Part shown: piece by piece, positions 1 through 64,000 of the stretch
Position numbering within the stretch: position 1 is the stretch's first letter
Layout: each line of letters starts with the position of its first letter
Virus record (IMG/VR): IMGVR_UViG_3300030330_002454
Source: an uncultured virus (IMG/VR IMGVR_UViG_3300030330_002454)
Taxonomy: Duplodnaviria; Heunggongvirae; Uroviricota; Caudoviricetes
DNA: 64,000 bases
Direction: 5' to 3' (one strand)
Translations under genes and position numbers: made by a program
The notes under the pieces: model-generated
Database searches by the model: none
Told to the model about the DNA's origin: nothing
Seen by the model: the letters and a program-made list of their open reading frames with translations, nothing else

Positions 1-1
1 C

Positions 2-829
2 ACCTTTTAGTAAATCCCAATTGATAGGATACCTAACTCTACCTACAAGAAGACATGGATCTGCACCATCATTAGTGATAATATAAGAATCTGTTTCTTC
101 TATTACACTTTTCCTGTGATAATAGTTACGAACTGTAGTTATACCCTCTTCAACATTCTTTAGTACAATGTTATCAAAGTATGCAAGCTGATTACTAATA
201 GCAGAACTAAAGTCACTAGCATCATATCTGCTTTTGATAGGAACAATAATAGTAGTACCATTTTGTTGATCTGTAGCTGCCTGATATACCTGATCCATAT
301 GTGGAACGTTATCGTTGTTACGATAGATCATATAATATGTCTCAGTACCATTATGTCTACTAGATACATAGAAAGTATCTGCATATGCCAAAGGTGACTT
401 TGCACCGAGGCCAAATCCACCGATCTCATAGTTGTTGTCTCTCTTTGTAGATGCACCAAATGTAGTAAATACATCTTGTACACGCTTCTGAGATAGACCG
501 CAACCATAATCGTGGAACATCATACACTCATCCACGCCTAGGATGGTGTTCTTCGTAATGTATTCGATACAAACCGTTTCGCGATTAGACCAGAAAGACT
601 TATCATCCTCTGTTTCCATAGGAATCTTACCGTCTATCTTTAAGTTTCGCTCACGGTTCGCATCAATACAATTAGAAGTGATCTCACGGACAATCGAACC
701 AATAGGGTCCGAGTATAAATTAATCAGGCTATCCATAATGATAGCCTGTGAACCGTCCGTGATCTTGAACTTGTGTTGTTTTTGTACGCCGATAACTTCT
801 TCGACGTTTGTGTGTTGTTGTAGTTTCAT
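2..829 (-). CDS. rIIA: rIIA-like protein, N-terminal GHKL/HATPase domain (partial, runs off window start)
   Basis: Manual translation from ATG at 829 (absent from ORF track because truncated): MKLQQHTNVEEVIG...LYSDPIGSIVREITSNCIDA...HDYGCGLS...FGASTKRDNNYEIGGFGLGAKSPLAY. These are GHKL N, G1 and G2 boxes as in phage rIIA proteins. Confidence 0.8.
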   Translation of the reverse strand, partial: MKLQQHTNVEEVIGVQKQHKFKITDGSQAIIMDSLINLYSDPIGSIVREITSNCIDANRERNLKIDGKIPMETEDDKSFWSNRETVCIEYITKNTILGVDECMMFHDYGCGLSQKRVQDVFTTFGASTKRDNNYEIGGFGLGAKSPLAYADTFYVSSRHNGTETYYMIYRNNDNVPHMDQVYQAATDQQNGTTIIVPIKSRYDASDFSSAISNQLAYFDNIVLKNVEEGITTVRNYYHRKSVIEETDSYIITNDGADPCLLVGRVRYPINWDLLKG

Positions 830-1408
830 TTATTCAAATGGTTTTTCTTCGGGTTTTAAAGGTTTAACGTATTTATACTCCTCTATATAAGTCTCCATTT
901 TTATATCAGGTGGGGACGAAACTTCTGCCTCATCAGATATAACTACACCAAGTTTATCTTCCCACTCTTCTCTTAGGTCAGGGTGTTTGAATAAAACTTG
1001 AGCTACTCTATGAGATGAATCTGTAATCCCATGATACTTAAAAATATGAGCTTTATATTCTTGAGGAAATTCAGAATATCTACCTTTGATAAATTTATTA
1101 TAAACATCTTTATAGCTCTTAGGAATTTTAAAACAATACAAAGTATTATATCTATCTGGATCATACGAAAACTCAAAGAGCTCGTGGTTTTCTAAATAGT
1201 TTTCATACTCTAGAAATGGTTTAACTCCAGAGAATCTGTATAAAAGAAATATATGATCTTTATACTTTGGATAATCGTCAGTGCGTAAAAATGTATTTAA
1301 TAAATTCTCTTTTACAATGTCTATATACAAAGACATCATAGGTAAGATATACGTGAATGATTTATTTCGCATCAATCTTCCTTCATAATCTTTCTTCATT
1401 GCGAACAA
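830..1408 (-). CDS. hypothetical phage protein
   Basis: 192 aa ORF packed tightly in the operon; its stop abuts the rIIA start; no recognised motif. Confidence 0.6.
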   Translation of the reverse strand: MFAMKKDYEGRLMRNKSFTYILPMMSLYIDIVKENLLNTFLRTDDYPKYKDHIFLLYRFSGVKPFLEYENYLENHELFEFSYDPDRYNTLYCFKIPKSYKDVYNKFIKGRYSEFPQEYKAHIFKYHGITDSSHRVAQVLFKHPDLREEWEDKLGVVISDEAEVSSPPDIKMETYIEEYKYVKPLKPEEKPFE

Positions 1409-1415
1409 ATAAAAA

Positions 1416-2396
1416 TTAATACTCTACTATAGCTTCATAGCCTTGCTTAACATTCCATACATTGGACTGTTTGTAATGGCTATACTCACTTAATAAGCAT
1501 TTAATCTCATTGTTACCTTCTTCTATCCATTCAGATGGAAGTTTGTATACAGCAGAATCATAAGATCCTTTTGTATCAACAGCAATAATAAAAGCTTCTA
1601 CAGTATAATCTTTATATTGAGATGCCGCTGCTTGCATATAAAAAGCAAGTTGTCTGTAATAAGAATATTGTAAACAAGAATACATAAATCCTGTAGTATG
1701 CCAATCTCTTAACAATATACCAGTTTTAGTATTTAATGGTGTACATGTACCATAAACTTGATTACTAGTTGTTTTAAGATCTACTACAGTTACAGTTTTC
1801 TTGTCATGATCTACAATTAATCTGTCTAATTTAGATTTACAATCTACATCATGCATATTAAAATATATCTCATGCTCATTAAACACTTCGACTTGTTTAG
1901 AAGGCTCTGCAAATAATAATTTATTACAAACTGCATGACCCCTAAGTGAAGTAAGACAACCGTTTATTATTTGCTTATCTTTTTGGCCTAGAGCAATCTT
2001 ACCATCAGCATTTTTTAAAAACTCATAGTATTTAACATTCTCTTCTTTCTTCTTAAAACTTTTAAGAATAGTTTCTGGTTTAGAATGCGATGGTTTATAC
2101 TCGGCCATTTGATATGCCATGTCGGCTATCTTATCTTTTGGAGTATTAACTTTCTCTAATTCGAAATAAGCTTCAATATACTTACCCATTTTACCAGTAA
2201 CAGGTTCTACATCTGCTACGATAAATTTATCAGGTTCAAGAGTAAACTTATGAATAAGAGTTCCGAGCTCTAATGCAGCACTTTTTGTCTGCATTTCTCT
2301 CTGTTTACGCATAACAAACTGTCTAGGGGATATTTTTAGATACCCTAAATCACTGTTTGATATAGCATCATTAGCGTAGTAATTTGCGTCTGACAT
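1416..2396 (-). CDS. PD-(D/E)XK exonuclease (RecE/exonuclease VIII-like)
   Basis: YYANDAISNSDL start, LGTLIH, E...KSKLD...VDLKTT and YYRQLAFY motifs. Confidence 0.8.
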   Translation of the reverse strand: MSDANYYANDAISNSDLGYLKISPRQFVMRKQREMQTKSAALELGTLIHKFTLEPDKFIVADVEPVTGKMGKYIEAYFELEKVNTPKDKIADMAYQMAEYKPSHSKPETILKSFKKKEENVKYYEFLKNADGKIALGQKDKQIINGCLTSLRGHAVCNKLLFAEPSKQVEVFNEHEIYFNMHDVDCKSKLDRLIVDHDKKTVTVVDLKTTSNQVYGTCTPLNTKTGILLRDWHTTGFMYSCLQYSYYRQLAFYMQAAASQYKDYTVEAFIIAVDTKGSYDSAVYKLPSEWIEEGNNEIKCLLSEYSHYKQSNVWNVKQGYEAIVEY

Positions 2397-2676
2397 TTTC
2401 TTTTTCTTGTGTTTCTATTAATAAATCCATATACTCGTTATACAATTCTTGCCGTTGTTTGTGGGCATGAATTTTAGCATTTGCGACAACACGATCTCCA
2501 TCATCCACCATGTGATCCACGTATAGTTCTGGATCATCTAGTGCATTCTCAAGATAGTATCGTACTACATTATCTCTACGATTATCTATCGCAGACATCA
2601 GTAATCTAATATCCATGAAGTGTCTAAGATAGTTAAAGCACTTTGTCTTAAACTCTTCTGTATATGTTATTGTCAT
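2371..2676 (-). CDS. hypothetical protein
   Basis: 101 aa ORF in the operon, overlapping the downstream gene by 26 nt. Confidence 0.55.
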   Translation of the reverse strand: MTITYTEEFKTKCFNYLRHFMDIRLLMSAIDNRRDNVVRYYLENALDDPELYVDHMVDDGDRVVANAKIHAHKQRQELYNEYMDLLIETQEKENVRRKLLR

Positions 2677-2678
2677 AA

Positions 2679-3065
2679 TTATGATTTTAAAACGTTAATA
2701 TAAACTCCTGGGTTATCTTTATCATATTCAAACTCTAAGAATATAGGAATCATCTCTTCTGCATTATCATCAGTTATCCACTTGTATTTTACCATCTGAT
2801 CTTGTATAGTTTGTGCAGGATTTATGTAGTCAAACTTGTGTCTACTCTTCCTGATAAACTTAAATGAGATTCTATATGGTCTCTTGTTCTGTGAATCTTT
2901 TCCTTTTAATAATTTAAGAAACTCTTTCTTATTTTCTATCCAATACTTCTTACTATTCTTGTAATATCGTTGAGTTTGTTTTGAAACTATAAAGTATCTT
3001 CCCGTCCATCTTCTACCGTTCTTGCTTGACGGCACGTTTCCTGGTATGAATATCCCTCTTGGCAT
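2679..3065 (-). CDS. RusA-like Holliday junction resolvase
   Basis: IPGNVPSSKN start; RHKFDYINPAQTIQD...WITDDN acidic triad; DKDNPGVYI end. Confidence 0.7.
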   Translation of the reverse strand: MPRGIFIPGNVPSSKNGRRWTGRYFIVSKQTQRYYKNSKKYWIENKKEFLKLLKGKDSQNKRPYRISFKFIRKSRHKFDYINPAQTIQDQMVKYKWITDDNAEEMIPIFLEFEYDKDNPGVYINVLKS

Positions 3066-4060
3066 ATGTATTCTATTAACTCTGCAGCTGCTCTAAGGCT
3101 ATTATTAGCTATAAAGTCTGACAGATCTTTTGCTTTGTAGTCAAAGGTATTAAATTTTCCATTAGTAAAAAATAACGGTATAAATCCATACAGTTTCCTA
3201 TGTTTATTAGCAAAAGCCACGCCAGTGCGGTCAAAGTCATATAATATGCATATTCGTGCAAATCTGTCATATAAATTCTTGACAACATCTGCAGGAATGA
3301 CACAACTCTCTGACGATGGCGCTATTGCGGGTATGTCCCATATACTTAAACACATAACATCTTTTAATGATTTAGTAATCACTAGTGTATCTCCGCTGTC
3401 AGGCAGTTGGCTCAAACCTTGAAGGTCAGATGCACTAGTGTTACTAAGCCATTTATATTTGCTATTAGGTTGGTATACTTTCATTTTTCCTTGTCCAAAA
3501 TCATACGTATATATAGGATTGTAGCGATTAGCGCTAACAACGAGCCTATCATTAACCCACACGTGTTCTGCGGGTCTAACGTGAAATCGATTAAGGATGT
3601 TACAACATATTCCATATTTAGACCAGAATTTTTTATCCTCCTGCGCGTTCCAGGGGCGTGATTTAATTTGTATAGTAGTAGTAGATGGTTCTATATCTTG
3701 CAACTCTTTAATATGCTCACCAACATATTGTCTTGTTGGTGTACTAAAATTAGTAGTAGATATGCCAAGCTGAAAGTCATTATCTACAAGTCTATATGTA
3801 TCAAATCGTTTCAAACTAAATAACTTAGTAAGAAATGTAAAACAGTCACCTGTCTCACCTGTACTAAAGTCTTTGAAGAAATACTTACCACTATGATGTT
3901 TAAAGATAGTAAAAGAAGGAGATTTATCCTTACGGAGCGGTGAGCATATAGCTCTACCGTATTTAAAATCTTTCCCTATATAGTAAGAGAAGATGTCTAA
4001 GCAGCTAATCCTGCTTAGAATCTCCTCATCACTAAGTTCTACTACACGGCTACCGTACAT
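2987..4060 (-). CDS. dnaG: DNA primase (zinc-finger-like N-terminus plus Toprim)
   Basis: CSPLRKDKSPSF...FKDFSTGETGDCF N-terminal domain; ITKSLKDVM, APSSE, LYDFDRTG and KDLSD Toprim motifs of the crAss-like type. Confidence 0.85.
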   Translation of the reverse strand: MYGSRVVELSDEEILSRISCLDIFSYYIGKDFKYGRAICSPLRKDKSPSFTIFKHHSGKYFFKDFSTGETGDCFTFLTKLFSLKRFDTYRLVDNDFQLGISTTNFSTPTRQYVGEHIKELQDIEPSTTTIQIKSRPWNAQEDKKFWSKYGICCNILNRFHVRPAEHVWVNDRLVVSANRYNPIYTYDFGQGKMKVYQPNSKYKWLSNTSASDLQGLSQLPDSGDTLVITKSLKDVMCLSIWDIPAIAPSSESCVIPADVVKNLYDRFARICILYDFDRTGVAFANKHRKLYGFIPLFFTNGKFNTFDYKAKDLSDFIANNSLRAAAELIEYICQEGYSYQETCRQARTVEDGREDTL

Positions 4061-4614
4061 TAGAACGGCATTTCAGCACCACCTGTACTCATTACTGTTT
4101 CTGGTGTTACTGGAGCCGCATCTGGCTCAGGCTTAACAAGCTTTTTCTTGTTATAGTCTGAGATATAGATGTTAGTCTTATCTGCAGGCACTTCCATACC
4201 TTCAATAAAGTTAGGATACTTTGGAAGAGAAACATATTTACCTTTGTAGATAAATAGCATTCTAAACTTCTTACCCATAAATTTCTGACCAAATAAGCTT
4301 GTAACTTTGTGGCCATACTCCTCAAAACTATTTACATCTGTAATAACAAACTCTTCTTCAGTCATAAACTTAGTAGCAATATGCTTTACACGACGTGACA
4401 CATCTGTTGCTTGCTTTTCTACATCACCATAGTCTGGATTAGCAGGAAACTCAGCATGCTTTACAGTTGCACCATTTGGTTGCTTGAACTCAAAGTCAAG
4501 TCTACCACCTTTATCAGTGTTCATTGTTACACTTGTTAGCTCGCAGTTTTCTACGATACCTACCTCTGGTGCTACACCACCAGTACTGTTACTTTCTACG
4601 TTACTTCCGTACAT
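4060..4614 (-). CDS. putative single-stranded DNA-binding protein
   Basis: Beta-rich protein with flexible C-tail ending AEMPF; adjacent to a Sak4-like ATPase, a common SSB position. Confidence 0.5.
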   Translation of the reverse strand: MYGSNVESNSTGGVAPEVGIVENCELTSVTMNTDKGGRLDFEFKQPNGATVKHAEFPANPDYGDVEKQATDVSRRVKHIATKFMTEEEFVITDVNSFEEYGHKVTSLFGQKFMGKKFRMLFIYKGKYVSLPKYPNFIEGMEVPADKTNIYISDYNKKKLVKPEPDAAPVTPETVMSTGGAEMPF

Positions 4615-4630
4615 TTTTCTCTCTTTTAAA

Positions 4631-5311
4631 TTAATTATTATACTCTTCGATAGCTTTTGCTACCAACGCTAAATCGTTTGGTATTTTAACAGATCCAAAC
4701 ATGTCCTTCGGAGCTTTGCCTGTATTAGTACCGTCATTCTGTGTAATAAACGAATACTGCATACCAGTCTCACTCTTTGTGACATCTGTGTACAATACAA
4801 TAGTAAACATACCCTCAAGAGTTACAACGTTGTCCATCATTTTGCCAATAGTCTTAGCTTTTGTAACTTTGTTACCGTGTGCGTCAAATGTAACTTCTGA
4901 GTGCATCATAAATACTACAAGCAAATCGTCACGCATAGATTTTACTGCATTGATTATAGACCAAGCGTTCTGAGCAATCTCAGTAAACTTTTTGAAGCCT
5001 GTCTCATTAGCTCTACGCATATACTCATTTGCCATTGTGTATTGATAATCATCAATAACAATCGTCTTGATTTCAGGACGCTGCTCATTGATGTAATTCA
5101 AACATTTAAGAATCTCACCAGGTACATCGCTAGAATGAAATCTACCTTGCGGGTTCTCTTTGTTGAATGTAGGATATTTAGTCTTCCAACCTTTGAATGG
5201 TAACGCTTTGCGCGCTACGTTAACAATAAATGTAGACTCAGGGTTTAAGTTTTCTATTGAAGTGGATTTCCCTGTACCACTTGCGCCAACTACTAATAAT
5301 TCTTGTGCCAT
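4631..5311 (-). CDS. AAA-family (Sak4-like) ATPase / recombination protein
   Basis: Walker A GASGTGKST, Walker B IVIDD, then GKMMD, EGMFTIVL and KAPKDMF motifs. Confidence 0.8.
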   Translation of the reverse strand: MAQELLVVGASGTGKSTSIENLNPESTFIVNVARKALPFKGWKTKYPTFNKENPQGRFHSSDVPGEILKCLNYINEQRPEIKTIVIDDYQYTMANEYMRRANETGFKKFTEIAQNAWSIINAVKSMRDDLLVVFMMHSEVTFDAHGNKVTKAKTIGKMMDNVVTLEGMFTIVLYTDVTKSETGMQYSFITQNDGTNTGKAPKDMFGSVKIPNDLALVAKAIEEYNN

Positions 5312-5508
5312 TAATCTTGATTTTCTTTAATTCCTTCTTCTAATTCTGCTTTTAACGCTTCTATCAGTTCAAGTATAGTTTTTACTTGTTTATCTTTAGG
5401 AACATGTGCGTTCCACGTAGCAATAAGATACTCTTGATGCTCTTCACTACGGATTGATTCGGGTTGAGGTTTAGGTTCAAACCCCCACATAATTGGTTTT
5501 TCTTCCAT
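5311..5508 (-). CDS. hypothetical protein
   Basis: 65 aa; its stop overlaps the next start. Confidence 0.5.
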   Translation of the reverse strand: MEEKPIMWGFEPKPQPESIRSEEHQEYLIATWNAHVPKDKQVKTILELIEALKAELEEGIKENQD

Positions 5509-5510
5509 GA

Positions 5511-5807
5511 TTAAAATAAATTGATTTCGGTTTTTACTTTTTCTTGTTCAGCATGCCTTGCCGCCCACTTGGTGCCTCTAAACTCTGGATGTTTTTCTTG
5601 TAGTTTACGGCGACAACGTCCTATGCCCTCAAAAGATGGGTATGTTTTGTTGTGTAAACCTTTTAGGAAATCTTTAGTGCTTAGAGTATTAATATCAACA
5701 CCATATTCTAGCAATACAAATGCATAGAGAACGTAATCGCTATTCCTAGCGGTAAACTTGTTAAGTAGTATCTTGGACACTATCTTCTCGTACTTCTTCA
5801 CTTTCAT
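5511..5807 (-). CDS. hypothetical phage protein
   Basis: Likely start at MKVKKY (ATG at 5807); ARNSDYVL and PSFEGIGRCRRKLQEKHPEFRG phage-type motifs. Confidence 0.6.
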   Translation of the reverse strand: MKVKKYEKIVSKILLNKFTARNSDYVLYAFVLLEYGVDINTLSTKDFLKGLHNKTYPSFEGIGRCRRKLQEKHPEFRGTKWAARHAEQEKVKTEINLF

Positions 5808-6753
5808 TGCTCGAATAACTTGGTGGTTTAGCATCTAATATTTGATTATGTGCCAAGTCATTCTCCATAAGAGCAATGCAAGGCTCACCCTCACGTACCT
5901 TTAGATAATGCCAGAATATAGCATTACTTGTAGGCCATCGCTTTGGGCCGTATGCCCTAATACCAAGCATCTCTGGTCTGTGTGTTACCACAACAATGTC
6001 AGAATACATGTAACATGCATCTGCACCGAAAATGTCTTGCTTTTTAGGGTAATGTAAATCAGGGTTTTGTATACGCTCAGAGGCCTCAATGTTACGATTC
6101 ATTTGTGATATTAAAATAAATGAAACTCTAATAACTTTTTTAAGGCCATTGAACATAGCCATTAAATCGTACAGTAGATCTCTGTCTTGCGCACCACCTG
6201 CCTTTTTTACAAGTAGAGTATGATCTAGCATGATTATAACAGGTTTGTCTTTCTCTTTTGCAAAAGCTAGTATTGTAGCTTCTAGAGATTTGACACTACC
6301 TGGTATATCTACATAGTTTATATCATACTTATTTAACTTACGAGCTTCCTGTACTGCATTCATATAGTAATTGTCATTGAGCTTAAATGTCTCTGACGCA
6401 CTATACAGCTGCTGTGTAGTAATATTCATCTTATTACTAAGTTTACGACCGATTAGTCGTGAGGATAACATCTCAAAGTTAAATGATAGTATTGCAAAGT
6501 CCTCGTCTTGATTTAGATCTTTTAGTCCTGTCTCAAGCTGACCGAGTATTGCAGTCTTACCGCTACCAGACATACCAGCAATAGTTGTGATAGTCTGCCA
6601 TTCTATACCACCCATAGATATGTTATTAAACTTTTTCCACGGTGTGGCCAAAGATTTAATCTCACCTTTACGTCTACCATCTATGTAGCGCAATGCTGCA
6701 CTAGATGCCTTAGATATATGTCTCCATGGTAATGGTTTGTGTTCTTCGCTCAT
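5761..6753 (-). CDS. dnaB: DnaB-like (SF4) replicative helicase, ATPase domain only
   Basis: AGMSGSGKT Walker A, FNFEM, MLDH, ISQMNR and LKVREG motifs. Confidence 0.85.
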   Translation of the reverse strand: MSEEHKPLPWRHISKASSAALRYIDGRRKGEIKSLATPWKKFNNISMGGIEWQTITTIAGMSGSGKTAILGQLETGLKDLNQDEDFAILSFNFEMLSSRLIGRKLSNKMNITTQQLYSASETFKLNDNYYMNAVQEARKLNKYDINYVDIPGSVKSLEATILAFAKEKDKPVIIMLDHTLLVKKAGGAQDRDLLYDLMAMFNGLKKVIRVSFILISQMNRNIEASERIQNPDLHYPKKQDIFGADACYMYSDIVVVTHRPEMLGIRAYGPKRWPTSNAIFWHYLKVREGEPCIALMENDLAHNQILDAKPPSYSSNESEEVREDSVQDTT

Positions 6754-7289
6754 ATTAAGTCTTCTCCATAGTTTTGTTCTTCATTAGGTTTTTCTATTTC
6801 ACAATTCTCATACATAGTCCAAGCTTCTTGGTTTAAATATGATGACATCATTTTCCATCTCGGACGAAACTCACCAGACCAACTAGCACGCTTCCTATCT
6901 TCTAATTCAGCTTCTATAGCCTTAAGTATAGTATCATGCAGATCTGGATTACGCTCTATCAATGCTATGTACTTAAGCTTATTACGCTTCATATCATTGT
7001 GTAGTGGACGGCCTTGATCCTTTCGTGGGTAGGCCAATGCAAATTGATTCCAACAATCCTCACATCCTCGTACCTTAAATAGATCCAACGCTTTTTGACG
7101 GAGCGTAAGAGAGTCATCGGGCATTATCTTAACAAAGCCACGCTTCTCTAATTTCTTCTCGTCTATAGGTAGGATTTCTAGGTACTTTTCGAGTTGTTTA
7201 CCGCTTTCGCTTTTAATTAACATGTAAACAAACTCGCTCGGAGTCAGTTTGTTGCCCTTCAACTTTGTCAAGTTTAAAGACACTTTCAT
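6750..7289 (-). CDS. putative replication initiator / helicase loader
   Basis: N-terminal wHTH-like region; FALAYPRK and SSYLNQEAW C-terminal motifs; coupled to the helicase by an ATGA overlap. Confidence 0.5.
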   Translation of the reverse strand: MKVSLNLTKLKGNKLTPSEFVYMLIKSESGKQLEKYLEILPIDEKKLEKRGFVKIMPDDSLTLRQKALDLFKVRGCEDCWNQFALAYPRKDQGRPLHNDMKRNKLKYIALIERNPDLHDTILKAIEAELEDRKRASWSGEFRPRWKMMSSYLNQEAWTMYENCEIEKPNEEQNYGEDLI

Positions 7290-7389
7290 CGCAGTTTAAA
7301 TATTTATCTAGTTCCTCTTCAGTTAAATTCATCAGCACATCATCTGATAAACATCTTAATTCTTCAGCACATTGTATACAATTACTCAT
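7213..7389 (-). CDS. small hypothetical protein (58 aa, not in ORF track)
   Basis: MSNCIQCAEELRCLSDDVLMNLTEEELDKYLNCDESV...; fills the gap between two genes and contains CxxC. Confidence 0.45.
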   Translation of the reverse strand: MSNCIQCAEELRCLSDDVLMNLTEEELDKYLNCDESVFKLDKVEGQQTDSERVCLHVN

Positions 7390-7609
7390 TGCAAATTAAA
7401 TTACCATCATTGTCCCAATGATTTGCTGTAAGAAGATATAAATATACGTCATTTTTGCTGACTTTACAACCAAATTCCATACGCATTATATCAGTTACAG
7501 CGGAAAGAGGTAGGGTTTCAAGATCGTCATAATAAAACTTTAAAACGTTATATAAGTTACGAATCTCGAACAAACCTACTCTTTTACCATTGTAAGGACT
7601 ACTCTTCAT
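7382..7609 (-). CDS. hypothetical protein
   Basis: 75 aa ORF in the operon. Confidence 0.55.
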   Translation of the reverse strand: MKSSPYNGKRVGLFEIRNLYNVLKFYYDDLETLPLSAVTDIMRMEFGCKVSKNDVYLYLLTANHWDNDGNLICNE

Positions 7610-7618
7610 ATTTACATT

Positions 7619-8365
7619 TTAGAACGGTAGGTTCTCATCCTTCAACATATGAAGATAAGGGTCTATCGTAAATTCTTCAGTAAATGTATGTAATTTAGTA
7701 TACTTTTCCAAAGCATTCATAGGGTGTGCAGACTTAAGAGCTTCTGTGCATGCATTATATGCAGACCACGCTGTACGCTCAGGAAACACAGAGGATTCAA
7801 ACCATTCTTTAGTTGCTTTATTTAGTTGTGCACCATTCAAAACACCTTGATTTACGAATAATTGTCCGAAATAATTAGCTGCGTCTATATCGCTAAAATG
7901 TATCTCTGACATAGTCTCTCTGTCTGCAACAGCTTCGTTATACCGCCTATCTACGTCATCAAATAACTTTTGTATAAGAATATCTAAATCTTCTTCTACA
8001 TTTTGCGTGTGTTTACGCATTTTAATAATATCACCTGTAAACATAAGGTTGGAACATACTACTACTGATGCTCCGCCACATACACCTATAGGTAATGTTT
8101 TGTCATAAGAATTACGAAAGCCAATACTTCTATTCATACCGCTACCTTTTAACTGAGAGCCGTCATGAAATGTCATACTACCAAACATCTGTTGGCCTTT
8201 ATGATTTACTTCTAACCTTGTCTCAAAAGGTGCAGTATTGTAATGTTTTGTACCTGCTTCTTTAATTTTTGTAACTAATTCTTGGTGACTTACTGGTATG
8301 TAAGTCTCTGTGCGATCTGGTGTTTTAATATAAGCCAGATCAGCGAAATCTACTAACTTTGCCAT
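7619..8365 (-). CDS. DUF932/DUF945-family phage protein
   Basis: YIPVSH, NSYDKT, VCSNL, KHT and TAWSAYNACTE motifs. Confidence 0.8.
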   Translation of the reverse strand: MAKLVDFADLAYIKTPDRTETYIPVSHQELVTKIKEAGTKHYNTAPFETRLEVNHKGQQMFGSMTFHDGSQLKGSGMNRSIGFRNSYDKTLPIGVCGGASVVVCSNLMFTGDIIKMRKHTQNVEEDLDILIQKLFDDVDRRYNEAVADRETMSEIHFSDIDAANYFGQLFVNQGVLNGAQLNKATKEWFESSVFPERTAWSAYNACTEALKSAHPMNALEKYTKLHTFTEEFTIDPYLHMLKDENLPF

Positions 8366-8585
8366 TGCTTCCGTCGGTTTTAGGGTATTTAATTGTTTTT
8401 ACGTAATTTAATTTTGGTGGTACTTTTGGATACTCAAATCCAAATTGAAGCTGGAACACGTCTTTAGTAACATATCCAGTAGTATTTTTTTCTTCTTTAC
8501 TCACCTTTTCCTCTTCGATAAGAGGTTTGTAGTCTAAGTATTTTTTACTAGGCATATCTAAAATATATATCTTATTGTATTCCAA
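8340..8585 (-). CDS. hypothetical protein (start uncertain)
   Basis: Short ORF bridging the SPL-like and DUF932 genes. Confidence 0.45.
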   Translation of the reverse strand: MEYNKIYILDMPSKKYLDYKPLIEEEKVSKEEKNTTGYVTKDVFQLQFGFEYPKVPPKLNYVKTIKYPKTDGSNGKVSRFR

Positions 8586-9418
8586 GGTATAATCTTGTCA
8601 TGTAAAGCTTTAAATGCATCTATATACAGATGCTTTACATGTCTAGCATACCTTATATTAGTTCCACCATACTGCGAGACTTTCTCTTCCTGTATTGTAG
8701 GATTCCATAGGTGTACTTCTGTTTCAGGGTGTTTCTCTAAATTTTCCTCATGTTTCTTTTCATTATGTGTTAAAAATATTACTTCTGCTAACACCTGATC
8801 TTTATACTCAACATAATCGTTAAGCATTGTGAACAGTTCTTCGTAATCCTCTAGCCAATTATCTTCTACAATAACAGGACTAAAGTTAACATGTACATCG
8901 TAACCTGCATCTATAAATGCATTGATAGCTTTGATTCTATCTATAATCTTAGATGTGCCTGGCTCGTGCAATGTTGACATATACTGTGGCATCAAACTAA
9001 ATCTGATACGTATCTTACCTTCAGGATTAAAGTTTGTAAATATAGGATTTACAAACTTAGTAGCAAAACTACCCATAGCAATAGGATGATCTCTGAAAAA
9101 TGCAAAGATCCTTTCCCAATCATAGTATTTAGCATGCAATGCAAAGTCCTCATTACAACTAATGTCGTACGTAGTATGGTTTGCATGTGTCTGGTTGGGT
9201 TTCTCTACTGGTGTAAAGTATGCATGGTTGTTAAGCTCTGTAAGTATATCATTTATGTTTGTTGCTACACTCAATCCTTGAGGCTTATGGCGCTTCATAT
9301 AACAATATGAGCAATTATATAAGCAACCATAGCCAAAGGATGGAGATATAAAATCTGTGCTACGACCTGAGGGACGTATCAGAAATGTCTTTCTCGTTAC
9401 CGTTTGAATTAGCTTCAT
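8558..9418 (-). CDS. splB: spore photoproduct lyase-like radical SAM enzyme
   Basis: CxxxCxxC cluster motif GCLYNCSYCY, then DISCNED, FATK, RIRFSL, EPGTS...RIKA and NFSPVI, all SplB-family features. Confidence 0.8.
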   Translation of the reverse strand: MKLIQTVTRKTFLIRPSGRSTDFISPSFGYGCLYNCSYCYMKRHKPQGLSVATNINDILTELNNHAYFTPVEKPNQTHANHTTYDISCNEDFALHAKYYDWERIFAFFRDHPIAMGSFATKFVNPIFTNFNPEGKIRIRFSLMPQYMSTLHEPGTSKIIDRIKAINAFIDAGYDVHVNFSPVIVEDNWLEDYEELFTMLNDYVEYKDQVLAEVIFLTHNEKKHEENLEKHPETEVHLWNPTIQEEKVSQYGGTNIRYARHVKHLYIDAFKALHDKIIPWNTIRYIF

Positions 9419-9435
9419 TGAGAAAGTTTTGTATA

Positions 9436-9615
9436 TTATTTGCTATTTGTAGCTTTGCCACCTGTTCGATTAGCTTTTCGATTACCTTTTCGTGGCGATC
9501 CAGCCTTTCGCTGTTTTCTTCTACGCTCATTTTCTTTTTGTTTTTGTTTTAATTTTAATGTTTCGTATGCCACAAATAATAATATGACACATAATACTCC
9601 TAAAAATACTTCCAT
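9436..9615 (-). CDS. small membrane-anchored protein (59 aa, not in ORF track)
   Basis: MEVFLGVLCVILFVAYETLKLKQKQK...; N-terminal hydrophobic helix followed by a basic tail. Confidence 0.45.
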   Translation of the reverse strand: MEVFLGVLCVILLFVAYETLKLKQKQKENERRRKQRKAGSPRKGNRKANRTGGKATNSK

Positions 9616-9838
9616 AATAAATGGTTTAGTTAATGATCAGGGCAGGTGTATAACGCAGATGTTGTATGGACCTGCCCTAATCAGAACAAATATGCAGCAT
9701 TCACGTAGCTTACTCACGTTTTCAGCCTGTGGTCTTATTGGTATTGTTGAGACATTACCACTGGCTGTAATAAAATAGGCTCCCAGGTTTGGTATCGAAG
9801 TCTTACGCTCGGTAGCTGGGATTATTAGAGTTTAACCG

Positions 9839-9985
9839 CTAATCACTCTTGCCTAATTTATCTTCTATTAAAGCAGCAAGCTTGACATATTCTTTTGTCA
9901 TTACACTTATCTGCTGTTGACTTGATTCTAATTGTTTCTGCTGTGCATCTACAATTTTAAGTAACACTTTTATATATTCATTCAT
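9839..9985 (-). CDS. small coiled-coil protein (48 aa, not in ORF track)
   Basis: MNEYIKVLLKIVDAQQKQLESSQQQISVMTKEYVKLAALIEDKLGKSD; its start overlaps the helicase stop (TAATG). Confidence 0.5.
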   Translation of the reverse strand: MNEYIKVLLKIVDAQQKQLESSQQQISVMTKEYVKLAALIEDKLGKSD

Positions 9986-11163
9986 TATACTGTAATTTCT
10001 TCTATGCTCTCAGCCCACACTACATTCTGTCCTTCTTGTCGCTTATTAAGCCACGAGACTTCCTGCGTATTAGGCGCATAGAGATTAATAATAACTGCTG
10101 TCTTACCTGGTACATAACGAATAATACGGCCTGTACGCTGTATGTTGTCTAGTTTCTTTGAGTTACCTGCAGCCACGATACCAAGAGAACAGTCAGGTAC
10201 ATCAAAACCTGCATTCAGAGCTTTGACACTGCTGATTACACGTTGTTTTGTACGTCCATCCTTAAATTTCTTGAGGATTTCTACCTGTTGTTTCTTGGTT
10301 CGCTTGCTATGGAAACTCAAACACATATCACCTAGCTCTTCTTGTACAGCATCTGCAAAATCTGTAGATGCACTGAATAGTAGAGCCTTGCGATCATCAA
10401 ACTTCTCAAGCAACTGTTTGATAACAGGTATCTTGGCTTGAGAGTTCTTACATATATCACCACGCTTACGCATGGAGTTATAATATACAGCTGCGACAGC
10501 ACGCATTGCAGGGTCTGCAGTTTTATCTTGCAGATACTTACGTGCATTGTTAAATGATTGTGCGCCACCAAAACCTAGCCTACCTGCAGCATATCTAAAC
10601 TGCTTGTTGGCTTTGTCATAGTCTTCTTGCTCGTCATCATACATAGGCACAGCTAGATTGTACACAAGATAGTCACTAACCCAGCCATTTGCATGACACT
10701 CGTCAATAGGCACTTCATCAATAACAGGTGCATACTCTAGTAGCACCTCATGCATACCATCTGAACGTTCTATAGTAGCTGTAAGGCCAAATATAAACTG
10801 ATAGCTGATCTTGTCAAAGACTTTAATAAACTGTTCTGCACCATATGCATGTATCTCATCACATATAAGAAGATCACAACTAAGTTTACTCTTATACGCA
10901 GTGTTGATAACAAAAACTTCGCAGTTTTTATGTACTTTATTTTTCTTCAGCTCTTTCTTCCACTGGTTCTTAAGATTAATTGTAGGTACAACAATAATAA
11001 CTTTACCATCTTTTCTAGATTTTAGTAATCTTATTATAATCATAATAGCTGTAAAGGTCTTACCGAAGCCTGTAGCTGCTAGCAATGTGCCTCTACCTTT
11101 ACTATCAGCAAACTTTTGGACTATTTCAAGCTGCCTCTCTGTCCTACTACTTACTTTTTCCAT
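9985..11163 (-). CDS. superfamily 2 helicase (UvsW/Rad25-like)
   Basis: ATGFGKT, VPT, CDEIH, GLTAT, GFDVPD and QRTGRIIR helicase motifs. Confidence 0.9.
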   Translation of the reverse strand: MEKVSSRTERQLEIVQKFADSKGRGTLLAATGFGKTFTAIMIIIRLLKSRKDGKVIIVVPTINLKNQWKKELKKNKVHKNCEVFVINTAYKSKLSCDLLICDEIHAYGAEQFIKVFDKISYQFIFGLTATIERSDGMHEVLLEYAPVIDEVPIDECHANGWVSDYLVYNLAVPMYDDEQEDYDKANKQFRYAAGRLGFGGAQSFNNARKYLQDKTADPAMRAVAAVYYNSMRKRGDICKNSQAKIPVIKQLLEKFDDRKALLFSASTDFADAVQEELGDMCLSFHSKRTKKQQVEILKKFKDGRTKQRVISSVKALNAGFDVPDCSLGIVAAGNSKKLDNIQRTGRIIRYVPGKTAVIINLYAPNTQEVSWLNKRQEGQNVVWAESIEEITV

Positions 11164-13019
11164 ACTGTTGATATTTCTGTTTCTGCTTTTAGTAGCCCTG
11201 ATGGTATAATATCTAGTGTTGACAATTCCATAATACGCTGTAATTCATCTTTCCATTCATCTGCATAATCTTTATGCACAATAGTATCAATTTGATCATG
11301 AACTGTCATTACTAGTTTAACTGGAAGCTCATGAAGATGGATATGCTCACGCACTATAACAAGTGCAGATTTACACATGTCAGCACCACTACCCTGTATA
11401 GGTGTGTTCTTGCTAGCACGCTCTATCTTACCCATCATAGCCTTATCTGTTTTATCTCCGTCCCACGCATCAAACCACCTGATACGACGAAATGGTGCAT
11501 ATGTTTTAATATGCCCATTTTGCTTACCATAATTACCAAGAGACTCTAGAAAGTTTTTGATTGCAGGAAATGCTGTAAAGTATTTTGCAATCAATCTTTC
11601 TGCTTCTTTGATACTGATAAGCAATGTGTCAGCTAGTTTGTGTGGGCCCATACCATAGGCTAAACCGAAGTTTATACTCTTTACATTTGTGCGCAGCTTC
11701 TTGTGTCTACTGCAATTGCATTTAGCTTTTGACTGCATGTAAGCACAATCAGGCTCTGCTGCATCTTGCCATTCTTTACCATAGACAAGATCTGCACACA
11801 CGCTATGAAGATCTTCTCCATCTTCTAGCGCTTTAATCCACACGGGATCTTTACTCCCTGTGGCTATAATACATAGCTCCTGTGAGCTGTAGTCACCTGA
11901 TACAAATACCCAATCATCATAACCACTGACAAAGCAATTACGATAGTCATTGTCTGCAGGTATCTGTTGCATATTAGGCTTACCTGATGCAACTCTACCT
12001 GTATTTAGTATTTGTTTGAAGCTTGTACGGATTCTACCGTCACTATCTACATTCTCAAGGAACTTATCACCATAACTAGTAGCCAGTTTGGCTTGTTCTT
12101 TGTACTTAATATATGTTTTGACAAAATCATTCTTACTGTGTACATGCAGATTCTTAGCATTTACATCATCTATGTCAAGACCATATGTCTTAAATACATC
12201 TAGCACTTGTTTTGGTGATGACCATTTTACATTTACTTTTCTTAACTGTGATACATCCATAAATAAATCACCTTGCACATAGTCATCTACAAACTTATTA
12301 AGTTTTGGATTAGATTCTATGTATGTATCAAGTACATCACACATACTTTTAACTTTGTAAGCTGCTTGTTTAGCAAGCTTAAGCCAGTTATCTTTATCTA
12401 GTCCAATACCATTGTACTCGATGTCTGCATACGCTAGCGCAGCTTCGTTCTCAAGTTCAGTTATCTGTACAAGATTGTGATGTATCACTGTAACTAATTG
12501 GTTATGATACAATTGTATAAGATATTCTACATCTTTAGCACCATATACTATCTCGGATTCTGTGAACTCGTCACTACCTTTAGAGATAAAATTAGTTCTA
12601 ATGCTCTTATCCATTTGTATATTTAATTCTCTAGATAATACATTAGATAAACTATGCGATAGTTCTTTACCACAGTGTATAACCTGTGAAGTTAGCATAG
12701 TATCCCACACATTATTAAGTCTTATATTATATTGTCGTAAGAACTTATAATCAAACTTAACATTGTGTAATACTTTTATTTTATCTCCTTCAAGTATATG
12801 TTTTAAGGGTTCTATGTCTACACATCTGGTATCAATAACAAATTGTTGCTTGTCATCACCAATCTGTAACATAATCATACTATCGTCTATATGATTAAGA
12901 CCTGTTGTTTCTGTGTCTACAGCAATAATATCTATACTATTGCAATAGTCTACAGCTTCTTGTATTGTTACAACTTCGCAGCAATCAAGAAGTTTTGGAT
13001 TTCCTACGAACTTTATCAT
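11151..13019 (-). CDS. polA: DNA polymerase family A with 3'-5' exonuclease
   Basis: Exonuclease motifs DTETTG, HNVKFD, YGAKD; TGRVASGKPNMQQIP; motif A DYSSQEL, motif B RTNVKSINFGLAYG, motif C VHDQI. Confidence 0.95.
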   Translation of the reverse strand: MIKFVGNPKLLDCCEVVTIQEAVDYCNSIDIIAVDTETTGLNHIDDSMIMLQIGDDKQQFVIDTRCVDIEPLKHILEGDKIKVLHNVKFDYKFLRQYNIRLNNVWDTMLTSQVIHCGKELSHSLSNVLSRELNIQMDKSIRTNFISKGSDEFTESEIVYGAKDVEYLIQLYHNQLVTVIHHNLVQITELENEAALAYADIEYNGIGLDKDNWLKLAKQAAYKVKSMCDVLDTYIESNPKLNKFVDDYVQGDLFMDVSQLRKVNVKWSSPKQVLDVFKTYGLDIDDVNAKNLHVHSKNDFVKTYIKYKEQAKLATSYGDKFLENVDSDGRIRTSFKQILNTGRVASGKPNMQQIPADNDYRNCFVSGYDDWVFVSGDYSSQELCIIATGSKDPVWIKALEDGEDLHSVCADLVYGKEWQDAAEPDCAYMQSKAKCNCSRHKKLRTNVKSINFGLAYGMGPHKLADTLLISIKEAERLIAKYFTAFPAIKNFLESLGNYGKQNGHIKTYAPFRRIRWFDAWDGDKTDKAMMGKIERASKNTPIQGSGADMCKSALVIVREHIHLHELPVKLVMTVHDQIDTIVHKDYADEWKDELQRIMELSTLDIIPSGLLKAETEISTVWKK

Positions 13020-13185
13020 TTAGATCTTTATTTAGTATTTTTAATATATCATTTATCTTCTCTACTGCCCACAACTTGTTGCATTTGTTTTTCGTGATTG
13101 TCATGAAACGTGAAAGAATATTGACTTGCTTTACAGAAATCTCTAAGCGCTTGTCTAATTTCTTGTTTGAGTTTTGCTCTACCAT
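12985..13185 (-). CDS. hypothetical protein
   Basis: 66 aa; overlaps both neighbours. Confidence 0.4.
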   Translation of the reverse strand: MVEQNSNKKLDKRLEISVKQVNILSRFMTITKNKCNKLWAVEKINDILKILNKDLNDKVRRKSKTS

Positions 13186-13372
13186 ACCAGTCTATTTTAT
13201 TTAGTAAATGGAGGTCAAGTTTATCAAATAATTCTGTAATAAACAAGTTATCTCGCATAGTTAATTGAAAGTCAAGAAAAGCAAGAAGCGTGAAATAATC
13301 ACGCCTCTTCTCTTGTGGTAACTCGTTGATCATCAGAGTCATACGAGTTATAAATTCTTTATTGGACTCCAT
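13049..13372 (-). CDS. hypothetical protein
   Basis: 107 aa; its C-terminal part overlaps the 66 aa ORF in another frame. Confidence 0.5.
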   Translation of the reverse strand: MESNKEFITRMTLMINELPQEKRRDYFTLLAFLDFQLTMRDNLFITELFDKLDLHLLNKIDWYGRAKLKQEIRQALRDFCKASQYSFTFHDNHEKQMQQVVGSREDK

Positions 13373-13607
13373 TTACTTGATGTGGTTTAGGAGCATTCTT
13401 CTTTGGTCTACCACGTTTAGCTTTTGGCTTGTTTACTTTATTATCTAAAGTGTCAAGTTTAAGCTTGTTATTACGTGTACGAGTGGCACAATCTCTTAGG
13501 CCATCTTCCATATTAAGCATTTCTGTGCTTGTTGACATGCACCATGCTAATGTATATATTGCTATTAAATTTGCTATAATCGCTAATACTAAAGTTATTG
13601 TTGTCAT
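13359..13607 (-). CDS. membrane-anchored hypothetical protein
   Basis: N-terminal TM helix, coiled coil and a KRGRPKK basic motif. Confidence 0.55.
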   Translation of the reverse strand: MTTITLVLAIIANLIAIYTLAWCMSTSTEMLNMEDGLRDCATRTRNNKLKLDTLDNKVNKPKAKRGRPKKNAPKPHQVNGVQ

Positions 13608-13629
13608 TTTTATTTATTTGTTTGAGTTT

Positions 13630-13666
13630 AAAAATAGAGAGCACTAGCCGTTACACTAGTACTCTC
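13630..13666 (-). terminator. intrinsic terminator
   Basis: Minus strand GAGAGTACTAG-loop-CTAGTGCTCTC (one U-G wobble) followed by TATTTTT, downstream of the 13694-14284 gene. Confidence 0.7.
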
Positions 13667-13693
13667 ATTCAACTTAGACTTACTACAATCTAA

Positions 13694-14284
13694 TTAAGCT
13701 GGTAATTCGTTAGACATCATTTGAACAAGTGGGTCAGCTGTTACACCTGCTTCTTTTGTCCCATCAGCTTGAATAAATGTGTCAAATGACTCTTCGTGTT
13801 CAGCTATTTTAGTTTCACACTGCCAATAGATAGGCTTGCCTTCTTTGCACATTACTTCATTAGTCGATGGATTTTGTTTAGGCTTATGTCCATCATATGA
13901 TGGTTCAAACGATTCAGTTATAAATAAATCTACAACTGGAAACTCTTCTGGAAATGACTCACCAGGACGAGTAGATATTTCTACATCACTCACTCTTGTT
14001 AAGTGGTTATTGAATAAATTATCTCCGTCAAGAGTCATTTCTTGTTTAGGAGCATTTACTATATCACCCAATTCAACAGGATCAAAGTCATAACCATATG
14101 CTTCAAGAAAATTTATATCAACTGGAAACCAGTCTACATATTTCTTAGCACGACTGCCTAAAGACATGTTTAATAAACTACCATCAGCTGATGATGCTTG
14201 TTCTTTTCTTAGTTCAAGTTGAACTACTTGCTTGTTTGCTGTACTTCGTACACGCTCTACTCTAATTTCTGGATTTTTACCCAT
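13694..14284 (-). CDS. acidic hypothetical early protein (possibly nucleic-acid binding)
   Basis: 196 aa, flanked by its own leader and terminator; KPKQNPSTNEV...GKPIY motif. Confidence 0.6.
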   Translation of the reverse strand: MGKNPEIRVERVRSTANKQVVQLELRKEQASSADGSLLNMSLGSRAKKYVDWFPVDINFLEAYGYDFDPVELGDIVNAPKQEMTLDGDNLFNNHLTRVSDVEISTRPGESFPEEFPVVDLFITESFEPSYDGHKPKQNPSTNEVMCKEGKPIYWQCETKIAEHEESFDTFIQADGTKEAGVTADPLVQMMSNELPA

Positions 14285-14332
14285 TTTACTTGTTGTTTAA
14301 ATTAATTAATAATTGTTGTTTATGCTTATGCA

Positions 14333-14377
14333 TAGTAAAGCATGTGAGAATCGAACTCACATTAACCATTTGCTTTA
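14333..14377 (-). ncRNA. tRNA-like minihelix (acceptor stem plus T arm, no anticodon arm)
   Basis: Minus strand TAAAGC-AAATGGTTA-ATGTGAG-TTCGATT-CTCACAT-GCTTTA-CTA, with a canonical GTTCGATTC T-loop. Confidence 0.45.
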
Positions 14378-14509
14378 TAAAGAAGATGTGAGAGTGTATC
14401 GATCTAATACACTCCCTTTTGTACATCATTGACGGGCACCACTCCGAGTTCTTATGCTACTCTATAGACCCTGGATTTTGTTCCTATAAAGATTAAAGGT
14501 GATCAACCC

Positions 14510-14788
14510 TCACGCCTTTCGTTTATATCTACCTATAACATCAACATGTACTTCTGGATGATGAGGGCCAAACATACCACCACTATCCCAATAAGTTTTG
14601 CACAGCACACGTTTACGTTTTTTATCAACAACAAAGAATATTGCTAATAAATCAAGTTGTTCTGGATCTGAGACATCTCCATGTTTAAATGGTTTCTGTC
14701 TACGTCTTGCATAGTCTTCTGCTTGTGCAAGAGTATTAAATACTATAAACTTAGCCATGGAATTCACGTGTTGGAACACATGCACCAT
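14510..14788 (-). CDS. hypothetical early protein (likely start MAKFIV)
   Basis: ORF in the early cluster. Confidence 0.5.
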   Translation of the reverse strand: MVHVFQHVNSMAKFIVFNTLAQAEDYARRRQKPFKHGDVSDPEQLDLLAIFFVVDKKRKRVLCKTYWDSGGMFGPHHPEVHVDVIGRYKRKA

Positions 14789-14948
14789 AGCAGCTGTTCA
14801 ATAAATACTTTACATCATCTGTAGTAGGAGTATCATTATAATATCCACCTGCACGATTAGGTATAAATCCTAATAGTCTAGAGTAATCACTTACTTTTCT
14901 TTTTAACTTTCTTAGTTTTATGCTTGTCTTTTTTACTGTTGTTGCCAT
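14751..14948 (-). CDS. hypothetical early protein
   Basis: 65 aa with A/T-rich leader. Confidence 0.5.
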   Translation of the reverse strand: MATTVKKTSIKLRKLKRKVSDYSRLLGFIPNRAGGYYNDTPTTDDVKYLLNSCYGACVPTREFHG

Positions 14949-15134
14949 TATAAAATGCTTTTAGTGTTTCGTAGCTTATTAGTTTAAAAATAGTAATGCT
15001 CTAACCTGCATGCATGTTCCAAGGTCTTTTCGTGGAGCATTACTATTCTAGGAAAATAAGTACAACATTCACCGATATAGTTCTTTAACAGAGCATCATT
15101 GCACGGCTTTCACTAAGTTGTACTTATTGTGTTA

Positions 15135-15560
15135 TTATTTCTTGATAATATCTTCTACAGACATATCAAGATACTTGTCTAATTTATTGGCTATTACGCT
15201 AAATCTATCATTAGGTCTGATACCTTCATAGTGTGCGTATTTCTTAAATGCTGTTATTATTTTTTCTCTAGTATTATTATCAGCATATACAAGTTCGTCA
15301 TTACGTTTAACAAGTTCTTTGTTCCTACTAAACAACTCGTTATTCATATCTTCAAATCTTTCGTTTGATTTCTCAAGCTCTTCATTACGAGTTTGTAAGT
15401 CATCAACTACATCTTCAAGTCTTTTAGATTGACTAACTGCATCACTAAGTTCTTCGTATACTTTTAAGAACTCTTCTACGTTCATATCACCTGCCTCTTG
15501 GCAGATTGCGTTAAGTTTTAGATATATCTTATGATGTATCTTGAATAAATGTTCTTCCAT
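15135..15560 (-). CDS. coiled-coil hypothetical early protein
   Basis: Heptad repeats LQTRNEELEKSNERFEDMNNELFSRNKELVKRNDEL. Confidence 0.6.
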   Translation of the reverse strand: MEEHLFKIHHKIYLKLNAICQEAGDMNVEEFLKVYEELSDAVSQSKRLEDVVDDLQTRNEELEKSNERFEDMNNELFSRNKELVKRNDELVYADNNTREKIITAFKKYAHYEGIRPNDRFSVIANKLDKYLDMSVEDIIKK

Positions 15561-15844
15561 GATTAGTTATGTATTAGTTTTGTAGTAAGTAAAAATGTAA
15601 GACCTTTTATAACAACTGCAGTCGCATCGCTTGATGCTGTCGGCTGTTACTCCCCCTGCGCTGTCTTTACTTTGAGGCTACGTATCCTTTTATTTATACT
15701 CGATTGTCGTGTCGAGTGCGCTTCGTTAATTAGCTATATATTATAATGCAATGGATTAGTATGAATGTGGATTATAAGGGAATATGTGTGGATAGTAACA
15801 GGCACACAACAACGTATGCACAACGTGTACTAACAACACAAACT

Positions 15845-15878
15845 AAAAAAGAAAGAGCACGAAGTGCTCTATTCTTTT
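15845..15878 (-). terminator. intrinsic terminator (possibly bidirectional)
   Basis: AGAGCAC-TTC-GTGCTCT then TTCTTTTTT on the minus strand, immediately after the 15877 stop. Confidence 0.75.
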
Positions 15879-16092
15879 ATTTCCATTTAGGAACGCCGTC
15901 GTTAATCGACACGATGTCGTCAACTTGTTGACCGACTTCGATGTCGTTACGAACTTTGTTCGTGCGAAGAAACGTTGTTGACGATTTATCGGAAACAAAA
16001 GTGTCTTTGCCTAACAAAGTGCGTTTAGAAAAGCCTGTAACTCCGATAATTGTTGCAGACTCTTCGTGTTTAATCCAAAATACTTGTACCAT
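15877..16092 (-). CDS. first gene of the leftward arm, hypothetical
   Basis: 71 aa with its own terminator and distinctive C-ending codons. Confidence 0.6.
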   Translation of the reverse strand: MVQVFWIKHEESATIIGVTGFSKRTLLGKDTFVSDKSSTTFLRTNKVRNDIEVGQQVDDIVSINDGVPKWK

Positions 16093-16261
16093 TGTAGTAA
16101 GTTTTAAGTTATGTGGGGGGACTTTCCCGCCAAAATATACAGGGGGTGATGAATTATAAGTGGTCTACGAAAGCATTTTTGCAGAAAATTTTTATTTTAA
16201 AAATAAAATAGTATCTTGCGGGCTGTGTGTTTTTAATTGATTTTTCAATTGATTTGGTTGG

Positions 16262-16293
16262 AGATCCCTCTTTTTTTAGAGGGATCTTTTTTT
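16262..16293 (+). terminator. intrinsic terminator
   Basis: Perfect 10 bp stem AGATCCCTCT/AGAGGGATCT followed by a T tract. Confidence 0.75.
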
Positions 16294-16310
16294 ATATAAA
16301 AAATTTTTAT

Positions 16311-16318
16311 TACGTTTG
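16311..16318 (+). promoter_or_regulatory. Bacteroidota sigma-A-type -7 promoter element
   Basis: TACGTTTG matches TAnnTTTG at the head of the rightward arm. Confidence 0.6.
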
Positions 16319-16491
16319 CATCCTGAGTTACCGAACTAGCACTTCAATCAGAAACGATTGTTGGAACAGACAAGTATCTTCGTTTGATGTTTGAGAGTTG
16401 AACCAGCAATGACTCTCCCGATTGAAAAGTTAGTGGCGTTTCAATTTGGTTTTCTTTTGGCCACTTTTCTTTTAATAATTAAGTGTGAAAT

Positions 16492-16596
16492 ATGACAGAC
16501 CCAAAAGAACAAGCAAAGATAATATGGGAATCCTGGATAACGGATTCTACAATAGAAGAAGATTGTGAATATGAAGGAGAAGGAGAAGAAGATTGA
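16492..16596 (+). CDS. small acidic peptide (34 aa, not in ORF track)
   Basis: MTDPKEQAKIIWESWITDSTIEEDCEYEGEGEED; ends 4 nt before the next ATG. Confidence 0.45.
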   Translation: MTDPKEQAKIIWESWITDSTIEEDCEYEGEGEED

Positions 16597-16600
16597 TGCT

Positions 16601-17344
16601 ATGCATCTATTTACAGAATTAAACAAGTTCAATAATGTGGTGTTTACAGAAAAAGGGCACACATACACTGTCGGGGGTCAGGAAGCTACATCTGTAACCA
16701 CATTTATTGGACAATTTAAAGAAACTTTTGAGAGAGACTTTTGGGCAGCACGTTCTGCAGAGAAAGAGAACGTAAAACTGCAGGACATTCTAGATAAGTG
16801 GGATTCGATTAGTTTACGTGCATGTAATAAAGGTAGTAAATTTCACGCATTTGCAGAAAACTACATTAATAATAAGATACTCACTAATGTAATGTATGAC
16901 TTTGATATAGATAAAGAAGCGTACAACAAAATTGAATCCTACTTTTTAGAATTTTATGAAGAATCGAAAGAAAATCTTATACCTATTCGCTCTGAGCTGT
17001 GCGTTGGTTCTCGCGATCTTGGGATATGCGGTATGGTTGACCAGCTCTACTATTCAAATACTCTTGACGGGCTTGTCATATTTGACTGGAAGACGAACAA
17101 AAAAATGAATTACAAAAGCAGGTACCAAAAAAAGATGCTTGGTCCTGTATCTCACCTAGACGAGTGTGAATTTTCTACATACTCTTTACAACTTTCCTTA
17201 TATAAATACATAATCGAATATGAAACAAACCTTAGAATTAAAGATTGTTTTATAGTTTGGTTTAATGAAAAGAATGACACTTATAAGCTTATAAAGTGCG
17301 CAGATTATAGAAAAGAAATTATCGATATGTTGCATTATAATTAA
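16601..17344 (+). CDS. PD-(D/E)XK nuclease of the crAss-like late module
   Basis: HTY...SVTT, GSKFH, SE...ICGMVD...IFDWKTN and YSLQLSLY motifs; ATG 16601 preferred over GTG 16565. Confidence 0.8.
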   Translation: MHLFTELNKFNNVVFTEKGHTYTVGGQEATSVTTFIGQFKETFERDFWAARSAEKENVKLQDILDKWDSISLRACNKGSKFHAFAENYINNKILTNVMYDFDIDKEAYNKIESYFLEFYEESKENLIPIRSELCVGSRDLGICGMVDQLYYSNTLDGLVIFDWKTNKKMNYKSRYQKKMLGPVSHLDECEFSTYSLQLSLYKYIIEYETNLRIKDCFIVWFNEKNDTYKLIKCADYRKEIIDMLHYN

Positions 17345-17358
17345 TTTTATTATATTTG
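17330..17358 (+). promoter_or_regulatory. Bacteroidota-type promoter (probably leaderless transcript)
   Basis: TTG, 18 nt spacer, TATATTTG (17351-17358); ATG follows at 17363. Confidence 0.6.
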
Positions 17359-17362
17359 TCGC

Positions 17363-17710
17363 ATGACAATACCTATTAAAGCAAATATAACACAGTCTTT
17401 AAAAGCGTACTTACAAATTCTTAATCCTGTATTAAAACTTAAAGATAAAGAGATTGAAGTGCTTTCTAGTTTTTTATCTGTATGGCAGAATAATAAAAAC
17501 AAAAAAGATATAGACAAACTGTTGTTTTCTACTCCTGTTAGAAAGATGGTAAGAAAATCTATTGGTATGTCTGAAGCATCTTTTAATAATCATATTACTA
17601 TGCTTCGTAAAAAGAAAATGATTGTGGACAAAAAGATTAATCCTAGTATTTTAGATAATATTAAGACTAATGGAATAGAAATAACCTATAAAATATCGTG
17701 GACAAACTAA
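17363..17710 (+). CDS. putative winged-HTH DNA-binding protein (RepL-like position)
   Basis: LKDKEIEVL...RKSIGMSEASFNNHITMLRKKKMI...INP pattern. Confidence 0.55.
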   Translation: MTIPIKANITQSLKAYLQILNPVLKLKDKEIEVLSSFLSVWQNNKNKKDIDKLLFSTPVRKMVRKSIGMSEASFNNHITMLRKKKMIVDKKINPSILDNIKTNGIEITYKISWTN

Positions 17711-17937
17711 TAAAAGAATTAGCTAAGAAGTACGATATAAGTGAATTTAAAATAGATTTAATTGTTAAATCTCAGTTTAAAGTTCTTAAAGATGTTATAA
17801 GTGAGGGAGATTTTAAATCTCTTAGATTAAAACATTTAGGTATGTTTACAGTTAAAAAGAATAGATTTAAATATTATAAAAATGGAAAAAAGTCCACAGG
17901 AAGAGAAAAAGAAAACAGCAACAGAAAAACTGTCTGA
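17698..17937 (+). CDS. HU/IHF-like DNA-binding protein
   Basis: LIKELAKKYDIS...SLRLKHLGMFTVK histone-like fold motif. Confidence 0.7.
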   Translation: MDKLIKELAKKYDISEFKIDLIVKSQFKVLKDVISEGDFKSLRLKHLGMFTVKKNRFKYYKNGKKSTGREKENSNRKTV

Positions 17938-18121
17938 AATCTTTAACGGTTGGAAGAATGTAGTATTTCCAAATGAACATGTAGAAAAAATTGCAAAAGC
18001 TAGAGCTAGTATATGCTCTACTTGCGAGTTTAACGTTAGAAATAGATGTACAAAATGTGGGTGTCCGCTGATTGCTAAAACAAGATCAATGCAATCACAC
18101 TGCCCACTTAAAAAATGGTAA
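17882..18121 (+). CDS. zinc-finger protein
   Basis: RASICSTC...RCTKCGC...KTR...CPLKKW. Confidence 0.75.
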   Translation: MEKSPQEEKKKTATEKLSEIFNGWKNVVFPNEHVEKIAKARASICSTCEFNVRNRCTKCGCPLIAKTRSMQSHCPLKKW

Positions 18122-18123
18122 TT

Positions 18124-18399
18124 ATGATTAACTATGAACCTTTAGGACAACATATTGTTGTTGAAATGCCAGAAGTGGCGAAAGAAACAGAGAGCGGAAT
18201 TATAAAGTCCGAGTCTATGTTAAAAGAAGAGAGAGATAAAAGAGACGGGCATGCTAAAGTAGTAGCAGTTAGTCAAGATGTCAAAACAGTAAAAGTTGGA
18301 GATATTGTTATACCAAAAGGCCAAGGATTTATGGTGCGAGTAGATGAAGTAGAATATTTCCAAATGAATATGTTCGATGTACTAGGCATTGTAAAATGA
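18124..18399 (+). CDS. groES: GroES/Cpn10-like co-chaperonin
   Basis: PLGQHIVV, KETESGII mobile loop, VVAVS, VKVGDIV and DVLGIV motifs. Confidence 0.8.
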   Translation: MINYEPLGQHIVVEMPEVAKETESGIIKSESMLKEERDKRDGHAKVVAVSQDVKTVKVGDIVIPKGQGFMVRVDEVEYFQMNMFDVLGIVK

Positions 18400-18917
18400 T
18401 ACTAGAAGGATTCGACACGGATGTTAATTTCTGGAAATTACATCCTCAATTAAAAGTACCCCTCCCGTTTGCTTCTATCTATAAAGAAGATAAAAGCAAA
18501 GCAAAAGGCAAAAGCTCACAGATAATGTGGGCTATTGCTCTTTTAGTAGATCCAGATTCTAAATTTTCTAATATTTCTTATCCTACACGAAAAAATATAA
18601 TTGCTAAAGATCATTTAAAGGATGAAAAATTTAATTGGGATAAATATAAGGAGGCTATGCATTTTTACGAAACATCTTTAATAACGCCAGCCAAAAGACA
18701 GCTTATGGTATGGAATAAAAAGATGGATGAAAAAACATTATATTTAGATACACTTACTTATGAAGATAATGCAGACACTATCGAAGGATTACTTAAAACA
18801 AATGTTAAATTGTTTGAGGATTATGAACGTCTTCTTAAACTCGTGGATAAAGAAACTAACGAAGGTTCTACAAAAGGTGGGGCAGAAGAATCCGCGTCCG
18901 AGAAAGGATTGATATGA
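18396..18917 (+). CDS. conserved protein upstream of terminase (candidate small subunit)
   Basis: Coupled to TerL by an ATGA overlap; helical, with C-terminal KGGAEES. Confidence 0.5.
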   Translation: MILEGFDTDVNFWKLHPQLKVPLPFASIYKEDKSKAKGKSSQIMWAIALLVDPDSKFSNISYPTRKNIIAKDHLKDEKFNWDKYKEAMHFYETSLITPAKRQLMVWNKKMDEKTLYLDTLTYEDNADTIEGLLKTNVKLFEDYERLLKLVDKETNEGSTKGGAEESASEKGLI

Positions 18918-21031
18918 TTATTAACAAAGATGCTTTTTTACTTACAGAGATACCTCAACTTCATCCAGCCAGCGAAGAGTATTTGTTGTTTTGGAGAGAA
19001 GAAAAAAAGCGTTGTATAGAAGGTTATTGGGTAGGCGGAGTGTGGATGCCAGGTAATCTTTACTTTTATGTAAACTTCTGGACAATACTCCTAAATAAAA
19101 CTGCACATTCTAAAACTAAAACTCCTGGCAAGCCGTTTCTTAGAGATCTTGAGTGGGAGTTTTTTTATAACTGGTGTGAGGCCAGAGGTTTTTCAGGATT
19201 TGAAGATGATAAGGAGTTTACCTGTAATCGAGAGTTTATAGGACAAGATAATTACATTCCTGCGGCAGAATACATGCGTAAAACTCATAAAAGAAATTTA
19301 GGAAGACCATTGTGGGAAAATGAAGCTAAAAACTTTATGATGATGGGGAGCCGTGGATTTGGTAAGTCATATTCTGTAGCAGGAGGTGTTGCAGGGCACG
19401 AATTTGTGTTTGATGGTATGAAAGCTTACGATCCTGAACTTATAAAGAACCCTCCATCTACAGAAATAGTTGTAGGCGCAGGTGATGCTAAATATTCGGG
19501 TGATATACTAAAAAAGACACAATTTGGGCTAGATAATTTGCCTGGTGGTATAGAAATTGGAAATAAATTTTATCCTTCACCTTTTTCTAAGCAATATGGA
19601 GGTAGTTGGTACTCTGGTAAAGAAATTATTGCAGAATACAAGAAAAAACTTGGTGGAACCTGGAAAGTTATGGGTTCTAAATCTAAAATCAAGCATCGTA
19701 CATTTAAAGACAACCCATTTGCTGCCAATGGTACTCGTCCTGCTGTAATGGTAATGGAAGAGATTGGTATGTTTAACAATCTTAAGGCATCGCACGAAGC
19801 ATCTGTAGAATGTATGAAAAATGGTGCGTACAAATTTGGAAGCTGTATGTATCTTGGAACTGGTGGTGATATGGAAGGTGGAGGTACTGTAGACGCTAGA
19901 GATATGTTTTATAACCCTGATGTCTACGATATGATTTCTTTTAATGACGAATGGGAAGATAAAGGTAAAATATCTTATTTTGTTCCTGCATATAGAGGGT
20001 TAAATCAGTTTAAAGATAATAACGGTAACACCCAAGAGCAGGCTGCAAAAGATTATCTAGATGAGTTTAGAGAAAAACTAAAAAAAGGTAAGAATGCTAG
20101 AAGTGCATTAGATGCAGAATTGCAGAACAGACCTCTTGTACCATCAGAAGTATTCCTTACACGAACGGGTAATTTATTTCCAGTGGCTGATTTATTAACT
20201 AGACTAGCAGAGTTAGAGGCTTCTAATAGAGAACGTAACCACGATTATATAGGAGAGCTCTATGTAGATACCACTACTAAAAAAGTAAGCTGGAAACCAA
20301 ATGCAAAACTAAAACCTATCTATGAGTTTCCTTTGAGAGGATCAGATGATATGGCGGGGTGCGTATTAATATATGAAATGCCTTATGAAGATTCGGATGG
20401 TGTAATACCGTTTGGTATGTATATTGCAGGTACTGACCCTTATGATCATGACGAATCTACAACCTCTTCTTTAGGGTCTACGTTTATATTAAATAAACTT
20501 ACAAATCGTATTGTAGCAGAATATACAGGTAGGCCAGATACCGCAAACCAGTATTATGAAAACGTTAGACGTTTGCTTAAATTTTACAATGCTAAGTGTT
20601 TGTACGAAAACGAGCGTAAAGGTTTGTTTCAATATCTTGAACATAAACACGAAACTTATCTGCTAGCAGATCAGCCAGAGATAATAAAAGATGTTGTGCA
20701 AAATAGTAAGGTGCAAAGACAAAAAGGTATGCACATGTCTAAGCCTTTAAAAATATACGGAGAAGAGCTTATAAAAATGTGGTTATTAGAACCAAATGGC
20801 AGTGAAGGTTTATTAAATCTACACCGCATACGAAGTATAGCGCTTTTAAAAGAGTTAATAGCTTACAATAACATTGGAAACTTTGATAGGGTTATGTCTC
20901 TTATGATGGTTATATATCATTTAGAAGAAGTTAAAAAAATTAAAGTAGAAAAAGATAGAAAAGTTAAAACAATATATGATCAATCTTTCTGGGATAAATC
21001 TTTATTCTCTAGAAAGAGAAAACCGTTTTAG
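18914..21031 (+). CDS. terL: terminase large subunit
   Basis: EEKKRCIEG, YFYVNF, SRGFGKS Walker A, MEEIG Walker B, GTGG, GTDPYD, YENE and NFDRV nuclease motifs of the crAss type. Confidence 0.95.
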   Translation: MIINKDAFLLTEIPQLHPASEEYLLFWREEKKRCIEGYWVGGVWMPGNLYFYVNFWTILLNKTAHSKTKTPGKPFLRDLEWEFFYNWCEARGFSGFEDDKEFTCNREFIGQDNYIPAAEYMRKTHKRNLGRPLWENEAKNFMMMGSRGFGKSYSVAGGVAGHEFVFDGMKAYDPELIKNPPSTEIVVGAGDAKYSGDILKKTQFGLDNLPGGIEIGNKFYPSPFSKQYGGSWYSGKEIIAEYKKKLGGTWKVMGSKSKIKHRTFKDNPFAANGTRPAVMVMEEIGMFNNLKASHEASVECMKNGAYKFGSCMYLGTGGDMEGGGTVDARDMFYNPDVYDMISFNDEWEDKGKISYFVPAYRGLNQFKDNNGNTQEQAAKDYLDEFREKLKKGKNARSALDAELQNRPLVPSEVFLTRTGNLFPVADLLTRLAELEASNRERNHDYIGELYVDTTTKKVSWKPNAKLKPIYEFPLRGSDDMAGCVLIYEMPYEDSDGVIPFGMYIAGTDPYDHDESTTSSLGSTFILNKLTNRIVAEYTGRPDTANQYYENVRRLLKFYNAKCLYENERKGLFQYLEHKHETYLLADQPEIIKDVVQNSKVQRQKGMHMSKPLKIYGEELIKMWLLEPNGSEGLLNLHRIRSIALLKELIAYNNIGNFDRVMSLMMVIYHLEEVKKIKVEKDRKVKTIYDQSFWDKSLFSRKRKPF

Positions 21032-21073
21032 CTATAAACGAAAAAACTAAAAATCTAATTTCGCAGATTATTA

Positions 21074-21104
21074 TTTGCAAGAATTGTTAAAATTTATATT
21101 TTTG
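21074..21104 (+). promoter_or_regulatory. Bacteroidota-type promoter
   Basis: TTTG (21074-21077), 19 nt spacer, TATTTTTG (21097-21104): full -33/-7 consensus. Confidence 0.75.
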
Positions 21105-21139
21105 TCCTTTAATTCGCGAATTTTAAAAAATATATTAAT

Positions 21140-21547
21140 ATGGCAACAGTAAATGTAACTCTCTCTTTGTCTAGCACAAACTTATTTGAGAAACAATCAA
21201 TAAGCTTTACAGAGACAGATGTATTAGCTCCTGCAGGAGATCAACAACTGATCGGTAGACTTAAAACTAGTGGGTCAGGAACAAAAGACAATATAGCCTT
21301 AAAGGCATTAGACGGAACAAACGATTTAGCATACTTATTTTTACACAATCTAAGCGCAACTACAGGCGAATATGTTAAAGTATCATTATGCGCAACTCAC
21401 GGTTCAGACTCAGCTAGTGGTGACTGGTTTTCAGTTTTAGGACCAGGAGAATTTTTATTTATTCCTATCTCAGACATGCAAGATGTAGATGTAGAGGCTG
21501 CTGCAGGTAACCCTGTAGTAGAATACGTACTAATGGAAAAAGCATAA
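21140..21547 (+). CDS. beta-rich putative virion/decoration protein, paralogue A
   Basis: AYLFLHN...GDWFSVLGPGEFLFIP...VEY. Confidence 0.6.
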   Translation: MATVNVTLSLSSTNLFEKQSISFTETDVLAPAGDQQLIGRLKTSGSGTKDNIALKALDGTNDLAYLFLHNLSATTGEYVKVSLCATHGSDSASGDWFSVLGPGEFLFIPISDMQDVDVEAAAGNPVVEYVLMEKA

Positions 21548-21565
21548 TTTTAAAATAATATAGAC

Positions 21566-21955
21566 ATGGCAAACGCAACTTTAAATGTAAATTTTAGCAT
21601 TTCAAGCTCAGATTTATTAAACACAGTTAACTTATCAAAAACTGTATCAGATGCTCTTACTATAGATGGTGATAATCGACAAGGTTTAACTACAATGGTA
21701 ACTAGCACTTCATACGCAGATATTAATGTTGAAGCTTTATCAGGATCTACTCAAGGTGGTAAAAAAGCATATGTATATGCTAAAAACACAGATGCAACAG
21801 ATGATTTAATCTTTGCAGACGATGGAGATCAGATATTTGCAAGATTATCTCCAGGGGAGTTTTTATTCTATCCTTCTGCAGATAACACAAAAATTCAAGT
21901 AAAATCTTCAGCAAATACTCCACGAGTAGAATTTTTATTATTAGAAGTAGACTAA
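21566..21955 (+). CDS. beta-rich putative virion/decoration protein, paralogue B
   Basis: AYVYAKNT...DDGDQIFARLSPGEFLFYP...VEF. Confidence 0.6.
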   Translation: MANATLNVNFSISSSDLLNTVNLSKTVSDALTIDGDNRQGLTTMVTSTSYADINVEALSGSTQGGKKAYVYAKNTDATDDLIFADDGDQIFARLSPGEFLFYPSADNTKIQVKSSANTPRVEFLLLEVD

Positions 21956-21959
21956 TCTT

Positions 21960-22418
21960 ATGAGTTACGCTAACTGGAATGGTAATAAAAATTTTAGAGC
22001 TACACTTACTTTAACGAGTGAGGGTGAAGATGCTGTTTTTGGCGGAGACACTCCTTTAAGAAAAAGAACTACTATTGATTGTCCTTACAATGGTAAGGTT
22101 ATGCAAACTGGTTCTATGAGATTAACAGGAGAAGGGACTAAAGATAACTTAGCTTTAGCGGCTTTAGCTGGTGAAAATGACAGAGCTTATTTATATTTGT
22201 TTAATACTAGCACATCAACTTCTAATCAATACAACTATGTTAAAGTAGGACTAAGAGCTGCTCACGACACAGACTCTGCCTCTGGAGATTGGTTTGCAAC
22301 TTTACCTCCTTTTGGTCAATTGTTTATTCCAATTTCAGATATGCAAAGTGTAGACTTAGAAGTTATTGGTACCTCAACCCCAATTATAGAGTACATGCTA
22401 CTTCAAAAAGATGCATAA
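21960..22418 (+). CDS. beta-rich putative virion protein, paralogue A'
   Basis: Shares GTKDNxAL, YVKV, HxxDSASGDWF and LFIPISDMQ with 21140-21547. Confidence 0.6.
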   Translation: MSYANWNGNKNFRATLTLTSEGEDAVFGGDTPLRKRTTIDCPYNGKVMQTGSMRLTGEGTKDNLALAALAGENDRAYLYLFNTSTSTSNQYNYVKVGLRAAHDTDSASGDWFATLPPFGQLFIPISDMQSVDLEVIGTSTPIIEYMLLQKDA

Positions 22419-22918
22419 TGGCAAAAAAAATACAATATAGAATTCAAATAGATACTGATCCAGTAAGATTTAATCCTAACTATCCGTTAAGAATGTCAGC
22501 TCCTGAAGGTAATCAAGGTGTAAGCATGTCATCTAGCACTGCAATTATAACTGGTGATAACGACCAAAGTTTAACTAGTTTAAAGTGCACTACTAGCTAC
22601 CAAGATTTAAATGCTGCAACTATTGCAGGAACTACTCTTGGCGGTAAAGCATGTTGGTGGTATATTAAAAATACAGAGCCTGCAGGACGACATGTTGCTG
22701 AAGGTCTAACTGTTACAGTAGATGGAGTAGTTGTAAGTGGTCCTCCAGCTGAGGGGACAATTACAGATATTATTATAGCTGATGATGGAGATCAAATTAT
22801 TGCTAGACTAGCTCCAGGAGAATGGATGTGGTTTTGCTCTGGTGATAATACTAAATTACAAGCAAAAACTGCTTCAGGACTGTGTAAAGTCGAGTACATG
22901 TGTTTTCACATGGCCTAA
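22418..22918 (+). CDS. beta-rich putative virion protein, paralogue B'
   Basis: Start MAKKIQ overlaps the previous TAA; shares GDNxQxLT, GGK, KNT, ADDGDQIxARLxPGE and DNTK with 21566-21955. Confidence 0.6.
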   Translation: MAKKIQYRIQIDTDPVRFNPNYPLRMSAPEGNQGVSMSSSTAIITGDNDQSLTSLKCTTSYQDLNAATIAGTTLGGKACWWYIKNTEPAGRHVAEGLTVTVDGVVVSGPPAEGTITDIIIADDGDQIIARLAPGEWMWFCSGDNTKLQAKTASGLCKVEYMCFHMA

Positions 22919-22929
22919 AATAATTATTT

Positions 22930-25308
22930 ATGCCGCATATAGATTTTCCAAGACAAAAACTAAGTCGTAGAAAGAAAACCCAGAAATGGGGAGAAGAATG
23001 CATAGAGTCTGCTCTAGGTTTAATAGGTATCTATGATCATACAAGACGTAGTTCTCGCTTTAAGAAAAAGCGGAACTATGATTTGTATAATGGCAAGTTT
23101 GATAAAAAAGATTTAGAATATGTCACCGATCCTCTAGGATTAGGAGGAACTGCAGAACTTCCAGCTACATTACAATATTATGATGTAGCTTCTCCTATTT
23201 TTAACCTTCTTTTAGGTGAAGAAACTAAACGAGCTTTTAGTTACGTAGTTAGATCAATTAACGAAGAAGCTATTGGACAAAAAGAAGAGGAGAAGAAAAA
23301 AGCAGTTGTTGGTTATTTTCAGGGATTAATGCAGCAGTCTATGGAAGCTTTTATGCAAGAACAGCAGCGTCCCAACAATCAAGAGCAGATGCAGCAGCTT
23401 ATGATGCAAGCGCAACAGAATATCCCAGAAGAGCTTAAAAGAATACAAAAATATTTTGACTACGACTTTCAGGATATGAATGAGTCAGTAGCTCATAAAC
23501 TACTTACATATTTTGAGAGACAGCAAAATTTAAAAAGTAAATTTAATAAAGGGTGGGAAGATGCTCTTATTGCAGGTGAAGAAATATATTGTATAGAAGA
23601 AGTTTCTAATGAACCTGTAGTTAGAAATGTAAATCCTTTAGAGTTTTACTGTCTTCTTCCGCATAATTCAGATTTAGTAGATCATGCAGATATTATTGTA
23701 GAAGATACATGGATGTCTGTTAACACTATCATAGATAACTATTATGAAGATTTAACTGCAGCTCAGATAGATAAATTAGAAAGAGAGCATGGAAACAGAA
23801 CTTCTATGCAAAGTAATAGTTTACTAAACTATCCATCTCCTGAAAAACTGTTTATAGAAAACAGAGAAGGAGAAGCAGGTAACGTATTTAATTACTATGA
23901 TCAAGATGGTAATATTAGAGTTACAAAAGTAGTTTGGAAATCTATGCGTAAGATTGGAAGACTATCTTACATTGATGAACTAGGAATGCCTCAAGAAACT
24001 ATTGTAACTGAGTCTTACAAAATAGATCCAGATGCAGGAGAAAAAATTGAGTATATGTGGGTAAGCGAGTATTGGGAAGGAACTAAACTCGGAGAAAATA
24101 TATACATACACATACGACCAAGACCTAATCAGTTTAGACATATGGATAACTTATCTATGTGCAGCTCTGGTTATGTCGGCACAGTATACAATTCAAATAA
24201 TTCACAATCTGTTTCTTTAATGGACAGATTAGTTCCGTGGATATATTTGTATATAACGATGTGGTACAGACTTGAGTTAGCAATTGCTGCTAACCAAGGT
24301 AAAATTGCGCTTATAGATTTATCTCTAGTTCCTGACGGATGGGAGGTAGAAAAATGGATGTACTATGCACAATCAATGAAGTTTGGTTTTGTAGATTCAT
24401 TTAATGAAGGTAAGAAAGGTCAGTCCACTGGTAAATTAGCGGGTAATATATCTACACAGAATAAAGTGTTAGATATGGAAACTGGTAATCATATACAGCA
24501 ACACGTACAGTTATTAGATTTTGTAGAACAGAAAATACATACTCTATCAGGGGTAACTCCACAAAGAATGGGAGCTATATCAAACTCTGAGCTTGTAGGT
24601 AATACACAAAGAGCTGTTGTACAATCATCTCATATTACTGAAAAATTATTTGAGATCCATAACGAAACTAAGGTTAGAGTTATGGAGTCTTTATTAAATG
24701 TATCTAAAGATTTATATAAAGGAAAAACAAAAAGATTCCAATATATGACAGATGAATTAGCTAGTGTAGTATTCTCTTTACAAGGAGATAGTATTGCTAA
24801 TTCTGAATATGGATTATTTGTTTCTAATTCATCTAGAGATACAATGGCATTAGACGCTTTAAAACAATTGACTCATGCAGCTTTACAAAACGATCAAATA
24901 TCTTTATCAGATGTTATTGGTATTTATAACTCAAACTCTTTGGCCGACACTAGAGTCAAGCTTAAAAAAGCTGAACAAGAAAACCAACAACGACAAGCAG
25001 AAATGCAACAACAGCAACTGCAAATGCAACAACAACAGCAACAACAGCAAATGCAGTTCGAGATCGAAAAAGAGAATAGAGAAGATGCTCGCAACAGTGA
25101 GGACAACAGCACGAAACTGGAGATAGCTAGAATGCAAATGCAATCTAAAAATATGGATAGAGATTTAAATAATAACCAAATTCGAGATGATATTGATTTA
25201 GCTAAATTACAGTTAGAGCGTGAAAAACTACAGGCTAGTACAAATTTAAAACAACAAGAATTAAATATAAAAAGTAAAGATGCCGACACCAAACGAGATA
25301 GTAAATAG
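22930..25308 (+). CDS. portal protein
   Basis: 792 aa; FPRQKL start, NYDLYNG, LLGEE, EYWEG, SLMDRL, SGVTPQRMG and Q-rich coiled-coil tail; sits between terminase and capsid. Confidence 0.9.
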   Translation: MPHIDFPRQKLSRRKKTQKWGEECIESALGLIGIYDHTRRSSRFKKKRNYDLYNGKFDKKDLEYVTDPLGLGGTAELPATLQYYDVASPIFNLLLGEETKRAFSYVVRSINEEAIGQKEEEKKKAVVGYFQGLMQQSMEAFMQEQQRPNNQEQMQQLMMQAQQNIPEELKRIQKYFDYDFQDMNESVAHKLLTYFERQQNLKSKFNKGWEDALIAGEEIYCIEEVSNEPVVRNVNPLEFYCLLPHNSDLVDHADIIVEDTWMSVNTIIDNYYEDLTAAQIDKLEREHGNRTSMQSNSLLNYPSPEKLFIENREGEAGNVFNYYDQDGNIRVTKVVWKSMRKIGRLSYIDELGMPQETIVTESYKIDPDAGEKIEYMWVSEYWEGTKLGENIYIHIRPRPNQFRHMDNLSMCSSGYVGTVYNSNNSQSVSLMDRLVPWIYLYITMWYRLELAIAANQGKIALIDLSLVPDGWEVEKWMYYAQSMKFGFVDSFNEGKKGQSTGKLAGNISTQNKVLDMETGNHIQQHVQLLDFVEQKIHTLSGVTPQRMGAISNSELVGNTQRAVVQSSHITEKLFEIHNETKVRVMESLLNVSKDLYKGKTKRFQYMTDELASVVFSLQGDSIANSEYGLFVSNSSRDTMALDALKQLTHAALQNDQISLSDVIGIYNSNSLADTRVKLKKAEQENQQRQAEMQQQQLQMQQQQQQQQMQFEIEKENREDARNSEDNSTKLEIARMQMQSKNMDRDLNNNQIRDDIDLAKLQLEREKLQASTNLKQQELNIKSKDADTKRDSK

Positions 25309-25456
25309 CTTTTTGCAAGATAAGGTTGCAGATGCTTTAGACTTTATGTTTAATCCTAAAACTCCTTCAGAGACTATGTATGAAAATATAAAGTCTAATC
25401 GAGTAGAGGTAGAACAAGAAATGATAAAAAAGCAAAATAATATTATGGGAGAATAA
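25280..25456 (+). CDS. small hypothetical protein (58 aa, not in ORF track)
   Basis: MPTPNEIVNSFLQDKVADALDFMFNPK...; overlaps the portal 3' end. Confidence 0.5.
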   Translation: MPTPNEIVNSFLQDKVADALDFMFNPKTPSETMYENIKSNRVEVEQEMIKKQNNIMGE

Positions 25457-25527
25457 AATATAATCTTCAAAATTATATTTTAGCTATAAAAAGTAAATAA
25501 TTTAAACAACACTGCAGTGACAAGGTG

Positions 25528-25557
25528 TTGTAAACTAACTTAAAATAATTATTTTTG
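25528..25557 (+). promoter_or_regulatory. Bacteroidota-type promoter of the capsid operon
   Basis: TTG, 19 nt spacer, TATTTTTG (25550-25557); the -33 element lies in the right arm of the ACAACAC/GTGTTGT inverted repeat. Confidence 0.7.
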
Positions 25558-25578
25558 TCACTTAATAAATAAAATTCT

Positions 25579-26730
25579 ATGGCAATAGGAGAAGATAACA
25601 TTTTAGACGGATTGGATTTAAGTGTGTTAGATAATCTAACAACTAATCCAGAAAAGAAGGAAGATCAGGTAAAAGCTGAAGGTGAAGAAACTAAAACAGA
25701 AGACGATCCTGGTATATTTAACCCAGAGTTAAAAATACAAGAAGTTGATGAGTTGCCTGATAATACAAAACAAGAACCTGTAGAGGAAGAAAAAAATGAA
25801 CCTGAAGGAGAAGTTGTTGAAGAAGATAAAGAGGAGCCTGTTTCAGAAGCAGGTACAGAAGGCGAGGTTGAGGAAGAAAACTCAGAACCTGCCCTTAAAG
25901 TCTTTGCACAAATCCAAAGAGATTCAGGTTTAATTGACTTTAATGATGATGACTTTGAGGATTCTGAAGAATGGTTAATATCTAAAGTCCAAGAGACTAT
26001 AAATACTAAAGTAGAAGAATACAAAGAGTCAATGCCAGAAGAGATTAAATATCTTTTGGAGAATCATGAAGCGGGAGTAAATATATATGATTTACTACAA
26101 TCAGATTCTAAACAGCAAACTTACGACTCTATAGATAAAGATAAACTAGGAGATAGTGAGTCTATGCAAAGAAAACTTGTCAAAGATTTATTAGCAATAA
26201 ATGGATTCTCTCAAGCACAAATAGATAAAAAAGTTGCAAGATATGAAGATGCGGGGGTGTTGTTAGAAGAAGCTGAAGAAGCTTTAAGTACATTACAAGA
26301 TGTACAAAAACAACATAAAGAGCAGATGATACAGCAGCAAAAACAAGAAAAAGAGCAGAGAATAGAAGCTCATAAAAATTGGTTATCTGATTTAAAAACT
26401 CACATAACTAAAAAAGAAGAAATATTACCAGGGTTCAAATTAAATCCAAAAGATAAAGATTTATTGTACAATGGTATAACTAAGTTAGACCGTAATGGAA
26501 AAAATGAAATCATGAGAATGAGAGAAAAAGATCCTGAGTTTGACTTAAAAATAGCATATTTAGCTACAGTCCTTAAGTGGGATTTTTCAGCATTTGAACG
26601 TCAGTCAACAACTAAATCAACACGCAAATTGGCAGACGCGATTAAGAGTACGAAAAAAACTGGTTCCAGACCGAGTAGAGGTACTTCAAATACTGTTAAT
26701 TTTGACACTATGAGAAAATCTCTACGATAG
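25579..26730 (+). CDS. acidic scaffold-like protein preceding the major capsid protein
   Basis: Very acidic N-half and helical C-half; conserved crAss position between portal and MCP. Confidence 0.7.
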   Translation: MAIGEDNILDGLDLSVLDNLTTNPEKKEDQVKAEGEETKTEDDPGIFNPELKIQEVDELPDNTKQEPVEEEKNEPEGEVVEEDKEEPVSEAGTEGEVEEENSEPALKVFAQIQRDSGLIDFNDDDFEDSEEWLISKVQETINTKVEEYKESMPEEIKYLLENHEAGVNIYDLLQSDSKQQTYDSIDKDKLGDSESMQRKLVKDLLAINGFSQAQIDKKVARYEDAGVLLEEAEEALSTLQDVQKQHKEQMIQQQKQEKEQRIEAHKNWLSDLKTHITKKEEILPGFKLNPKDKDLLYNGITKLDRNGKNEIMRMREKDPEFDLKIAYLATVLKWDFSAFERQSTTKSTRKLADAIKSTKKTGSRPSRGTSNTVNFDTMRKSLR

Positions 26731-26775
26731 GAGCTATTTATATAAACAACAAGTAATAATTAAATTTAAATTAAA

Positions 26776-28215
26776 ATGGCAAACACAATTAGTTCATTAC
26801 AAATGTATGCTCCTAAGAGTTGGTCTGGCCTTACGACAGAAAATCACTTAGGAAGTGTATTTGCCCAAGAACCTACATTGGTGTCTAACATCATCAGTAG
26901 AGTTTTTGGTTTGAATCAGTACGCAGGTATTGATTACTTTTTATCAATTGGTGGAGGAGAACAAGAACTTCCAGATGATAACGATTTCGAGTGGTTCCTA
27001 AAAGGTGACGACGAGAAAGCAATTACTATTACAAATTCTTTAGTTGGAACTCCAGGTCAATACGGAGCTGAAATGTTAATTGAATTTGCAGAAAAGTATT
27101 TTGCAGTAACAGATAAATTAGTATTAGACGACGGTGAAACTGCTGTTCGTGTAATGCGTGAGCCTTACGCAAATGGTACAAACTATGTTTACCCTTGTGT
27201 GCTTATGACAAGTGAGCCTTCTGACTTTGTTGCTCCATCACTATTAGCTGCTGGATCTAAAGCAAGTAAAGAATACTCTCCACAAGAAAGAACGTTGAAC
27301 AGAACTTATGGTGAAACTAGCTATACTTCTCCGTTCAAAATGCGTAACTCTATGTCTTTCTTATCTAAGACTTACACTATTCCTGGTAACATGCACCAAC
27401 GTCCTTTAGTTATTGAAATGCTAGACCCTAAGTCTAACAAGACTACTAAAATCTGGACTCAGTATGCTGAATACGAATTTATGTGTCAGTGGATGAAAGA
27501 GAAAGAAAGAATGTTATTCTTCTCTAAGTCTAATAAGCAAGCTAATGGAACTTACAATATGTATGGCGATTCTGGTTCTCCAATTATTGAGGGTGCTGGT
27601 ATCCGTGAGCAAATCTCACCATCGTACAAGTTCCACTATACAAACTTTACAATTGATTACTTAGAAGATGTATTATTGAACTTATCAATTAACATCCTTC
27701 CAGAAGATCAACGTCACTTCGTAGCGTTTACAGGTGAAAGAGGTATGGTACAATTCCACAGAGCTCTTGAGAACCACGCTGCTCGTTTCCAACCATTAGA
27801 TTCTAAACGAATTGGTGGAGCTGGACAAAATTTATCATTCCAAGGTCAGTACAGAGAGTTTATGGGACCACAAGGTATCCGATTTACTTTAGTACACTTA
27901 CCAATGTATGATAATGAAGTACGTAACCGTGTACCACACCCACAAGGTGGTTTCACTGAGTCTTACCGATACACTATCCTTAACATGGGTACTTCAGGCG
28001 GTGAAGCAAATATTCGTCGAGTATATCCTAAAGGACGTAAAGAATTAATGTGGCACGTGGCTGGTTCAACTTCACCGTTAGGACCTAACACTTCGTTCTC
28101 ATCAGGTTCTTCGTCTGCAGTAGATGGATACCAATTATTTGCTCAAGCACAACAAGGGGTTATTATTCAAAACCCAATGTCTTGTGCAGAGTTAATCTAC
28201 TCGACAACTGTATAA
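26776..28215 (+). CDS. major capsid protein (crAss-like)
   Basis: WSGLTTENHL, GAGIREQI, TGERG, LPMYD and HPQGG...ESYR motifs; highly biased codons. Confidence 0.9.
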   Translation: MANTISSLQMYAPKSWSGLTTENHLGSVFAQEPTLVSNIISRVFGLNQYAGIDYFLSIGGGEQELPDDNDFEWFLKGDDEKAITITNSLVGTPGQYGAEMLIEFAEKYFAVTDKLVLDDGETAVRVMREPYANGTNYVYPCVLMTSEPSDFVAPSLLAAGSKASKEYSPQERTLNRTYGETSYTSPFKMRNSMSFLSKTYTIPGNMHQRPLVIEMLDPKSNKTTKIWTQYAEYEFMCQWMKEKERMLFFSKSNKQANGTYNMYGDSGSPIIEGAGIREQISPSYKFHYTNFTIDYLEDVLLNLSINILPEDQRHFVAFTGERGMVQFHRALENHAARFQPLDSKRIGGAGQNLSFQGQYREFMGPQGIRFTLVHLPMYDNEVRNRVPHPQGGFTESYRYTILNMGTSGGEANIRRVYPKGRKELMWHVAGSTSPLGPNTSFSSGSSSAVDGYQLFAQAQQGVIIQNPMSCAELIYSTTV

Positions 28216-28243
28216 TAATAAATTAATATAAACACGAAAGAAG

Positions 28244-29101
28244 ATGGCAAAGAAAGCGGCAACAAAAGTGAGCGCACCTGTAGTAGAGGAAAGTGTTTCT
28301 ACTAATATAAAAATAGATAAGGTTACTGTAAAACCTATTAAGAAACACGGATGGCTACCCGACGATCACGACGGGAGCCTCCGTTATTCTAGATGTTTTG
28401 AACGTTTAACTGTTCAAGCAACAAAAGGTAGCGGTGTCCTTAACACTGGATTAACTGAAGACGACGAAAGACGTTTAGAGGATAAAATGAATATGGCTCC
28501 AGGAACATTATCTCGTTATAATGTAGATTACTGGACTATGTTTAGAGTTGATGTACCTGCAGATGGTATTCAATTAGATCTTGCTAATCCAGAGCATGAA
28601 CTCAAATATTTAGTTTTAAAAGCTCATCAAAGAGTTGCTAATTCAGAAATGGAACGTTTTGATACACCATTTGCTGAATATGTAATGACTTCAAAAGAGC
28701 AAGAAGCTAGAGTTGAGAATAAGAAATCTAAACTTAAGCGTAAAGCTTACAAAGTATTTAGTAATATGAATACTACAGAAATGAGAGATGTTCTTAAGGT
28801 TATTGGTAAAAGAGCAGGAGATGATGCTTCTGTAGACTTTGTTGAGTCTCAACTTGATAAAGTTGTAACTGATGATCCTCAGGCATTCTTAACTACTGTA
28901 GAAGATCCAACATTTAAAATGAGAGCATTTATTGATGATTGTTTATCAGCAAGAGTTCTTGTAAAAAGTGGTACTAAATACCAACTTCCTGGTGGAGATA
29001 CTGTAGGTTATACACTTGAGCAAACGATTGAATATTTACAAAATCCTGACAATCAGGAAGTATATTTAGATTTAAAAGGTAAATTATCTATAGGTAAATA
29101 G
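28244..29101 (+). CDS. conserved crAss-like structural protein following MCP
   Basis: TGLT...LE, LDLANP and KRKAY motifs; conserved synteny. Confidence 0.7.
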   Translation: MAKKAATKVSAPVVEESVSTNIKIDKVTVKPIKKHGWLPDDHDGSLRYSRCFERLTVQATKGSGVLNTGLTEDDERRLEDKMNMAPGTLSRYNVDYWTMFRVDVPADGIQLDLANPEHELKYLVLKAHQRVANSEMERFDTPFAEYVMTSKEQEARVENKKSKLKRKAYKVFSNMNTTEMRDVLKVIGKRAGDDASVDFVESQLDKVVTDDPQAFLTTVEDPTFKMRAFIDDCLSARVLVKSGTKYQLPGGDTVGYTLEQTIEYLQNPDNQEVYLDLKGKLSIGK

Positions 29102-29102
29102 T

Positions 29103-29864
29103 ATGACATTAGAAGAAATGTATGCCGAGTTTAAGTTTATGTTGGATAAAGTAGATTCATCATCCGCTCCTTTATTTCTGGAATCAGAGATAAAGATGCT
29201 TTTGAATATTGCTCAAGATAAATTTATAACTAAACGCTTATATGGAAATAATGTTAGACGTACTGGGTTTGAAGAAGATCAAAAACGACGAGATGATTTA
29301 AGAACTCTTATACATCAAGCTAACCTGACTCCAAGAGAATATAATGACTTTATATTTGGGGCGCCAGGTTATCATGTAGATGAGGATAAATTTTCTACGT
29401 TATTTTTTGAACTGCCATATTCATCAGCTCCATATCGGGAGTACAGACACGCTCTTTTAGAGTCGGCAGTAATAGAAACAATTGGTGTAGAAGACTCGTT
29501 TAGAACAGTACCTGTTAAACCTATAGCTTTGGATCGTTACCATAAAATTATGGATGATCCTTTTAATAAGCCTCATAAAGATACAGTGTATAGATTGGAT
29601 TATGGCGGGCAAGGCTCAAGCTCTGGTGACGAGCCTAGAGCTGGTTATATGCAGTTAGTGTTTGATAAAGATCAAAATGTGACTAATTATTTATTAAAAT
29701 ATTTAGCACATCCTTTAGCAATAGGACACAATAATACATATAACTGTCAGTTACCAACTCATACACACAGAGAGATTGTAAGGATGGCTGTCGTAGAAGC
29801 TCTAGAAGGAATAGAGAGTCCACGATACCAATCAAGTAAAATAGAACTTAATGAAATAGAATAA
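29103..29864 (+). CDS. head-tail ring/adaptor protein
   Basis: DKVDS, LNIAQ, FEEDQKRRDDLRTL, DPFNKP and LPTHTHREIV motifs. Confidence 0.7.
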   Translation: MTLEEMYAEFKFMLDKVDSSSAPLFLESEIKMLLNIAQDKFITKRLYGNNVRRTGFEEDQKRRDDLRTLIHQANLTPREYNDFIFGAPGYHVDEDKFSTLFFELPYSSAPYREYRHALLESAVIETIGVEDSFRTVPVKPIALDRYHKIMDDPFNKPHKDTVYRLDYGGQGSSSGDEPRAGYMQLVFDKDQNVTNYLLKYLAHPLAIGHNNTYNCQLPTHTHREIVRMAVVEALEGIESPRYQSSKIELNEIE

Positions 29865-29865
29865 A

Positions 29866-30219
29866 ATGGCAACAGAAAAATTACAAAGAGTAACGAGAGC
29901 TAATGTAGGCCCTCGTAACAATGTAGGTGGGGCACTTAATAATGTTCCAGTTGCAGTTCAAGACCACAATAAAGTGGTTGATGCTGTCAATCTATTATAT
30001 GATAATCAAACTGAAGGTGGTGTAATTATAGTAGAAACTAAAACCTGTACAGCTGCAAGTACAACTACGGACTTTGCAAATGTTAAGGTTGGAGATACTA
30101 TTATAGTATTATCAGATGATGCAAGTGAAGCTAATAAATTTGGTACAGCAACAACTGCTGGTACCTCTCCTGTTACTCCAGTTGAAAATCATTTTATTAT
30201 CATACTTAGATCAGTATAA
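29866..30219 (+). CDS. small structural protein
   Basis: 117 aa in the capsid operon. Confidence 0.55.
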   Translation: MATEKLQRVTRANVGPRNNVGGALNNVPVAVQDHNKVVDAVNLLYDNQTEGGVIIVETKTCTAASTTTDFANVKVGDTIIVLSDDASEANKFGTATTAGTSPVTPVENHFIIILRSV

Positions 30220-30245
30220 TTAATTAATTTTTAAAATAGAAAAAA

Positions 30246-31523
30246 ATGGGTGCATATAAAGCCGATAATCAATTATTTGTATTTGCAGGCGGCGTGTTTG
30301 AAGATGGAAAAACTTCATCTACAGCAGCAGCAGGTACAATATGGGTAGAAACTGAAGCAGGAGCTAATCACACAGATGCGATTGCTGATGGAGAATACTA
30401 CCGAGTATGTCAAAAACAAACTAATGGAGTTGTTAAAAGAAGTCCTTTATTATTGTGGGATGATAGAATTAAAGTTACAGGAAAAGTTTATTCAGCTGCA
30501 AGTGAGCAATCATCTGTATTTGGGTCTGGTGGATCAACTGGGTCTATTGAAGCTATAAACTCTAACCGTTACACTATTCGTGTAAACTTTAAAAATAATG
30601 TAGACATGTATTCTGAGCAATCAGACTTACATTTCTTTGAATATGTTTCTGATGCAAATGCAACTCAAATCGAGATTGCAGATTACTTTGCTCAAACAAT
30701 GTCTAAGCATGAGAAGTTCTCAGGTAGCAGATTAGGTAAAAAACGTGCTTCTGTAAAAGTAGAGCGATTTACTGATGCAGCTGATGCTGTTATTTCAGTT
30801 AACATTACTACTGCAAAAGTAACTAATGGAAGTAAATTTATTACTGACTTTGTATTTAGTTCAGGTAGTGATATATCTGGAATGGAAGCAGGTAACTATC
30901 TACGTATTGTAGAGGATGGTACTGTTGGCGATACTCCAGTAGCAACAACTGACGCTATTTACAAAATTGTTTCTGTAGACAATACTAACGATATTATTGA
31001 GTTAGATCAGCCTTTCCAAGGTACAACTGCAGATTTACAAGATATTGCAATTAACCAAATTACAGCTGCTGTTATGGCATCTGCAAATGTTGGTATCAAA
31101 ATTACAGGTTTAGAACAAGAATGGCAGTTAGGATTACACCAATACGACAAGATTACTTTTGATGTATCTTTAGATGGTTGGGGTGATACTACAGCAGTAT
31201 CAACTACTGCAGCTGCTATAGGTTCAGGAGAAGGAGAGCAAATTGCTGAACTAGAATGGTTTGGTAACGGATCTCTTGGTGCTCCTTACCGTCACGGAGT
31301 TCCTAATAACAGCAACTTAGTTGATGCTTACGCTGTATCAACTGATACTTATGGTGTTATTACAATTGACAGTAAACTTACAGATCCTAACTATGCAGTT
31401 GCAGGGTCAGGAGTTGGACGTGTTCAAATTATACTTGCTTGTAAAGTAGGTGTTTTAGATGAAGCAGGAAGTGCTGCACTACAAGCTAACACTATCTTTG
31501 GTGTTACTGGACACTCTTCTTAA
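30246..31523 (+). CDS. putative auxiliary capsid protein
   Basis: Last gene before a strong terminator, with MCP-like codon bias; GIKITG and GSGEGEQIAELEWFGNG...YR motifs. Confidence 0.6.
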   Translation: MGAYKADNQLFVFAGGVFEDGKTSSTAAAGTIWVETEAGANHTDAIADGEYYRVCQKQTNGVVKRSPLLLWDDRIKVTGKVYSAASEQSSVFGSGGSTGSIEAINSNRYTIRVNFKNNVDMYSEQSDLHFFEYVSDANATQIEIADYFAQTMSKHEKFSGSRLGKKRASVKVERFTDAADAVISVNITTAKVTNGSKFITDFVFSSGSDISGMEAGNYLRIVEDGTVGDTPVATTDAIYKIVSVDNTNDIIELDQPFQGTTADLQDIAINQITAAVMASANVGIKITGLEQEWQLGLHQYDKITFDVSLDGWGDTTAVSTTAAAIGSGEGEQIAELEWFGNGSLGAPYRHGVPNNSNLVDAYAVSTDTYGVITIDSKLTDPNYAVAGSGVGRVQIILACKVGVLDEAGSAALQANTIFGVTGHSS

Positions 31524-31545
31524 TAGATTCATAATTTATTTAATT

Positions 31546-31579
31546 AAAGGGCAGGCAGCTTTTCTGTCTGCCCTTTTTT
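31546..31579 (+). terminator. intrinsic terminator of the capsid operon
   Basis: AAAGGGCAGGCAG-CTTTT-CTGTCTGCCCTTT followed by a T tract. Confidence 0.85.
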
Positions 31580-31590
31580 AATTTTTACAA

Positions 31591-32166
31591 ATGGCATTAG
31601 ACTTAAAACTTAATATAAGTACAACAGAAGATTGTAAAAATCTAGTTATAGAAGATGTAACTGGCGTTTATAATGAAACCTCTAATCCTGGAGGATGGGG
31701 AGGTTTTAATGTTGATGGAAATAGAAATAACTTCAATATGCAGTTATATTTAATTGCATATCATTTTATAGATGGAGAACAATATACAACTCCAATAGGT
31801 CTTGTCAATTTTGAAAATACAGTGTATTATCCGTCTGAAGATACCTTTAGAGCTTTTAAAGTTTCTATACCATCATATGATATATCAACAGAAATAGCTA
31901 ACTCTAGTACTGTACCTGATTCTTACGACCCTATACAAGAAGTAGTAGAAGATGGCTTGTATACAATAGTTGTTAATTTGCAGAATGAAAAAATTAATTA
32001 CAAAGAAGAATTTGAGTTTACAGTTAGAAGTATATGCAACTCTCAAAAAATTGTAGAGAAAATGATGGGTTCGATAAATTTAGGATGCGAAGATTGTGAC
32101 GACACTGATATTGAAAGAGCGTTGCTTGCTAAAAGTTTGTTTGAAACTATAAAAAATATGAGATAA
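31591..32166 (+). CDS. structural protein (portal-vertex/tail-hub region)
   Basis: DVTGVYNETSNPGGWG, EDGLYTI and a Cys-containing C-terminus. Confidence 0.55.
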   Translation: MALDLKLNISTTEDCKNLVIEDVTGVYNETSNPGGWGGFNVDGNRNNFNMQLYLIAYHFIDGEQYTTPIGLVNFENTVYYPSEDTFRAFKVSIPSYDISTEIANSSTVPDSYDPIQEVVEDGLYTIVVNLQNEKINYKEEFEFTVRSICNSQKIVEKMMGSINLGCEDCDDTDIERALLAKSLFETIKNMR

Positions 32167-32169
32167 TAT

Positions 32170-33654
32170 ATGTCTATAGCATCTTCTATACTAAGTAATG
32201 TTTTATCTTATGCAGCTCTTGATAGCTGGCATTTAAATCTTGCATTAGCTCAAGAGAATGATTTAGATTTAAATATCTACGAAGACAGTATTTCTAATAC
32301 AGTTACTTCTTATTTGAGCAGTGCTCCTTCAAATATTACTAACGAACCATTAGGTGTGATACCTATTGTATTTCATGCAGTAATGGATGAAGATGTTCAG
32401 TCTGAAGGCGGGTATAAAATAATTAGCCCTAGCGGACAAGCTATAGATTTTAATGTTAAGCAAATAATAAAAGATTTAAATGAAGTATACAAAGTTGCAG
32501 GCTTATCTTTTAAGGCGGCATTACAAAATCCTAATGGAGACAACTTAATAATTCCAGGACTAAACATAATAAATGGCCATAATTTACATAGTAGAGTACA
32601 CAAGAAAAAAGCGTATTACAGAGATCGAGGACTTGTAATTAGAAATTTGTTATATAATAGAGCAGAAAATCAAAGTCCTCAGCCAGTGTCTGGATATTCA
32701 GTATTAAATTTATATGCAGATTTTAGTTTTGGGAATAAAGTTTTAAATGTATTTTTAGTAAATCATTTAGGGCAGGATTTTAATGCCGTTTTAGATGCAC
32801 CGAATCCTTTTGTATTTGACTATACTACAAAAAATGTAGGATATAATATTACACTTCCTTTTTATGCTTTAGGAAATCCATGGAAAAGTAGCCTTAGTCC
32901 AGGATATGGATATAAGTATACTAATAGCACTACTGCTCAAACATATGTATCTACTGTATTAGAAAATGGCGGTATTTTTTCTGAAGGAGAATATTCATCA
33001 AATGCAATTTCTTATTATGGAACAAAAAAACACAAAGCAAAACCTTTAGTAAAAGGTATAGGCTATGCTTTAGGGTTAGCAGATTTAAATACTTTTAATT
33101 TAAGAGACATAGAAATAAATAATGGCTATGCGCCTGATAGCTCAAATTTTCCAGTTTGTAATAATAAATGTGTATACAGAAGTTATAAATACAATAGCAT
33201 TTGCTATAGTTGTGATCCAGATACGTATATTAATGAGTTTTATTATCCTTATAATGGAAGCGAGTTTTGCTTTAAAAAAGGTGTGCTTCAAGGGACAATT
33301 CATGAAAATGCTATGTCTTGGTACGCTATAGATAACGTATCTAAGTATACCTTAACCGCTTTACAAATACTAAGAATAAAAGCTAATCTTCAAATGGTAT
33401 ATATTGATCTTGAAACATCAATTACTGAAGCAGGTATTTTATTAACTTTATTGAACTCAGGTGTTCCTACCGATACTGATGATGATCCTGTAGATGCACA
33501 CGAATGTGATGAGCAAACAGTTATAATTTTAGATAGAACTGTAAAAGACAAAATTTCTTACTTACAGTTTTATAATGACCGTAAAGAAGATGAAGCTATA
33601 AAATTTGCAAAAAAAATTAATACTATAAAAGAAATAGCTAATAAATTTATATAA
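32170..33654 (+). CDS. M43/pappalysin-like fold protein, zinc site degenerate
   Basis: IPIVFH, LNEVY, LNVFLV, KGIGYALGLAD in place of HExGHxLGLxH, NAMSW Met-turn-like and LTALQILRI. Confidence 0.55.
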   Translation: MSIASSILSNVLSYAALDSWHLNLALAQENDLDLNIYEDSISNTVTSYLSSAPSNITNEPLGVIPIVFHAVMDEDVQSEGGYKIISPSGQAIDFNVKQIIKDLNEVYKVAGLSFKAALQNPNGDNLIIPGLNIINGHNLHSRVHKKKAYYRDRGLVIRNLLYNRAENQSPQPVSGYSVLNLYADFSFGNKVLNVFLVNHLGQDFNAVLDAPNPFVFDYTTKNVGYNITLPFYALGNPWKSSLSPGYGYKYTNSTTAQTYVSTVLENGGIFSEGEYSSNAISYYGTKKHKAKPLVKGIGYALGLADLNTFNLRDIEINNGYAPDSSNFPVCNNKCVYRSYKYNSICYSCDPDTYINEFYYPYNGSEFCFKKGVLQGTIHENAMSWYAIDNVSKYTLTALQILRIKANLQMVYIDLETSITEAGILLTLLNSGVPTDTDDDPVDAHECDEQTVIILDRTVKDKISYLQFYNDRKEDEAIKFAKKINTIKEIANKFI

Positions 33655-36600
33655 TGGCAAAAGTTCCATATACAAAAGTATCTAAAAAAATAGCTAGTGG
33701 TATTTCAAGACTTAGCTCTAATTTTTTTAGACCTTCCTGCGGGCATGATCATAATCAAGATGAAGGGCCAGACGAGATAACTACTATACTAAGATCTGCA
33801 ATGCAGGATCTTAATCGTAATTATAGAAGTAGCGGTACTCCTGCTGAAAATGCAGCAGCTTGTGCAGACGGAAGCTGTGAGACTGTGTATGTTCCTGTAA
33901 TTATGCATTTTCATACATATAATGATGATCCTGTTTCTAATTATGTTTTCTATGGGCAGTTTGCAAATGGGAGTAGTAGAATTCAAAAATACAACCAAAC
34001 AATAGCAGCGTTTGAAGAGCTTAATAAAGTTTTTGCTGGACAATACCTTGATACAGTAGGTACATTTGGATCATTGCTAAATGCACAAATAAATGATAAC
34101 ACTGAAACAGACCTTGTTAGTAATCCTAGCGCATTTAACTCAGAGCAGAACTGGACAAAAATAAAAGACTTTGGTTACTACACAGGAGGTTTAGTATACG
34201 ATGAGGAAACAAAACAATATGTAGATGAGTTTGTTAGTCATAAAGAACTTAGAGAACTTTATCCTAATATACAATTTTACTTTCCTAAGAAAATAAGAAA
34301 AGACCATCTTCTTGAAGGTATGTACAAAGAGAAGACTGGTCTTAAAGTGGGCCTACAAGAATTAGTAGATTACTTAGATGTATGGCATGGAAATCCTATA
34401 CATGGATTATTAGAACAAGAATATTTTTATTTTGCTGAAGATTATCCAGGAGCTATTTTTTGGGACTCTGCTTTAGTAGATGTAGAGTATGTTACTAAGC
34501 TTAATGTTTTGCAACAAATTATTAACGGTAATGATAAAGATCTAAATATTTCTATAAACCCTCAAACGGGACCTAGTTACAGTGTAGCTAATCCATCTTC
34601 TAACGTAGAAGGGGAAGACATGCTTACTATGGTAAATATATCTGGCTCTAAGAATACTATATTTGCAGATATGGCCCTAACTTATGATGGACATGAGTAC
34701 GGCCCCCAAAACGAATGGTTTACTAATCATACCGAAGGATGGGCACAATCTTTATCAATTAAAGGTCCTGCTAATTTTCCTGCAGAAAGAGCTGACATAC
34801 TTTTTCATGAATTTGGACATTTAATGGGTAGAGTTCATGCATGGCAATCCCCATCTTTTGCAGGAGTCTATTTTAAAGAAGAAAGACTTGGAAGTACTAG
34901 TCAAGTAGGGTTTGGCTCATCTTATAGTTTAAATTATAAAACAAGTATATTACATAGCTCTTCGGGTGATCTAACTCTGAAAGCTGGTCTATTTCCAGGT
35001 AAAGGAAGTCTTTGGGGGTTTGAAGAAGTAGAAGATATGTGTGAAGAACCTCTTCTAGCATTTGACCTTAAACCTCCATTTTCGTATGATATAGAAAATA
35101 GAAAATATAAAAGAGCTTTACGAGATTATAATAGGGCTGAGTCAGAATATGATTATTGGGCGCCTATTGTAAATTACGCTATTAACAATGATGCTTACTA
35201 TGATGTACCTTCTTTAGTAGCACTTTATCCGTCAGGTGTAACATCTACTAATGTAGGATCATGGGTTAGTAATCATTTAGAGCTCTATGGGATTAGAAAA
35301 GATATACTCCTTGAAGAATTAAATAATACTCCTGAAAGAATAATTGGAGATTTTGGAGATATTTCGGATGAAGAAAAAGGATATTTAGAATTTGTTTTTA
35401 ATAAATTTTTACCTGTTTTAACTGATAATTTTTCTATAAAAACTAGATTTCAAAGTGGAGATCAAGAAGCTGGAGGCAGTAGCTCTAGAATTGTTATTCC
35501 TGTAGCATATAAACAAGATGACATACCACATATTAATAATATGTTTATTGAAGGATATGATTACCAAGCAGAAGGTAACCGAAATGGAATGAATCCTGTA
35601 ATGGATTTAGCAGCAGACATATTAACAGGGGTTAGTTCTTTTTGGGGAGGATCTTATATAATAAAAAATCCACCTCAATTAGCTTCTGAGTTTGAAGGGG
35701 AAATAGTTAGTAAAGTATTTGATAGACGGTATGTTTTTGCTTTAAGACTTGAACCAGGTAATCATACATACAACGAAGCAGTAGCTATTGCAGAAGCAGA
35801 AGATGGATGGAGATTACCTTCAAGTGACGAAGAAATAGAAATAATTGCTAAATCTATAAGACAGCATAATACACAACAAGGGTATGCGTGTGATTATACT
35901 ACATTAGGCGGATCTTCTATTCCTGCAAATTTTGTATATAACCTTCCTTTTCGTTCAGATTATACTTCTCCTGTTAATCAGGATAATATAGATAATGGGA
36001 TTTCAGATATTCCTAGTTGGGGTTGTTGGACAACTGTTATACCAAGCCCTGGAGGATATACCTACCGTAAAGTTATGTCTGTAAGCGCTTGTCCAGGGCT
36101 AGGCTGGAGTGGAGTACCTAAGTCTATAGACTCACAAAGAAGTGTATTACTAATTAAAAAAATAGATTTACTAGAAAATCCAAATATAATAACACAACTT
36201 GTAGTAAATCCTGCAGACGATGATGGTAATAGAATAGGGCCTAATATAAGCACTCATATTCCTTTTTGTATACAGCCTACTGGCACCACGCCGAATGGAT
36301 TAAATATATCTATGAATACGAGATATGATCATTTTTGGATGCATAACTTTAATGCTTTTAATCCTATATTTCCCGTGTACCCTGACAACACTCCAGTAGA
36401 TAATCTTTTAGATCCAGAGTTTTGTCCTTGCCTACATAATACACAAACATATTATAATGGAGATGGTAACACTTATGATTTTCAAATTATTGGAGGAGGG
36501 GATAATGCTTGGGCTGCCCATGCAATGATGTATACAGGAACTAGAGCTTCTGAGAATATGAATGAGTTTAGACTTTCTATAGGTGCGTCTAAAGGAGATT

Positions 36601-39230
36601 ATCAAAGAATAGACGGGAATGTTTTAGGATCAGAGATTGCTGGGGTCGCAGTTTCTGATATGGAAGAGTCTAAAATATTTAATCTTGCAAACAGATTAGC
36701 TTCTTCTTGGTTACTTATTACTACTAATAAATATAAAAATGGTTATAATTCTCCTATTGAAAAATTCGATGTACCATTGCATAAATTTAGTGATCCAGAC
36801 CAAACTGTTTTAAGCTTACCATTCTTTAATGGTTACTGTGGGTTTGGTTGGGCATCTATACTTCCAAAAGTTTATGATTTAAGTCCTAAAGCTTATTGGG
36901 ATTCTGTAGTACGGTACATAGATAATAATCCATCAGCTTCTCTGCAAGAGAGTTATGGCTATACTCAAGAAATGGTAGATTTTATATCAAATATGCCAGA
37001 TGAGTATAACATGTATACATGTGACTTTGCTTGGCAAAATGAAATAAGATTAGCTAGTAGACGCGCTGGTGCTAGTACTGCTTCTAATAATATATCAACT
37101 AGATATGCAATAGGCTCTTCCTTTGAAGGACTTCAGCCATATTCCAATCTAGATTTATATAATCCATTAGCTGCGTATTTTTCAGAAACTAGCGCTAACG
37201 GTACTTACAATACAGATCACCCTAACAGTTTTAAACCTAGTCTGTTTGATATGTCAATCAAAAAAGACTATCATGAAGATTTGTATGGAGAATATAATCC
37301 ATTGTATTTAACTGATGTTATGTACTATAGAGCTCTTGATACAGTTAGTCATTTAAGATATTGGTCAGAGCATACGGTAAAAGCAACTAATTACTTATTT
37401 AACTATTCTGAATTGCCGCATATAAATAACATGCAAATTATTTACCAAGAAGATATTGGAAGCGATTTAGAACTTAGTGATGAATTTACAGCTGCATTTT
37501 CAACGTACGATTCAGTTGATAGTGAAGAGTCTGATTTTGAAAGGTATTTTAGATATCTAAAAAATAATATATTAGATTTTAACATTGAATCAGAGGTTGG
37601 AGGTTGTAATGATCCTACTATGTATAATTACAATGAGTTTGCTACCTATAACAATGGTACATGTATTGAAGCTGTAAGTGGTTGTATGCAAGACTGGGCA
37701 GATAATTATAATCCTGCTGCTAATACTGAAGACGGTTCTTGTTATGGTACTATTTGTACTAATCCTGATGCTACGGGATCTTTTGGTGCAGGGTATAATG
37801 CAAGCATGATAGATACTCTTACACAGTATGGTGCTATGTATAATACAGATGCTATCATAGAGGCTGAGAATGCTTTGGTTTCTACTTTGAATTCAGATGA
37901 TTTAAATGTTTGTCAGTTTACAGTAGTGCCTAGAAATGCAATACTTAAACTAGTTTGCATCCCTAGAGAAAAATTTGCTGGCCTTACTGTTTGTAACGAT
38001 AATCCTATTATTAGGTATATAGCAGACGCTGACACTGGAGATATATATAATCATACAAGTAACCCAGTTCTTATGGAAACTCCATTATTAGAGTTTATAA
38101 ATACTTCGGGCCGTACAGAGTTAGGTGCGGAGTATGTAGAGGACATTGGAGTATTTGAAAATGGTGTATCTAAACCTTACTTACTTAATGCATCTACTAT
38201 TTCATTCAATGGGCAGCAATATTATTATAATGGAATTGGTCCTAATGGATATACTAGCCATGGGTTTAAAACTATAATGACGGGACAGGGAGATCCATTT
38301 CCAAGTCAAGGGAATAACGGTACATTAAATAACTATGGAGATTATCATAATGTAATATCTAAAATAACAGATAAATACGTTTTAGGTAACGAAACTGATT
38401 ATATCGCTAATGGAACTCCTATTGTTAATAAAACTAAATATAATTGTGTAGAAAATCCAATACTGCCAGATGGTTCAGGAGGATGTTTTTTATACAGTCC
38501 TAATGGAGATGATAACGGTAATAGCTCTGTTAGAGTTAGCGCTTGTTCTCCTGGGCAAATTGAAACATTAAGTTACATGAACTGTGACAATGAAATTTTA
38601 TTTAGTCCTAGCGAAGAGAATGGAGGTTATCTTAGCAGTGTTTATTTTCTTAATACTTTTAATGATTGGGAACAAGGAGTTGGAACTTTAACACCCTGTG
38701 GTGATGCTGTTATACCTGCACAAAAATATATTGTAGGAGGAGATCTTGCAACAAGCGCTATAGGACAAACTAATGGTGTGCTGATTACTTATGATGAGTT
38801 GCCTTTGTATTCTAATTCACAGTTACACTCAATAAGTGGTTATCCTGCCGAAGTACTTGACCCTAATTTAATAGAGCCAGTCCGATTGGCTAATAGAGCT
38901 AATAGACCTAATAAAGGCCCTGATAGGCCTTTGGAAGCTCCTGTAGAACAGTATGTAATTACATCTAATCCTAAACTATTGTTAATGTCAAATTACCTTT
39001 ACACTGAAAATGGGCAAGGTTATACTGGGAATTTTACGATTTCGTTTAATTACAAAAACGAATCAGTAACATTTAATACTCATGGTAGAAATACAAATTC
39101 AAGGTTATATTTTAGAAATGAGTTACTTAGAATGGATAATGTTAAACTTACTGAGAAAGAAACTCTGGCTAAAAAAATGCACAAAGTTATAAATAAAATT
39201 ATTAATTTACCTATCTTTACCGACAATTAA
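33654..39230 (+). CDS. 1858 aa metzincin-like protein with Cys repeats
   Basis: VPVIMH; intact HEFGHLMGRVH (34806-34838); GCxD..NYN..A..DGSC repeats. Confidence 0.65.
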   Translation: MAKVPYTKVSKKIASGISRLSSNFFRPSCGHDHNQDEGPDEITTILRSAMQDLNRNYRSSGTPAENAAACADGSCETVYVPVIMHFHTYNDDPVSNYVFYGQFANGSSRIQKYNQTIAAFEELNKVFAGQYLDTVGTFGSLLNAQINDNTETDLVSNPSAFNSEQNWTKIKDFGYYTGGLVYDEETKQYVDEFVSHKELRELYPNIQFYFPKKIRKDHLLEGMYKEKTGLKVGLQELVDYLDVWHGNPIHGLLEQEYFYFAEDYPGAIFWDSALVDVEYVTKLNVLQQIINGNDKDLNISINPQTGPSYSVANPSSNVEGEDMLTMVNISGSKNTIFADMALTYDGHEYGPQNEWFTNHTEGWAQSLSIKGPANFPAERADILFHEFGHLMGRVHAWQSPSFAGVYFKEERLGSTSQVGFGSSYSLNYKTSILHSSSGDLTLKAGLFPGKGSLWGFEEVEDMCEEPLLAFDLKPPFSYDIENRKYKRALRDYNRAESEYDYWAPIVNYAINNDAYYDVPSLVALYPSGVTSTNVGSWVSNHLELYGIRKDILLEELNNTPERIIGDFGDISDEEKGYLEFVFNKFLPVLTDNFSIKTRFQSGDQEAGGSSSRIVIPVAYKQDDIPHINNMFIEGYDYQAEGNRNGMNPVMDLAADILTGVSSFWGGSYIIKNPPQLASEFEGEIVSKVFDRRYVFALRLEPGNHTYNEAVAIAEAEDGWRLPSSDEEIEIIAKSIRQHNTQQGYACDYTTLGGSSIPANFVYNLPFRSDYTSPVNQDNIDNGISDIPSWGCWTTVIPSPGGYTYRKVMSVSACPGLGWSGVPKSIDSQRSVLLIKKIDLLENPNIITQLVVNPADDDGNRIGPNISTHIPFCIQPTGTTPNGLNISMNTRYDHFWMHNFNAFNPIFPVYPDNTPVDNLLDPEFCPCLHNTQTYYNGDGNTYDFQIIGGGDNAWAAHAMMYTGTRASENMNEFRLSIGASKGDYQRIDGNVLGSEIAGVAVSDMEESKIFNLANRLASSWLLITTNKYKNGYNSPIEKFDVPLHKFSDPDQTVLSLPFFNGYCGFGWASILPKVYDLSPKAYWDSVVRYIDNNPSASLQESYGYTQEMVDFISNMPDEYNMYTCDFAWQNEIRLASRRAGASTASNNISTRYAIGSSFEGLQPYSNLDLYNPLAAYFSETSANGTYNTDHPNSFKPSLFDMSIKKDYHEDLYGEYNPLYLTDVMYYRALDTVSHLRYWSEHTVKATNYLFNYSELPHINNMQIIYQEDIGSDLELSDEFTAAFSTYDSVDSEESDFERYFRYLKNNILDFNIESEVGGCNDPTMYNYNEFATYNNGTCIEAVSGCMQDWADNYNPAANTEDGSCYGTICTNPDATGSFGAGYNASMIDTLTQYGAMYNTDAIIEAENALVSTLNSDDLNVCQFTVVPRNAILKLVCIPREKFAGLTVCNDNPIIRYIADADTGDIYNHTSNPVLMETPLLEFINTSGRTELGAEYVEDIGVFENGVSKPYLLNASTISFNGQQYYYNGIGPNGYTSHGFKTIMTGQGDPFPSQGNNGTLNNYGDYHNVISKITDKYVLGNETDYIANGTPIVNKTKYNCVENPILPDGSGGCFLYSPNGDDNGNSSVRVSACSPGQIETLSYMNCDNEILFSPSEENGGYLSSVYFLNTFNDWEQGVGTLTPCGDAVIPAQKYIVGGDLATSAIGQTNGVLITYDELPLYSNSQLHSISGYPAEVLDPNLIEPVRLANRANRPNKGPDRPLEAPVEQYVITSNPKLLLMSNYLYTENGQGYTGNFTISFNYKNESVTFNTHGRNTNSRLYFRNELLRMDNVKLTEKETLAKKMHKVINKIINLPIFTDN

Positions 39231-39237
39231 TTTTACT

Positions 39238-40008
39238 ATGGCTATTACACTAGAATACTTACAAGACAGATATAACAAAGCTAATTCAGAATTAGATGCT
39301 TATGGCGCTAAACTATCAGACAAATTAGCAAACGGTACTGCTAGTTCAAAAGCTGTGCGTAAATTTAATTTAATGTCAGCATGGATTTCATTTATGGGAT
39401 CAAGACTAGAAGCTCCTATTCTTACTGAGGGAGTTTCTCCTAAAAGTATAACTTTACCTATTCCTTGCAGCGAACAACTTGCAACAGAAACTCCTGTAGG
39501 AGTTATTCCATATACAAATTTAGAGTTTTGTTTAGGGATTGAAAACTATAATGGAAGATTTATTCCTGTAGTTAAAATATCAAATTACAATCCTTACACT
39601 GAGGTTAACGGAAGTAAACTTACTTGCTCTGAATATTTACAGCATAGAATCACTGATAATACATCTAAAGATCCTAATAGAAGAAAATACATAGATGACA
39701 TGGGTGTATATAGAGGAGATTTTACATTTACTTTTTTAGGAAAAGAAGCAGATACATTTAAAATTAACTTGCCAAAAACTTCAGATTTTAACGGTCAAAA
39801 ATTTGTAGCTAGTTCTAACACTTCATTCGGTGAGTATGCAATAACATTAGCTGGATTAGGATACGGTGCCGCACAAAGCACTGTACAAAATCTTGTTTCT
39901 GGAGGAGTTAATGATTTTAGCTCAGGTAAATTTTTAACGACCGAAGTAAAAGATGTCTATAATAAAGCTTTAGAAGACATCGCAATAGAACTTAACATTA
40001 TATACTGA
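39238..40008 (+). CDS. hypothetical structural protein
   Basis: 256 aa ORF in the late operon. Confidence 0.55.
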   Translation: MAITLEYLQDRYNKANSELDAYGAKLSDKLANGTASSKAVRKFNLMSAWISFMGSRLEAPILTEGVSPKSITLPIPCSEQLATETPVGVIPYTNLEFCLGIENYNGRFIPVVKISNYNPYTEVNGSKLTCSEYLQHRITDNTSKDPNRRKYIDDMGVYRGDFTFTFLGKEADTFKINLPKTSDFNGQKFVASSNTSFGEYAITLAGLGYGAAQSTVQNLVSGGVNDFSSGKFLTTEVKDVYNKALEDIAIELNIIY

Positions 40009-40021
40009 TAAAAATATAAAA

Positions 40022-41569
40022 ATGGCAAAAACAACTAAACCTAAAGCATATGTTAGCTCTGAAGGAGATTTAATAACTGTTGTTCAGAATGGAGTAGAAA
40101 AACATATCACAAAAAAAGACCTTTTAAGTTATTTAGATAACCATATGTCTCAAATATCTGCAGATATAAAATCTGTAAAAAGACACCTTAACAGAAAAAC
40201 TATAGATAAAGATGCTCCAAATTTTAGATCAGCAATTTCTGCTGGAGAACCTTTAGGTAAGAAACATCTTACAACTAAAAATTATGTAGATCATAATTTA
40301 AAAAATGTTGTTAGATCTGATGGAACTACTCCATTAATAAAGAATTTATCTTACAGAAGAAGTCCTGAACAGTTTGGAGATAACGATGTAGTTACAAAAA
40401 AGTTTGTAGATGATAATTTAAAAAGTACTTTAAAAGCAGTTAAAAGATATGCGTCTACTACATCTTATCCAGCAGCATCTTCTGGAGACAGTTTTGTTAT
40501 TACTCATGAGTCTAATGCATTTGCAGAAGATGGTCCAGAAGTGCAGACAGGAGATTTAATTGTATGTATAGAAGATTCTATGGGGGGAACGCATTCTCAA
40601 GTAGGAGATCAGTTTGCAATTTTAAATACAAATGTTGTATTTTCTACAGAAGACCAAGCAGGTATATTAAAAGTAGCTAGTGATGAAGATATAAAAAACT
40701 TAGATTCATCTACCTCTGCTTTAACTCCTTTAAAATATAAAAGGGCTTTAGAGTTAAATAGTGAATACAATCGAACAGTTGTAAAAACTCCTACTTATAC
40801 ATTAACAGAAGATGAAAAAGGTATTATAGGGGTTATGTCTTCTCAAGGAGCAACCACTATAACACTGCCAACAATAGGAAGGTTAAAAAATCCTAAGCTG
40901 GTAAAATATATAATAAAAGATGAAAGTGGCCAAGCTGCTAAAAACACAATTACTATTCTTTCTTCTGGTGGAGATACAATTCAAGGCTCTAGAAGTTTTA
41001 TATTATCTACTAATAACGAGTCCCTAAAACTTTATACAGATGGCGAATCTAAGTGGTATGTAGAAGGAAATGTTTCTTCAGGCACTGGAGGAGGTTCAGG
41101 TGTAAAAACTTTTAGCACTGTAGATCTTACTAATGGAGAAAGAGCTGTTTCTACAGGAGCGTATGAATCTGTTATGGCTATAGATGTAGACTTAAGAGAA
41201 TATCCATTAGGCTCAGGATTTAAAATTATAGCTCACTCATTTTTTGCAGCTAACAGTAACACTAAAACAGTGGCAATAGGAGTAGACGGTACTCAAGTTA
41301 TACCATCTTCAAATACAGGTACTACGGCACCTAATGGTTTATTTTGCCATCATGAAGTAACAGTGCTACATTCTGACACTGCTCAGTATATGGCTTTTGG
41401 ATTTTGTTTAGTAGGGGCTGATATGGCTGCAGATGGAAGTGCTGCAGGCCTTACAAATAATTTAGATTTAGATTGGAATAGTAAAATAACGGTTAGTGTA
41501 GATGTTAATGCAGCCACAGCAGTTACAGATATAAAAGTATACGCATTACAAGTAGTACCTTTGAAATAA
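40022..41569 (+). CDS. tail-fibre-like protein
   Basis: TTKNYVD and TKKFVD fibre repeats, AGILKVAS...ALTP, and TITLP...IIKDESGQAAKNTITI...GDTIQG domain. Confidence 0.65.
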   Translation: MAKTTKPKAYVSSEGDLITVVQNGVEKHITKKDLLSYLDNHMSQISADIKSVKRHLNRKTIDKDAPNFRSAISAGEPLGKKHLTTKNYVDHNLKNVVRSDGTTPLIKNLSYRRSPEQFGDNDVVTKKFVDDNLKSTLKAVKRYASTTSYPAASSGDSFVITHESNAFAEDGPEVQTGDLIVCIEDSMGGTHSQVGDQFAILNTNVVFSTEDQAGILKVASDEDIKNLDSSTSALTPLKYKRALELNSEYNRTVVKTPTYTLTEDEKGIIGVMSSQGATTITLPTIGRLKNPKLVKYIIKDESGQAAKNTITILSSGGDTIQGSRSFILSTNNESLKLYTDGESKWYVEGNVSSGTGGGSGVKTFSTVDLTNGERAVSTGAYESVMAIDVDLREYPLGSGFKIIAHSFFAANSNTKTVAIGVDGTQVIPSSNTGTTAPNGLFCHHEVTVLHSDTAQYMAFGFCLVGADMAADGSAAGLTNNLDLDWNSKITVSVDVNAATAVTDIKVYALQVVPLK

Positions 41570-41575
41570 TAAGAC

Positions 41576-44500
41576 ATGATACAAAGTTTAAGAGACGCAA
41601 TAAATAACGGTAAAACCTCTGGGCAAATACAAAATATAACCCTTACTTACTCAATTCCAAATCTAGAACCTATTCTTGTAGATCACCCTAGAACGGAAGG
41701 AGTTAGAGTTTTACCTGGAACTTATATTACAGCTGACGCATTTGATGTTGAAATTATAAATAGTTTTTCTCAATGGAGTTATTTTATAAATGAATTATAT
41801 AAAGACTATGTAGTTTTAACTTTTGAAAAGGTTGAGTCTAATGCAGATGTGACTATAGAGTTTAATGCCTCTCTTACTGGTTTACATATGGTACATAAAA
41901 ATACACGTACCATAGAATTAAATTTAGGAATAAATTGGAACCTAGTACATTTTACAAATGGTGTTTTATTATTAAATTATGTAGTTTATGGTATTGGTAA
42001 ACTTTTAGGAATTCAAAATACAAATGTTTTATCTCCTATGAGCTTTGACCATTTAAATATAAATTATGTTAATTTATTTGATTTAAATGTTTCAGATTCT
42101 GGTTATGTGCAGCAAGGTTATATTAAAAATTACCATGCTATAATAATACAGACAATGTTTATTTTTGGAGATGTTTTTGGTAATCCTATGATATTTGGAT
42201 GTACAGATCCTAACTCTACAAACTATAATCCTGATGCAACACATAATGATTTTAGTTGCATACCTTTACCTGTCAGTCCAGATCAATCTATAAGACCGTC
42301 TCTGCGTTACAATGGATCTTTCGATGAGTATTTTTTAGCTAATAATTCTGAGATATATGCTTATGGAGTAGGGACATTTGAGTCTCCAATGCTTATTACA
42401 GATATTAATAATAATACTACTACTTTACCTTTAGGGTTTTCTGATGAACTTTATCCGCTTACATCTTTAGTAATAACAGATAAAGCGCCTGGTACTTATG
42501 GAGATAGTAGTGGGCAGCCTAGATATTACATAGTGCTTTCTCATGCAGGTGATATTAATGTTTTTAATAAAGATGGGCAGTTGCTTTCTGGAATGCCTAA
42601 TTATAGTTCTACAGATGTATCTGCTATAGTTTCTTATTATGTTCATAATATGAATATTAATTACCAGCCATATGGTACGGATAGACATTCTCTTTCTTGG
42701 ATTACAAAGAGAGGAGAAATTAAAAGATTAATATTAAATGATACATTAGCACAGCTTAATGATCAAGGTCAAACAGTAGCAGCTTGTGATTTAGATACAT
42801 ATACTCACGGTAATATTGAAGCTAACCAAACTTTTTCTACTATTGGTTCTCCTATAACAGACATTAATGGTGATTATTTAACTGTTAATGAGCAAGGTCA
42901 AATGTCTTCTATTATTGACACAAATTTAGAAGATGATGTTTTTGAAGCTAAATATGTAGGGATAGCTTATCAAAGTCTTCTTGGTAATTATGTAGAGACG
43001 ATGCAACAACTTTTTGATCCGCTCGATTCTCCTAAGCTACAATCCGATCCTTCTAATTTTACTGTACATCAAGATATTAGTAATTTAAAAACATGTTTTA
43101 TTCCTACTATTGATGGCGTTAAAGCTTTAAGTGTAGATTTATTTGGTAACTTTTTACAAATAACTAATTTAGATTTAGGTAGCCTATACACAGGTAGTCA
43201 TACTCATGCTGTTTGGGCAGGAGATATTGATATTTTTGCTTCTGGACAATATCAAATAGATGATAGCATTTCTGTAACGAGGACGATTTATGGTACTAAT
43301 GCTGCACCATCTAATATAGATTACGATTTTAAACCAACAACAAATGAGACACTAGCACATGATTCTACTGCAAGACCATTAATTACTAGAAATACTAATG
43401 CAGACTGCCATCCTCACTTTGGGTTTGATCCAGGACAAATTTTACTAAGACCTTTTAGTAAAGGGTTTAGTTTTGAAACTACTAGTATATATAATATAAG
43501 TGATAAAGAATGGAGTAATGGGGAGTTTTCTATAGGAGAAGCTCCTATAGATCATTCTTTATTTGCATCTTTACCTATAACTTTAGGAAATAAATTACAT
43601 AGAAGTTTCTTTTGTGATATTACTAAAATAAGCTACCTATCTTGGGCAGTTCCAGTAACTCAGTGGGCTTCAGATTATGAATTTTATCAATTAGGTTTTA
43701 TTAACTCTGAGCATGCTGAAGCAATTGCTAGTGGTAACACTGCTACTACAGAAGAATATAACAATCTTAGACACGTAGGTGATTTTCATTTAGCTATTGC
43801 TGTAAAGCATGGTTTTATATTAACTAAGGTTAATAATACAAATTTCTCATTAGTATCGCCTACAACTGAAAATGGTATTGAGCTTCATGTGTCTGGAGGT
43901 AATCCTAGTATGGAAAGTTTTAATGGTGGATGGACTCCTATATCTATGGAGTTTTCTCCTCATGATACTTATTTATATGCTATTATACAAAATCCTTTAG
44001 ACTCTTCAGATAGAAGACTTGCTATATATAATATACATTCTGGAGGTGGTATACATGGATGCACTTTAGGGCAGTTAGACTCTAGCATATCAAACGACGC
44101 TATAGTAATAGATATTGAAGAAATGGATCTTGAAAAAGTAACGCTTCAAGATGATGGCTCTATTTATATTTGGAGTGCAGTAAATGACTATATAAAAATA
44201 CCAGATCCAGATTTAAGAATGTCTGTAGATTTATTTAGAGCAGACCCTCAAATTTATATAGTTTCAGGATCTACATATACACCATCTCGATCTTATTTAC
44301 ACAATGCGTTAGATGCTGATTTAGATATGGGTCCAAAAAGTTCAATATCGGTATTTCAGTATACAGCTTCAGACGCTAGAATTAAATATGCCGAAGTATT
44401 TAACTCATCAGAACCTTCTATATCAATAGGAGAAGGAATAACTCTTATAAATAACTTTGAATACAATTCAAAATTTATAGGCTCTGGATTTACATTTGAC

Positions 44501-47500
44501 TCAATATCAAATACAGTTTCTCAAAATGTAGAAGTAGATAATACAGTTCCTGAAGCTGCAGCGGTTCAAACTGCTAATAATTTAAATTTAGGAATTGTTG
44601 CTTATATTATAGAAAATGATGGATATATTGTATTAAAAGGTTACGATGGTACACCTATTATAGCTTATGATGCAACAGCAGAAAGTTATGATTTTAAAGA
44701 CTCTGTATTTATAACTTCAAGTGAGTCAGGTATTAATGACTATTTATTTGGATATGCAGATGGTGCTGCTGGGTCTTACACAGTTAAAAGTTTTGCAGCT
44801 ACTATTAATGCAGATGATCTTACATCATACTCTTATGAACTAAATTCTAACACTGCAACTCTTACAAATAGTATTAATGGAAACTACGCTTTCATACACG
44901 GCGCTAGAATTTTAAAAACTGATTTAGAACAAGATAAACTTTTATTCTTAAGAACTGTAACAGATGTAACTTCTACTGAAAATAAAAAAGAAATTTATTT
45001 AACCTTAGCTGAATATACTAATAATGGCTTTGAAACATCTGACAGCATTATTCCAATACATAATATATTAAGCGACAAACTTTCTGAAAACGCATCCACT
45101 TTTAGTATTTCTGGAATACAATTATATACTACTATAGCTGTAAGTCGAGATAATAATTACATAGCTATTGGTACTATGTCTAAAAGTGCTAATCATTTAC
45201 ATACTGAACTTTCTTTAAGTGTTTATCATTTAGATATTACTGCTGATATTAATAGCGGTAATGTAATAGGATCTCAAGTAGGAATAACTGCAAAAATGGA
45301 CGTACACTTGACAGAAGACTATGGAGATTCTTTTGTTCCAATGACTAATAGTATTATTAGAGGATTAGAATTTTCTAATTTTAATACTACTGATCAGTCA
45401 TATAAATTATATTGTTTAATAGGTAAACATGGTTCTTACGCGTCTACTACAATTGAAGGACTTTCTAAATCTAACAGAATAGTAAGATTTAAATTAACAG
45501 CAGATGTTTTATCTTTTGATGGTCCTTTAGTAAATCAACAGACATTTCCAGAACCTGAAGGAACTAGTGTTCAAAATTTTGTAACATTTACAGATGGGGT
45601 TTCAGATCAGGGTAATTCTTTTTATGCAAATAACTCAGCACCTATAGGATTATTTTTAAACGCAGAGGGAGAGATATTTATATCTAATATAATAACTTCA
45701 CAGTTATATAGACCTAATGCCCCAGAAGAAAAAGTTATTTTTGTTGGGGGATATGTAAGTGATTCACCGTCGTCAAATTCAAGATTATTTAGAACAGCTT
45801 GTATCAAAAGTATTTTTGATGAAGTAAGAAGTATTAGAAGCGCAGGTTACTCTGCTCTTGTACCTTCTGGCGCTGTTGGAGGTGTTAAAAGTGGAGGGCC
45901 TGGAGACTTCGAGGAGTTTGAAGACCCTACAATAGAAATTTTACCTCCTGTAGCAACTCAAGGATGTACAGATCCAACTGCTGTAAATTATAACCCTTGG
46001 GCTACTATTGATGATGGATCATGTCTGTACGAATCAGGAGTAGGTAATTGTTTTGGAACTTGTACAGGAGATGGATTCTCTCTTTTAAATTTATTTGCTG
46101 ACTATTATGGTAATGTCTTTTATGACATGCTTGAAGAGATTCAAAATGTAAGTAATAATTTTTGTGGACTATCGCTTACACTAGAACAAATATCTGATCT
46201 GTTAAATCAAGATACTGGTGGGCAAGTATTAGCGCTAGCGCTTTTCCAAACTTTTAAAAATCCTTACTGTAATTGTTCGTGTACTTATTATGCAGAATTT
46301 ATAGCAGAGTATTCTTTTCAAAGTTTTTATGACGTTACTACAGAAGACGTTATGAATTATGGGAATGAAGGTTCCTTACCTTGGTTTACTAATATCTTAG
46401 AAGCCGAGGCACAAGGGTACCCTCTTGGTGATATATGTTCAGTAAATCTTTTTCAAACAACTTCAAAATATTATTATATACCAACACAAGGTTACTCAAG
46501 CGCAATTAACGCACAAAATATTAATTTAGGAACAGATCCTTTTGTTACAGGAAGTGATGAGCAACTAGTTTTACTTGGTGGAATTGTTGGAGGAACTCAA
46601 GGTACAGGAGCTATATCGCCTGGATACGCTAATGTTATTCATATAGATGATTGGAACGAAGATTATTGTAGAACTTGTACAGATCCAGGATCTCCTAATT
46701 ATGTAGGTATAACACCTGAAGCTTGCGAGCAAGCAGATCAGTTTTGTTTTGATGATCCTGCATACTGCGGTGCGTTTGGTTGTACTGATCAAAATGCATG
46801 TAATTATATGCCTGCTGCTACTGTAAATGATGGTTCTTGTCAATACGCTCCTTCTGGAATAAATAGTTATGGAACTGACGTTGGTGTAATATGCGGATGC
46901 CCAGGAATTGGCGCTCAAGAAAATGGATTTAATTTTGGCTATTATGCATCTTCTTATTGTGGAGGATGTTTAACTGAAGAAGAAAGAGCTGAATTAAGAG
47001 AAAAATCTGAATTTTGTAATTGTGATGGAACTACTGTTCCTACAGGAAATCCTTCTAACCAAGGTATGTGGGGTATAGCTCACTACTGTGATTGTGAAGG
47101 GCAAACACCAAGTGATATAGCTGAAAATGCAGGAGAGTACGGTTGTATATGTGATCAAAATGGAAATTTAAGTAATTATTCTACAGGAGGACAGTTTCCT
47201 GTAGGTATATGTGATTGCTATGGTTCTACTAGTCTGGGTCCTGGATGTAGTTGCGGTGAATACACTTCTCAAGATGATTGGGCTGACCTTGAACTATTAG
47301 ATTATGATCACTGGTGTGATTGTAATACACCTGCTGCACTCTGGTATCCAAAAAATACGGATGGCTCATATACAGCTCATTGTGATGCAGTTCCTTTAAA
47401 AATTTGTCAATCCGCAGGCTCATACGGCGAGGAAAATAACCCTACTGTTAACTGGTTCCATGGGTACGAAGGAGATTTAGGAATTGATGATACTCTTTCT

Positions 47501-50212
47501 ACAGATGTTTATATTGATATATCAACTGGTACACAATATAGTTTAGCACAGTTAGAAGCAGACTACTTCCAAGGCCCTCTTAACGAGTTAATGTGTTTTG
47601 ACTGTGCTTTAGATGGTCCTAACGGAGAGCCTCAAGAATACAACTGTAACGGTGATTGTAAATATTTTATTGGAACTGGTTCTGAAGATTTAGAGATTAC
47701 TATTAATCCGTTATTTTCAGAGTATGCTATAAATGAAGATTGCGGACAATGTTTGCATATAAGTCAAGCAGGCGATTGTTGTAATGTAGATGAGAACGGA
47801 GAACAAATTTTAGATGTTTGTGGACAATGTATAAATTTAATTCCTAATGGAGGTATAACAGTTACTAATGTACTTACTGCTAGTGGTGAACCAACGGGCA
47901 GTTTTGAGGTAAGAAAAACTAACACTTCAGGAACTGTAGTAGGTGTTTGGTTTAGTGATTGTAATCCTTGTGCAGAAGCAGGAGGACCTATAACACCAGA
48001 AATGCAAAATAATGCTAACTGGATTACAAACAGTCAGTTTCTTGCTTATGGTAATTATTATCAACCAGATGATTGTCAACAGTGTGCAGGAACTAATGAG
48101 ATGCAAGATGATGATGATAGATTTACTGGATATATTAAATACGAATTTATGCCGCCTGGTGATGCTGGGGCAATTGATATGTATAGATGTAACTGTGATG
48201 AGGTCGGATTTCCTATTGCAACAATTATAGCAACAGAAACATGTTGTCCAGGATACACTTGGAGCCCATGCTCAAACGGTGGAGAAGGTGGATGTGTAGG
48301 ACCTGGTTACCCCGTACTAACTAAAGACTGTGCTGGTAACTGCCCTACGGGAGTTTACCTAGTTCAAGATCCACTGGAACAAGAGTATGTTTATCCTTAC
48401 GGTATTAATAGTTGTGGTGAATGTACTGCTATGATTAATGAGGACACAGAATTTACTCCAGGAACTCCAGAGTATTTACTAGCAGCTACACCTATGGAAA
48501 CTTTTAATGCTGTTGGATGTTGCGGAGATCAAGTACTGGCTTGCCAAGATGGATGCCAAGATCCAAATGAAGCTTTAGAAGAAGATCAATGTGGTGTGTG
48601 TGGCGGAGATAATAGTAGCTGCAGTGGATGTACAGATTCTACAGCTTTTAATTATAATCCTAATGCAACTATTGATGACGGTAGTTGTGTATTTACTTCA
48701 TTATTAACTATTATAGAAGAAACAACTTCTAATCATGTTTTTGATTATTTAAATCCTAGTTTAGGTCAAAATTTAAATTTAGAATCTGTATTTTTTATAG
48801 AGGGTCTAATATTTGACACAGCTACATTGACTGCAATTCAAAATAACCCGATAGTAGCAACAAATTCAGCCTTATCAGATACATTTGGAGAAACGATTTA
48901 TATTGACCAACCTTACTATACACAAAAGTGTCAAGTTATAACAACAACTAATACGGTTCTACATTTAAATAATCCTTTAGCTAATGCTGAAATAAGTTAT
49001 ACTGATATAGATCCAATAAACAATGATTATATAGCTCAACATTCTTCTTACGCAAATATTCAGTATCAAGGTGATGCTCAATTTTATACAACATACTATT
49101 TTAGGCTTGAGGCAAACTTAGCTGAGATGCTTACTGAAACAGATATTAATGTTATATTCGGAGGACAGTATGCAGATCAGGTTGCTTCAGTTACACACTG
49201 TGGTGGTGGAATATCAGTTACTGCTAGTTATGCTACTATGTGGCTTGAGTTTAATGAGGCAAGTCCTTTGCAAACAGGAGTATTAGAAGAAGACGCCAAT
49301 CATACTGTATACAACGTGTATAAAGTAAGAATGTCAGTAAATCCTGTAACAGGAGAACCGTACACAACATCTATAGACTTTGCGCAGTACTTGGATATTC
49401 CTGTATTTGGATGTACAGTTCCATATGCTAGTAACTGGAACCCAGCTGCAACTCAAGATGATGGTTCTTGTGAATATACTTTCCCAGAATCAGGTTTTAT
49501 ACTTACTATAAATGGATACCCTAATTTAGAAGAGAATTTAAAATGGGTTTTGTATGACGCTAACAATAAGTTAGTAGCTGCAAACTGGGGAGAGTATCCG
49601 ACAACTTTTGCTGATACAGGTTCATACAGTACATACTTACCAACTGCAAATAGTTGTTTATACTTTATTCCTTTAGGATTTAGATATAACGATGCTTGGT
49701 TAGATGTAACTTTAAAAATAAGTGATTTACAAACTCCAATACTTGTTTTACATGAAGGAGCAAATATGAGGGCTCATCATTCTAATGATATTGATAATAG
49801 AGGTACTGCTTTAATAGATAGAAGACCGTTCTCTTTATTCCCTTTACCTTCATGTACTGTAGGTTGTACAGAAACTACTGTTCCGAACACTGTGAAAACA
49901 GATTACTGTATATCTTATGTTAAACAAGATGAAAAAGAATTTACAGATATATCTTTTAAATTAGAGATCGGAAAGCCTATTACTACTAGATCGCATTTCC
50001 AACTTAGACTTTATAATTTAGATACTGCAGAAACTCTAATTGATTTTAAAGACATAGAAGATATAAATATAGCAACTAGTTATGTAAAAGAGTTTGCTAT
50101 AGATTCTCAAACTCGTGTAGGTATTTATATACATAACCGAGAGGAAGTGCCTTTAAAATATGAAATGGTATCTGAGTATGGAGAAATAATAATTAAAAAG
50201 AAACTAAACTAA
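41576..50212 (+). CDS. giant 2878 aa putative virion/adhesin-like protein with Cys-rich repeats
   Basis: Uninterrupted ORF with degenerate matrixin-like N-terminus, beta-rich middle, at least 5 GCTDP-type repeats and CxC/DxCGxC region. Confidence 0.7.
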   Translation: MIQSLRDAINNGKTSGQIQNITLTYSIPNLEPILVDHPRTEGVRVLPGTYITADAFDVEIINSFSQWSYFINELYKDYVVLTFEKVESNADVTIEFNASLTGLHMVHKNTRTIELNLGINWNLVHFTNGVLLLNYVVYGIGKLLGIQNTNVLSPMSFDHLNINYVNLFDLNVSDSGYVQQGYIKNYHAIIIQTMFIFGDVFGNPMIFGCTDPNSTNYNPDATHNDFSCIPLPVSPDQSIRPSLRYNGSFDEYFLANNSEIYAYGVGTFESPMLITDINNNTTTLPLGFSDELYPLTSLVITDKAPGTYGDSSGQPRYYIVLSHAGDINVFNKDGQLLSGMPNYSSTDVSAIVSYYVHNMNINYQPYGTDRHSLSWITKRGEIKRLILNDTLAQLNDQGQTVAACDLDTYTHGNIEANQTFSTIGSPITDINGDYLTVNEQGQMSSIIDTNLEDDVFEAKYVGIAYQSLLGNYVETMQQLFDPLDSPKLQSDPSNFTVHQDISNLKTCFIPTIDGVKALSVDLFGNFLQITNLDLGSLYTGSHTHAVWAGDIDIFASGQYQIDDSISVTRTIYGTNAAPSNIDYDFKPTTNETLAHDSTARPLITRNTNADCHPHFGFDPGQILLRPFSKGFSFETTSIYNISDKEWSNGEFSIGEAPIDHSLFASLPITLGNKLHRSFFCDITKISYLSWAVPVTQWASDYEFYQLGFINSEHAEAIASGNTATTEEYNNLRHVGDFHLAIAVKHGFILTKVNNTNFSLVSPTTENGIELHVSGGNPSMESFNGGWTPISMEFSPHDTYLYAIIQNPLDSSDRRLAIYNIHSGGGIHGCTLGQLDSSISNDAIVIDIEEMDLEKVTLQDDGSIYIWSAVNDYIKIPDPDLRMSVDLFRADPQIYIVSGSTYTPSRSYLHNALDADLDMGPKSSISVFQYTASDARIKYAEVFNSSEPSISIGEGITLINNFEYNSKFIGSGFTFDSISNTVSQNVEVDNTVPEAAAVQTANNLNLGIVAYIIENDGYIVLKGYDGTPIIAYDATAESYDFKDSVFITSSESGINDYLFGYADGAAGSYTVKSFAATINADDLTSYSYELNSNTATLTNSINGNYAFIHGARILKTDLEQDKLLFLRTVTDVTSTENKKEIYLTLAEYTNNGFETSDSIIPIHNILSDKLSENASTFSISGIQLYTTIAVSRDNNYIAIGTMSKSANHLHTELSLSVYHLDITADINSGNVIGSQVGITAKMDVHLTEDYGDSFVPMTNSIIRGLEFSNFNTTDQSYKLYCLIGKHGSYASTTIEGLSKSNRIVRFKLTADVLSFDGPLVNQQTFPEPEGTSVQNFVTFTDGVSDQGNSFYANNSAPIGLFLNAEGEIFISNIITSQLYRPNAPEEKVIFVGGYVSDSPSSNSRLFRTACIKSIFDEVRSIRSAGYSALVPSGAVGGVKSGGPGDFEEFEDPTIEILPPVATQGCTDPTAVNYNPWATIDDGSCLYESGVGNCFGTCTGDGFSLLNLFADYYGNVFYDMLEEIQNVSNNFCGLSLTLEQISDLLNQDTGGQVLALALFQTFKNPYCNCSCTYYAEFIAEYSFQSFYDVTTEDVMNYGNEGSLPWFTNILEAEAQGYPLGDICSVNLFQTTSKYYYIPTQGYSSAINAQNINLGTDPFVTGSDEQLVLLGGIVGGTQGTGAISPGYANVIHIDDWNEDYCRTCTDPGSPNYVGITPEACEQADQFCFDDPAYCGAFGCTDQNACNYMPAATVNDGSCQYAPSGINSYGTDVGVICGCPGIGAQENGFNFGYYASSYCGGCLTEEERAELREKSEFCNCDGTTVPTGNPSNQGMWGIAHYCDCEGQTPSDIAENAGEYGCICDQNGNLSNYSTGGQFPVGICDCYGSTSLGPGCSCGEYTSQDDWADLELLDYDHWCDCNTPAALWYPKNTDGSYTAHCDAVPLKICQSAGSYGEENNPTVNWFHGYEGDLGIDDTLSTDVYIDISTGTQYSLAQLEADYFQGPLNELMCFDCALDGPNGEPQEYNCNGDCKYFIGTGSEDLEITINPLFSEYAINEDCGQCLHISQAGDCCNVDENGEQILDVCGQCINLIPNGGITVTNVLTASGEPTGSFEVRKTNTSGTVVGVWFSDCNPCAEAGGPITPEMQNNANWITNSQFLAYGNYYQPDDCQQCAGTNEMQDDDDRFTGYIKYEFMPPGDAGAIDMYRCNCDEVGFPIATIIATETCCPGYTWSPCSNGGEGGCVGPGYPVLTKDCAGNCPTGVYLVQDPLEQEYVYPYGINSCGECTAMINEDTEFTPGTPEYLLAATPMETFNAVGCCGDQVLACQDGCQDPNEALEEDQCGVCGGDNSSCSGCTDSTAFNYNPNATIDDGSCVFTSLLTIIEETTSNHVFDYLNPSLGQNLNLESVFFIEGLIFDTATLTAIQNNPIVATNSALSDTFGETIYIDQPYYTQKCQVITTTNTVLHLNNPLANAEISYTDIDPINNDYIAQHSSYANIQYQGDAQFYTTYYFRLEANLAEMLTETDINVIFGGQYADQVASVTHCGGGISVTASYATMWLEFNEASPLQTGVLEEDANHTVYNVYKVRMSVNPVTGEPYTTSIDFAQYLDIPVFGCTVPYASNWNPAATQDDGSCEYTFPESGFILTINGYPNLEENLKWVLYDANNKLVAANWGEYPTTFADTGSYSTYLPTANSCLYFIPLGFRYNDAWLDVTLKISDLQTPILVLHEGANMRAHHSNDIDNRGTALIDRRPFSLFPLPSCTVGCTETTVPNTVKTDYCISYVKQDEKEFTDISFKLEIGKPITTRSHFQLRLYNLDTAETLIDFKDIEDINIATSYVKEFAIDSQTRVGIYIHNREEVPLKYEMVSEYGEIIIKKKLN

Positions 50213-50532
50213 TGATTAATTATTTTGAAGCAATAACGATAGGATTATCTAAAGCAGGTTGTACAGATCCAAATGCAGCAAACTATGATCCTAAAGCAAA
50301 AATAAACACAGGATTATGTTTTGATTCTGCATTTGAAGAATGTTTATATAATAATTTATTTTCTGTATCTCTTAGAGATTGCCACTTAGATAAAACTAAA
50401 AGAGTTTTAAAAATGTACGCACTTTACGATGGATATAGACAAGCTATTAGAGAAGGTAATCAAACTAAAATAGATATTTATACAAAACAGCTTACAGATA
50501 TGTGTAATGCTGAATATTGTGAATCATGTTAA
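50212..50532 (+). CDS. small protein with one GCTDP repeat and Cys-rich helical C-terminus
   Basis: AGCTDPNAANYDPKA...; ends MCNAEYCESC. Confidence 0.6.
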   Translation: MINYFEAITIGLSKAGCTDPNAANYDPKAKINTGLCFDSAFEECLYNNLFSVSLRDCHLDKTKRVLKMYALYDGYRQAIREGNQTKIDIYTKQLTDMCNAEYCESC

Positions 50533-50542
50533 ATAAAATAAA

Positions 50543-50896
50543 ATGGATAGAAATAGAGATTTATCAAAACAACTAGCTAGACTAGAAACTAAAATCCAAG
50601 AACAAATGGATTTAGATTATGCTCGTCATGGAAGCACTTTATTAATGGAAGGCTATGTAACTGAAGTTACAGGTTCTTTTTATGGAATAAAAGCTGACGG
50701 TTTAGGTACGGCTGGTATTGTAATAGATACTATGACTTTAGACGGCGTAGCTATGACAGATAATATTACTATAGCAAATGGCGATGTTTTTTATGGGAAC
50801 ATAACAGCTATAAAATTACATGCTGACGGTAGTGCTAATGCAATACTTTTGCATAAAAGAGGACACGGACCATCTGTAGTATTAGGAGGAGCTTAA
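50543..50896 (+). CDS. hypothetical protein
   Basis: 117 aa beta-rich protein (GDVFYGNITAIKL). Confidence 0.55.
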   Translation: MDRNRDLSKQLARLETKIQEQMDLDYARHGSTLLMEGYVTEVTGSFYGIKADGLGTAGIVIDTMTLDGVAMTDNITIANGDVFYGNITAIKLHADGSANAILLHKRGHGPSVVLGGA

Positions 50897-50897
50897 T

Positions 50898-51200
50898 ATG
50901 GGGTATGGTAATGGAATGGCAGGATCTAAAAAAATGATTAGAAAACCTGCGGTAAGACAAAAAATGTATAGTAGAGAGTTTAGTACTTTCTTTACTAATC
51001 ATGCTTCTACCAGTGGCGATTCTAGAGTTAGAATTGGTGGGGCAGATATAGTACCTGGCACTATAAGTGCTAAAAAGGGTTATCCTTTTTGTTTCTTTAG
51101 TTCTGATGATGGTAGTATAGTTAATAGAAAACATTTTTTAAGAAATATAACTTCTGATTCTGTATCAAGAGGAGAACACCTATTAACATTTAGTGCGTAA
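50898..51200 (+). CDS. hypothetical protein
   Basis: 100 aa, tightly packed. Confidence 0.5.
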   Translation: MGYGNGMAGSKKMIRKPAVRQKMYSREFSTFFTNHASTSGDSRVRIGGADIVPGTISAKKGYPFCFFSSDDGSIVNRKHFLRNITSDSVSRGEHLLTFSA

Positions 51201-51346
51201 TGAGTAAAAATTATAAGTGGGTTAACTTGACGCCCGACGAGATCTGGGAACAGACATCTCCAAAAGTTCAGAAAAATAAAAAAAAGTATAATCGTAAAAA
51301 ATTAAAACAACAAGATTATGGCAATGAAAAAGAAAGCAGGCTATAA
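51200..51346 (+). CDS. small basic protein (48 aa, not in ORF track)
   Basis: MSKNYKWVNLTPDEIWEQTSPKVQKNKKKYNRKK...; TAATG coupling with the previous gene. Confidence 0.5.
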   Translation: MSKNYKWVNLTPDEIWEQTSPKVQKNKKKYNRKKLKQQDYGNEKESRL

Positions 51347-51551
51347 AGCTGGCGGTAAAAAAATTAAAATGGCTAAGAAAGGTCTAAGCGCAAAACAATC
51401 TAGAGTTATGGATAAAAATAACGACGGTAAAATTAGCGGCGCTGATTTTAAATTAATGAGAGACGGCGGTAAAATGATGGCTAAAGGTATGGACATGATG
51501 AATAGAGTCATGATGAAATACGGTGGAAAAGCAAAGAAGAAAAAGAAATAA
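51318..51551 (+). CDS. small Lys/Met-rich protein with EF-hand-like loop
   Basis: DKNNDGKISGADF; xGG repeats. Confidence 0.6.
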   Translation: MAMKKKAGYKAGGKKIKMAKKGLSAKQSRVMDKNNDGKISGADFKLMRDGGKMMAKGMDMMNRVMMKYGGKAKKKKK

Positions 51552-51766
51552 TGGAAATTTTTAAAGACAACAACAACTGGAATGAAAAAGCTATCGTAGG
51601 GTTTATAGCCTTTGCGGTTATGTGTATGATTATGGTAGCTGATCTAGTAACAGGATGGGTAGGCGCTGACCTTGTAATAAATGAGTTTGTATATGATTCA
51701 TTTGTCTGGGTAGTGCTTGGCTGTTTTGGAATCTCAGGTGTAGAAAAATTTGCTAAAACTAAATAA
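51551..51766 (+). CDS. two-TM holin-like membrane protein
   Basis: Two hydrophobic helices; ends GISGVEKF. Confidence 0.55.
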   Translation: MEIFKDNNNWNEKAIVGFIAFAVMCMIMVADLVTGWVGADLVINEFVYDSFVWVVLGCFGISGVEKFAKTK

Positions 51767-51767
51767 T

Positions 51768-51995
51768 ATGGCTGCAAAGAAAATAAAAAAAGCAAAGAAA
51801 GCAAAGAAAGCATTAACTGTAAAATCAGTTAAAGGTGTTAGTACTGCTGGGCTTACTAATAGACAAGCAAGCACTCTTAAAAAACATGCAGTACACCATA
51901 CAGGAAAACATATTAGAGCTATGGTGAACGCAATGAAAAGAGGAGCATCTTTTAGCGAGTCTCATAAAAAAGCTCAAAGAAAAGTAGGAACATAA
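51768..51995 (+). CDS. small basic His-containing protein
   Basis: LKKHAVHHTGKHIRAM...FSESHKKAQRKVG. Confidence 0.6.
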   Translation: MAAKKIKKAKKAKKALTVKSVKGVSTAGLTNRQASTLKKHAVHHTGKHIRAMVNAMKRGASFSESHKKAQRKVGT

Positions 51996-52009
51996 TAAAA
52001 ATAAAAGAC

Positions 52010-52198
52010 ATGGCAAAACGAGGACTATACGCAAACATCCACGCTAAAAGAAAAAGAATAAAAGCAGGTAGTGGAGAAAAAATGAGAAAGCCTGGGAGCA
52101 AAGGAGCTCCTACAGCGGCTAACTTTAAACGTGCTGCAAAAACTGCAAAGAAAAGACCAGCAGCTAAAAAAAGAACTACTAGACGAAAAAAGAAATGA
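52010..52198 (+). CDS. small basic phage protein
   Basis: GLYANIHAKRKRI...GSKGAPT, a motif I recognise from marine phage late regions. Confidence 0.65.
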   Translation: MAKRGLYANIHAKRKRIKAGSGEKMRKPGSKGAPTAANFKRAAKTAKKRPAAKKRTTRRKKK

Positions 52199-54669
52199 GA
52201 AAACTAATTTACTTATTTTTAGTTTTAAGTCTAACAGTTACAGCACAAGATACTATTCTAGATTGTTTTGGAACAGTTGCGCCTACCGCTTGGTTAGGCG
52301 ATGGTTTTTGCGATAACGGTTCGTATACATGGAACGGCAACGTAATAGACTTTAACTGTGAAGAGTTTGGTTATGATGCAGAAGACTGCCCGTTACCTAT
52401 AGATACTGTACCAGGCTGTACAGATATGTTAGCTTTAAACTATGTACCTGAAGCAAACTTTAACGATGGTACATGTGAGTATCCTGTATTTGGATGCACT
52501 AACCCAGAAGCGCCTAACTTTAATCCTTGGGCACAGGCGGACGACAATAGCTGTGTAGGTATAAGTTGCTCTGATGGTGAAGCTAAAATGATTTTTAAAC
52601 TTACACTAGATCAGTACCCTGGTGAGACAGGTTGGATACTAACAGACCTGTCTAATGGGCAGCCTGTAGAAAGTGTTACAGCTGGTGAATATTCTTATGA
52701 AGAAGCTAACCAAACTATTGTATATGATTTATGTGTGCCTGAAACAGGTGTAGAACTTATACTAAGTGATACATACGGTGACGGTCTAGAAGGATCTTTG
52801 TTTGGTGGTACAGATGGAGACTTTATTATACTTGGTGATGCAGAGCCTTGTGGTAGTTTAGATACGCTATGGGCTTTACCAGAGCCAGGCTTTGGCAACG
52901 CTGCATACTCGGGCCCTATATGGTTAGAGCAATGTGACTTACCTATAATAGAAGGATGCACAAACAATACATATATAGAATTTAATCCAGGAGCTAACTT
53001 TGACGATGGGTCCTGCGAAACATTACACACACTGGGCTGCATTAATCCTAATGCTTTTAACTTTAACCCACAAGCTACATTAAACGAAATAGTACCTACA
53101 TGTAACTATACTCTTATTATAGAGGATGATGGTGGTGATGGTTGGGGTGATTGCTATATAGGTGTAGTACAAGAAGATAGTATTCTTGGTACATATACTA
53201 TGGGACCTGGCTCTTACTCACAAGAGTTTGGTATAACACTAGAGACAGATAAACCTGTAAAAGTATATTACTTTGAAATAGCTAGTGCTCAAACTCCTCC
53301 TGCAGAAGTCGCTTTCCAGACTATGCATAACTCATTTAAACTTATAAATTCAAACGGTGATGTAACGCTACAAGGTGGTGTATATCCATTTTCTGATAAT
53401 GGACAGGGAGCACTTAAACCTTATAAACCACCGTTTTGGTATGTATACGATGCTCTTCCATTTTGTGGAGATTATTGTATACCTAAAGTATACGGGTGTT
53501 TGGATGAACAAGCTTTAAACTATAACTCTGACGCAAACACTGATGATGGTTCTTGTATTGAAATAGTAGAAGGTTGTACCTCACCCTTTGCATTTAACTA
53601 CGACTCCCTTGCTAATGTAGATGATGAAAGTTGTGTAGCAGTAGTTGTAGGCTGTATGAATAGCGAGGCTTGGAATTATAATCCAGACGCAAATACAGCA
53701 GATGAATCTTGTTTATACTTTGGCTGCACTGATGAGTTAGCTCTTAACTACGATAGTACAGCAAACGTAAATAACGATAATTGTATATACCCCGTTCCAG
53801 GGTGTACGGATCCTCTCGCATTTAACTTTGAAATAGATGCCAATGTCAATGACGGTAGTTGCATCCCCGTTATAATAGGATGCATGGATCCTACAATGTA
53901 TAATTATAATGAACAAGCAAACACGGCAAGCGATAATTGTATACCTTTTATATTTGGGTGTACTGATACTATTGCATTTAATTATGACCCTGTTGCTAAC
54001 ACCGATAACGGATCTTGTATTCCAATAACCCCTGGGTGTACAGACCCTAATGCCTATAACTATAATGCAGATGCTAATACAGAAGACTTTTCTTGTGTAG
54101 ATGTAGTGTATGGATGCACTGATGATGCAGCATTTAATTATGATCCATTAGCAAACACTGACAACGGTGGATGTATAGATGTTTTAGAAGGTTGTATGGA
54201 CCCGCTTGCACATAATTACGATGCAGTGTATAATACAGATGACGGAAGTTGTTTATATGATGCAGGTTGTATAGGAGGCCCTGGTGTACCATACTGGTTA
54301 AACGATACTTGTTATGCTTGGGTAATTATGATAGATCCTTACTGTTGTAATAACGAATGGGATGATAAATGTCAACAGATATACTGGAGCTGTGCTTGGG
54401 ATAGTCCACTTGATACAAGAGATTTACTTAGAGGGCATAATATTGTTATGTATCCTAATCCTATGGGAGATGTAATAAATATATTAACAAATGGTTCTGT
54501 AGGTATAGAAGTATATGATATATCAGGCAAGCTTATAATACGAGTTAAAGAAAACCAAACTGCAGAAGGACTAAATCAATTAGATGTAAGTTTACTACCT
54601 GCAGGTGTATATAATTTTCATGTAACATATGACGGTAACACTAGCACAACAAAAGTATTAAAGAAATGA
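52195..54669 (+). CDS. secreted T9SS cargo protein (type A C-terminal sorting domain) with Cys repeats
   Basis: Signal peptide ...TVTA/Q; LNR-like WLGDGFCD...FNC...DC; 14 GC(T/M)D-type repeats; C-terminal YPNP...VYDISGK...DVSLLPAGVY...KVLKK. Confidence 0.85.
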   Translation: MRKLIYLFLVLSLTVTAQDTILDCFGTVAPTAWLGDGFCDNGSYTWNGNVIDFNCEEFGYDAEDCPLPIDTVPGCTDMLALNYVPEANFNDGTCEYPVFGCTNPEAPNFNPWAQADDNSCVGISCSDGEAKMIFKLTLDQYPGETGWILTDLSNGQPVESVTAGEYSYEEANQTIVYDLCVPETGVELILSDTYGDGLEGSLFGGTDGDFIILGDAEPCGSLDTLWALPEPGFGNAAYSGPIWLEQCDLPIIEGCTNNTYIEFNPGANFDDGSCETLHTLGCINPNAFNFNPQATLNEIVPTCNYTLIIEDDGGDGWGDCYIGVVQEDSILGTYTMGPGSYSQEFGITLETDKPVKVYYFEIASAQTPPAEVAFQTMHNSFKLINSNGDVTLQGGVYPFSDNGQGALKPYKPPFWYVYDALPFCGDYCIPKVYGCLDEQALNYNSDANTDDGSCIEIVEGCTSPFAFNYDSLANVDDESCVAVVVGCMNSEAWNYNPDANTADESCLYFGCTDELALNYDSTANVNNDNCIYPVPGCTDPLAFNFEIDANVNDGSCIPVIIGCMDPTMYNYNEQANTASDNCIPFIFGCTDTIAFNYDPVANTDNGSCIPITPGCTDPNAYNYNADANTEDFSCVDVVYGCTDDAAFNYDPLANTDNGGCIDVLEGCMDPLAHNYDAVYNTDDGSCLYDAGCIGGPGVPYWLNDTCYAWVIMIDPYCCNNEWDDKCQQIYWSCAWDSPLDTRDLLRGHNIVMYPNPMGDVINILTNGSVGIEVYDISGKLIIRVKENQTAEGLNQLDVSLLPAGVYNFHVTYDGNTSTTKVLKK

Positions 54670-55703
54670 AAAAATTATTAATAATATTATTATTTATTCC
54701 TTTATTAGGAAATGCGCAAGGGTTACATAAAATATTTAAGTACTCTACATTTTATGCTGCGGTTAATGGTGGTACATCATTAGGAGATGATCAGATATGG
54801 TCTATTACATCTGGTGCACTAGAAGAACAAACAATACAAACACCTTTTGATTATACACTATCTATAGGTATAAGAAAAATAAAACGATTTGGTTATGAAA
54901 ACAGGGCTCTTACTTTTTATAATGGTACAGAAAATTCATACAGTGATGCTGCCACAATTGGTAGAGTCGATGGCTTTGAGTATTTATTCGAGGCTGATTT
55001 TGTACGTCGTTTAGGTGTTAACTTTACAAACCAGCATCACTTTGTAAGATATGTTGCTGATAAATGGGTAAGTAAAGTAGAATACTTAGAAGATGGCTTT
55101 GCTGATATAAAATACTTTGAAGCGTCAGAAAGGTTTAGAGTACAAATAGGTGAGGCAGGTAAGTTATCTGTAAATGTAGGAGCTGTACAACGTCTTGCAG
55201 AGCCATATGGTTTTGACCCCCTGGCAGACTGGGTGCTGGACAATGGGACATTACACTATACATACTTGGCACTTCAAGAGGGATACACTATAACATTAGA
55301 TGGACAGTATTCAGCACCCAATGGAGAGATAGTAGCAACTAGTCAAGAAGTATGGGAAGAAGTTGTTATACCACAAGTAATAGATGACTATGTAGAAAAA
55401 CAAAGAAGTGCAATATCTAATATAGTAGAATACTCTGCAGTACTAGGTTTTGATTACTATCATTTTACAAAAGACTTTTGGTTTCACAGCTGGGGTAACC
55501 TTATGCCATATCATATAGATACGGATAACACATACTCTTATCACAAGTTTAATAACGGACAATGGTTAGATTACTCAGCAGGACTTATTTACGGATACAG
55601 ATTTAATAAAAGTTTAGGTGTATTTGTAGAAGGTAGATATAATAAATACTGGAACCGACGATGGCACAACTTTAGTGTCGGTATTAACTATGTAATATTT
55701 TAA
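54666..55703 (+). CDS. putative outer-membrane beta-barrel protein
   Basis: Signal peptide ...GNA/Q; amphipathic aromatic-rich strands; C-terminal FSVGINYVIF beta-signal. Confidence 0.65.
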   Translation: MKKLLIILLFIPLLGNAQGLHKIFKYSTFYAAVNGGTSLGDDQIWSITSGALEEQTIQTPFDYTLSIGIRKIKRFGYENRALTFYNGTENSYSDAATIGRVDGFEYLFEADFVRRLGVNFTNQHHFVRYVADKWVSKVEYLEDGFADIKYFEASERFRVQIGEAGKLSVNVGAVQRLAEPYGFDPLADWVLDNGTLHYTYLALQEGYTITLDGQYSAPNGEIVATSQEVWEEVVIPQVIDDYVEKQRSAISNIVEYSAVLGFDYYHFTKDFWFHSWGNLMPYHIDTDNTYSYHKFNNGQWLDYSAGLIYGYRFNKSLGVFVEGRYNKYWNRRWHNFSVGINYVIF

Positions 55704-55706
55704 CAG

Positions 55707-55991
55707 ATGGCAAAAGAATTAAGTGAAGAAACATCATTCAATATAAGTCTTAAAACTCTAGCAGGCATTGCAGTATTAATGGCTGCAGCTATTAGTGGAT
55801 GGTTTGTACTACAAGCAGACATAGCAGAGGCTAAAAAATTACCTCTGCCTCCTGATCCAGAGATTACTCGTATGGAGTATGACATGAAAGATCAGTTAAT
55901 ACGTCAAACTATTATGACAACACAAGATGATGTAAAAGAAATTAAAGGACATATGCTACGCCTTGAAGAAAAGATAGATGACTTAAAATAA
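55707..55991 (+). CDS. single-TM coiled-coil protein
   Basis: TM helix, PLPP linker and C-terminal heptads. Confidence 0.6.
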   Translation: MAKELSEETSFNISLKTLAGIAVLMAAAISGWFVLQADIAEAKKLPLPPDPEITRMEYDMKDQLIRQTIMTTQDDVKEIKGHMLRLEEKIDDLK

Positions 55992-55997
55992 TATCTT

Positions 55998-56333
55998 ATG
56001 AAAAAACTATTTGTTTTATTTTGTATTTGCACTAGCGCCTTAGCTCAAGACTTTCCTGATGGAATGGTTGCTGTTGAGTTTAACGCTAGTTTTAATAAAT
56101 CTAATGAGGTAGCCTGGCTGACAAAACTATCAGACTGTGAAACACAAAGAGTTGATATAACAGCAGATGCAAGATGGTCTAAAGAATACAAAATAGTAGT
56201 TGTACCTACTATTGTAATATTTAACAATAACGAAGAAGTAAAAAGATTTCAAGCAAATATAATGATGACTATGGAGGCCACTAAAAAAGATGTGCAAGAC
56301 TCTATAGATGAAATTGTAATGGAAGCATTTTAA
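55998..56333 (+). CDS. secreted thioredoxin-fold protein lacking CxxC
   Basis: Signal peptide ...ALA/Q; VEFNASFN replaces the WCxxC region; YKIVVVPTIVIFNNNEEVKRF cis-Pro region. Confidence 0.65.
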   Translation: MKKLFVLFCICTSALAQDFPDGMVAVEFNASFNKSNEVAWLTKLSDCETQRVDITADARWSKEYKIVVVPTIVIFNNNEEVKRFQANIMMTMEATKKDVQDSIDEIVMEAF

Positions 56334-56342
56334 ATTTAATAT

Positions 56343-56813
56343 ATGAGACTAAGTAAGAATTTTGTATTATCAGAGATTACTCGAAGTAATACAGCAAGAA
56401 GAAAAGGAATAAGTAATGAACCAGAAAAGAAACATCTGGCTAGTCTGCAGACTATCATTACAGAGCTTATTCAGCCTATGCGGGATGCTATCGGTCCTAT
56501 CCGTATTAGCAGTGGTTATCGCAGCCCGAAACTTAATCGTGCTATCGGAGGAAGTAGCCGCTCGCAACATTGTAAAGGTGAAGCACTGGATCTGCAGTTT
56601 TGGAAAGACGGAGAAATGAATAATAAAATCATTTATGATTGGATACTAGACTCAGGTTTGGAGTTTGATCAGATGATAAATGAATTTAATTTTGCATGGA
56701 TACATATATCATTTAGTTCAGGCAAAAACAGAAAGCAAGTACTAGAAGCTTATAAAAACGATCAAGGTAAAACAGCTTATAGACATGCAAGTGATAATAT
56801 AAAAGCACTTTAA
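56343..56813 (+). CDS. peptidase M15A endolysin
   Basis: LSKNFVLSE, SSGYRS..LN..IGG...SQHCKGEALD and WIHIS motifs. Confidence 0.9.
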   Translation: MRLSKNFVLSEITRSNTARRKGISNEPEKKHLASLQTIITELIQPMRDAIGPIRISSGYRSPKLNRAIGGSSRSQHCKGEALDLQFWKDGEMNNKIIYDWILDSGLEFDQMINEFNFAWIHISFSSGKNRKQVLEAYKNDQGKTAYRHASDNIKAL

Positions 56814-57199
56814 TGAGTAAGTTATTAAGTTTTTTAGGTGGCAACACTATTGAGAAGATTGGAGACGTAGTAGATAAACTAAGTACGTCAGATGAAGAGC
56901 GCATGGAAGCAAAGCGTATGATGAAACAAATTTTATTAGACGCAGAAGCTAAAGGGCAAGAACAAGTAACACGTCGTTGGGAGGCTGATATGAAGTCTGA
57001 CAACTGGCTTAGTAAAAATATTAGACCATTGATTTGTATCTTTTTAACAGCAATGTTCATAATTATTTCTATATTTGATGGGAATTTAGGAGAATTTGTT
57101 ATATCTCCAGCCTATATTCCTATCTACCAGACACTATTAATTACCGTGTACGGTGCTTATTTTGCTGGAAGGAGTATAGAAAAAATTAGAAAAAAATGA
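56813..57199 (+). CDS. holin (GTA-type 3TM-like family)
   Basis: RWEADMKSD.WLSKNIRP, TM helices and AYFAGRSIEK; coupled to the endolysin. Confidence 0.8.
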   Translation: MSKLLSFLGGNTIEKIGDVVDKLSTSDEERMEAKRMMKQILLDAEAKGQEQVTRRWEADMKSDNWLSKNIRPLICIFLTAMFIIISIFDGNLGEFVISPAYIPIYQTLLITVYGAYFAGRSIEKIRKK

Positions 57200-58359
57200 T
57201 ACAACAGTTAGACCGAGAAGGAAACGTTATCGATGAATTCTCTAGTATCTATGAAGCAAGTAATGCATTAGGTATAGACCAAAGCAATATAGCAAAGGTT
57301 GTTAGAGGAGTCAGAAAATACGCAGGAGGGTATGGATGGAAAGACAGTAATGATAATGTAAACGAAACACAAAATATAGGGGATATAGATCCTTTATATA
57401 TACCCGAACTGGATTTACATCTAAAAGAGAGGGGAATAAAAAAACAAGATGTTAAGTCAGTTAAACACTGGCAAGCTGCTAACGGAGATTATAGATTTTC
57501 TGTAGTAACAAAAGAAAATGGATTTGATCTTAAGCAGTTTAAAAAAGAGTTCTTTGAAGAAATGAAACAGTATATCCCAGAGGTTGCAGTTCCTAACTAC
57601 AATCTTAAACAGGGATCTCCTGTAGCCTACGAAATATCTTTACCTGATTTTCATTACGGTAAGATAGGGGCTATATCTCAAGAGGATAATAATTTAGATT
57701 TTATGAACACTGTAAAAGAGTTACATAAAAAAGCTGAAGGATTAAACATAGAAAGATTTATATTACCTATTGGTAATGACGGTCTTAACTCTGAAGGATA
57801 TAGTAGAGCTACTACTAAAGGTACACCACAGCATGATGCTGAAGAATGGCAGCAAACCTTTAGAGGTTATTGGAAGTTACTGGTTAAAGCAATAGATTAT
57901 CTATCTGCGTTTGCACCTGTAGATGTTATAGTAGTGCAAGGTAACCATGACTTTGAACGTATGTTTTATATAGGAGAAGTAATAGAAGCTTGGTACAGAA
58001 ATTATAAACCAGTGACAGTATACAATAGTTATGAGTCAAGAAAGTATTACAAATACGGAAACAATATGCTTATGTTTACACATGGGGATAAAGAGAAGCC
58101 AGCAGACATGCCCCTTCTTATGGCAACCGAAATGCCAACAATGTTTGCAGAATGCGAACACAGAGAAGTGCACTGCGGGCACCAACATAGAGAAATTGTT
58201 AATACCTACCAAGGAGTAAAAGTTAGATTCCTTCCAAGTATTGCAACACATGATGCCTGGCATAAAATGATGGGGTATCATAGTAAACGAGAAGCACAAG
58301 CTTATATATGGAATAAAGAGAAAGGATGTGAAGGATATTTACAAGTAAATTTAAAATAA
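57196..58359 (+). CDS. calcineurin-like metallophosphoesterase with N-terminal NUMOD1 domain
   Basis: DFHYG, GND, GNHD, THGD and GHQH motifs; N-terminus QLDREGNVIDEFSSIYEA...AGGYGWK. Confidence 0.8.
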   Translation: MIQQLDREGNVIDEFSSIYEASNALGIDQSNIAKVVRGVRKYAGGYGWKDSNDNVNETQNIGDIDPLYIPELDLHLKERGIKKQDVKSVKHWQAANGDYRFSVVTKENGFDLKQFKKEFFEEMKQYIPEVAVPNYNLKQGSPVAYEISLPDFHYGKIGAISQEDNNLDFMNTVKELHKKAEGLNIERFILPIGNDGLNSEGYSRATTKGTPQHDAEEWQQTFRGYWKLLVKAIDYLSAFAPVDVIVVQGNHDFERMFYIGEVIEAWYRNYKPVTVYNSYESRKYYKYGNNMLMFTHGDKEKPADMPLLMATEMPTMFAECEHREVHCGHQHREIVNTYQGVKVRFLPSIATHDAWHKMMGYHSKREAQAYIWNKEKGCEGYLQVNLK

Positions 58360-59055
58360 ATGGCAACAATAAAAGAATTAGTATACGACATAAAAAACAT
58401 TGTCAGAGGCGGAATGCAATCTGATGATGAAATTATATCAGATCGTCAGGTTGAGTTTCAAATTAATACTTTGAGAGCTCAATACATACGACAAGATTTA
58501 AACAAGCGTCGTAGTATATCTGAAAATATTAAACAGGTAATACATTGTTTAGACTTAGAAAGAGTGTCTAGCAATACGTGCGGACTACCTAGCGATGTAA
58601 AAGTTCTTAGGTCTATTAAACAAATTCCTAACGCTATAGAAACTTCTCATCAAGATTTAATTACTCATGTAGGGCCTACAGGTGTGTTGTCTGTAGGGTT
58701 TCATTTAATTCCTTACAATAGAGCTCCTTGGGCGGGTAATAATAGATATACTAAAAAAATGACTTTTGCATTTATACTAGATAATTTTGTTTATGTATTT
58801 GGTCCAGAGTCTGAGTATTTAGAAAAAGTAAAAGTAGAAGGGGTATTTCAAGATCCTAGAAAGATTTCTGAGTTTATAGATTCGCACGGTCATCTTTCTT
58901 ATGATCCTGATAAAGATGAGTATCCTTTATCTACATCAATGGCTGATCTTATAAAACAACAAATGCTAGCTGTTAATATGCAGCCTTTTATACAAAGCTT
59001 TACAGATCAGACAAATAATAGTAAATCAGATCCGCAACCTAATACTCCTAAATAA
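58360..59055 (+). CDS. crAss-like tail ring protein
   Basis: SDD..ISDRQV, RAQYIRQ, GVFQDP and YPL motifs. Confidence 0.65.
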   Translation: MATIKELVYDIKNIVRGGMQSDDEIISDRQVEFQINTLRAQYIRQDLNKRRSISENIKQVIHCLDLERVSSNTCGLPSDVKVLRSIKQIPNAIETSHQDLITHVGPTGVLSVGFHLIPYNRAPWAGNNRYTKKMTFAFILDNFVYVFGPESEYLEKVKVEGVFQDPRKISEFIDSHGHLSYDPDKDEYPLSTSMADLIKQQMLAVNMQPFIQSFTDQTNNSKSDPQPNTPK

Positions 59056-59519
59056 TGTTTAAAAATTCTAAAAGAGGAGAAGGTAACTATAAAAAAGATT
59101 ATGGATCTAATGACGTATATAAAAAATATAAAGAAGATGTAATACCTGAATTACAAGTAGACAAAAAACTTTTTAGAAAAATATGTGACGATTTTAATAG
59201 AATGTTAATAGAAGAAATTCTATTAAACTCAGAAGAAGTTAGGCTTCCTTATAGGCTGGGAACAGTTAGAATAAAAAAGTCTAAAATGAAATATGATGAT
59301 AAGAATAAATTGAAGATTGATTGGGCAGCTAGCCGTAAACTAGGTAAGAGAATTTATCATCTAAATGATCATACTGGAGGATATAAGTACAGGTTTTATT
59401 GGACTAAAGGAATAATTAAAAATATAACAGCATATTCTTTTATACCAACAAGAACTAATACAAGAACCCTTGCAGGTATATTAAAAGATAAAAATAGAGA
59501 ACTAGATTATTTTATGTAA
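59055..59519 (+). CDS. HU/IHF-like protein of the crAss tail module
   Basis: LPYRLGTVRIKK, IDW..S, HLNDHT and YSFIPTR motifs. Confidence 0.75.
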   Translation: MFKNSKRGEGNYKKDYGSNDVYKKYKEDVIPELQVDKKLFRKICDDFNRMLIEEILLNSEEVRLPYRLGTVRIKKSKMKYDDKNKLKIDWAASRKLGKRIYHLNDHTGGYKYRFYWTKGIIKNITAYSFIPTRTNTRTLAGILKDKNRELDYFM

Positions 59520-59521
59520 TT

Positions 59522-59887
59522 ATGGCAAAAAAACTAAAAACAAAAGTATTCGCACCCGAAGGATTCCATTTTATGATAAAAAAGAATGGTAATTTTTATT
59601 TACAAATAAAAGACTATGCTCCTCATACATTAACTAATGGGGATAAATCAAGTCCTTACGTTATGATGGAGTATACAACTACGCATCCTGCCCCTAAAGT
59701 AGGAGAGCCAGGTTCTGCTGCAAACAGAACTGTAGGACCTACTGTAAGAACTACAACAGGCACAGTTACTAATACATCAGGAAGATCTACTACAACATCG
59801 ACATCAACATCAATGCCTACAAGATCTACATCTGGTGGATCTAGTGGTGGATCTGGTGGCGGTGGCTCATATGGAGGAGGATATTAA
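59522..59887 (+). CDS. hypothetical protein with Thr/Ser/Gly-rich tail
   Basis: VFAPEGFHFM N-domain; low-complexity C-tail ending GGGY. Confidence 0.55.
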   Translation: MAKKLKTKVFAPEGFHFMIKKNGNFYLQIKDYAPHTLTNGDKSSPYVMMEYTTTHPAPKVGEPGSAANRTVGPTVRTTTGTVTNTSGRSTTTSTSTSMPTRSTSGGSSGGSGGGGSYGGGY

Positions 59888-59889
59888 TT

Positions 59890-60222
59890 ATGGGTTGCGG
59901 ATGTTCTAAAATGAAAAAAGGCGGTAAGGTTAGAAAAGAAAAGGCTATAAGAAAAACTACAAAAGGCAAAGGAGCTAACTATCGATCTACTAAATCTGGT
60001 GCAGGTATGACTGCTAAAGGTGTGCGTGCTTACAGAAAAGCTAATCCTGGTAGTAAACTTAAAACTGCTGTAACAGGTAAAGTTAAAAAAGGCAGTAAGG
60101 CTGCTAAACGTAGAAAATCTTATTGCGCTAGATCTTTAGGACAGCTAAAGAGAAGTAGTGCAAAAACTAGAAATAATCCTAACTCAAGAATTCGTCAAGC
60201 AAGAAGACGTTGGAAATGTTAG
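59890..60222 (+). CDS. small basic phage protein
   Basis: GMTAKGV..YR..NPGSKLKTAV...RRKSYCARS...RRWKC. Confidence 0.65.
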   Translation: MGCGCSKMKKGGKVRKEKAIRKTTKGKGANYRSTKSGAGMTAKGVRAYRKANPGSKLKTAVTGKVKKGSKAAKRRKSYCARSLGQLKRSSAKTRNNPNSRIRQARRRWKC

Positions 60223-60223
60223 T

Positions 60224-62119
60224 ATGGCAATAGGAGATAAAATAATATCGTTCTGGAAACAGGTAAAGATTAAGTCTTCTGACATGTTTACTTTATTTAA
60301 AGTAGGTGTCGGAATAAAAATTCCTACGCACAAACTACATGTTAAAGATAAGACTGACCCTATGAAGCTAGAAGGTGTACAAAGTGATACATCTAGCTCT
60401 ACTAAATTTCTTGTCCTAGATGGTAGTGATGTTATTAAACACACTACAGGATCAGGTAAAACTACAGAGGAGGTTCAAGATATAGTTGGAGCTATGTTTA
60501 CAGGTAATACTGAAACAGGTATTGCAGCTACATATGAAGACAGTGATGGAACTATAGATTTAGTTGTAAGCGGCCCAACAGATTTACATAGTGCGGGCGT
60601 TGACGGAGCAGCTAACCAATTGCTTACTGATGATGGTGACGGAACAGTTACATCTGAATCTGAACTTACCTATGATAATTCAAGCGAGATTTTACAAATA
60701 GGAAGTAATACTTTTAATACGGTAAGTATAATAAGGCAAGCTCACACTGATGATATTGGAGGTAAGATAGATATAGAAGGTGGAGACTCAGGCGGAACAA
60801 ATAAAGCAGGAGGAGATGTAAGAATTTACGGTGGAAAAGGTACAGGTAATGCTGCAGGAGGTGCTATAGAATTTTATGTTAGTACAGCTGGGTCTTCTGG
60901 AGATACTTCTCATTTAGTGCAAGCTGTAGACATGACAATAACAGATGGACAAGTAGCTGTTAATGGTAACATAACTGTTACAGGCACTGTAGATGGTATT
61001 GATATAGCTACAGATGTTGCAGCTAATACAGCTAAAACATCATTCCCTGGATTTGGTACATCAGGTGGAACAGCTCTTGAAGGTAATACTACTATACCTG
61101 TAGATTTAACAACAGATGGAACAGGAACTATACACGCAAATAATGTACCTACATTAAACCAAGACACTACAGGTAACGCAGCAACAGCCACAAACTTAAC
61201 AACAGGTGATAAAACTTTAGCTGGCATTATTACTTCAAAAGGATATATAGTTGATGGCGATAGAAATGGAAGTGGAAATGGTGTTGCAATACATGTTGAT
61301 GCTATGGATATAACTGACAGTACCACATCTGCGTCTGGAACAGCCTTGACATACAACCACGTGTCGTTTGAAAACCCTAGAGTGTTTGCTACAAATTCAA
61401 ATGTAACAACTACCACAGCTTCTACAGTGTTTATAAAAGGAGCACCTGTAGCGAGTACAAATCAAACTTTTACTAATAGCTTTGCTCTTTTTATAGGTGG
61501 TGGAAATAGTTATTTTGCAGGAGATATAATTGTAGCAGGTAATGATATAAAAGATTCAGGTGGTAGCGCAGCAATTACATTTGATGGTAGTGCAAATACT
61601 ACTGTTACGGGTAATTTAAATGTTACAGGAACTACCACGGGAAAACAATATCAAGTATTTCCAACTAACTTTATAGATGATATTGGTACTTCTGAGGTTT
61701 TTCTACCTATACATGGAACAACATTTGAGCAATCTTTAGTTTACCAAGATGATGTAGCTTTAGTGGCTCCATGTGATGGTAGAGTAGTATCTGTTACTCT
61801 TAGCATAATGAGTGTAACAGGTACTTCTGACGTTAATGTTAGGGTTTATAGTAGAGCCCCAGATAACTCAGGTACAAGTTTAGCTAATTGGACTTTAGAA
61901 GAAACTGAAGAAGTAAATATAACTTCTACTGATGACAGCCACGTTGTACATTTTGGTTTTAGTAATGCTAAACATTTTGAAAGTACAGAAAAATTTGCAA
62001 TATCAATACAAGCAGACTCAGATATAATGGGTAACACTTTTATATATGCAACAACAGTAATAGAATGGGATTATAGCACTTTGTTAGGAGCAAGTGCAAA
62101 ATATGATTCAGTACCTTAA
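60224..62119 (+). CDS. tail fibre/spike-like protein
   Basis: Start MAIGDK; EEVQDIVGAM, GGKGTGNAAGG, ITVTGTVDGIDIA and LNQDTTGNAATAT fibre-type segments. Confidence 0.7.
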   Translation: MAIGDKIISFWKQVKIKSSDMFTLFKVGVGIKIPTHKLHVKDKTDPMKLEGVQSDTSSSTKFLVLDGSDVIKHTTGSGKTTEEVQDIVGAMFTGNTETGIAATYEDSDGTIDLVVSGPTDLHSAGVDGAANQLLTDDGDGTVTSESELTYDNSSEILQIGSNTFNTVSIIRQAHTDDIGGKIDIEGGDSGGTNKAGGDVRIYGGKGTGNAAGGAIEFYVSTAGSSGDTSHLVQAVDMTITDGQVAVNGNITVTGTVDGIDIATDVAANTAKTSFPGFGTSGGTALEGNTTIPVDLTTDGTGTIHANNVPTLNQDTTGNAATATNLTTGDKTLAGIITSKGYIVDGDRNGSGNGVAIHVDAMDITDSTTSASGTALTYNHVSFENPRVFATNSNVTTTTASTVFIKGAPVASTNQTFTNSFALFIGGGNSYFAGDIIVAGNDIKDSGGSAAITFDGSANTTVTGNLNVTGTTTGKQYQVFPTNFIDDIGTSEVFLPIHGTTFEQSLVYQDDVALVAPCDGRVVSVTLSIMSVTGTSDVNVRVYSRAPDNSGTSLANWTLEETEEVNITSTDDSHVVHFGFSNAKHFESTEKFAISIQADSDIMGNTFIYATTVIEWDYSTLLGASAKYDSVP

Positions 62120-62130
62120 AATAATATAAC

Positions 62131-63045
62131 ATGGCACTAAACGGAAAATATATATCACTAAAAGCAATCATGGAGCAAGTATATGCTGATAACGGTTATC
62201 AGTTTGAGCTACCATGGATAGACTGTATGCAATGGGCAGAAGAAGCTCTTAATTTAATAGGGCACCCAAGGCAATATATAAGAAAAGTGACAGGACATAA
62301 AGATAATCCTGATTTAGACATAAAAGATTATAGAGCTCACTTGCCCTGTGACTTTTATCAATTAGAGCAAGTTGCTGTTAATGGTATGGCAGCTGAATAC
62401 TCAGGTGATACGTTTCATCATTTGCTTGCAGGAGATTGCTGCGGTATAACTGATGACTCTACATCTTCTTTATACTATAGCAATGATCACACTATAACTC
62501 GCAACTGGGGTACAAATGTTCTAACTTTTGATGAAGAGACACAATCTTATTCTTACCAAGCAAGAGACTTGATGGATATGGAAAATTTAAATTTACAGTC
62601 AGATGGTACTCAAGAATTTTTATTAAGTGATGGTATGCAAGAAGGTAGACGTATAACATTTGATTTAAATAATAATCATATAACACTATCTGTAAAAGAA
62701 GGAAAAGTTTGTATTGCATATTTAGCAATACCTACAGATGATGAAGGTTTACCTCTTATACCAGATGATACAAGCTATCAGTTAGCTATAAAAAAATATC
62801 TTACAATGAAGATAGATTATATAGCTTGGAGAAAAGGAGAACTTCGCTCTGATATATTCCAACACTCAGAACAAGAATGGCAATGGTATGTAGGACAAGC
62901 TGGTAATAAAGCTAAAATGCCTAATATAGATCAAATGGAAGGTATTAAAAATCAAGTAATGAGATTACTTCCTAATATAAATGCACACGAAACGTTTTTT
63001 ACTTCACAGTTAGCTCCAGAAATAAGAAAAAACTTTAATAGATAA
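62131..63045 (+). CDS. tail tubular/ring protein
   Basis: LPCDF, YLAIPTDDEGLPLIPD and WQWYVGQA; conserved position before the stabilisation protein. Confidence 0.7.
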   Translation: MALNGKYISLKAIMEQVYADNGYQFELPWIDCMQWAEEALNLIGHPRQYIRKVTGHKDNPDLDIKDYRAHLPCDFYQLEQVAVNGMAAEYSGDTFHHLLAGDCCGITDDSTSSLYYSNDHTITRNWGTNVLTFDEETQSYSYQARDLMDMENLNLQSDGTQEFLLSDGMQEGRRITFDLNNNHITLSVKEGKVCIAYLAIPTDDEGLPLIPDDTSYQLAIKKYLTMKIDYIAWRKGELRSDIFQHSEQEWQWYVGQAGNKAKMPNIDQMEGIKNQVMRLLPNINAHETFFTSQLAPEIRKNFNR

Positions 63046-64000
63046 TGAGAGATCAGAGTGTAAATAGTTTTAGTAAAGGACTAGCTAAAGATGTTAGTCC
63101 AACAGTTCCTCAAGAAGGGTTATATACAGATGCAAAAAATATAAGAATTGTGTCAGACGGAGATAGCGGTGCGTCAGCTATTATTTCTAGTGTAGATGGT
63201 AATAGAAAAAGAGTACAATTATTTTATAGTCAAACGTACACAACTTATTCTCCTAGTGGAGAAATTTATGAAGAATTTTTTAATAATGAACAAATTGCTG
63301 AACCAGTTACTGTTATAGGTTATACATACTTTAACTCCCCAAAATCACAAATTGCAGTTACTTTTGGAGTATCTACTAAAGAAACTACTATAGCAGGTGC
63401 GTCACAAAAATACGATACTAGTGTAATACATATTGTTAACTTAAAAACTTTTGAAGTATCTCTTTTACTTGAAAATGAAGATTTTAATTTTAAAAGAAAT
63501 AAACCTATAGAAGCTGTTTGTAGGTACGAAAATGAAAATATACAAAGAGTTTATTGGACAGATAATTTAAATCCTGTAAGAGTTATAAATATTGCAGCAG
63601 AGTATTTTCCTGACGATGTAAATTTTTATAGTTTAACTCGTGATGTGTCTTTTACTAAATTAGATATTAATAATGTTACAATTGGAGGTGAGCTAGAAGC
63701 AGGTGTTTATCAATATTGTTATAGATTAAAAAGTTTGGAGGGTACTGTAACAAGATTTTCTCAACCATCTAATTTTGTACATGTAGTAAGTGGAAATAGA
63801 TACTGGAATTATGAGGAAGATCCTGAAAACCAATCAGAATATAACGGAAGAAATGTAGGAGAACCTACAAACAAAAAAGTTGAAATAACTTTTAATTCTG
63901 TTGATAATATTCTTATTGGAGAGACTGAGTCAGAAAAGTATGATTTAATAGAACTAGTAGCTATATATAGAACAGCTTCAACAGGATATACTACTATAGC
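63045..64000 (+). CDS. tail stabilisation/muzzle protein (P22 gp10-like), partial
   Basis: Manual translation MRDQSVNSFSKGLAKD...YTDAKNIR...YENENIQRVYWTDNLNPVRVINI...GGELEAGVYQYCYRL; runs off the window. Confidence 0.8.
   Translation, partial: MRDQSVNSFSKGLAKDVSPTVPQEGLYTDAKNIRIVSDGDSGASAIISSVDGNRKRVQLFYSQTYTTYSPSGEIYEEFFNNEQIAEPVTVIGYTYFNSPKSQIAVTFGVSTKETTIAGASQKYDTSVIHIVNLKTFEVSLLLENEDFNFKRNKPIEAVCRYENENIQRVYWTDNLNPVRVINIAAEYFPDDVNFYSLTRDVSFTKLDINNVTIGGELEAGVYQYCYRLKSLEGTVTRFSQPSNFVHVVSGNRYWNYEEDPENQSEYNGRNVGEPTNKKVEITFNSVDNILIGETESEKYDLIELVAIYRTASTGYTTI

Follow-up and report, generated by a model that had tools for sequence, protein, structure and literature searches.

A marine crAss-like phage locus with a variable type IX secretion cargo gene and a conserved envelope gene trio beside the lysis genes

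Introduction

What might four tightly packed genes, placed just ahead of the endolysin gene of a Bacteroidota phage, do in the envelope of the infected cell? The genes, ORF1–ORF4, lie in a marine crAss-like phage contig (IMG/VR IMGVR_UViG_3300030330_002454), of which the whole 64-kb stretch analyzed is called the window here. An earlier note on this DNA had interpreted them as a single module that uses the host's type IX secretion system (T9SS) to remodel the infected-cell surface, and had regarded such a system as undescribed in phages. We analyzed the four genes and their products, and compared the locus in two sets of 80 loci: set 1, which was found in IMG/VR via ORF2 and represents the close clade, and set 2, which represents a distant ORF2 clade.

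Results

Organization of the locus

All four genes are on the plus strand: ORF1 (52195-54669, 824 aa), ORF2 (54666-55703, 345 aa), ORF3 (55707-55991, 94 aa), and ORF4 (55998-56333, 111 aa). They are followed on the same strand by an endolysin gene (Peptidase_M15_3, 56343..56813; Pfam 64.8 bits; phrog_894, E 5.1e-34) and a gene for a three-TM GTA-type holin (56813..57199; PF11351 at 27.5 bits, cut-off 24.8; phrog_3427, E 1.7e-27). ORF1 and ORF2 share an ATGA overlap, and the next gaps are 3 nt (ORF2–ORF3), 6 nt (ORF3–ORF4), and 9 nt (ORF4–endolysin); the endolysin/holin junction and that between the holin and the next gene also overlap. From g62 to the exonuclease gene, all genes are on one strand and either overlap or are 3–9 nt apart, and terminator-like sites are not enriched (5 vs. 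3.5 ± 1.8 by chance). Upstream of ORF1 are genes for small Lys/Arg-rich proteins, g62 (K+R, 25 of 62 residues) and g81 (22 of 81). The tight packing, and the position between small basic proteins and the endolysin, were therefore as first described. Another upstream gene, g71 (51551..51766, plus strand), encodes a 71-aa protein with two hydrophobic, TM-like segments (residues 15-33 and 46-64) and only sub-threshold matches in Pfam. It was detected with tblastn in 49 loci of set 1, 32 of set 2, and one MAG locus, and lies directly 5' of ORF3 in L118, L163, and L164 and directly 5' of ORF2 in L170. It is a conserved neighbor of the module and a candidate holin- or pinholin-like membrane protein.

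Properties of the four proteins

ORF1 is a modular, Cys-rich protein (45 Cys) predicted to be exported as a Sec/T9SS type-A cargo. Along the plus strand, it contains a signal peptide (52195..52245; residues 1-17, TVTA|QD, with a hydrophobic segment at residues 4-22), two beta-sandwich domains (52555..53490; residues 121-432), an array of Cys repeats of about 20 residues with the pattern C-T-D-x2-A-x-N-Y-x3-A-x3-D-G-S-C (53497..54252), and a T9SS type-A C-terminal domain (CTD; 54448..54666; residues 752-824). The CTD scored 49 bits with Por_Secre_tail PF18962 (cut-off 27) and 47.5 bits with TIGR04183 (cut-off 23), and the proposal that ORF1 is a T9SS cargo thus passed its HMM test. The AlphaFold model of residues 121-432 (pLDDT 80.3, pTM 0.44) matched generic beta-sandwiches only (best VIA, Ca-dependent CBM, Z 5.9), and the Foldseek TM scores were 0.2 or less. 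Nine of the 11 strict copies of the Cys repeat are at residues 435-686. The repeat is shared with a 2878-aa protein encoded at 41576-50212, which has three strict copies, in agreement with BLASTP, and the start of the beta-sandwich domain is also common to both proteins (BLASTP, E 1e-6). This giant protein is probably a virion protein, and the ORF1-type repeat matches a “virion structural protein” of Synechococcus phage S-CAM3. The ORF1 homologues are 670–1325 aa in length and 36–92% identical, and ORF1 is a variable, accessory gene.

ORF2 is predicted to be an exported outer-membrane beta-barrel with 14 strands, no Cys, and a C-terminal Phe (...NYVIF); a barrel ending in Phe had been suggested in the earlier note. 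The AlphaFold model, based on a 30-sequence alignment (pLDDT 78.4, pTM 0.70), has a helical insert at residues ~185-248 and matched generic outer-membrane barrels only (CymA, Z 11.2; OmpG, 10.8; TamA, 10.6), with PorV (Z 8.1) ranking under the generic porins. ORF2 belongs to no Pfam, NCBIfam, or PHROG family, and no signal of PorP/SprF, PorV, or any other T9SS family was found when 30 members were scanned at E<=1. The placement of ORF2 in the outer membrane is based on its signal peptide, the barrel model, and the terminal Phe. Among metagenome proteins, 3555 relatives of ORF2 were found at E<=1e-3, and the trio of ORF2–ORF4 is retained down to about 30% identity across thousands of proteins.

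ORF3 has a single hydrophobic segment at roughly residues 11-35, on which its placement in a membrane is based. An N-terminal tail precedes this TM segment, and a PLPPDP linker leads from it to a heptad helix of amphipathic character, in which the hydrophobic spacing read from the sequence is 3-4-3-4-3 (V76 to L93). The mean column identity over 55 homologues is 76%, and the part after the TM segment comprises 59 residues. The flanking charge is −1 on both sides of the TM segment, so the topology is ambiguous; ORF3 is a candidate i-spanin-like bitopic membrane protein. The profile of ORF4 matches solved thioredoxins (best 2vim_A, E 6.5e-7), and its Pfam score is 21.5 bits, under the cut-off of 23.5. 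The CGPC loop is deleted and no CxxC remains, the cis-Pro motif VPT is retained, one Cys (C47) is almost invariant, and the protein ends in Phe. ORF4 is placed in the envelope because of its signal peptide and thioredoxin fold. The cleavage sites of ORF1, ORF2, and ORF4 were read by eye; Gln at +1 occurs in 9/9 diverse ORF4 homologues (at least 90% conserved over 54) and recurs in the listed ORF1 and ORF2 homologues. A lipobox is present in neither ORF2 nor ORF4 of the window, and a crude lipobox scan found no lipoprotein ORF on the coding strand within the 64 kb. Our analysis supports the earlier view of these products in its main points: a single TM segment in ORF3, an exported thioredoxin fold in ORF4, Gln directly after the likely cleavage sites, and products that a Bacteroidota phage exports to the envelope and that differ from the usual virion parts of the cytoplasm.

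Conservation and separability of the four genes

In the 80 loci of set 1, ORF3 and ORF4 were each found in 79, ORF1 in 77, and the ORF1 CTD in 75. This co-conservation is far above chance, and the expectation that the genes would occur together in other phage contigs was borne out. An ORF1 homologue was present wherever a close-type ORF2 (at least 50% identity) had sufficient flanking sequence, and two complete genomes of the window's own clade (G006 and G007) each contain a single CTD gene. In the distant ORF2 clade, a CTD ORF was found in 0/80 loci with an HMM built from ORF1-type CTDs, and ORF2 is followed in 67/80 loci by a different exported Cys-rich protein, which lacks a CTD and has weak Ldl_recept_a matches. 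The ORF2 allele is swapped along with its Cys-rich neighbor, while the flanking genes stay 62–87% identical. Neither ORF3 nor ORF4 was found in L117, L119, L122, and L154, four loci of set 2 in which the downstream sequence extends for about 5 kb.

The complete relatives are 88–95 kb in length, compared with 64 kb for the window. One of them, G001 (the record of L170; 94,957 bp, 100% complete by CheckV), has a major capsid protein (MCP) 84% identical to that of the window and the gene order g71-ORF2-ORF3-ORF4-endolysin-holin-exonuclease-structural protein. Its flanking genes are 62–87% identical to those of the window, compared with 35% for ORF2 and 42% for ORF4. No TIGR04183 match was found across the whole 94,957 bp (E<=0.01), nor was there any match to the exported protein of the distant clade. 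Loci L167–L171 likewise have ORF2-ORF3-ORF4 without an adjoining exported partner. Because G001 keeps the trio without a CTD gene and the distant clade has none in 80 loci, the cargo and the trio are separable, and the idea that the four genes form one module did not hold.

Linkage to the lysis genes

ORF3 and ORF4 were adjacent in 61/79 (set 1) and 59/60 (set 2) of the loci with both genes, and ORF2 was directly adjacent to the pair in 75/79 loci of set 1; the median ORF2–ORF3 distance in set 2 was 922 nt. Among the loci that extend 1 kb or more downstream, an endolysin or holin of the window type directly followed ORF4 in 58/77 (set 1) and 21/47 (set 2), and in set 2 such a gene was within 2 kb after ORF4 in only 26/47. 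In L167–L169, ORF2-ORF3-ORF4-holin is gapless. Unrelated endolysin types fill the same position beside the trio: PG_binding_1 and Amidase_2 directly after ORF4 in L085, a phrog_3000/33083-like protein (family called on the L075 homologue) between ORF4 and the holin in L160 and directly before ORF2 in L097, and an M15 endolysin directly before ORF2 in L087. We take ORF2–ORF4 to be a conserved, phage-only trio within a late lysis cassette.

Discussion

Based on these results, we consider, with about as much belief as doubt, that the locus combines an accessory, variable T9SS cargo (ORF1) with a conserved envelope trio (ORF2–ORF4) that performs the outer-membrane step of lysis. ORF3 and ORF4 track the endolysin and holin, and lysis is therefore favored over surface remodeling in the form first proposed. 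We infer the subcellular locations of the proteins, the contacts within the trio, and its role in lysis as follows. ORF1 would be exported by Sec and then by the host T9SS through its type-A CTD, and would therefore end at the surface of the infected Bacteroidota cell or beyond it, where its passenger would present Cys-knot-like repeats and beta-sandwich domains common to the giant protein of the phage. The ORF2 barrel would be inserted in the outer membrane by the host BAM machinery, ORF3 would be an inner-membrane-anchored helical protein, and ORF4 a redox-dead periplasmic thioredoxin fold. Once the holin and endolysin have acted, the trio would disrupt the outer membrane last. It is most likely a non-canonical spanin equivalent, a three-part counterpart of the two-component spanin in which the barrel would replace the lipoprotein o-spanin and ORF4 would serve as periplasmic adaptor.

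Several observations count against a lysis role. The linkage to lysis genes is frequent, not universal, and four loci of set 2 show neither ORF3 nor ORF4. Defining features of spanins are absent, as neither ORF2 nor ORF4 of the window has a lipobox; ORF3 is short, and its topology is ambiguous. In Rz-type i-spanins, the part after the TM segment is longer than the 59 residues of ORF3, and lambda bor, which adjoins Rz/Rz1, is a non-lysis outer-membrane gene beside lysis genes. The change of ORF2 allele together with the Cys-rich neighbor fits the role of a cargo partner at least as well as lysis. Bacteroidetes phages are described in one paper as using unimolecular spanins (PMC12596118), which also argues against a lysis trio; a gene for such a spanin may lie outside the window because the window is shorter than its complete relatives. 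On the other hand, the crude lipobox scan gave no canonical alternative to the trio in the window, and Bacteroides and Croceibacter phages are among the phages given as spanin-less in a survey in which the remark is also made that “an OMP could act as an o-spanin” (Kongari 2018, PMC6139136).

The alternative closest to the original proposal, which we consider unlikely but worth keeping in view, is an integrated surface-display module, in which ORF2 specifically serves a variable exported Cys-rich protein, T9SS-tagged in the clade of the window, as its partner or anchor in the outer membrane, ORF3 and ORF4 aid assembly, and the infected-cell surface is altered (receptor masking, exclusion, or adhesion). 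The ATGA overlap suggests translational coupling of ORF1 and ORF2, every close-type ORF2 with enough flank has an ORF1 homologue, the other Cys-rich protein takes that place in most distant loci, and the ORF2 allele is exchanged with its neighbor between conserved flanks; part of the earlier idea, the barrel as partner or anchor, thus retains some support. The repeats and domain start shared with the 2878-aa protein would suit a receptor mimic or mask, and host T9SS type-B cargos pair with adjacent PorP/SprF barrels. However, we know of no need of a type-A CTD cargo for a private barrel, and ORF2 has no T9SS family signal. Moreover, G001 and L167–L171 keep the trio without an adjacent exported partner, neither kind of cargo occurs anywhere in G001, and the association is at the clade level, so that one event may account for it, as may a tendency of both genes to follow the host envelope. 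We regard it as distinctly improbable that the trio serves superinfection exclusion or receptor blocking and is only a neighbor of the lysis genes. All three proteins are predicted to be in the envelope, and T5 Llp and T4 Imm/Sp, outer-membrane or periplasmic proteins that block the entry of further phage, are precedents, as are lambda bor and lom. The low identity of ORF2 and ORF4 between close relatives is expected in an arms race, but lysis proteins are also described as extremely diverse (PMC6139136), so fast divergence does not discriminate. In addition, the trio lies inside a late structural/lysis run with overlapping junctions, not among early genes, and its retention in thousands of proteins suggests a core function, not a moron. 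Slightly more doubtful still is that ORF3 and ORF4 regulate lysis timing as an antiholin-like pair acting on the three-TM holin or on g71, with an unrelated role for ORF2. They are the members tied to the endolysin and holin, with ORF2 further off in set 2; g71, a second small two-TM protein, directly precedes ORF3 in three loci; and in T4, a periplasmic antiholin domain binds the holin. Nevertheless, ORF2 co-occurs with ORF3–ORF4 in every lineage sampled and adjoins them in most of set 1, no similarity to known antiholin families was found, and a truly spanin-less phage would still need a way through the outer membrane.

Comparison with known systems places the cargo and the trio differently. 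In Flavobacterium and Porphyromonas, a T9SS type-B cargo lies beside a barrel of the PorP/SprF family, a gene-pair layout like that of ORF1–ORF2, whereas the CTD of ORF1 is of type A and ORF2 lacks a PorP/SprF HMM signal. The Lom barrel and Bor lipoprotein of lambdoid phages are host outer-membrane proteins encoded, like ORF2, beside late or lysis genes. These are lysogenic-conversion morons, either eight-stranded or a lipoprotein, whereas ORF2 has 14 strands, is conserved across marine phage contigs that number in the thousands and are apparently lytic, and comes together with ORF3 and ORF4. For the cargo, the claim of novelty failed: type-A cargo has been reported among the variable genes of “Cryophage” (Bellas 2020, PMC7468147), and T9SS sorting-domain ORFs in gut crAss-like cluster 2 (de Jonge 2019, PMC6949934). 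As in the accounts given there, ORF1 is a highly variable Bacteroidota phage gene with a type-A sorting domain and a presumed hijack of the host system, and the function is putative in both. ORF1 differs in having a Cys-repeat/beta-sandwich passenger, where those reports describe glycoside hydrolase, PA14, or BACON domains, and in its position within a late operon, where the gene for an outer-membrane barrel comes directly after it. For the trio, we found no paper on ORF2-ORF3-ORF4. Compared with two-component spanins (lambda Rz/Rz1; PMC6139136), the trio has no sequence similarity and no lipoprotein, and ORF2 and ORF3 lack the Cys with which spanins typically form intermolecular disulfides; moreover, ORF3 is short, a 345-aa beta-barrel would be the outer-membrane anchor, and a thioredoxin fold is a third part. 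The likeness, as far as spanins are characterized in that survey, lies in adjacent or overlapping small genes within a lysis cassette, one bitopic membrane protein whose soluble domain is helical, and extremely diverse families. The trio products, like spanins, could bridge the inner and outer membranes, and perhaps represent an undescribed route for breaking the latter.

Genomic Setting of the Four Genes

The window is, as judged from its genes, an uncultured marine crAss-like phage contig. Its large terminase, portal and major head protein matched phrog_6681 (E = 3e-118), phrog_6547 (E = 5e-139) and phrog_11589 (E = 1.5e-102), respectively, and the head protein shares 31–34% identity with its counterparts in gut crAss-like phages and 30% with the one in Cellulophaga phage phi14:2 (139 records matched). 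The replication module lies on the opposite strand, and no tRNAs were found in the 64-kb window. We infer a Bacteroidota host because the head protein is crAss-like, ORF1 carries a C-terminal sorting domain (CTD) for a type IX secretion system (T9SS), and the signal peptides show glutamine at position +1. Glutamine at +1 of the signal-peptide cleavage site (the “Q-rule”) is a hallmark of Bacteroidota.

The four genes, ORF1 (52195–54669), ORF2 (54666–55703), ORF3 (55707–55991) and ORF4 (55998–56333), all lie on the + strand. ORF1 and ORF2 share an ATGA overlap, gaps of 3 and 6 nt precede ORF3 and ORF4, and 9 nt separate ORF4 from the endolysin gene; the endolysin/holin and holin/next-gene junctions both overlap. 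ORF2, ORF3 and ORF4 (hereafter, the trio) are flanked downstream by an M15 endolysin and a holin with three transmembrane (TM) segments, and upstream lie small basic proteins. The earlier note had described a tightly packed four-gene envelope cassette using the host T9SS, placed between small basic proteins and the endolysin, and the positions, junctions and placement were all confirmed. Its observation that glutamine directly follows the likely cleavage site in the three exported proteins (ORF1, ORF2 and ORF4) was also borne out, and the pattern recurs in their homologues. Overall, what it observed is confirmed, and its interpretation is in part supported.

A 71-aa ORF with two TM-like segments (g71; 51551–51766, + strand) is a conserved neighbor of the trio: it is ∼86% identical even in distant trio-bearing contigs, and it often immediately precedes ORF3 or ORF2. 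In size and topology it resembles class II holins and pinholins; possibly it belongs to the envelope/lysis set as a fifth member. The Lys/Arg-rich 62-aa gene g62 (52010–52198, + strand) was the sole nucleotide-level match of the 5.2-kb query in deposited phages (blastn), with 49 records, from Prochlorococcus, Synechococcus and Pelagibacter phages and one Roseobacter phage, at 74–81% DNA identity over ∼150 nt. Such DNA-level sharing of a small basic gene among phages whose hosts span three phyla is odd. The gene that follows the holin (57196–58359, + strand) matched I-HmuI_NUMOD-like (34.6 bits) and NUMOD1 (26 bits); in it, N-terminal NUMOD-type DNA-binding motifs are fused to a phrog_704 “DNA repair exonuclease”/calcineurin-like phosphoesterase body.

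ORF1 Is a Predicted T9SS Cargo and an Accessory Gene

The C-terminal sorting domain of ORF1 (residues 752–824) passed both curated type-A models, TIGR04183 (47.5 bits; cut-off, 23) and PF18962 (49 bits; cut-off, 27), as expected from the claim that it is a T9SS cargo. A Sec signal peptide is also predicted, with a hydrophobic segment at residues 4–22 and a TVTA/QD site, read by eye, that is kept in homologues. ORF1 is therefore a predicted T9SS type-A CTD cargo that would be exported by Sec independently of the trio and would then pass through the T9SS of its host. Proteins of this kind have been published before, and ORF1 newly joins them: phage-encoded T9SS type-A cargo is described by Bellas et al. 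(2020; PMC7468147), and T9SS sorting-domain ORFs in gut crAss-like contigs are reported by de Jonge et al. (2019; PMC6949934). ORF1 adds a marine crAss-like case to these few printed examples of phages borrowing type IX secretion.

In its passenger, ORF1 has two beta-sandwich domains together with Cys repeats, of which there are about 11. Structure comparison of its fold gave generic beta-sandwich matches only and no usable functional lead, its search against the Atlas returned unnamed viral clusters only, and among 50,697 deposited phage genomes ORF1 found matches solely via the repeats. The ∼20-residue Cys repeat is shared with a 2878-aa protein lacking a signal peptide (41576–50212, + strand) and also matches a “virion structural protein” of Synechococcus phage S-CAM3. 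Moreover, the C-terminal stretch of the 2878-aa protein (residues 2609–2674) aligns to the start of the first beta-sandwich domain of ORF1. The 2878-aa protein is probably a virion protein, and a repeat and a domain start common to both proteins would suit binding of ORF1 to the virion's own surface ligand; as a speculative example, ORF1 might mask receptors on infected cells or debris. A 106-aa ORF after the 2878-aa gene (50212–50532, + strand) contains a repeat-like stretch, CTDPNAANYDPKA, uncounted by the strict repeat pattern.

We analyzed the conservation of the four genes in two sets of loci. Searching IMG/VR with ORF2 yielded 120 confirmed relatives, and genes were sought by tblastn in the best 80 of these 120 loci (set 1). 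ORF3 and ORF4 were each present in 79 of the 80 loci, ORF1 in 77 and its CTD in 75; the window-type endolysin was present in 65 and the window-type holin in 55. ORF1 homologues in the close clade are 670–1325 aa long and 36–92% identical, whereas ORF2 is 78–97% identical in the close group. Where ORF2 is ∼60% identical, the gene order is shuffled, with ORF1 downstream of ORF2-ORF3-ORF4 or ORF3-ORF4 apart from ORF2, and the gene set stays together. A second IMG/VR scan, with an alignment of distant barrels (∼34% identical to ORF2 of the window), gave at least 571 confirmed stretches, from which 80 loci were kept (set 2). ORF3 was found in 64 and ORF4 in 60 of these loci. Most of the misses were loci ending soon after ORF2, and four loci (L117, L119, L122 and L154) have ∼5 kb downstream yet lack both genes. 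With an HMM built from ORF1-type CTDs, no CTD-bearing ORF was found in set 2 (0/80).

The clearest single case of cargo and trio coming apart is the complete genome of one relative, G001 (94,957 bp; head protein 84% identical to that of the window), which contains the locus L170 and has the order g71-ORF2-ORF3-ORF4-endolysin-holin-exonuclease-structural protein. Its flanking genes are 62–87% identical to those of the window, and its ORF2 and ORF4 are 35 and 42% identical. Compared with G001, the window has the extra genes g81 (81 aa, Lys/Arg-rich), g62 and ORF1 between g71 and ORF2, and G001 has no g62 at the corresponding position. TIGR04183 had no match at E ≤ 0.01 in the whole of G001, and one match each in G006 and G007, two complete records of the window's own clade. 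Because the trio occurs without a CTD cargo in G001 and in set 2, ORF1 is an accessory gene that can be exchanged. As a T9SS cargo it is genuine, but dispensable and of a kind already described. The proposal of a single four-gene module is not supported as it stood: the genes are co-conserved in set 1, but the cargo is absent from G001 and set 2.

The Trio: A Predicted Outer-Membrane Barrel and Two Small Proteins

A model of ORF2 built from a 30-sequence alignment (pLDDT, 78.4; pTM, 0.70) is a 14-strand barrel with a helical insert. It matched generic outer-membrane barrels only (CymA, Z 11.2; OmpG, 10.8; TamA, 10.6). With a signal peptide, the barrel and a C-terminal aromatic residue all present, ORF2 is a predicted outer-membrane beta-barrel, as the earlier note had supposed; most full-length homologues likewise end in Phe or in another hydrophobic residue. 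Neither ORF2 nor ORF3 matched any family above threshold in Pfam, NCBIfam or PHROGs, and the ORF2 sequence profile had 0 matches in the PDB. No Pfam match to the T9SS outer-membrane families (PorV, PorP/SprF and PorQ) was obtained in 30 ORF2 members at E ≤ 1, and the PorV chains 6h3i_F (Z 8.1) and 8gl6_F (Foldseek E 6e-3) ranked below generic porins, so an identification of ORF2 as PorV or PorP/SprF is not supported, though it may still hold.

The ORF2 family comprises 3555 metagenome proteins at E ≤ 1e-3 in a 90%-clustered collection, or 327 representatives at 50% clustering, and no Pfam family was recorded among the 120 listed of the 3555. In tblastn searches with ORF2, ORF3 and three distant ORF2 homologues, no record was matched among the 50,697 deposited phage genomes. 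A search of cellular genomes with a narrow ORF2 alignment found 12 loci, all in MAGs, whose labels include Pelagibacter, Parvibaculum, Nitrosopelagicus, Woesearchaeota and Flavobacteriales. As the majority of these loci have phage-like neighbors, we take ORF2 there to belong to binned phage contigs and not to the host. The most likely explanation for the trio contigs L081–L092, binned as Pelagibacter, Parvibaculum, Nitrosopelagicus, Maricaulis, Rickettsiales and Woesearchaeota MAGs, is that phage contigs were wrongly assigned to cellular genomes. In L090 (a Flavobacteriaceae MAG), the trio stands at the end of a 27.8-kb contig whose neighboring genes have no phage-family match except one nuclease; either a prophage or a chimera could account for this.

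ORF3 has one hydrophobic/TM segment, after which come the linker PLPPDP and a helix with heptad spacing. An N-terminal TM domain with a periplasmic helical domain is the feature of i-spanins, and the flanking charge of ORF3 does not decide its orientation. The ORF4 profile matched 114 PDB sequences at E ≤ 1, and all 60 of those listed were thioredoxins or thioredoxin-fold proteins (best E, 6.5e-7), in line with the exported thioredoxin-fold protein proposed earlier; as a single sequence it scored 21.5 bits, below the Pfam thioredoxin cut-off of 23.5. ORF4 has no CxxC motif: aligned to 2vim, it lacks the CGPC loop but retains the cis-Pro motif, and “FNAxFN” replaces the loop in 54 homologues. 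Its sequence is thus that of a thioredoxin fold predicted to be incapable of redox chemistry. The only ORF4 matches among deposited phages (tblastn) were to thioredoxins of Streptomyces phages, and these covered just the C-terminal third. A complex prediction of ORF2 (residues 19–345), ORF3 (36–94) and ORF4 (18–111) gave a score of 0.00 for ORF4 as partner, against a mark of 0.32; run without controls, it is neutral on binding.

ORF2 begins with a lipobox-type signal in L105, L108, L109, L113, L114, L115, L165, L168 and L079, which is unusual for a beta-barrel, as does ORF4 of L082 (2915–3253). The same short cassette (L-I-S-C-A-T-P-K-K-C-C-A-Q) follows the signal in those ORF2s and in the L082 ORF4, and it seems to move between the two genes.

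Linkage of the Trio to Lysis Genes

Among the loci with both genes, ORF3 and ORF4 were adjacent in 61 of 79 in set 1 and 59 of 60 in set 2; several of the set-1 exceptions have a small gene for an exported protein in between. Where at least 1 kb of downstream sequence was available, a window-type endolysin or holin stood directly after ORF4 in 58/77 loci of set 1 and 21/47 of set 2, and within 2 kb in 26/47 of set 2. L167–L169 have ORF2-ORF3-ORF4-holin without a gap. Unrelated endolysin types occupy the same place where the M15 enzyme is missing. A PG_binding_1 + Amidase_2 protein directly follows ORF4 in L085, and a phrog_3000/33083-like protein (a family assigned on the L075 homologue) lies between ORF4 and the holin in L160; the same type precedes ORF2 in L097, as does an M15 enzyme in L087. 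Non-homologous replacement at a fixed position is a classic signature of a lysis cassette.

ORF3 and ORF4 are adjacent genes in a lysis cassette, as spanin genes are. A crude all-start lipobox scan found no coding-strand lipoprotein ORF in the 64-kb window, and for this reason the window shows neither an o-spanin nor a u-spanin of canonical type. ORF2 and ORF4 of the window carry SPI-type signals, and some orthologues elsewhere have signals that are lipobox-like. We rejected ORF4 of the window as a lipoprotein o-spanin, since its FCIC has no lipobox context and ALA/QD fits an SPI site. The sole good lipobox in the window belongs to a 69-aa minus-strand ORF (25261–25470) lying between the portal gene and the + strand gene that comes next; its start, MKIIFYSPIILFCFFIISC, strongly resembles that of a lipoprotein, but this ORF is probably spurious. 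Directly beside ORF2 in 2 of 172 loci (L078:5735–5926 and L094:6050–6235) lies a 61–63-aa proline-rich lipoprotein with the lipobox IVGC or AAGC followed by NPxxYNPNPRP. From its sequence it looks like an o-spanin, and no homologue was found in the window.

Proposed Role and Comparison With Known Systems

The trio is the more interesting part of the cluster: it is abundant, phage-only and lysis-linked, with a putative role. Most likely, it would perform the outer-membrane-disruption step of lysis. ORF2, ORF3 and ORF4 would be made late in infection with the endolysin and holin (their packing is observed, and co-transcription presumed). ORF2 would be exported, and the BAM machinery of the host would place it in the outer membrane; ORF3 would be anchored in the inner membrane and extend its helix into the periplasm, and ORF4 would be a binding module between the two. 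With the peptidoglycan gone through the action of holin and endolysin, the complex would destabilize or fuse the outer membrane in a spanin-like manner.

Several points argue against a function in lysis. ORF2 and ORF4 of the window lack the lipoprotein feature of spanins, ORF3 is short and of ambiguous orientation by charge, and the linkage to lysis genes is not universal. One paper (PMC12596118) states that Bacteroidetes phages use unimolecular spanins, and part of the phage genome lies outside the window. In addition, ORF2 lies near a variable exported Cys-rich protein, namely ORF1 in the window and a CTD-less protein of 168–310 aa in 67 of the 80 set-2 loci (L093:6056–6775 and homologues). 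The ORF2 allele changes with this neighbor: between the window and G001, ORF2 and ORF4 share 35 and 42% identity, against 62–87% in the flanking genes. This also weighs against lysis and leaves room for the earlier note's suggestion of a barrel acting as partner to the secreted protein. The set-2 protein has an N-terminal Cys module with a weak Ldl_recept_a match (best E 4e-4, below the cut-off), followed by an extended stretch of acidic/hydrophobic repeats (DTI..E.EY...). Its conserved tail, GLYIE(N/D)GKIKYK, bears a loose resemblance to the final strands of a T9SS CTD. Display and lysis might even be coupled in one envelope organelle, although we regard this as improbable. In such an organelle, a BAM-inserted 14-strand barrel foot, a dead-thioredoxin adaptor and a short inner-membrane coiled coil three parts without relation to any known system, would form a phage-built, periplasm-spanning device that ruptures the outer membrane, and the barrel allele would also be matched to the Cys-rich protein held at the surface, which in the window is T9SS-tagged. 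If true, it would be present in thousands of ocean Bacteroidota phages.

How Bacteroidota phages pass the outer membrane at lysis is poorly known. Kongari et al. (2018; PMC6139136) count Bacteroides and Croceibacter phages among the spanin-less phages and speculate that “an OMP could act as an o-spanin.” The trio, with 3555 metagenome relatives and at least 571 IMG/VR stretches, is a concrete and very abundant candidate for this role. The earlier note knew of no described phage system of this kind; this did not hold for the cargo, as T9SS type-A phage cargo is in print, but for the trio no description was found in full-text searches of openly accessible papers. In two-component spanins, the o-spanin is a small lipoprotein with a lipobox Cys, whereas ORF2 and ORF4 of the window have no lipobox. 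By sequence and architecture the trio belongs to none of the known spanin families; functionally, it would be a variant of the outer-membrane-disruption step.
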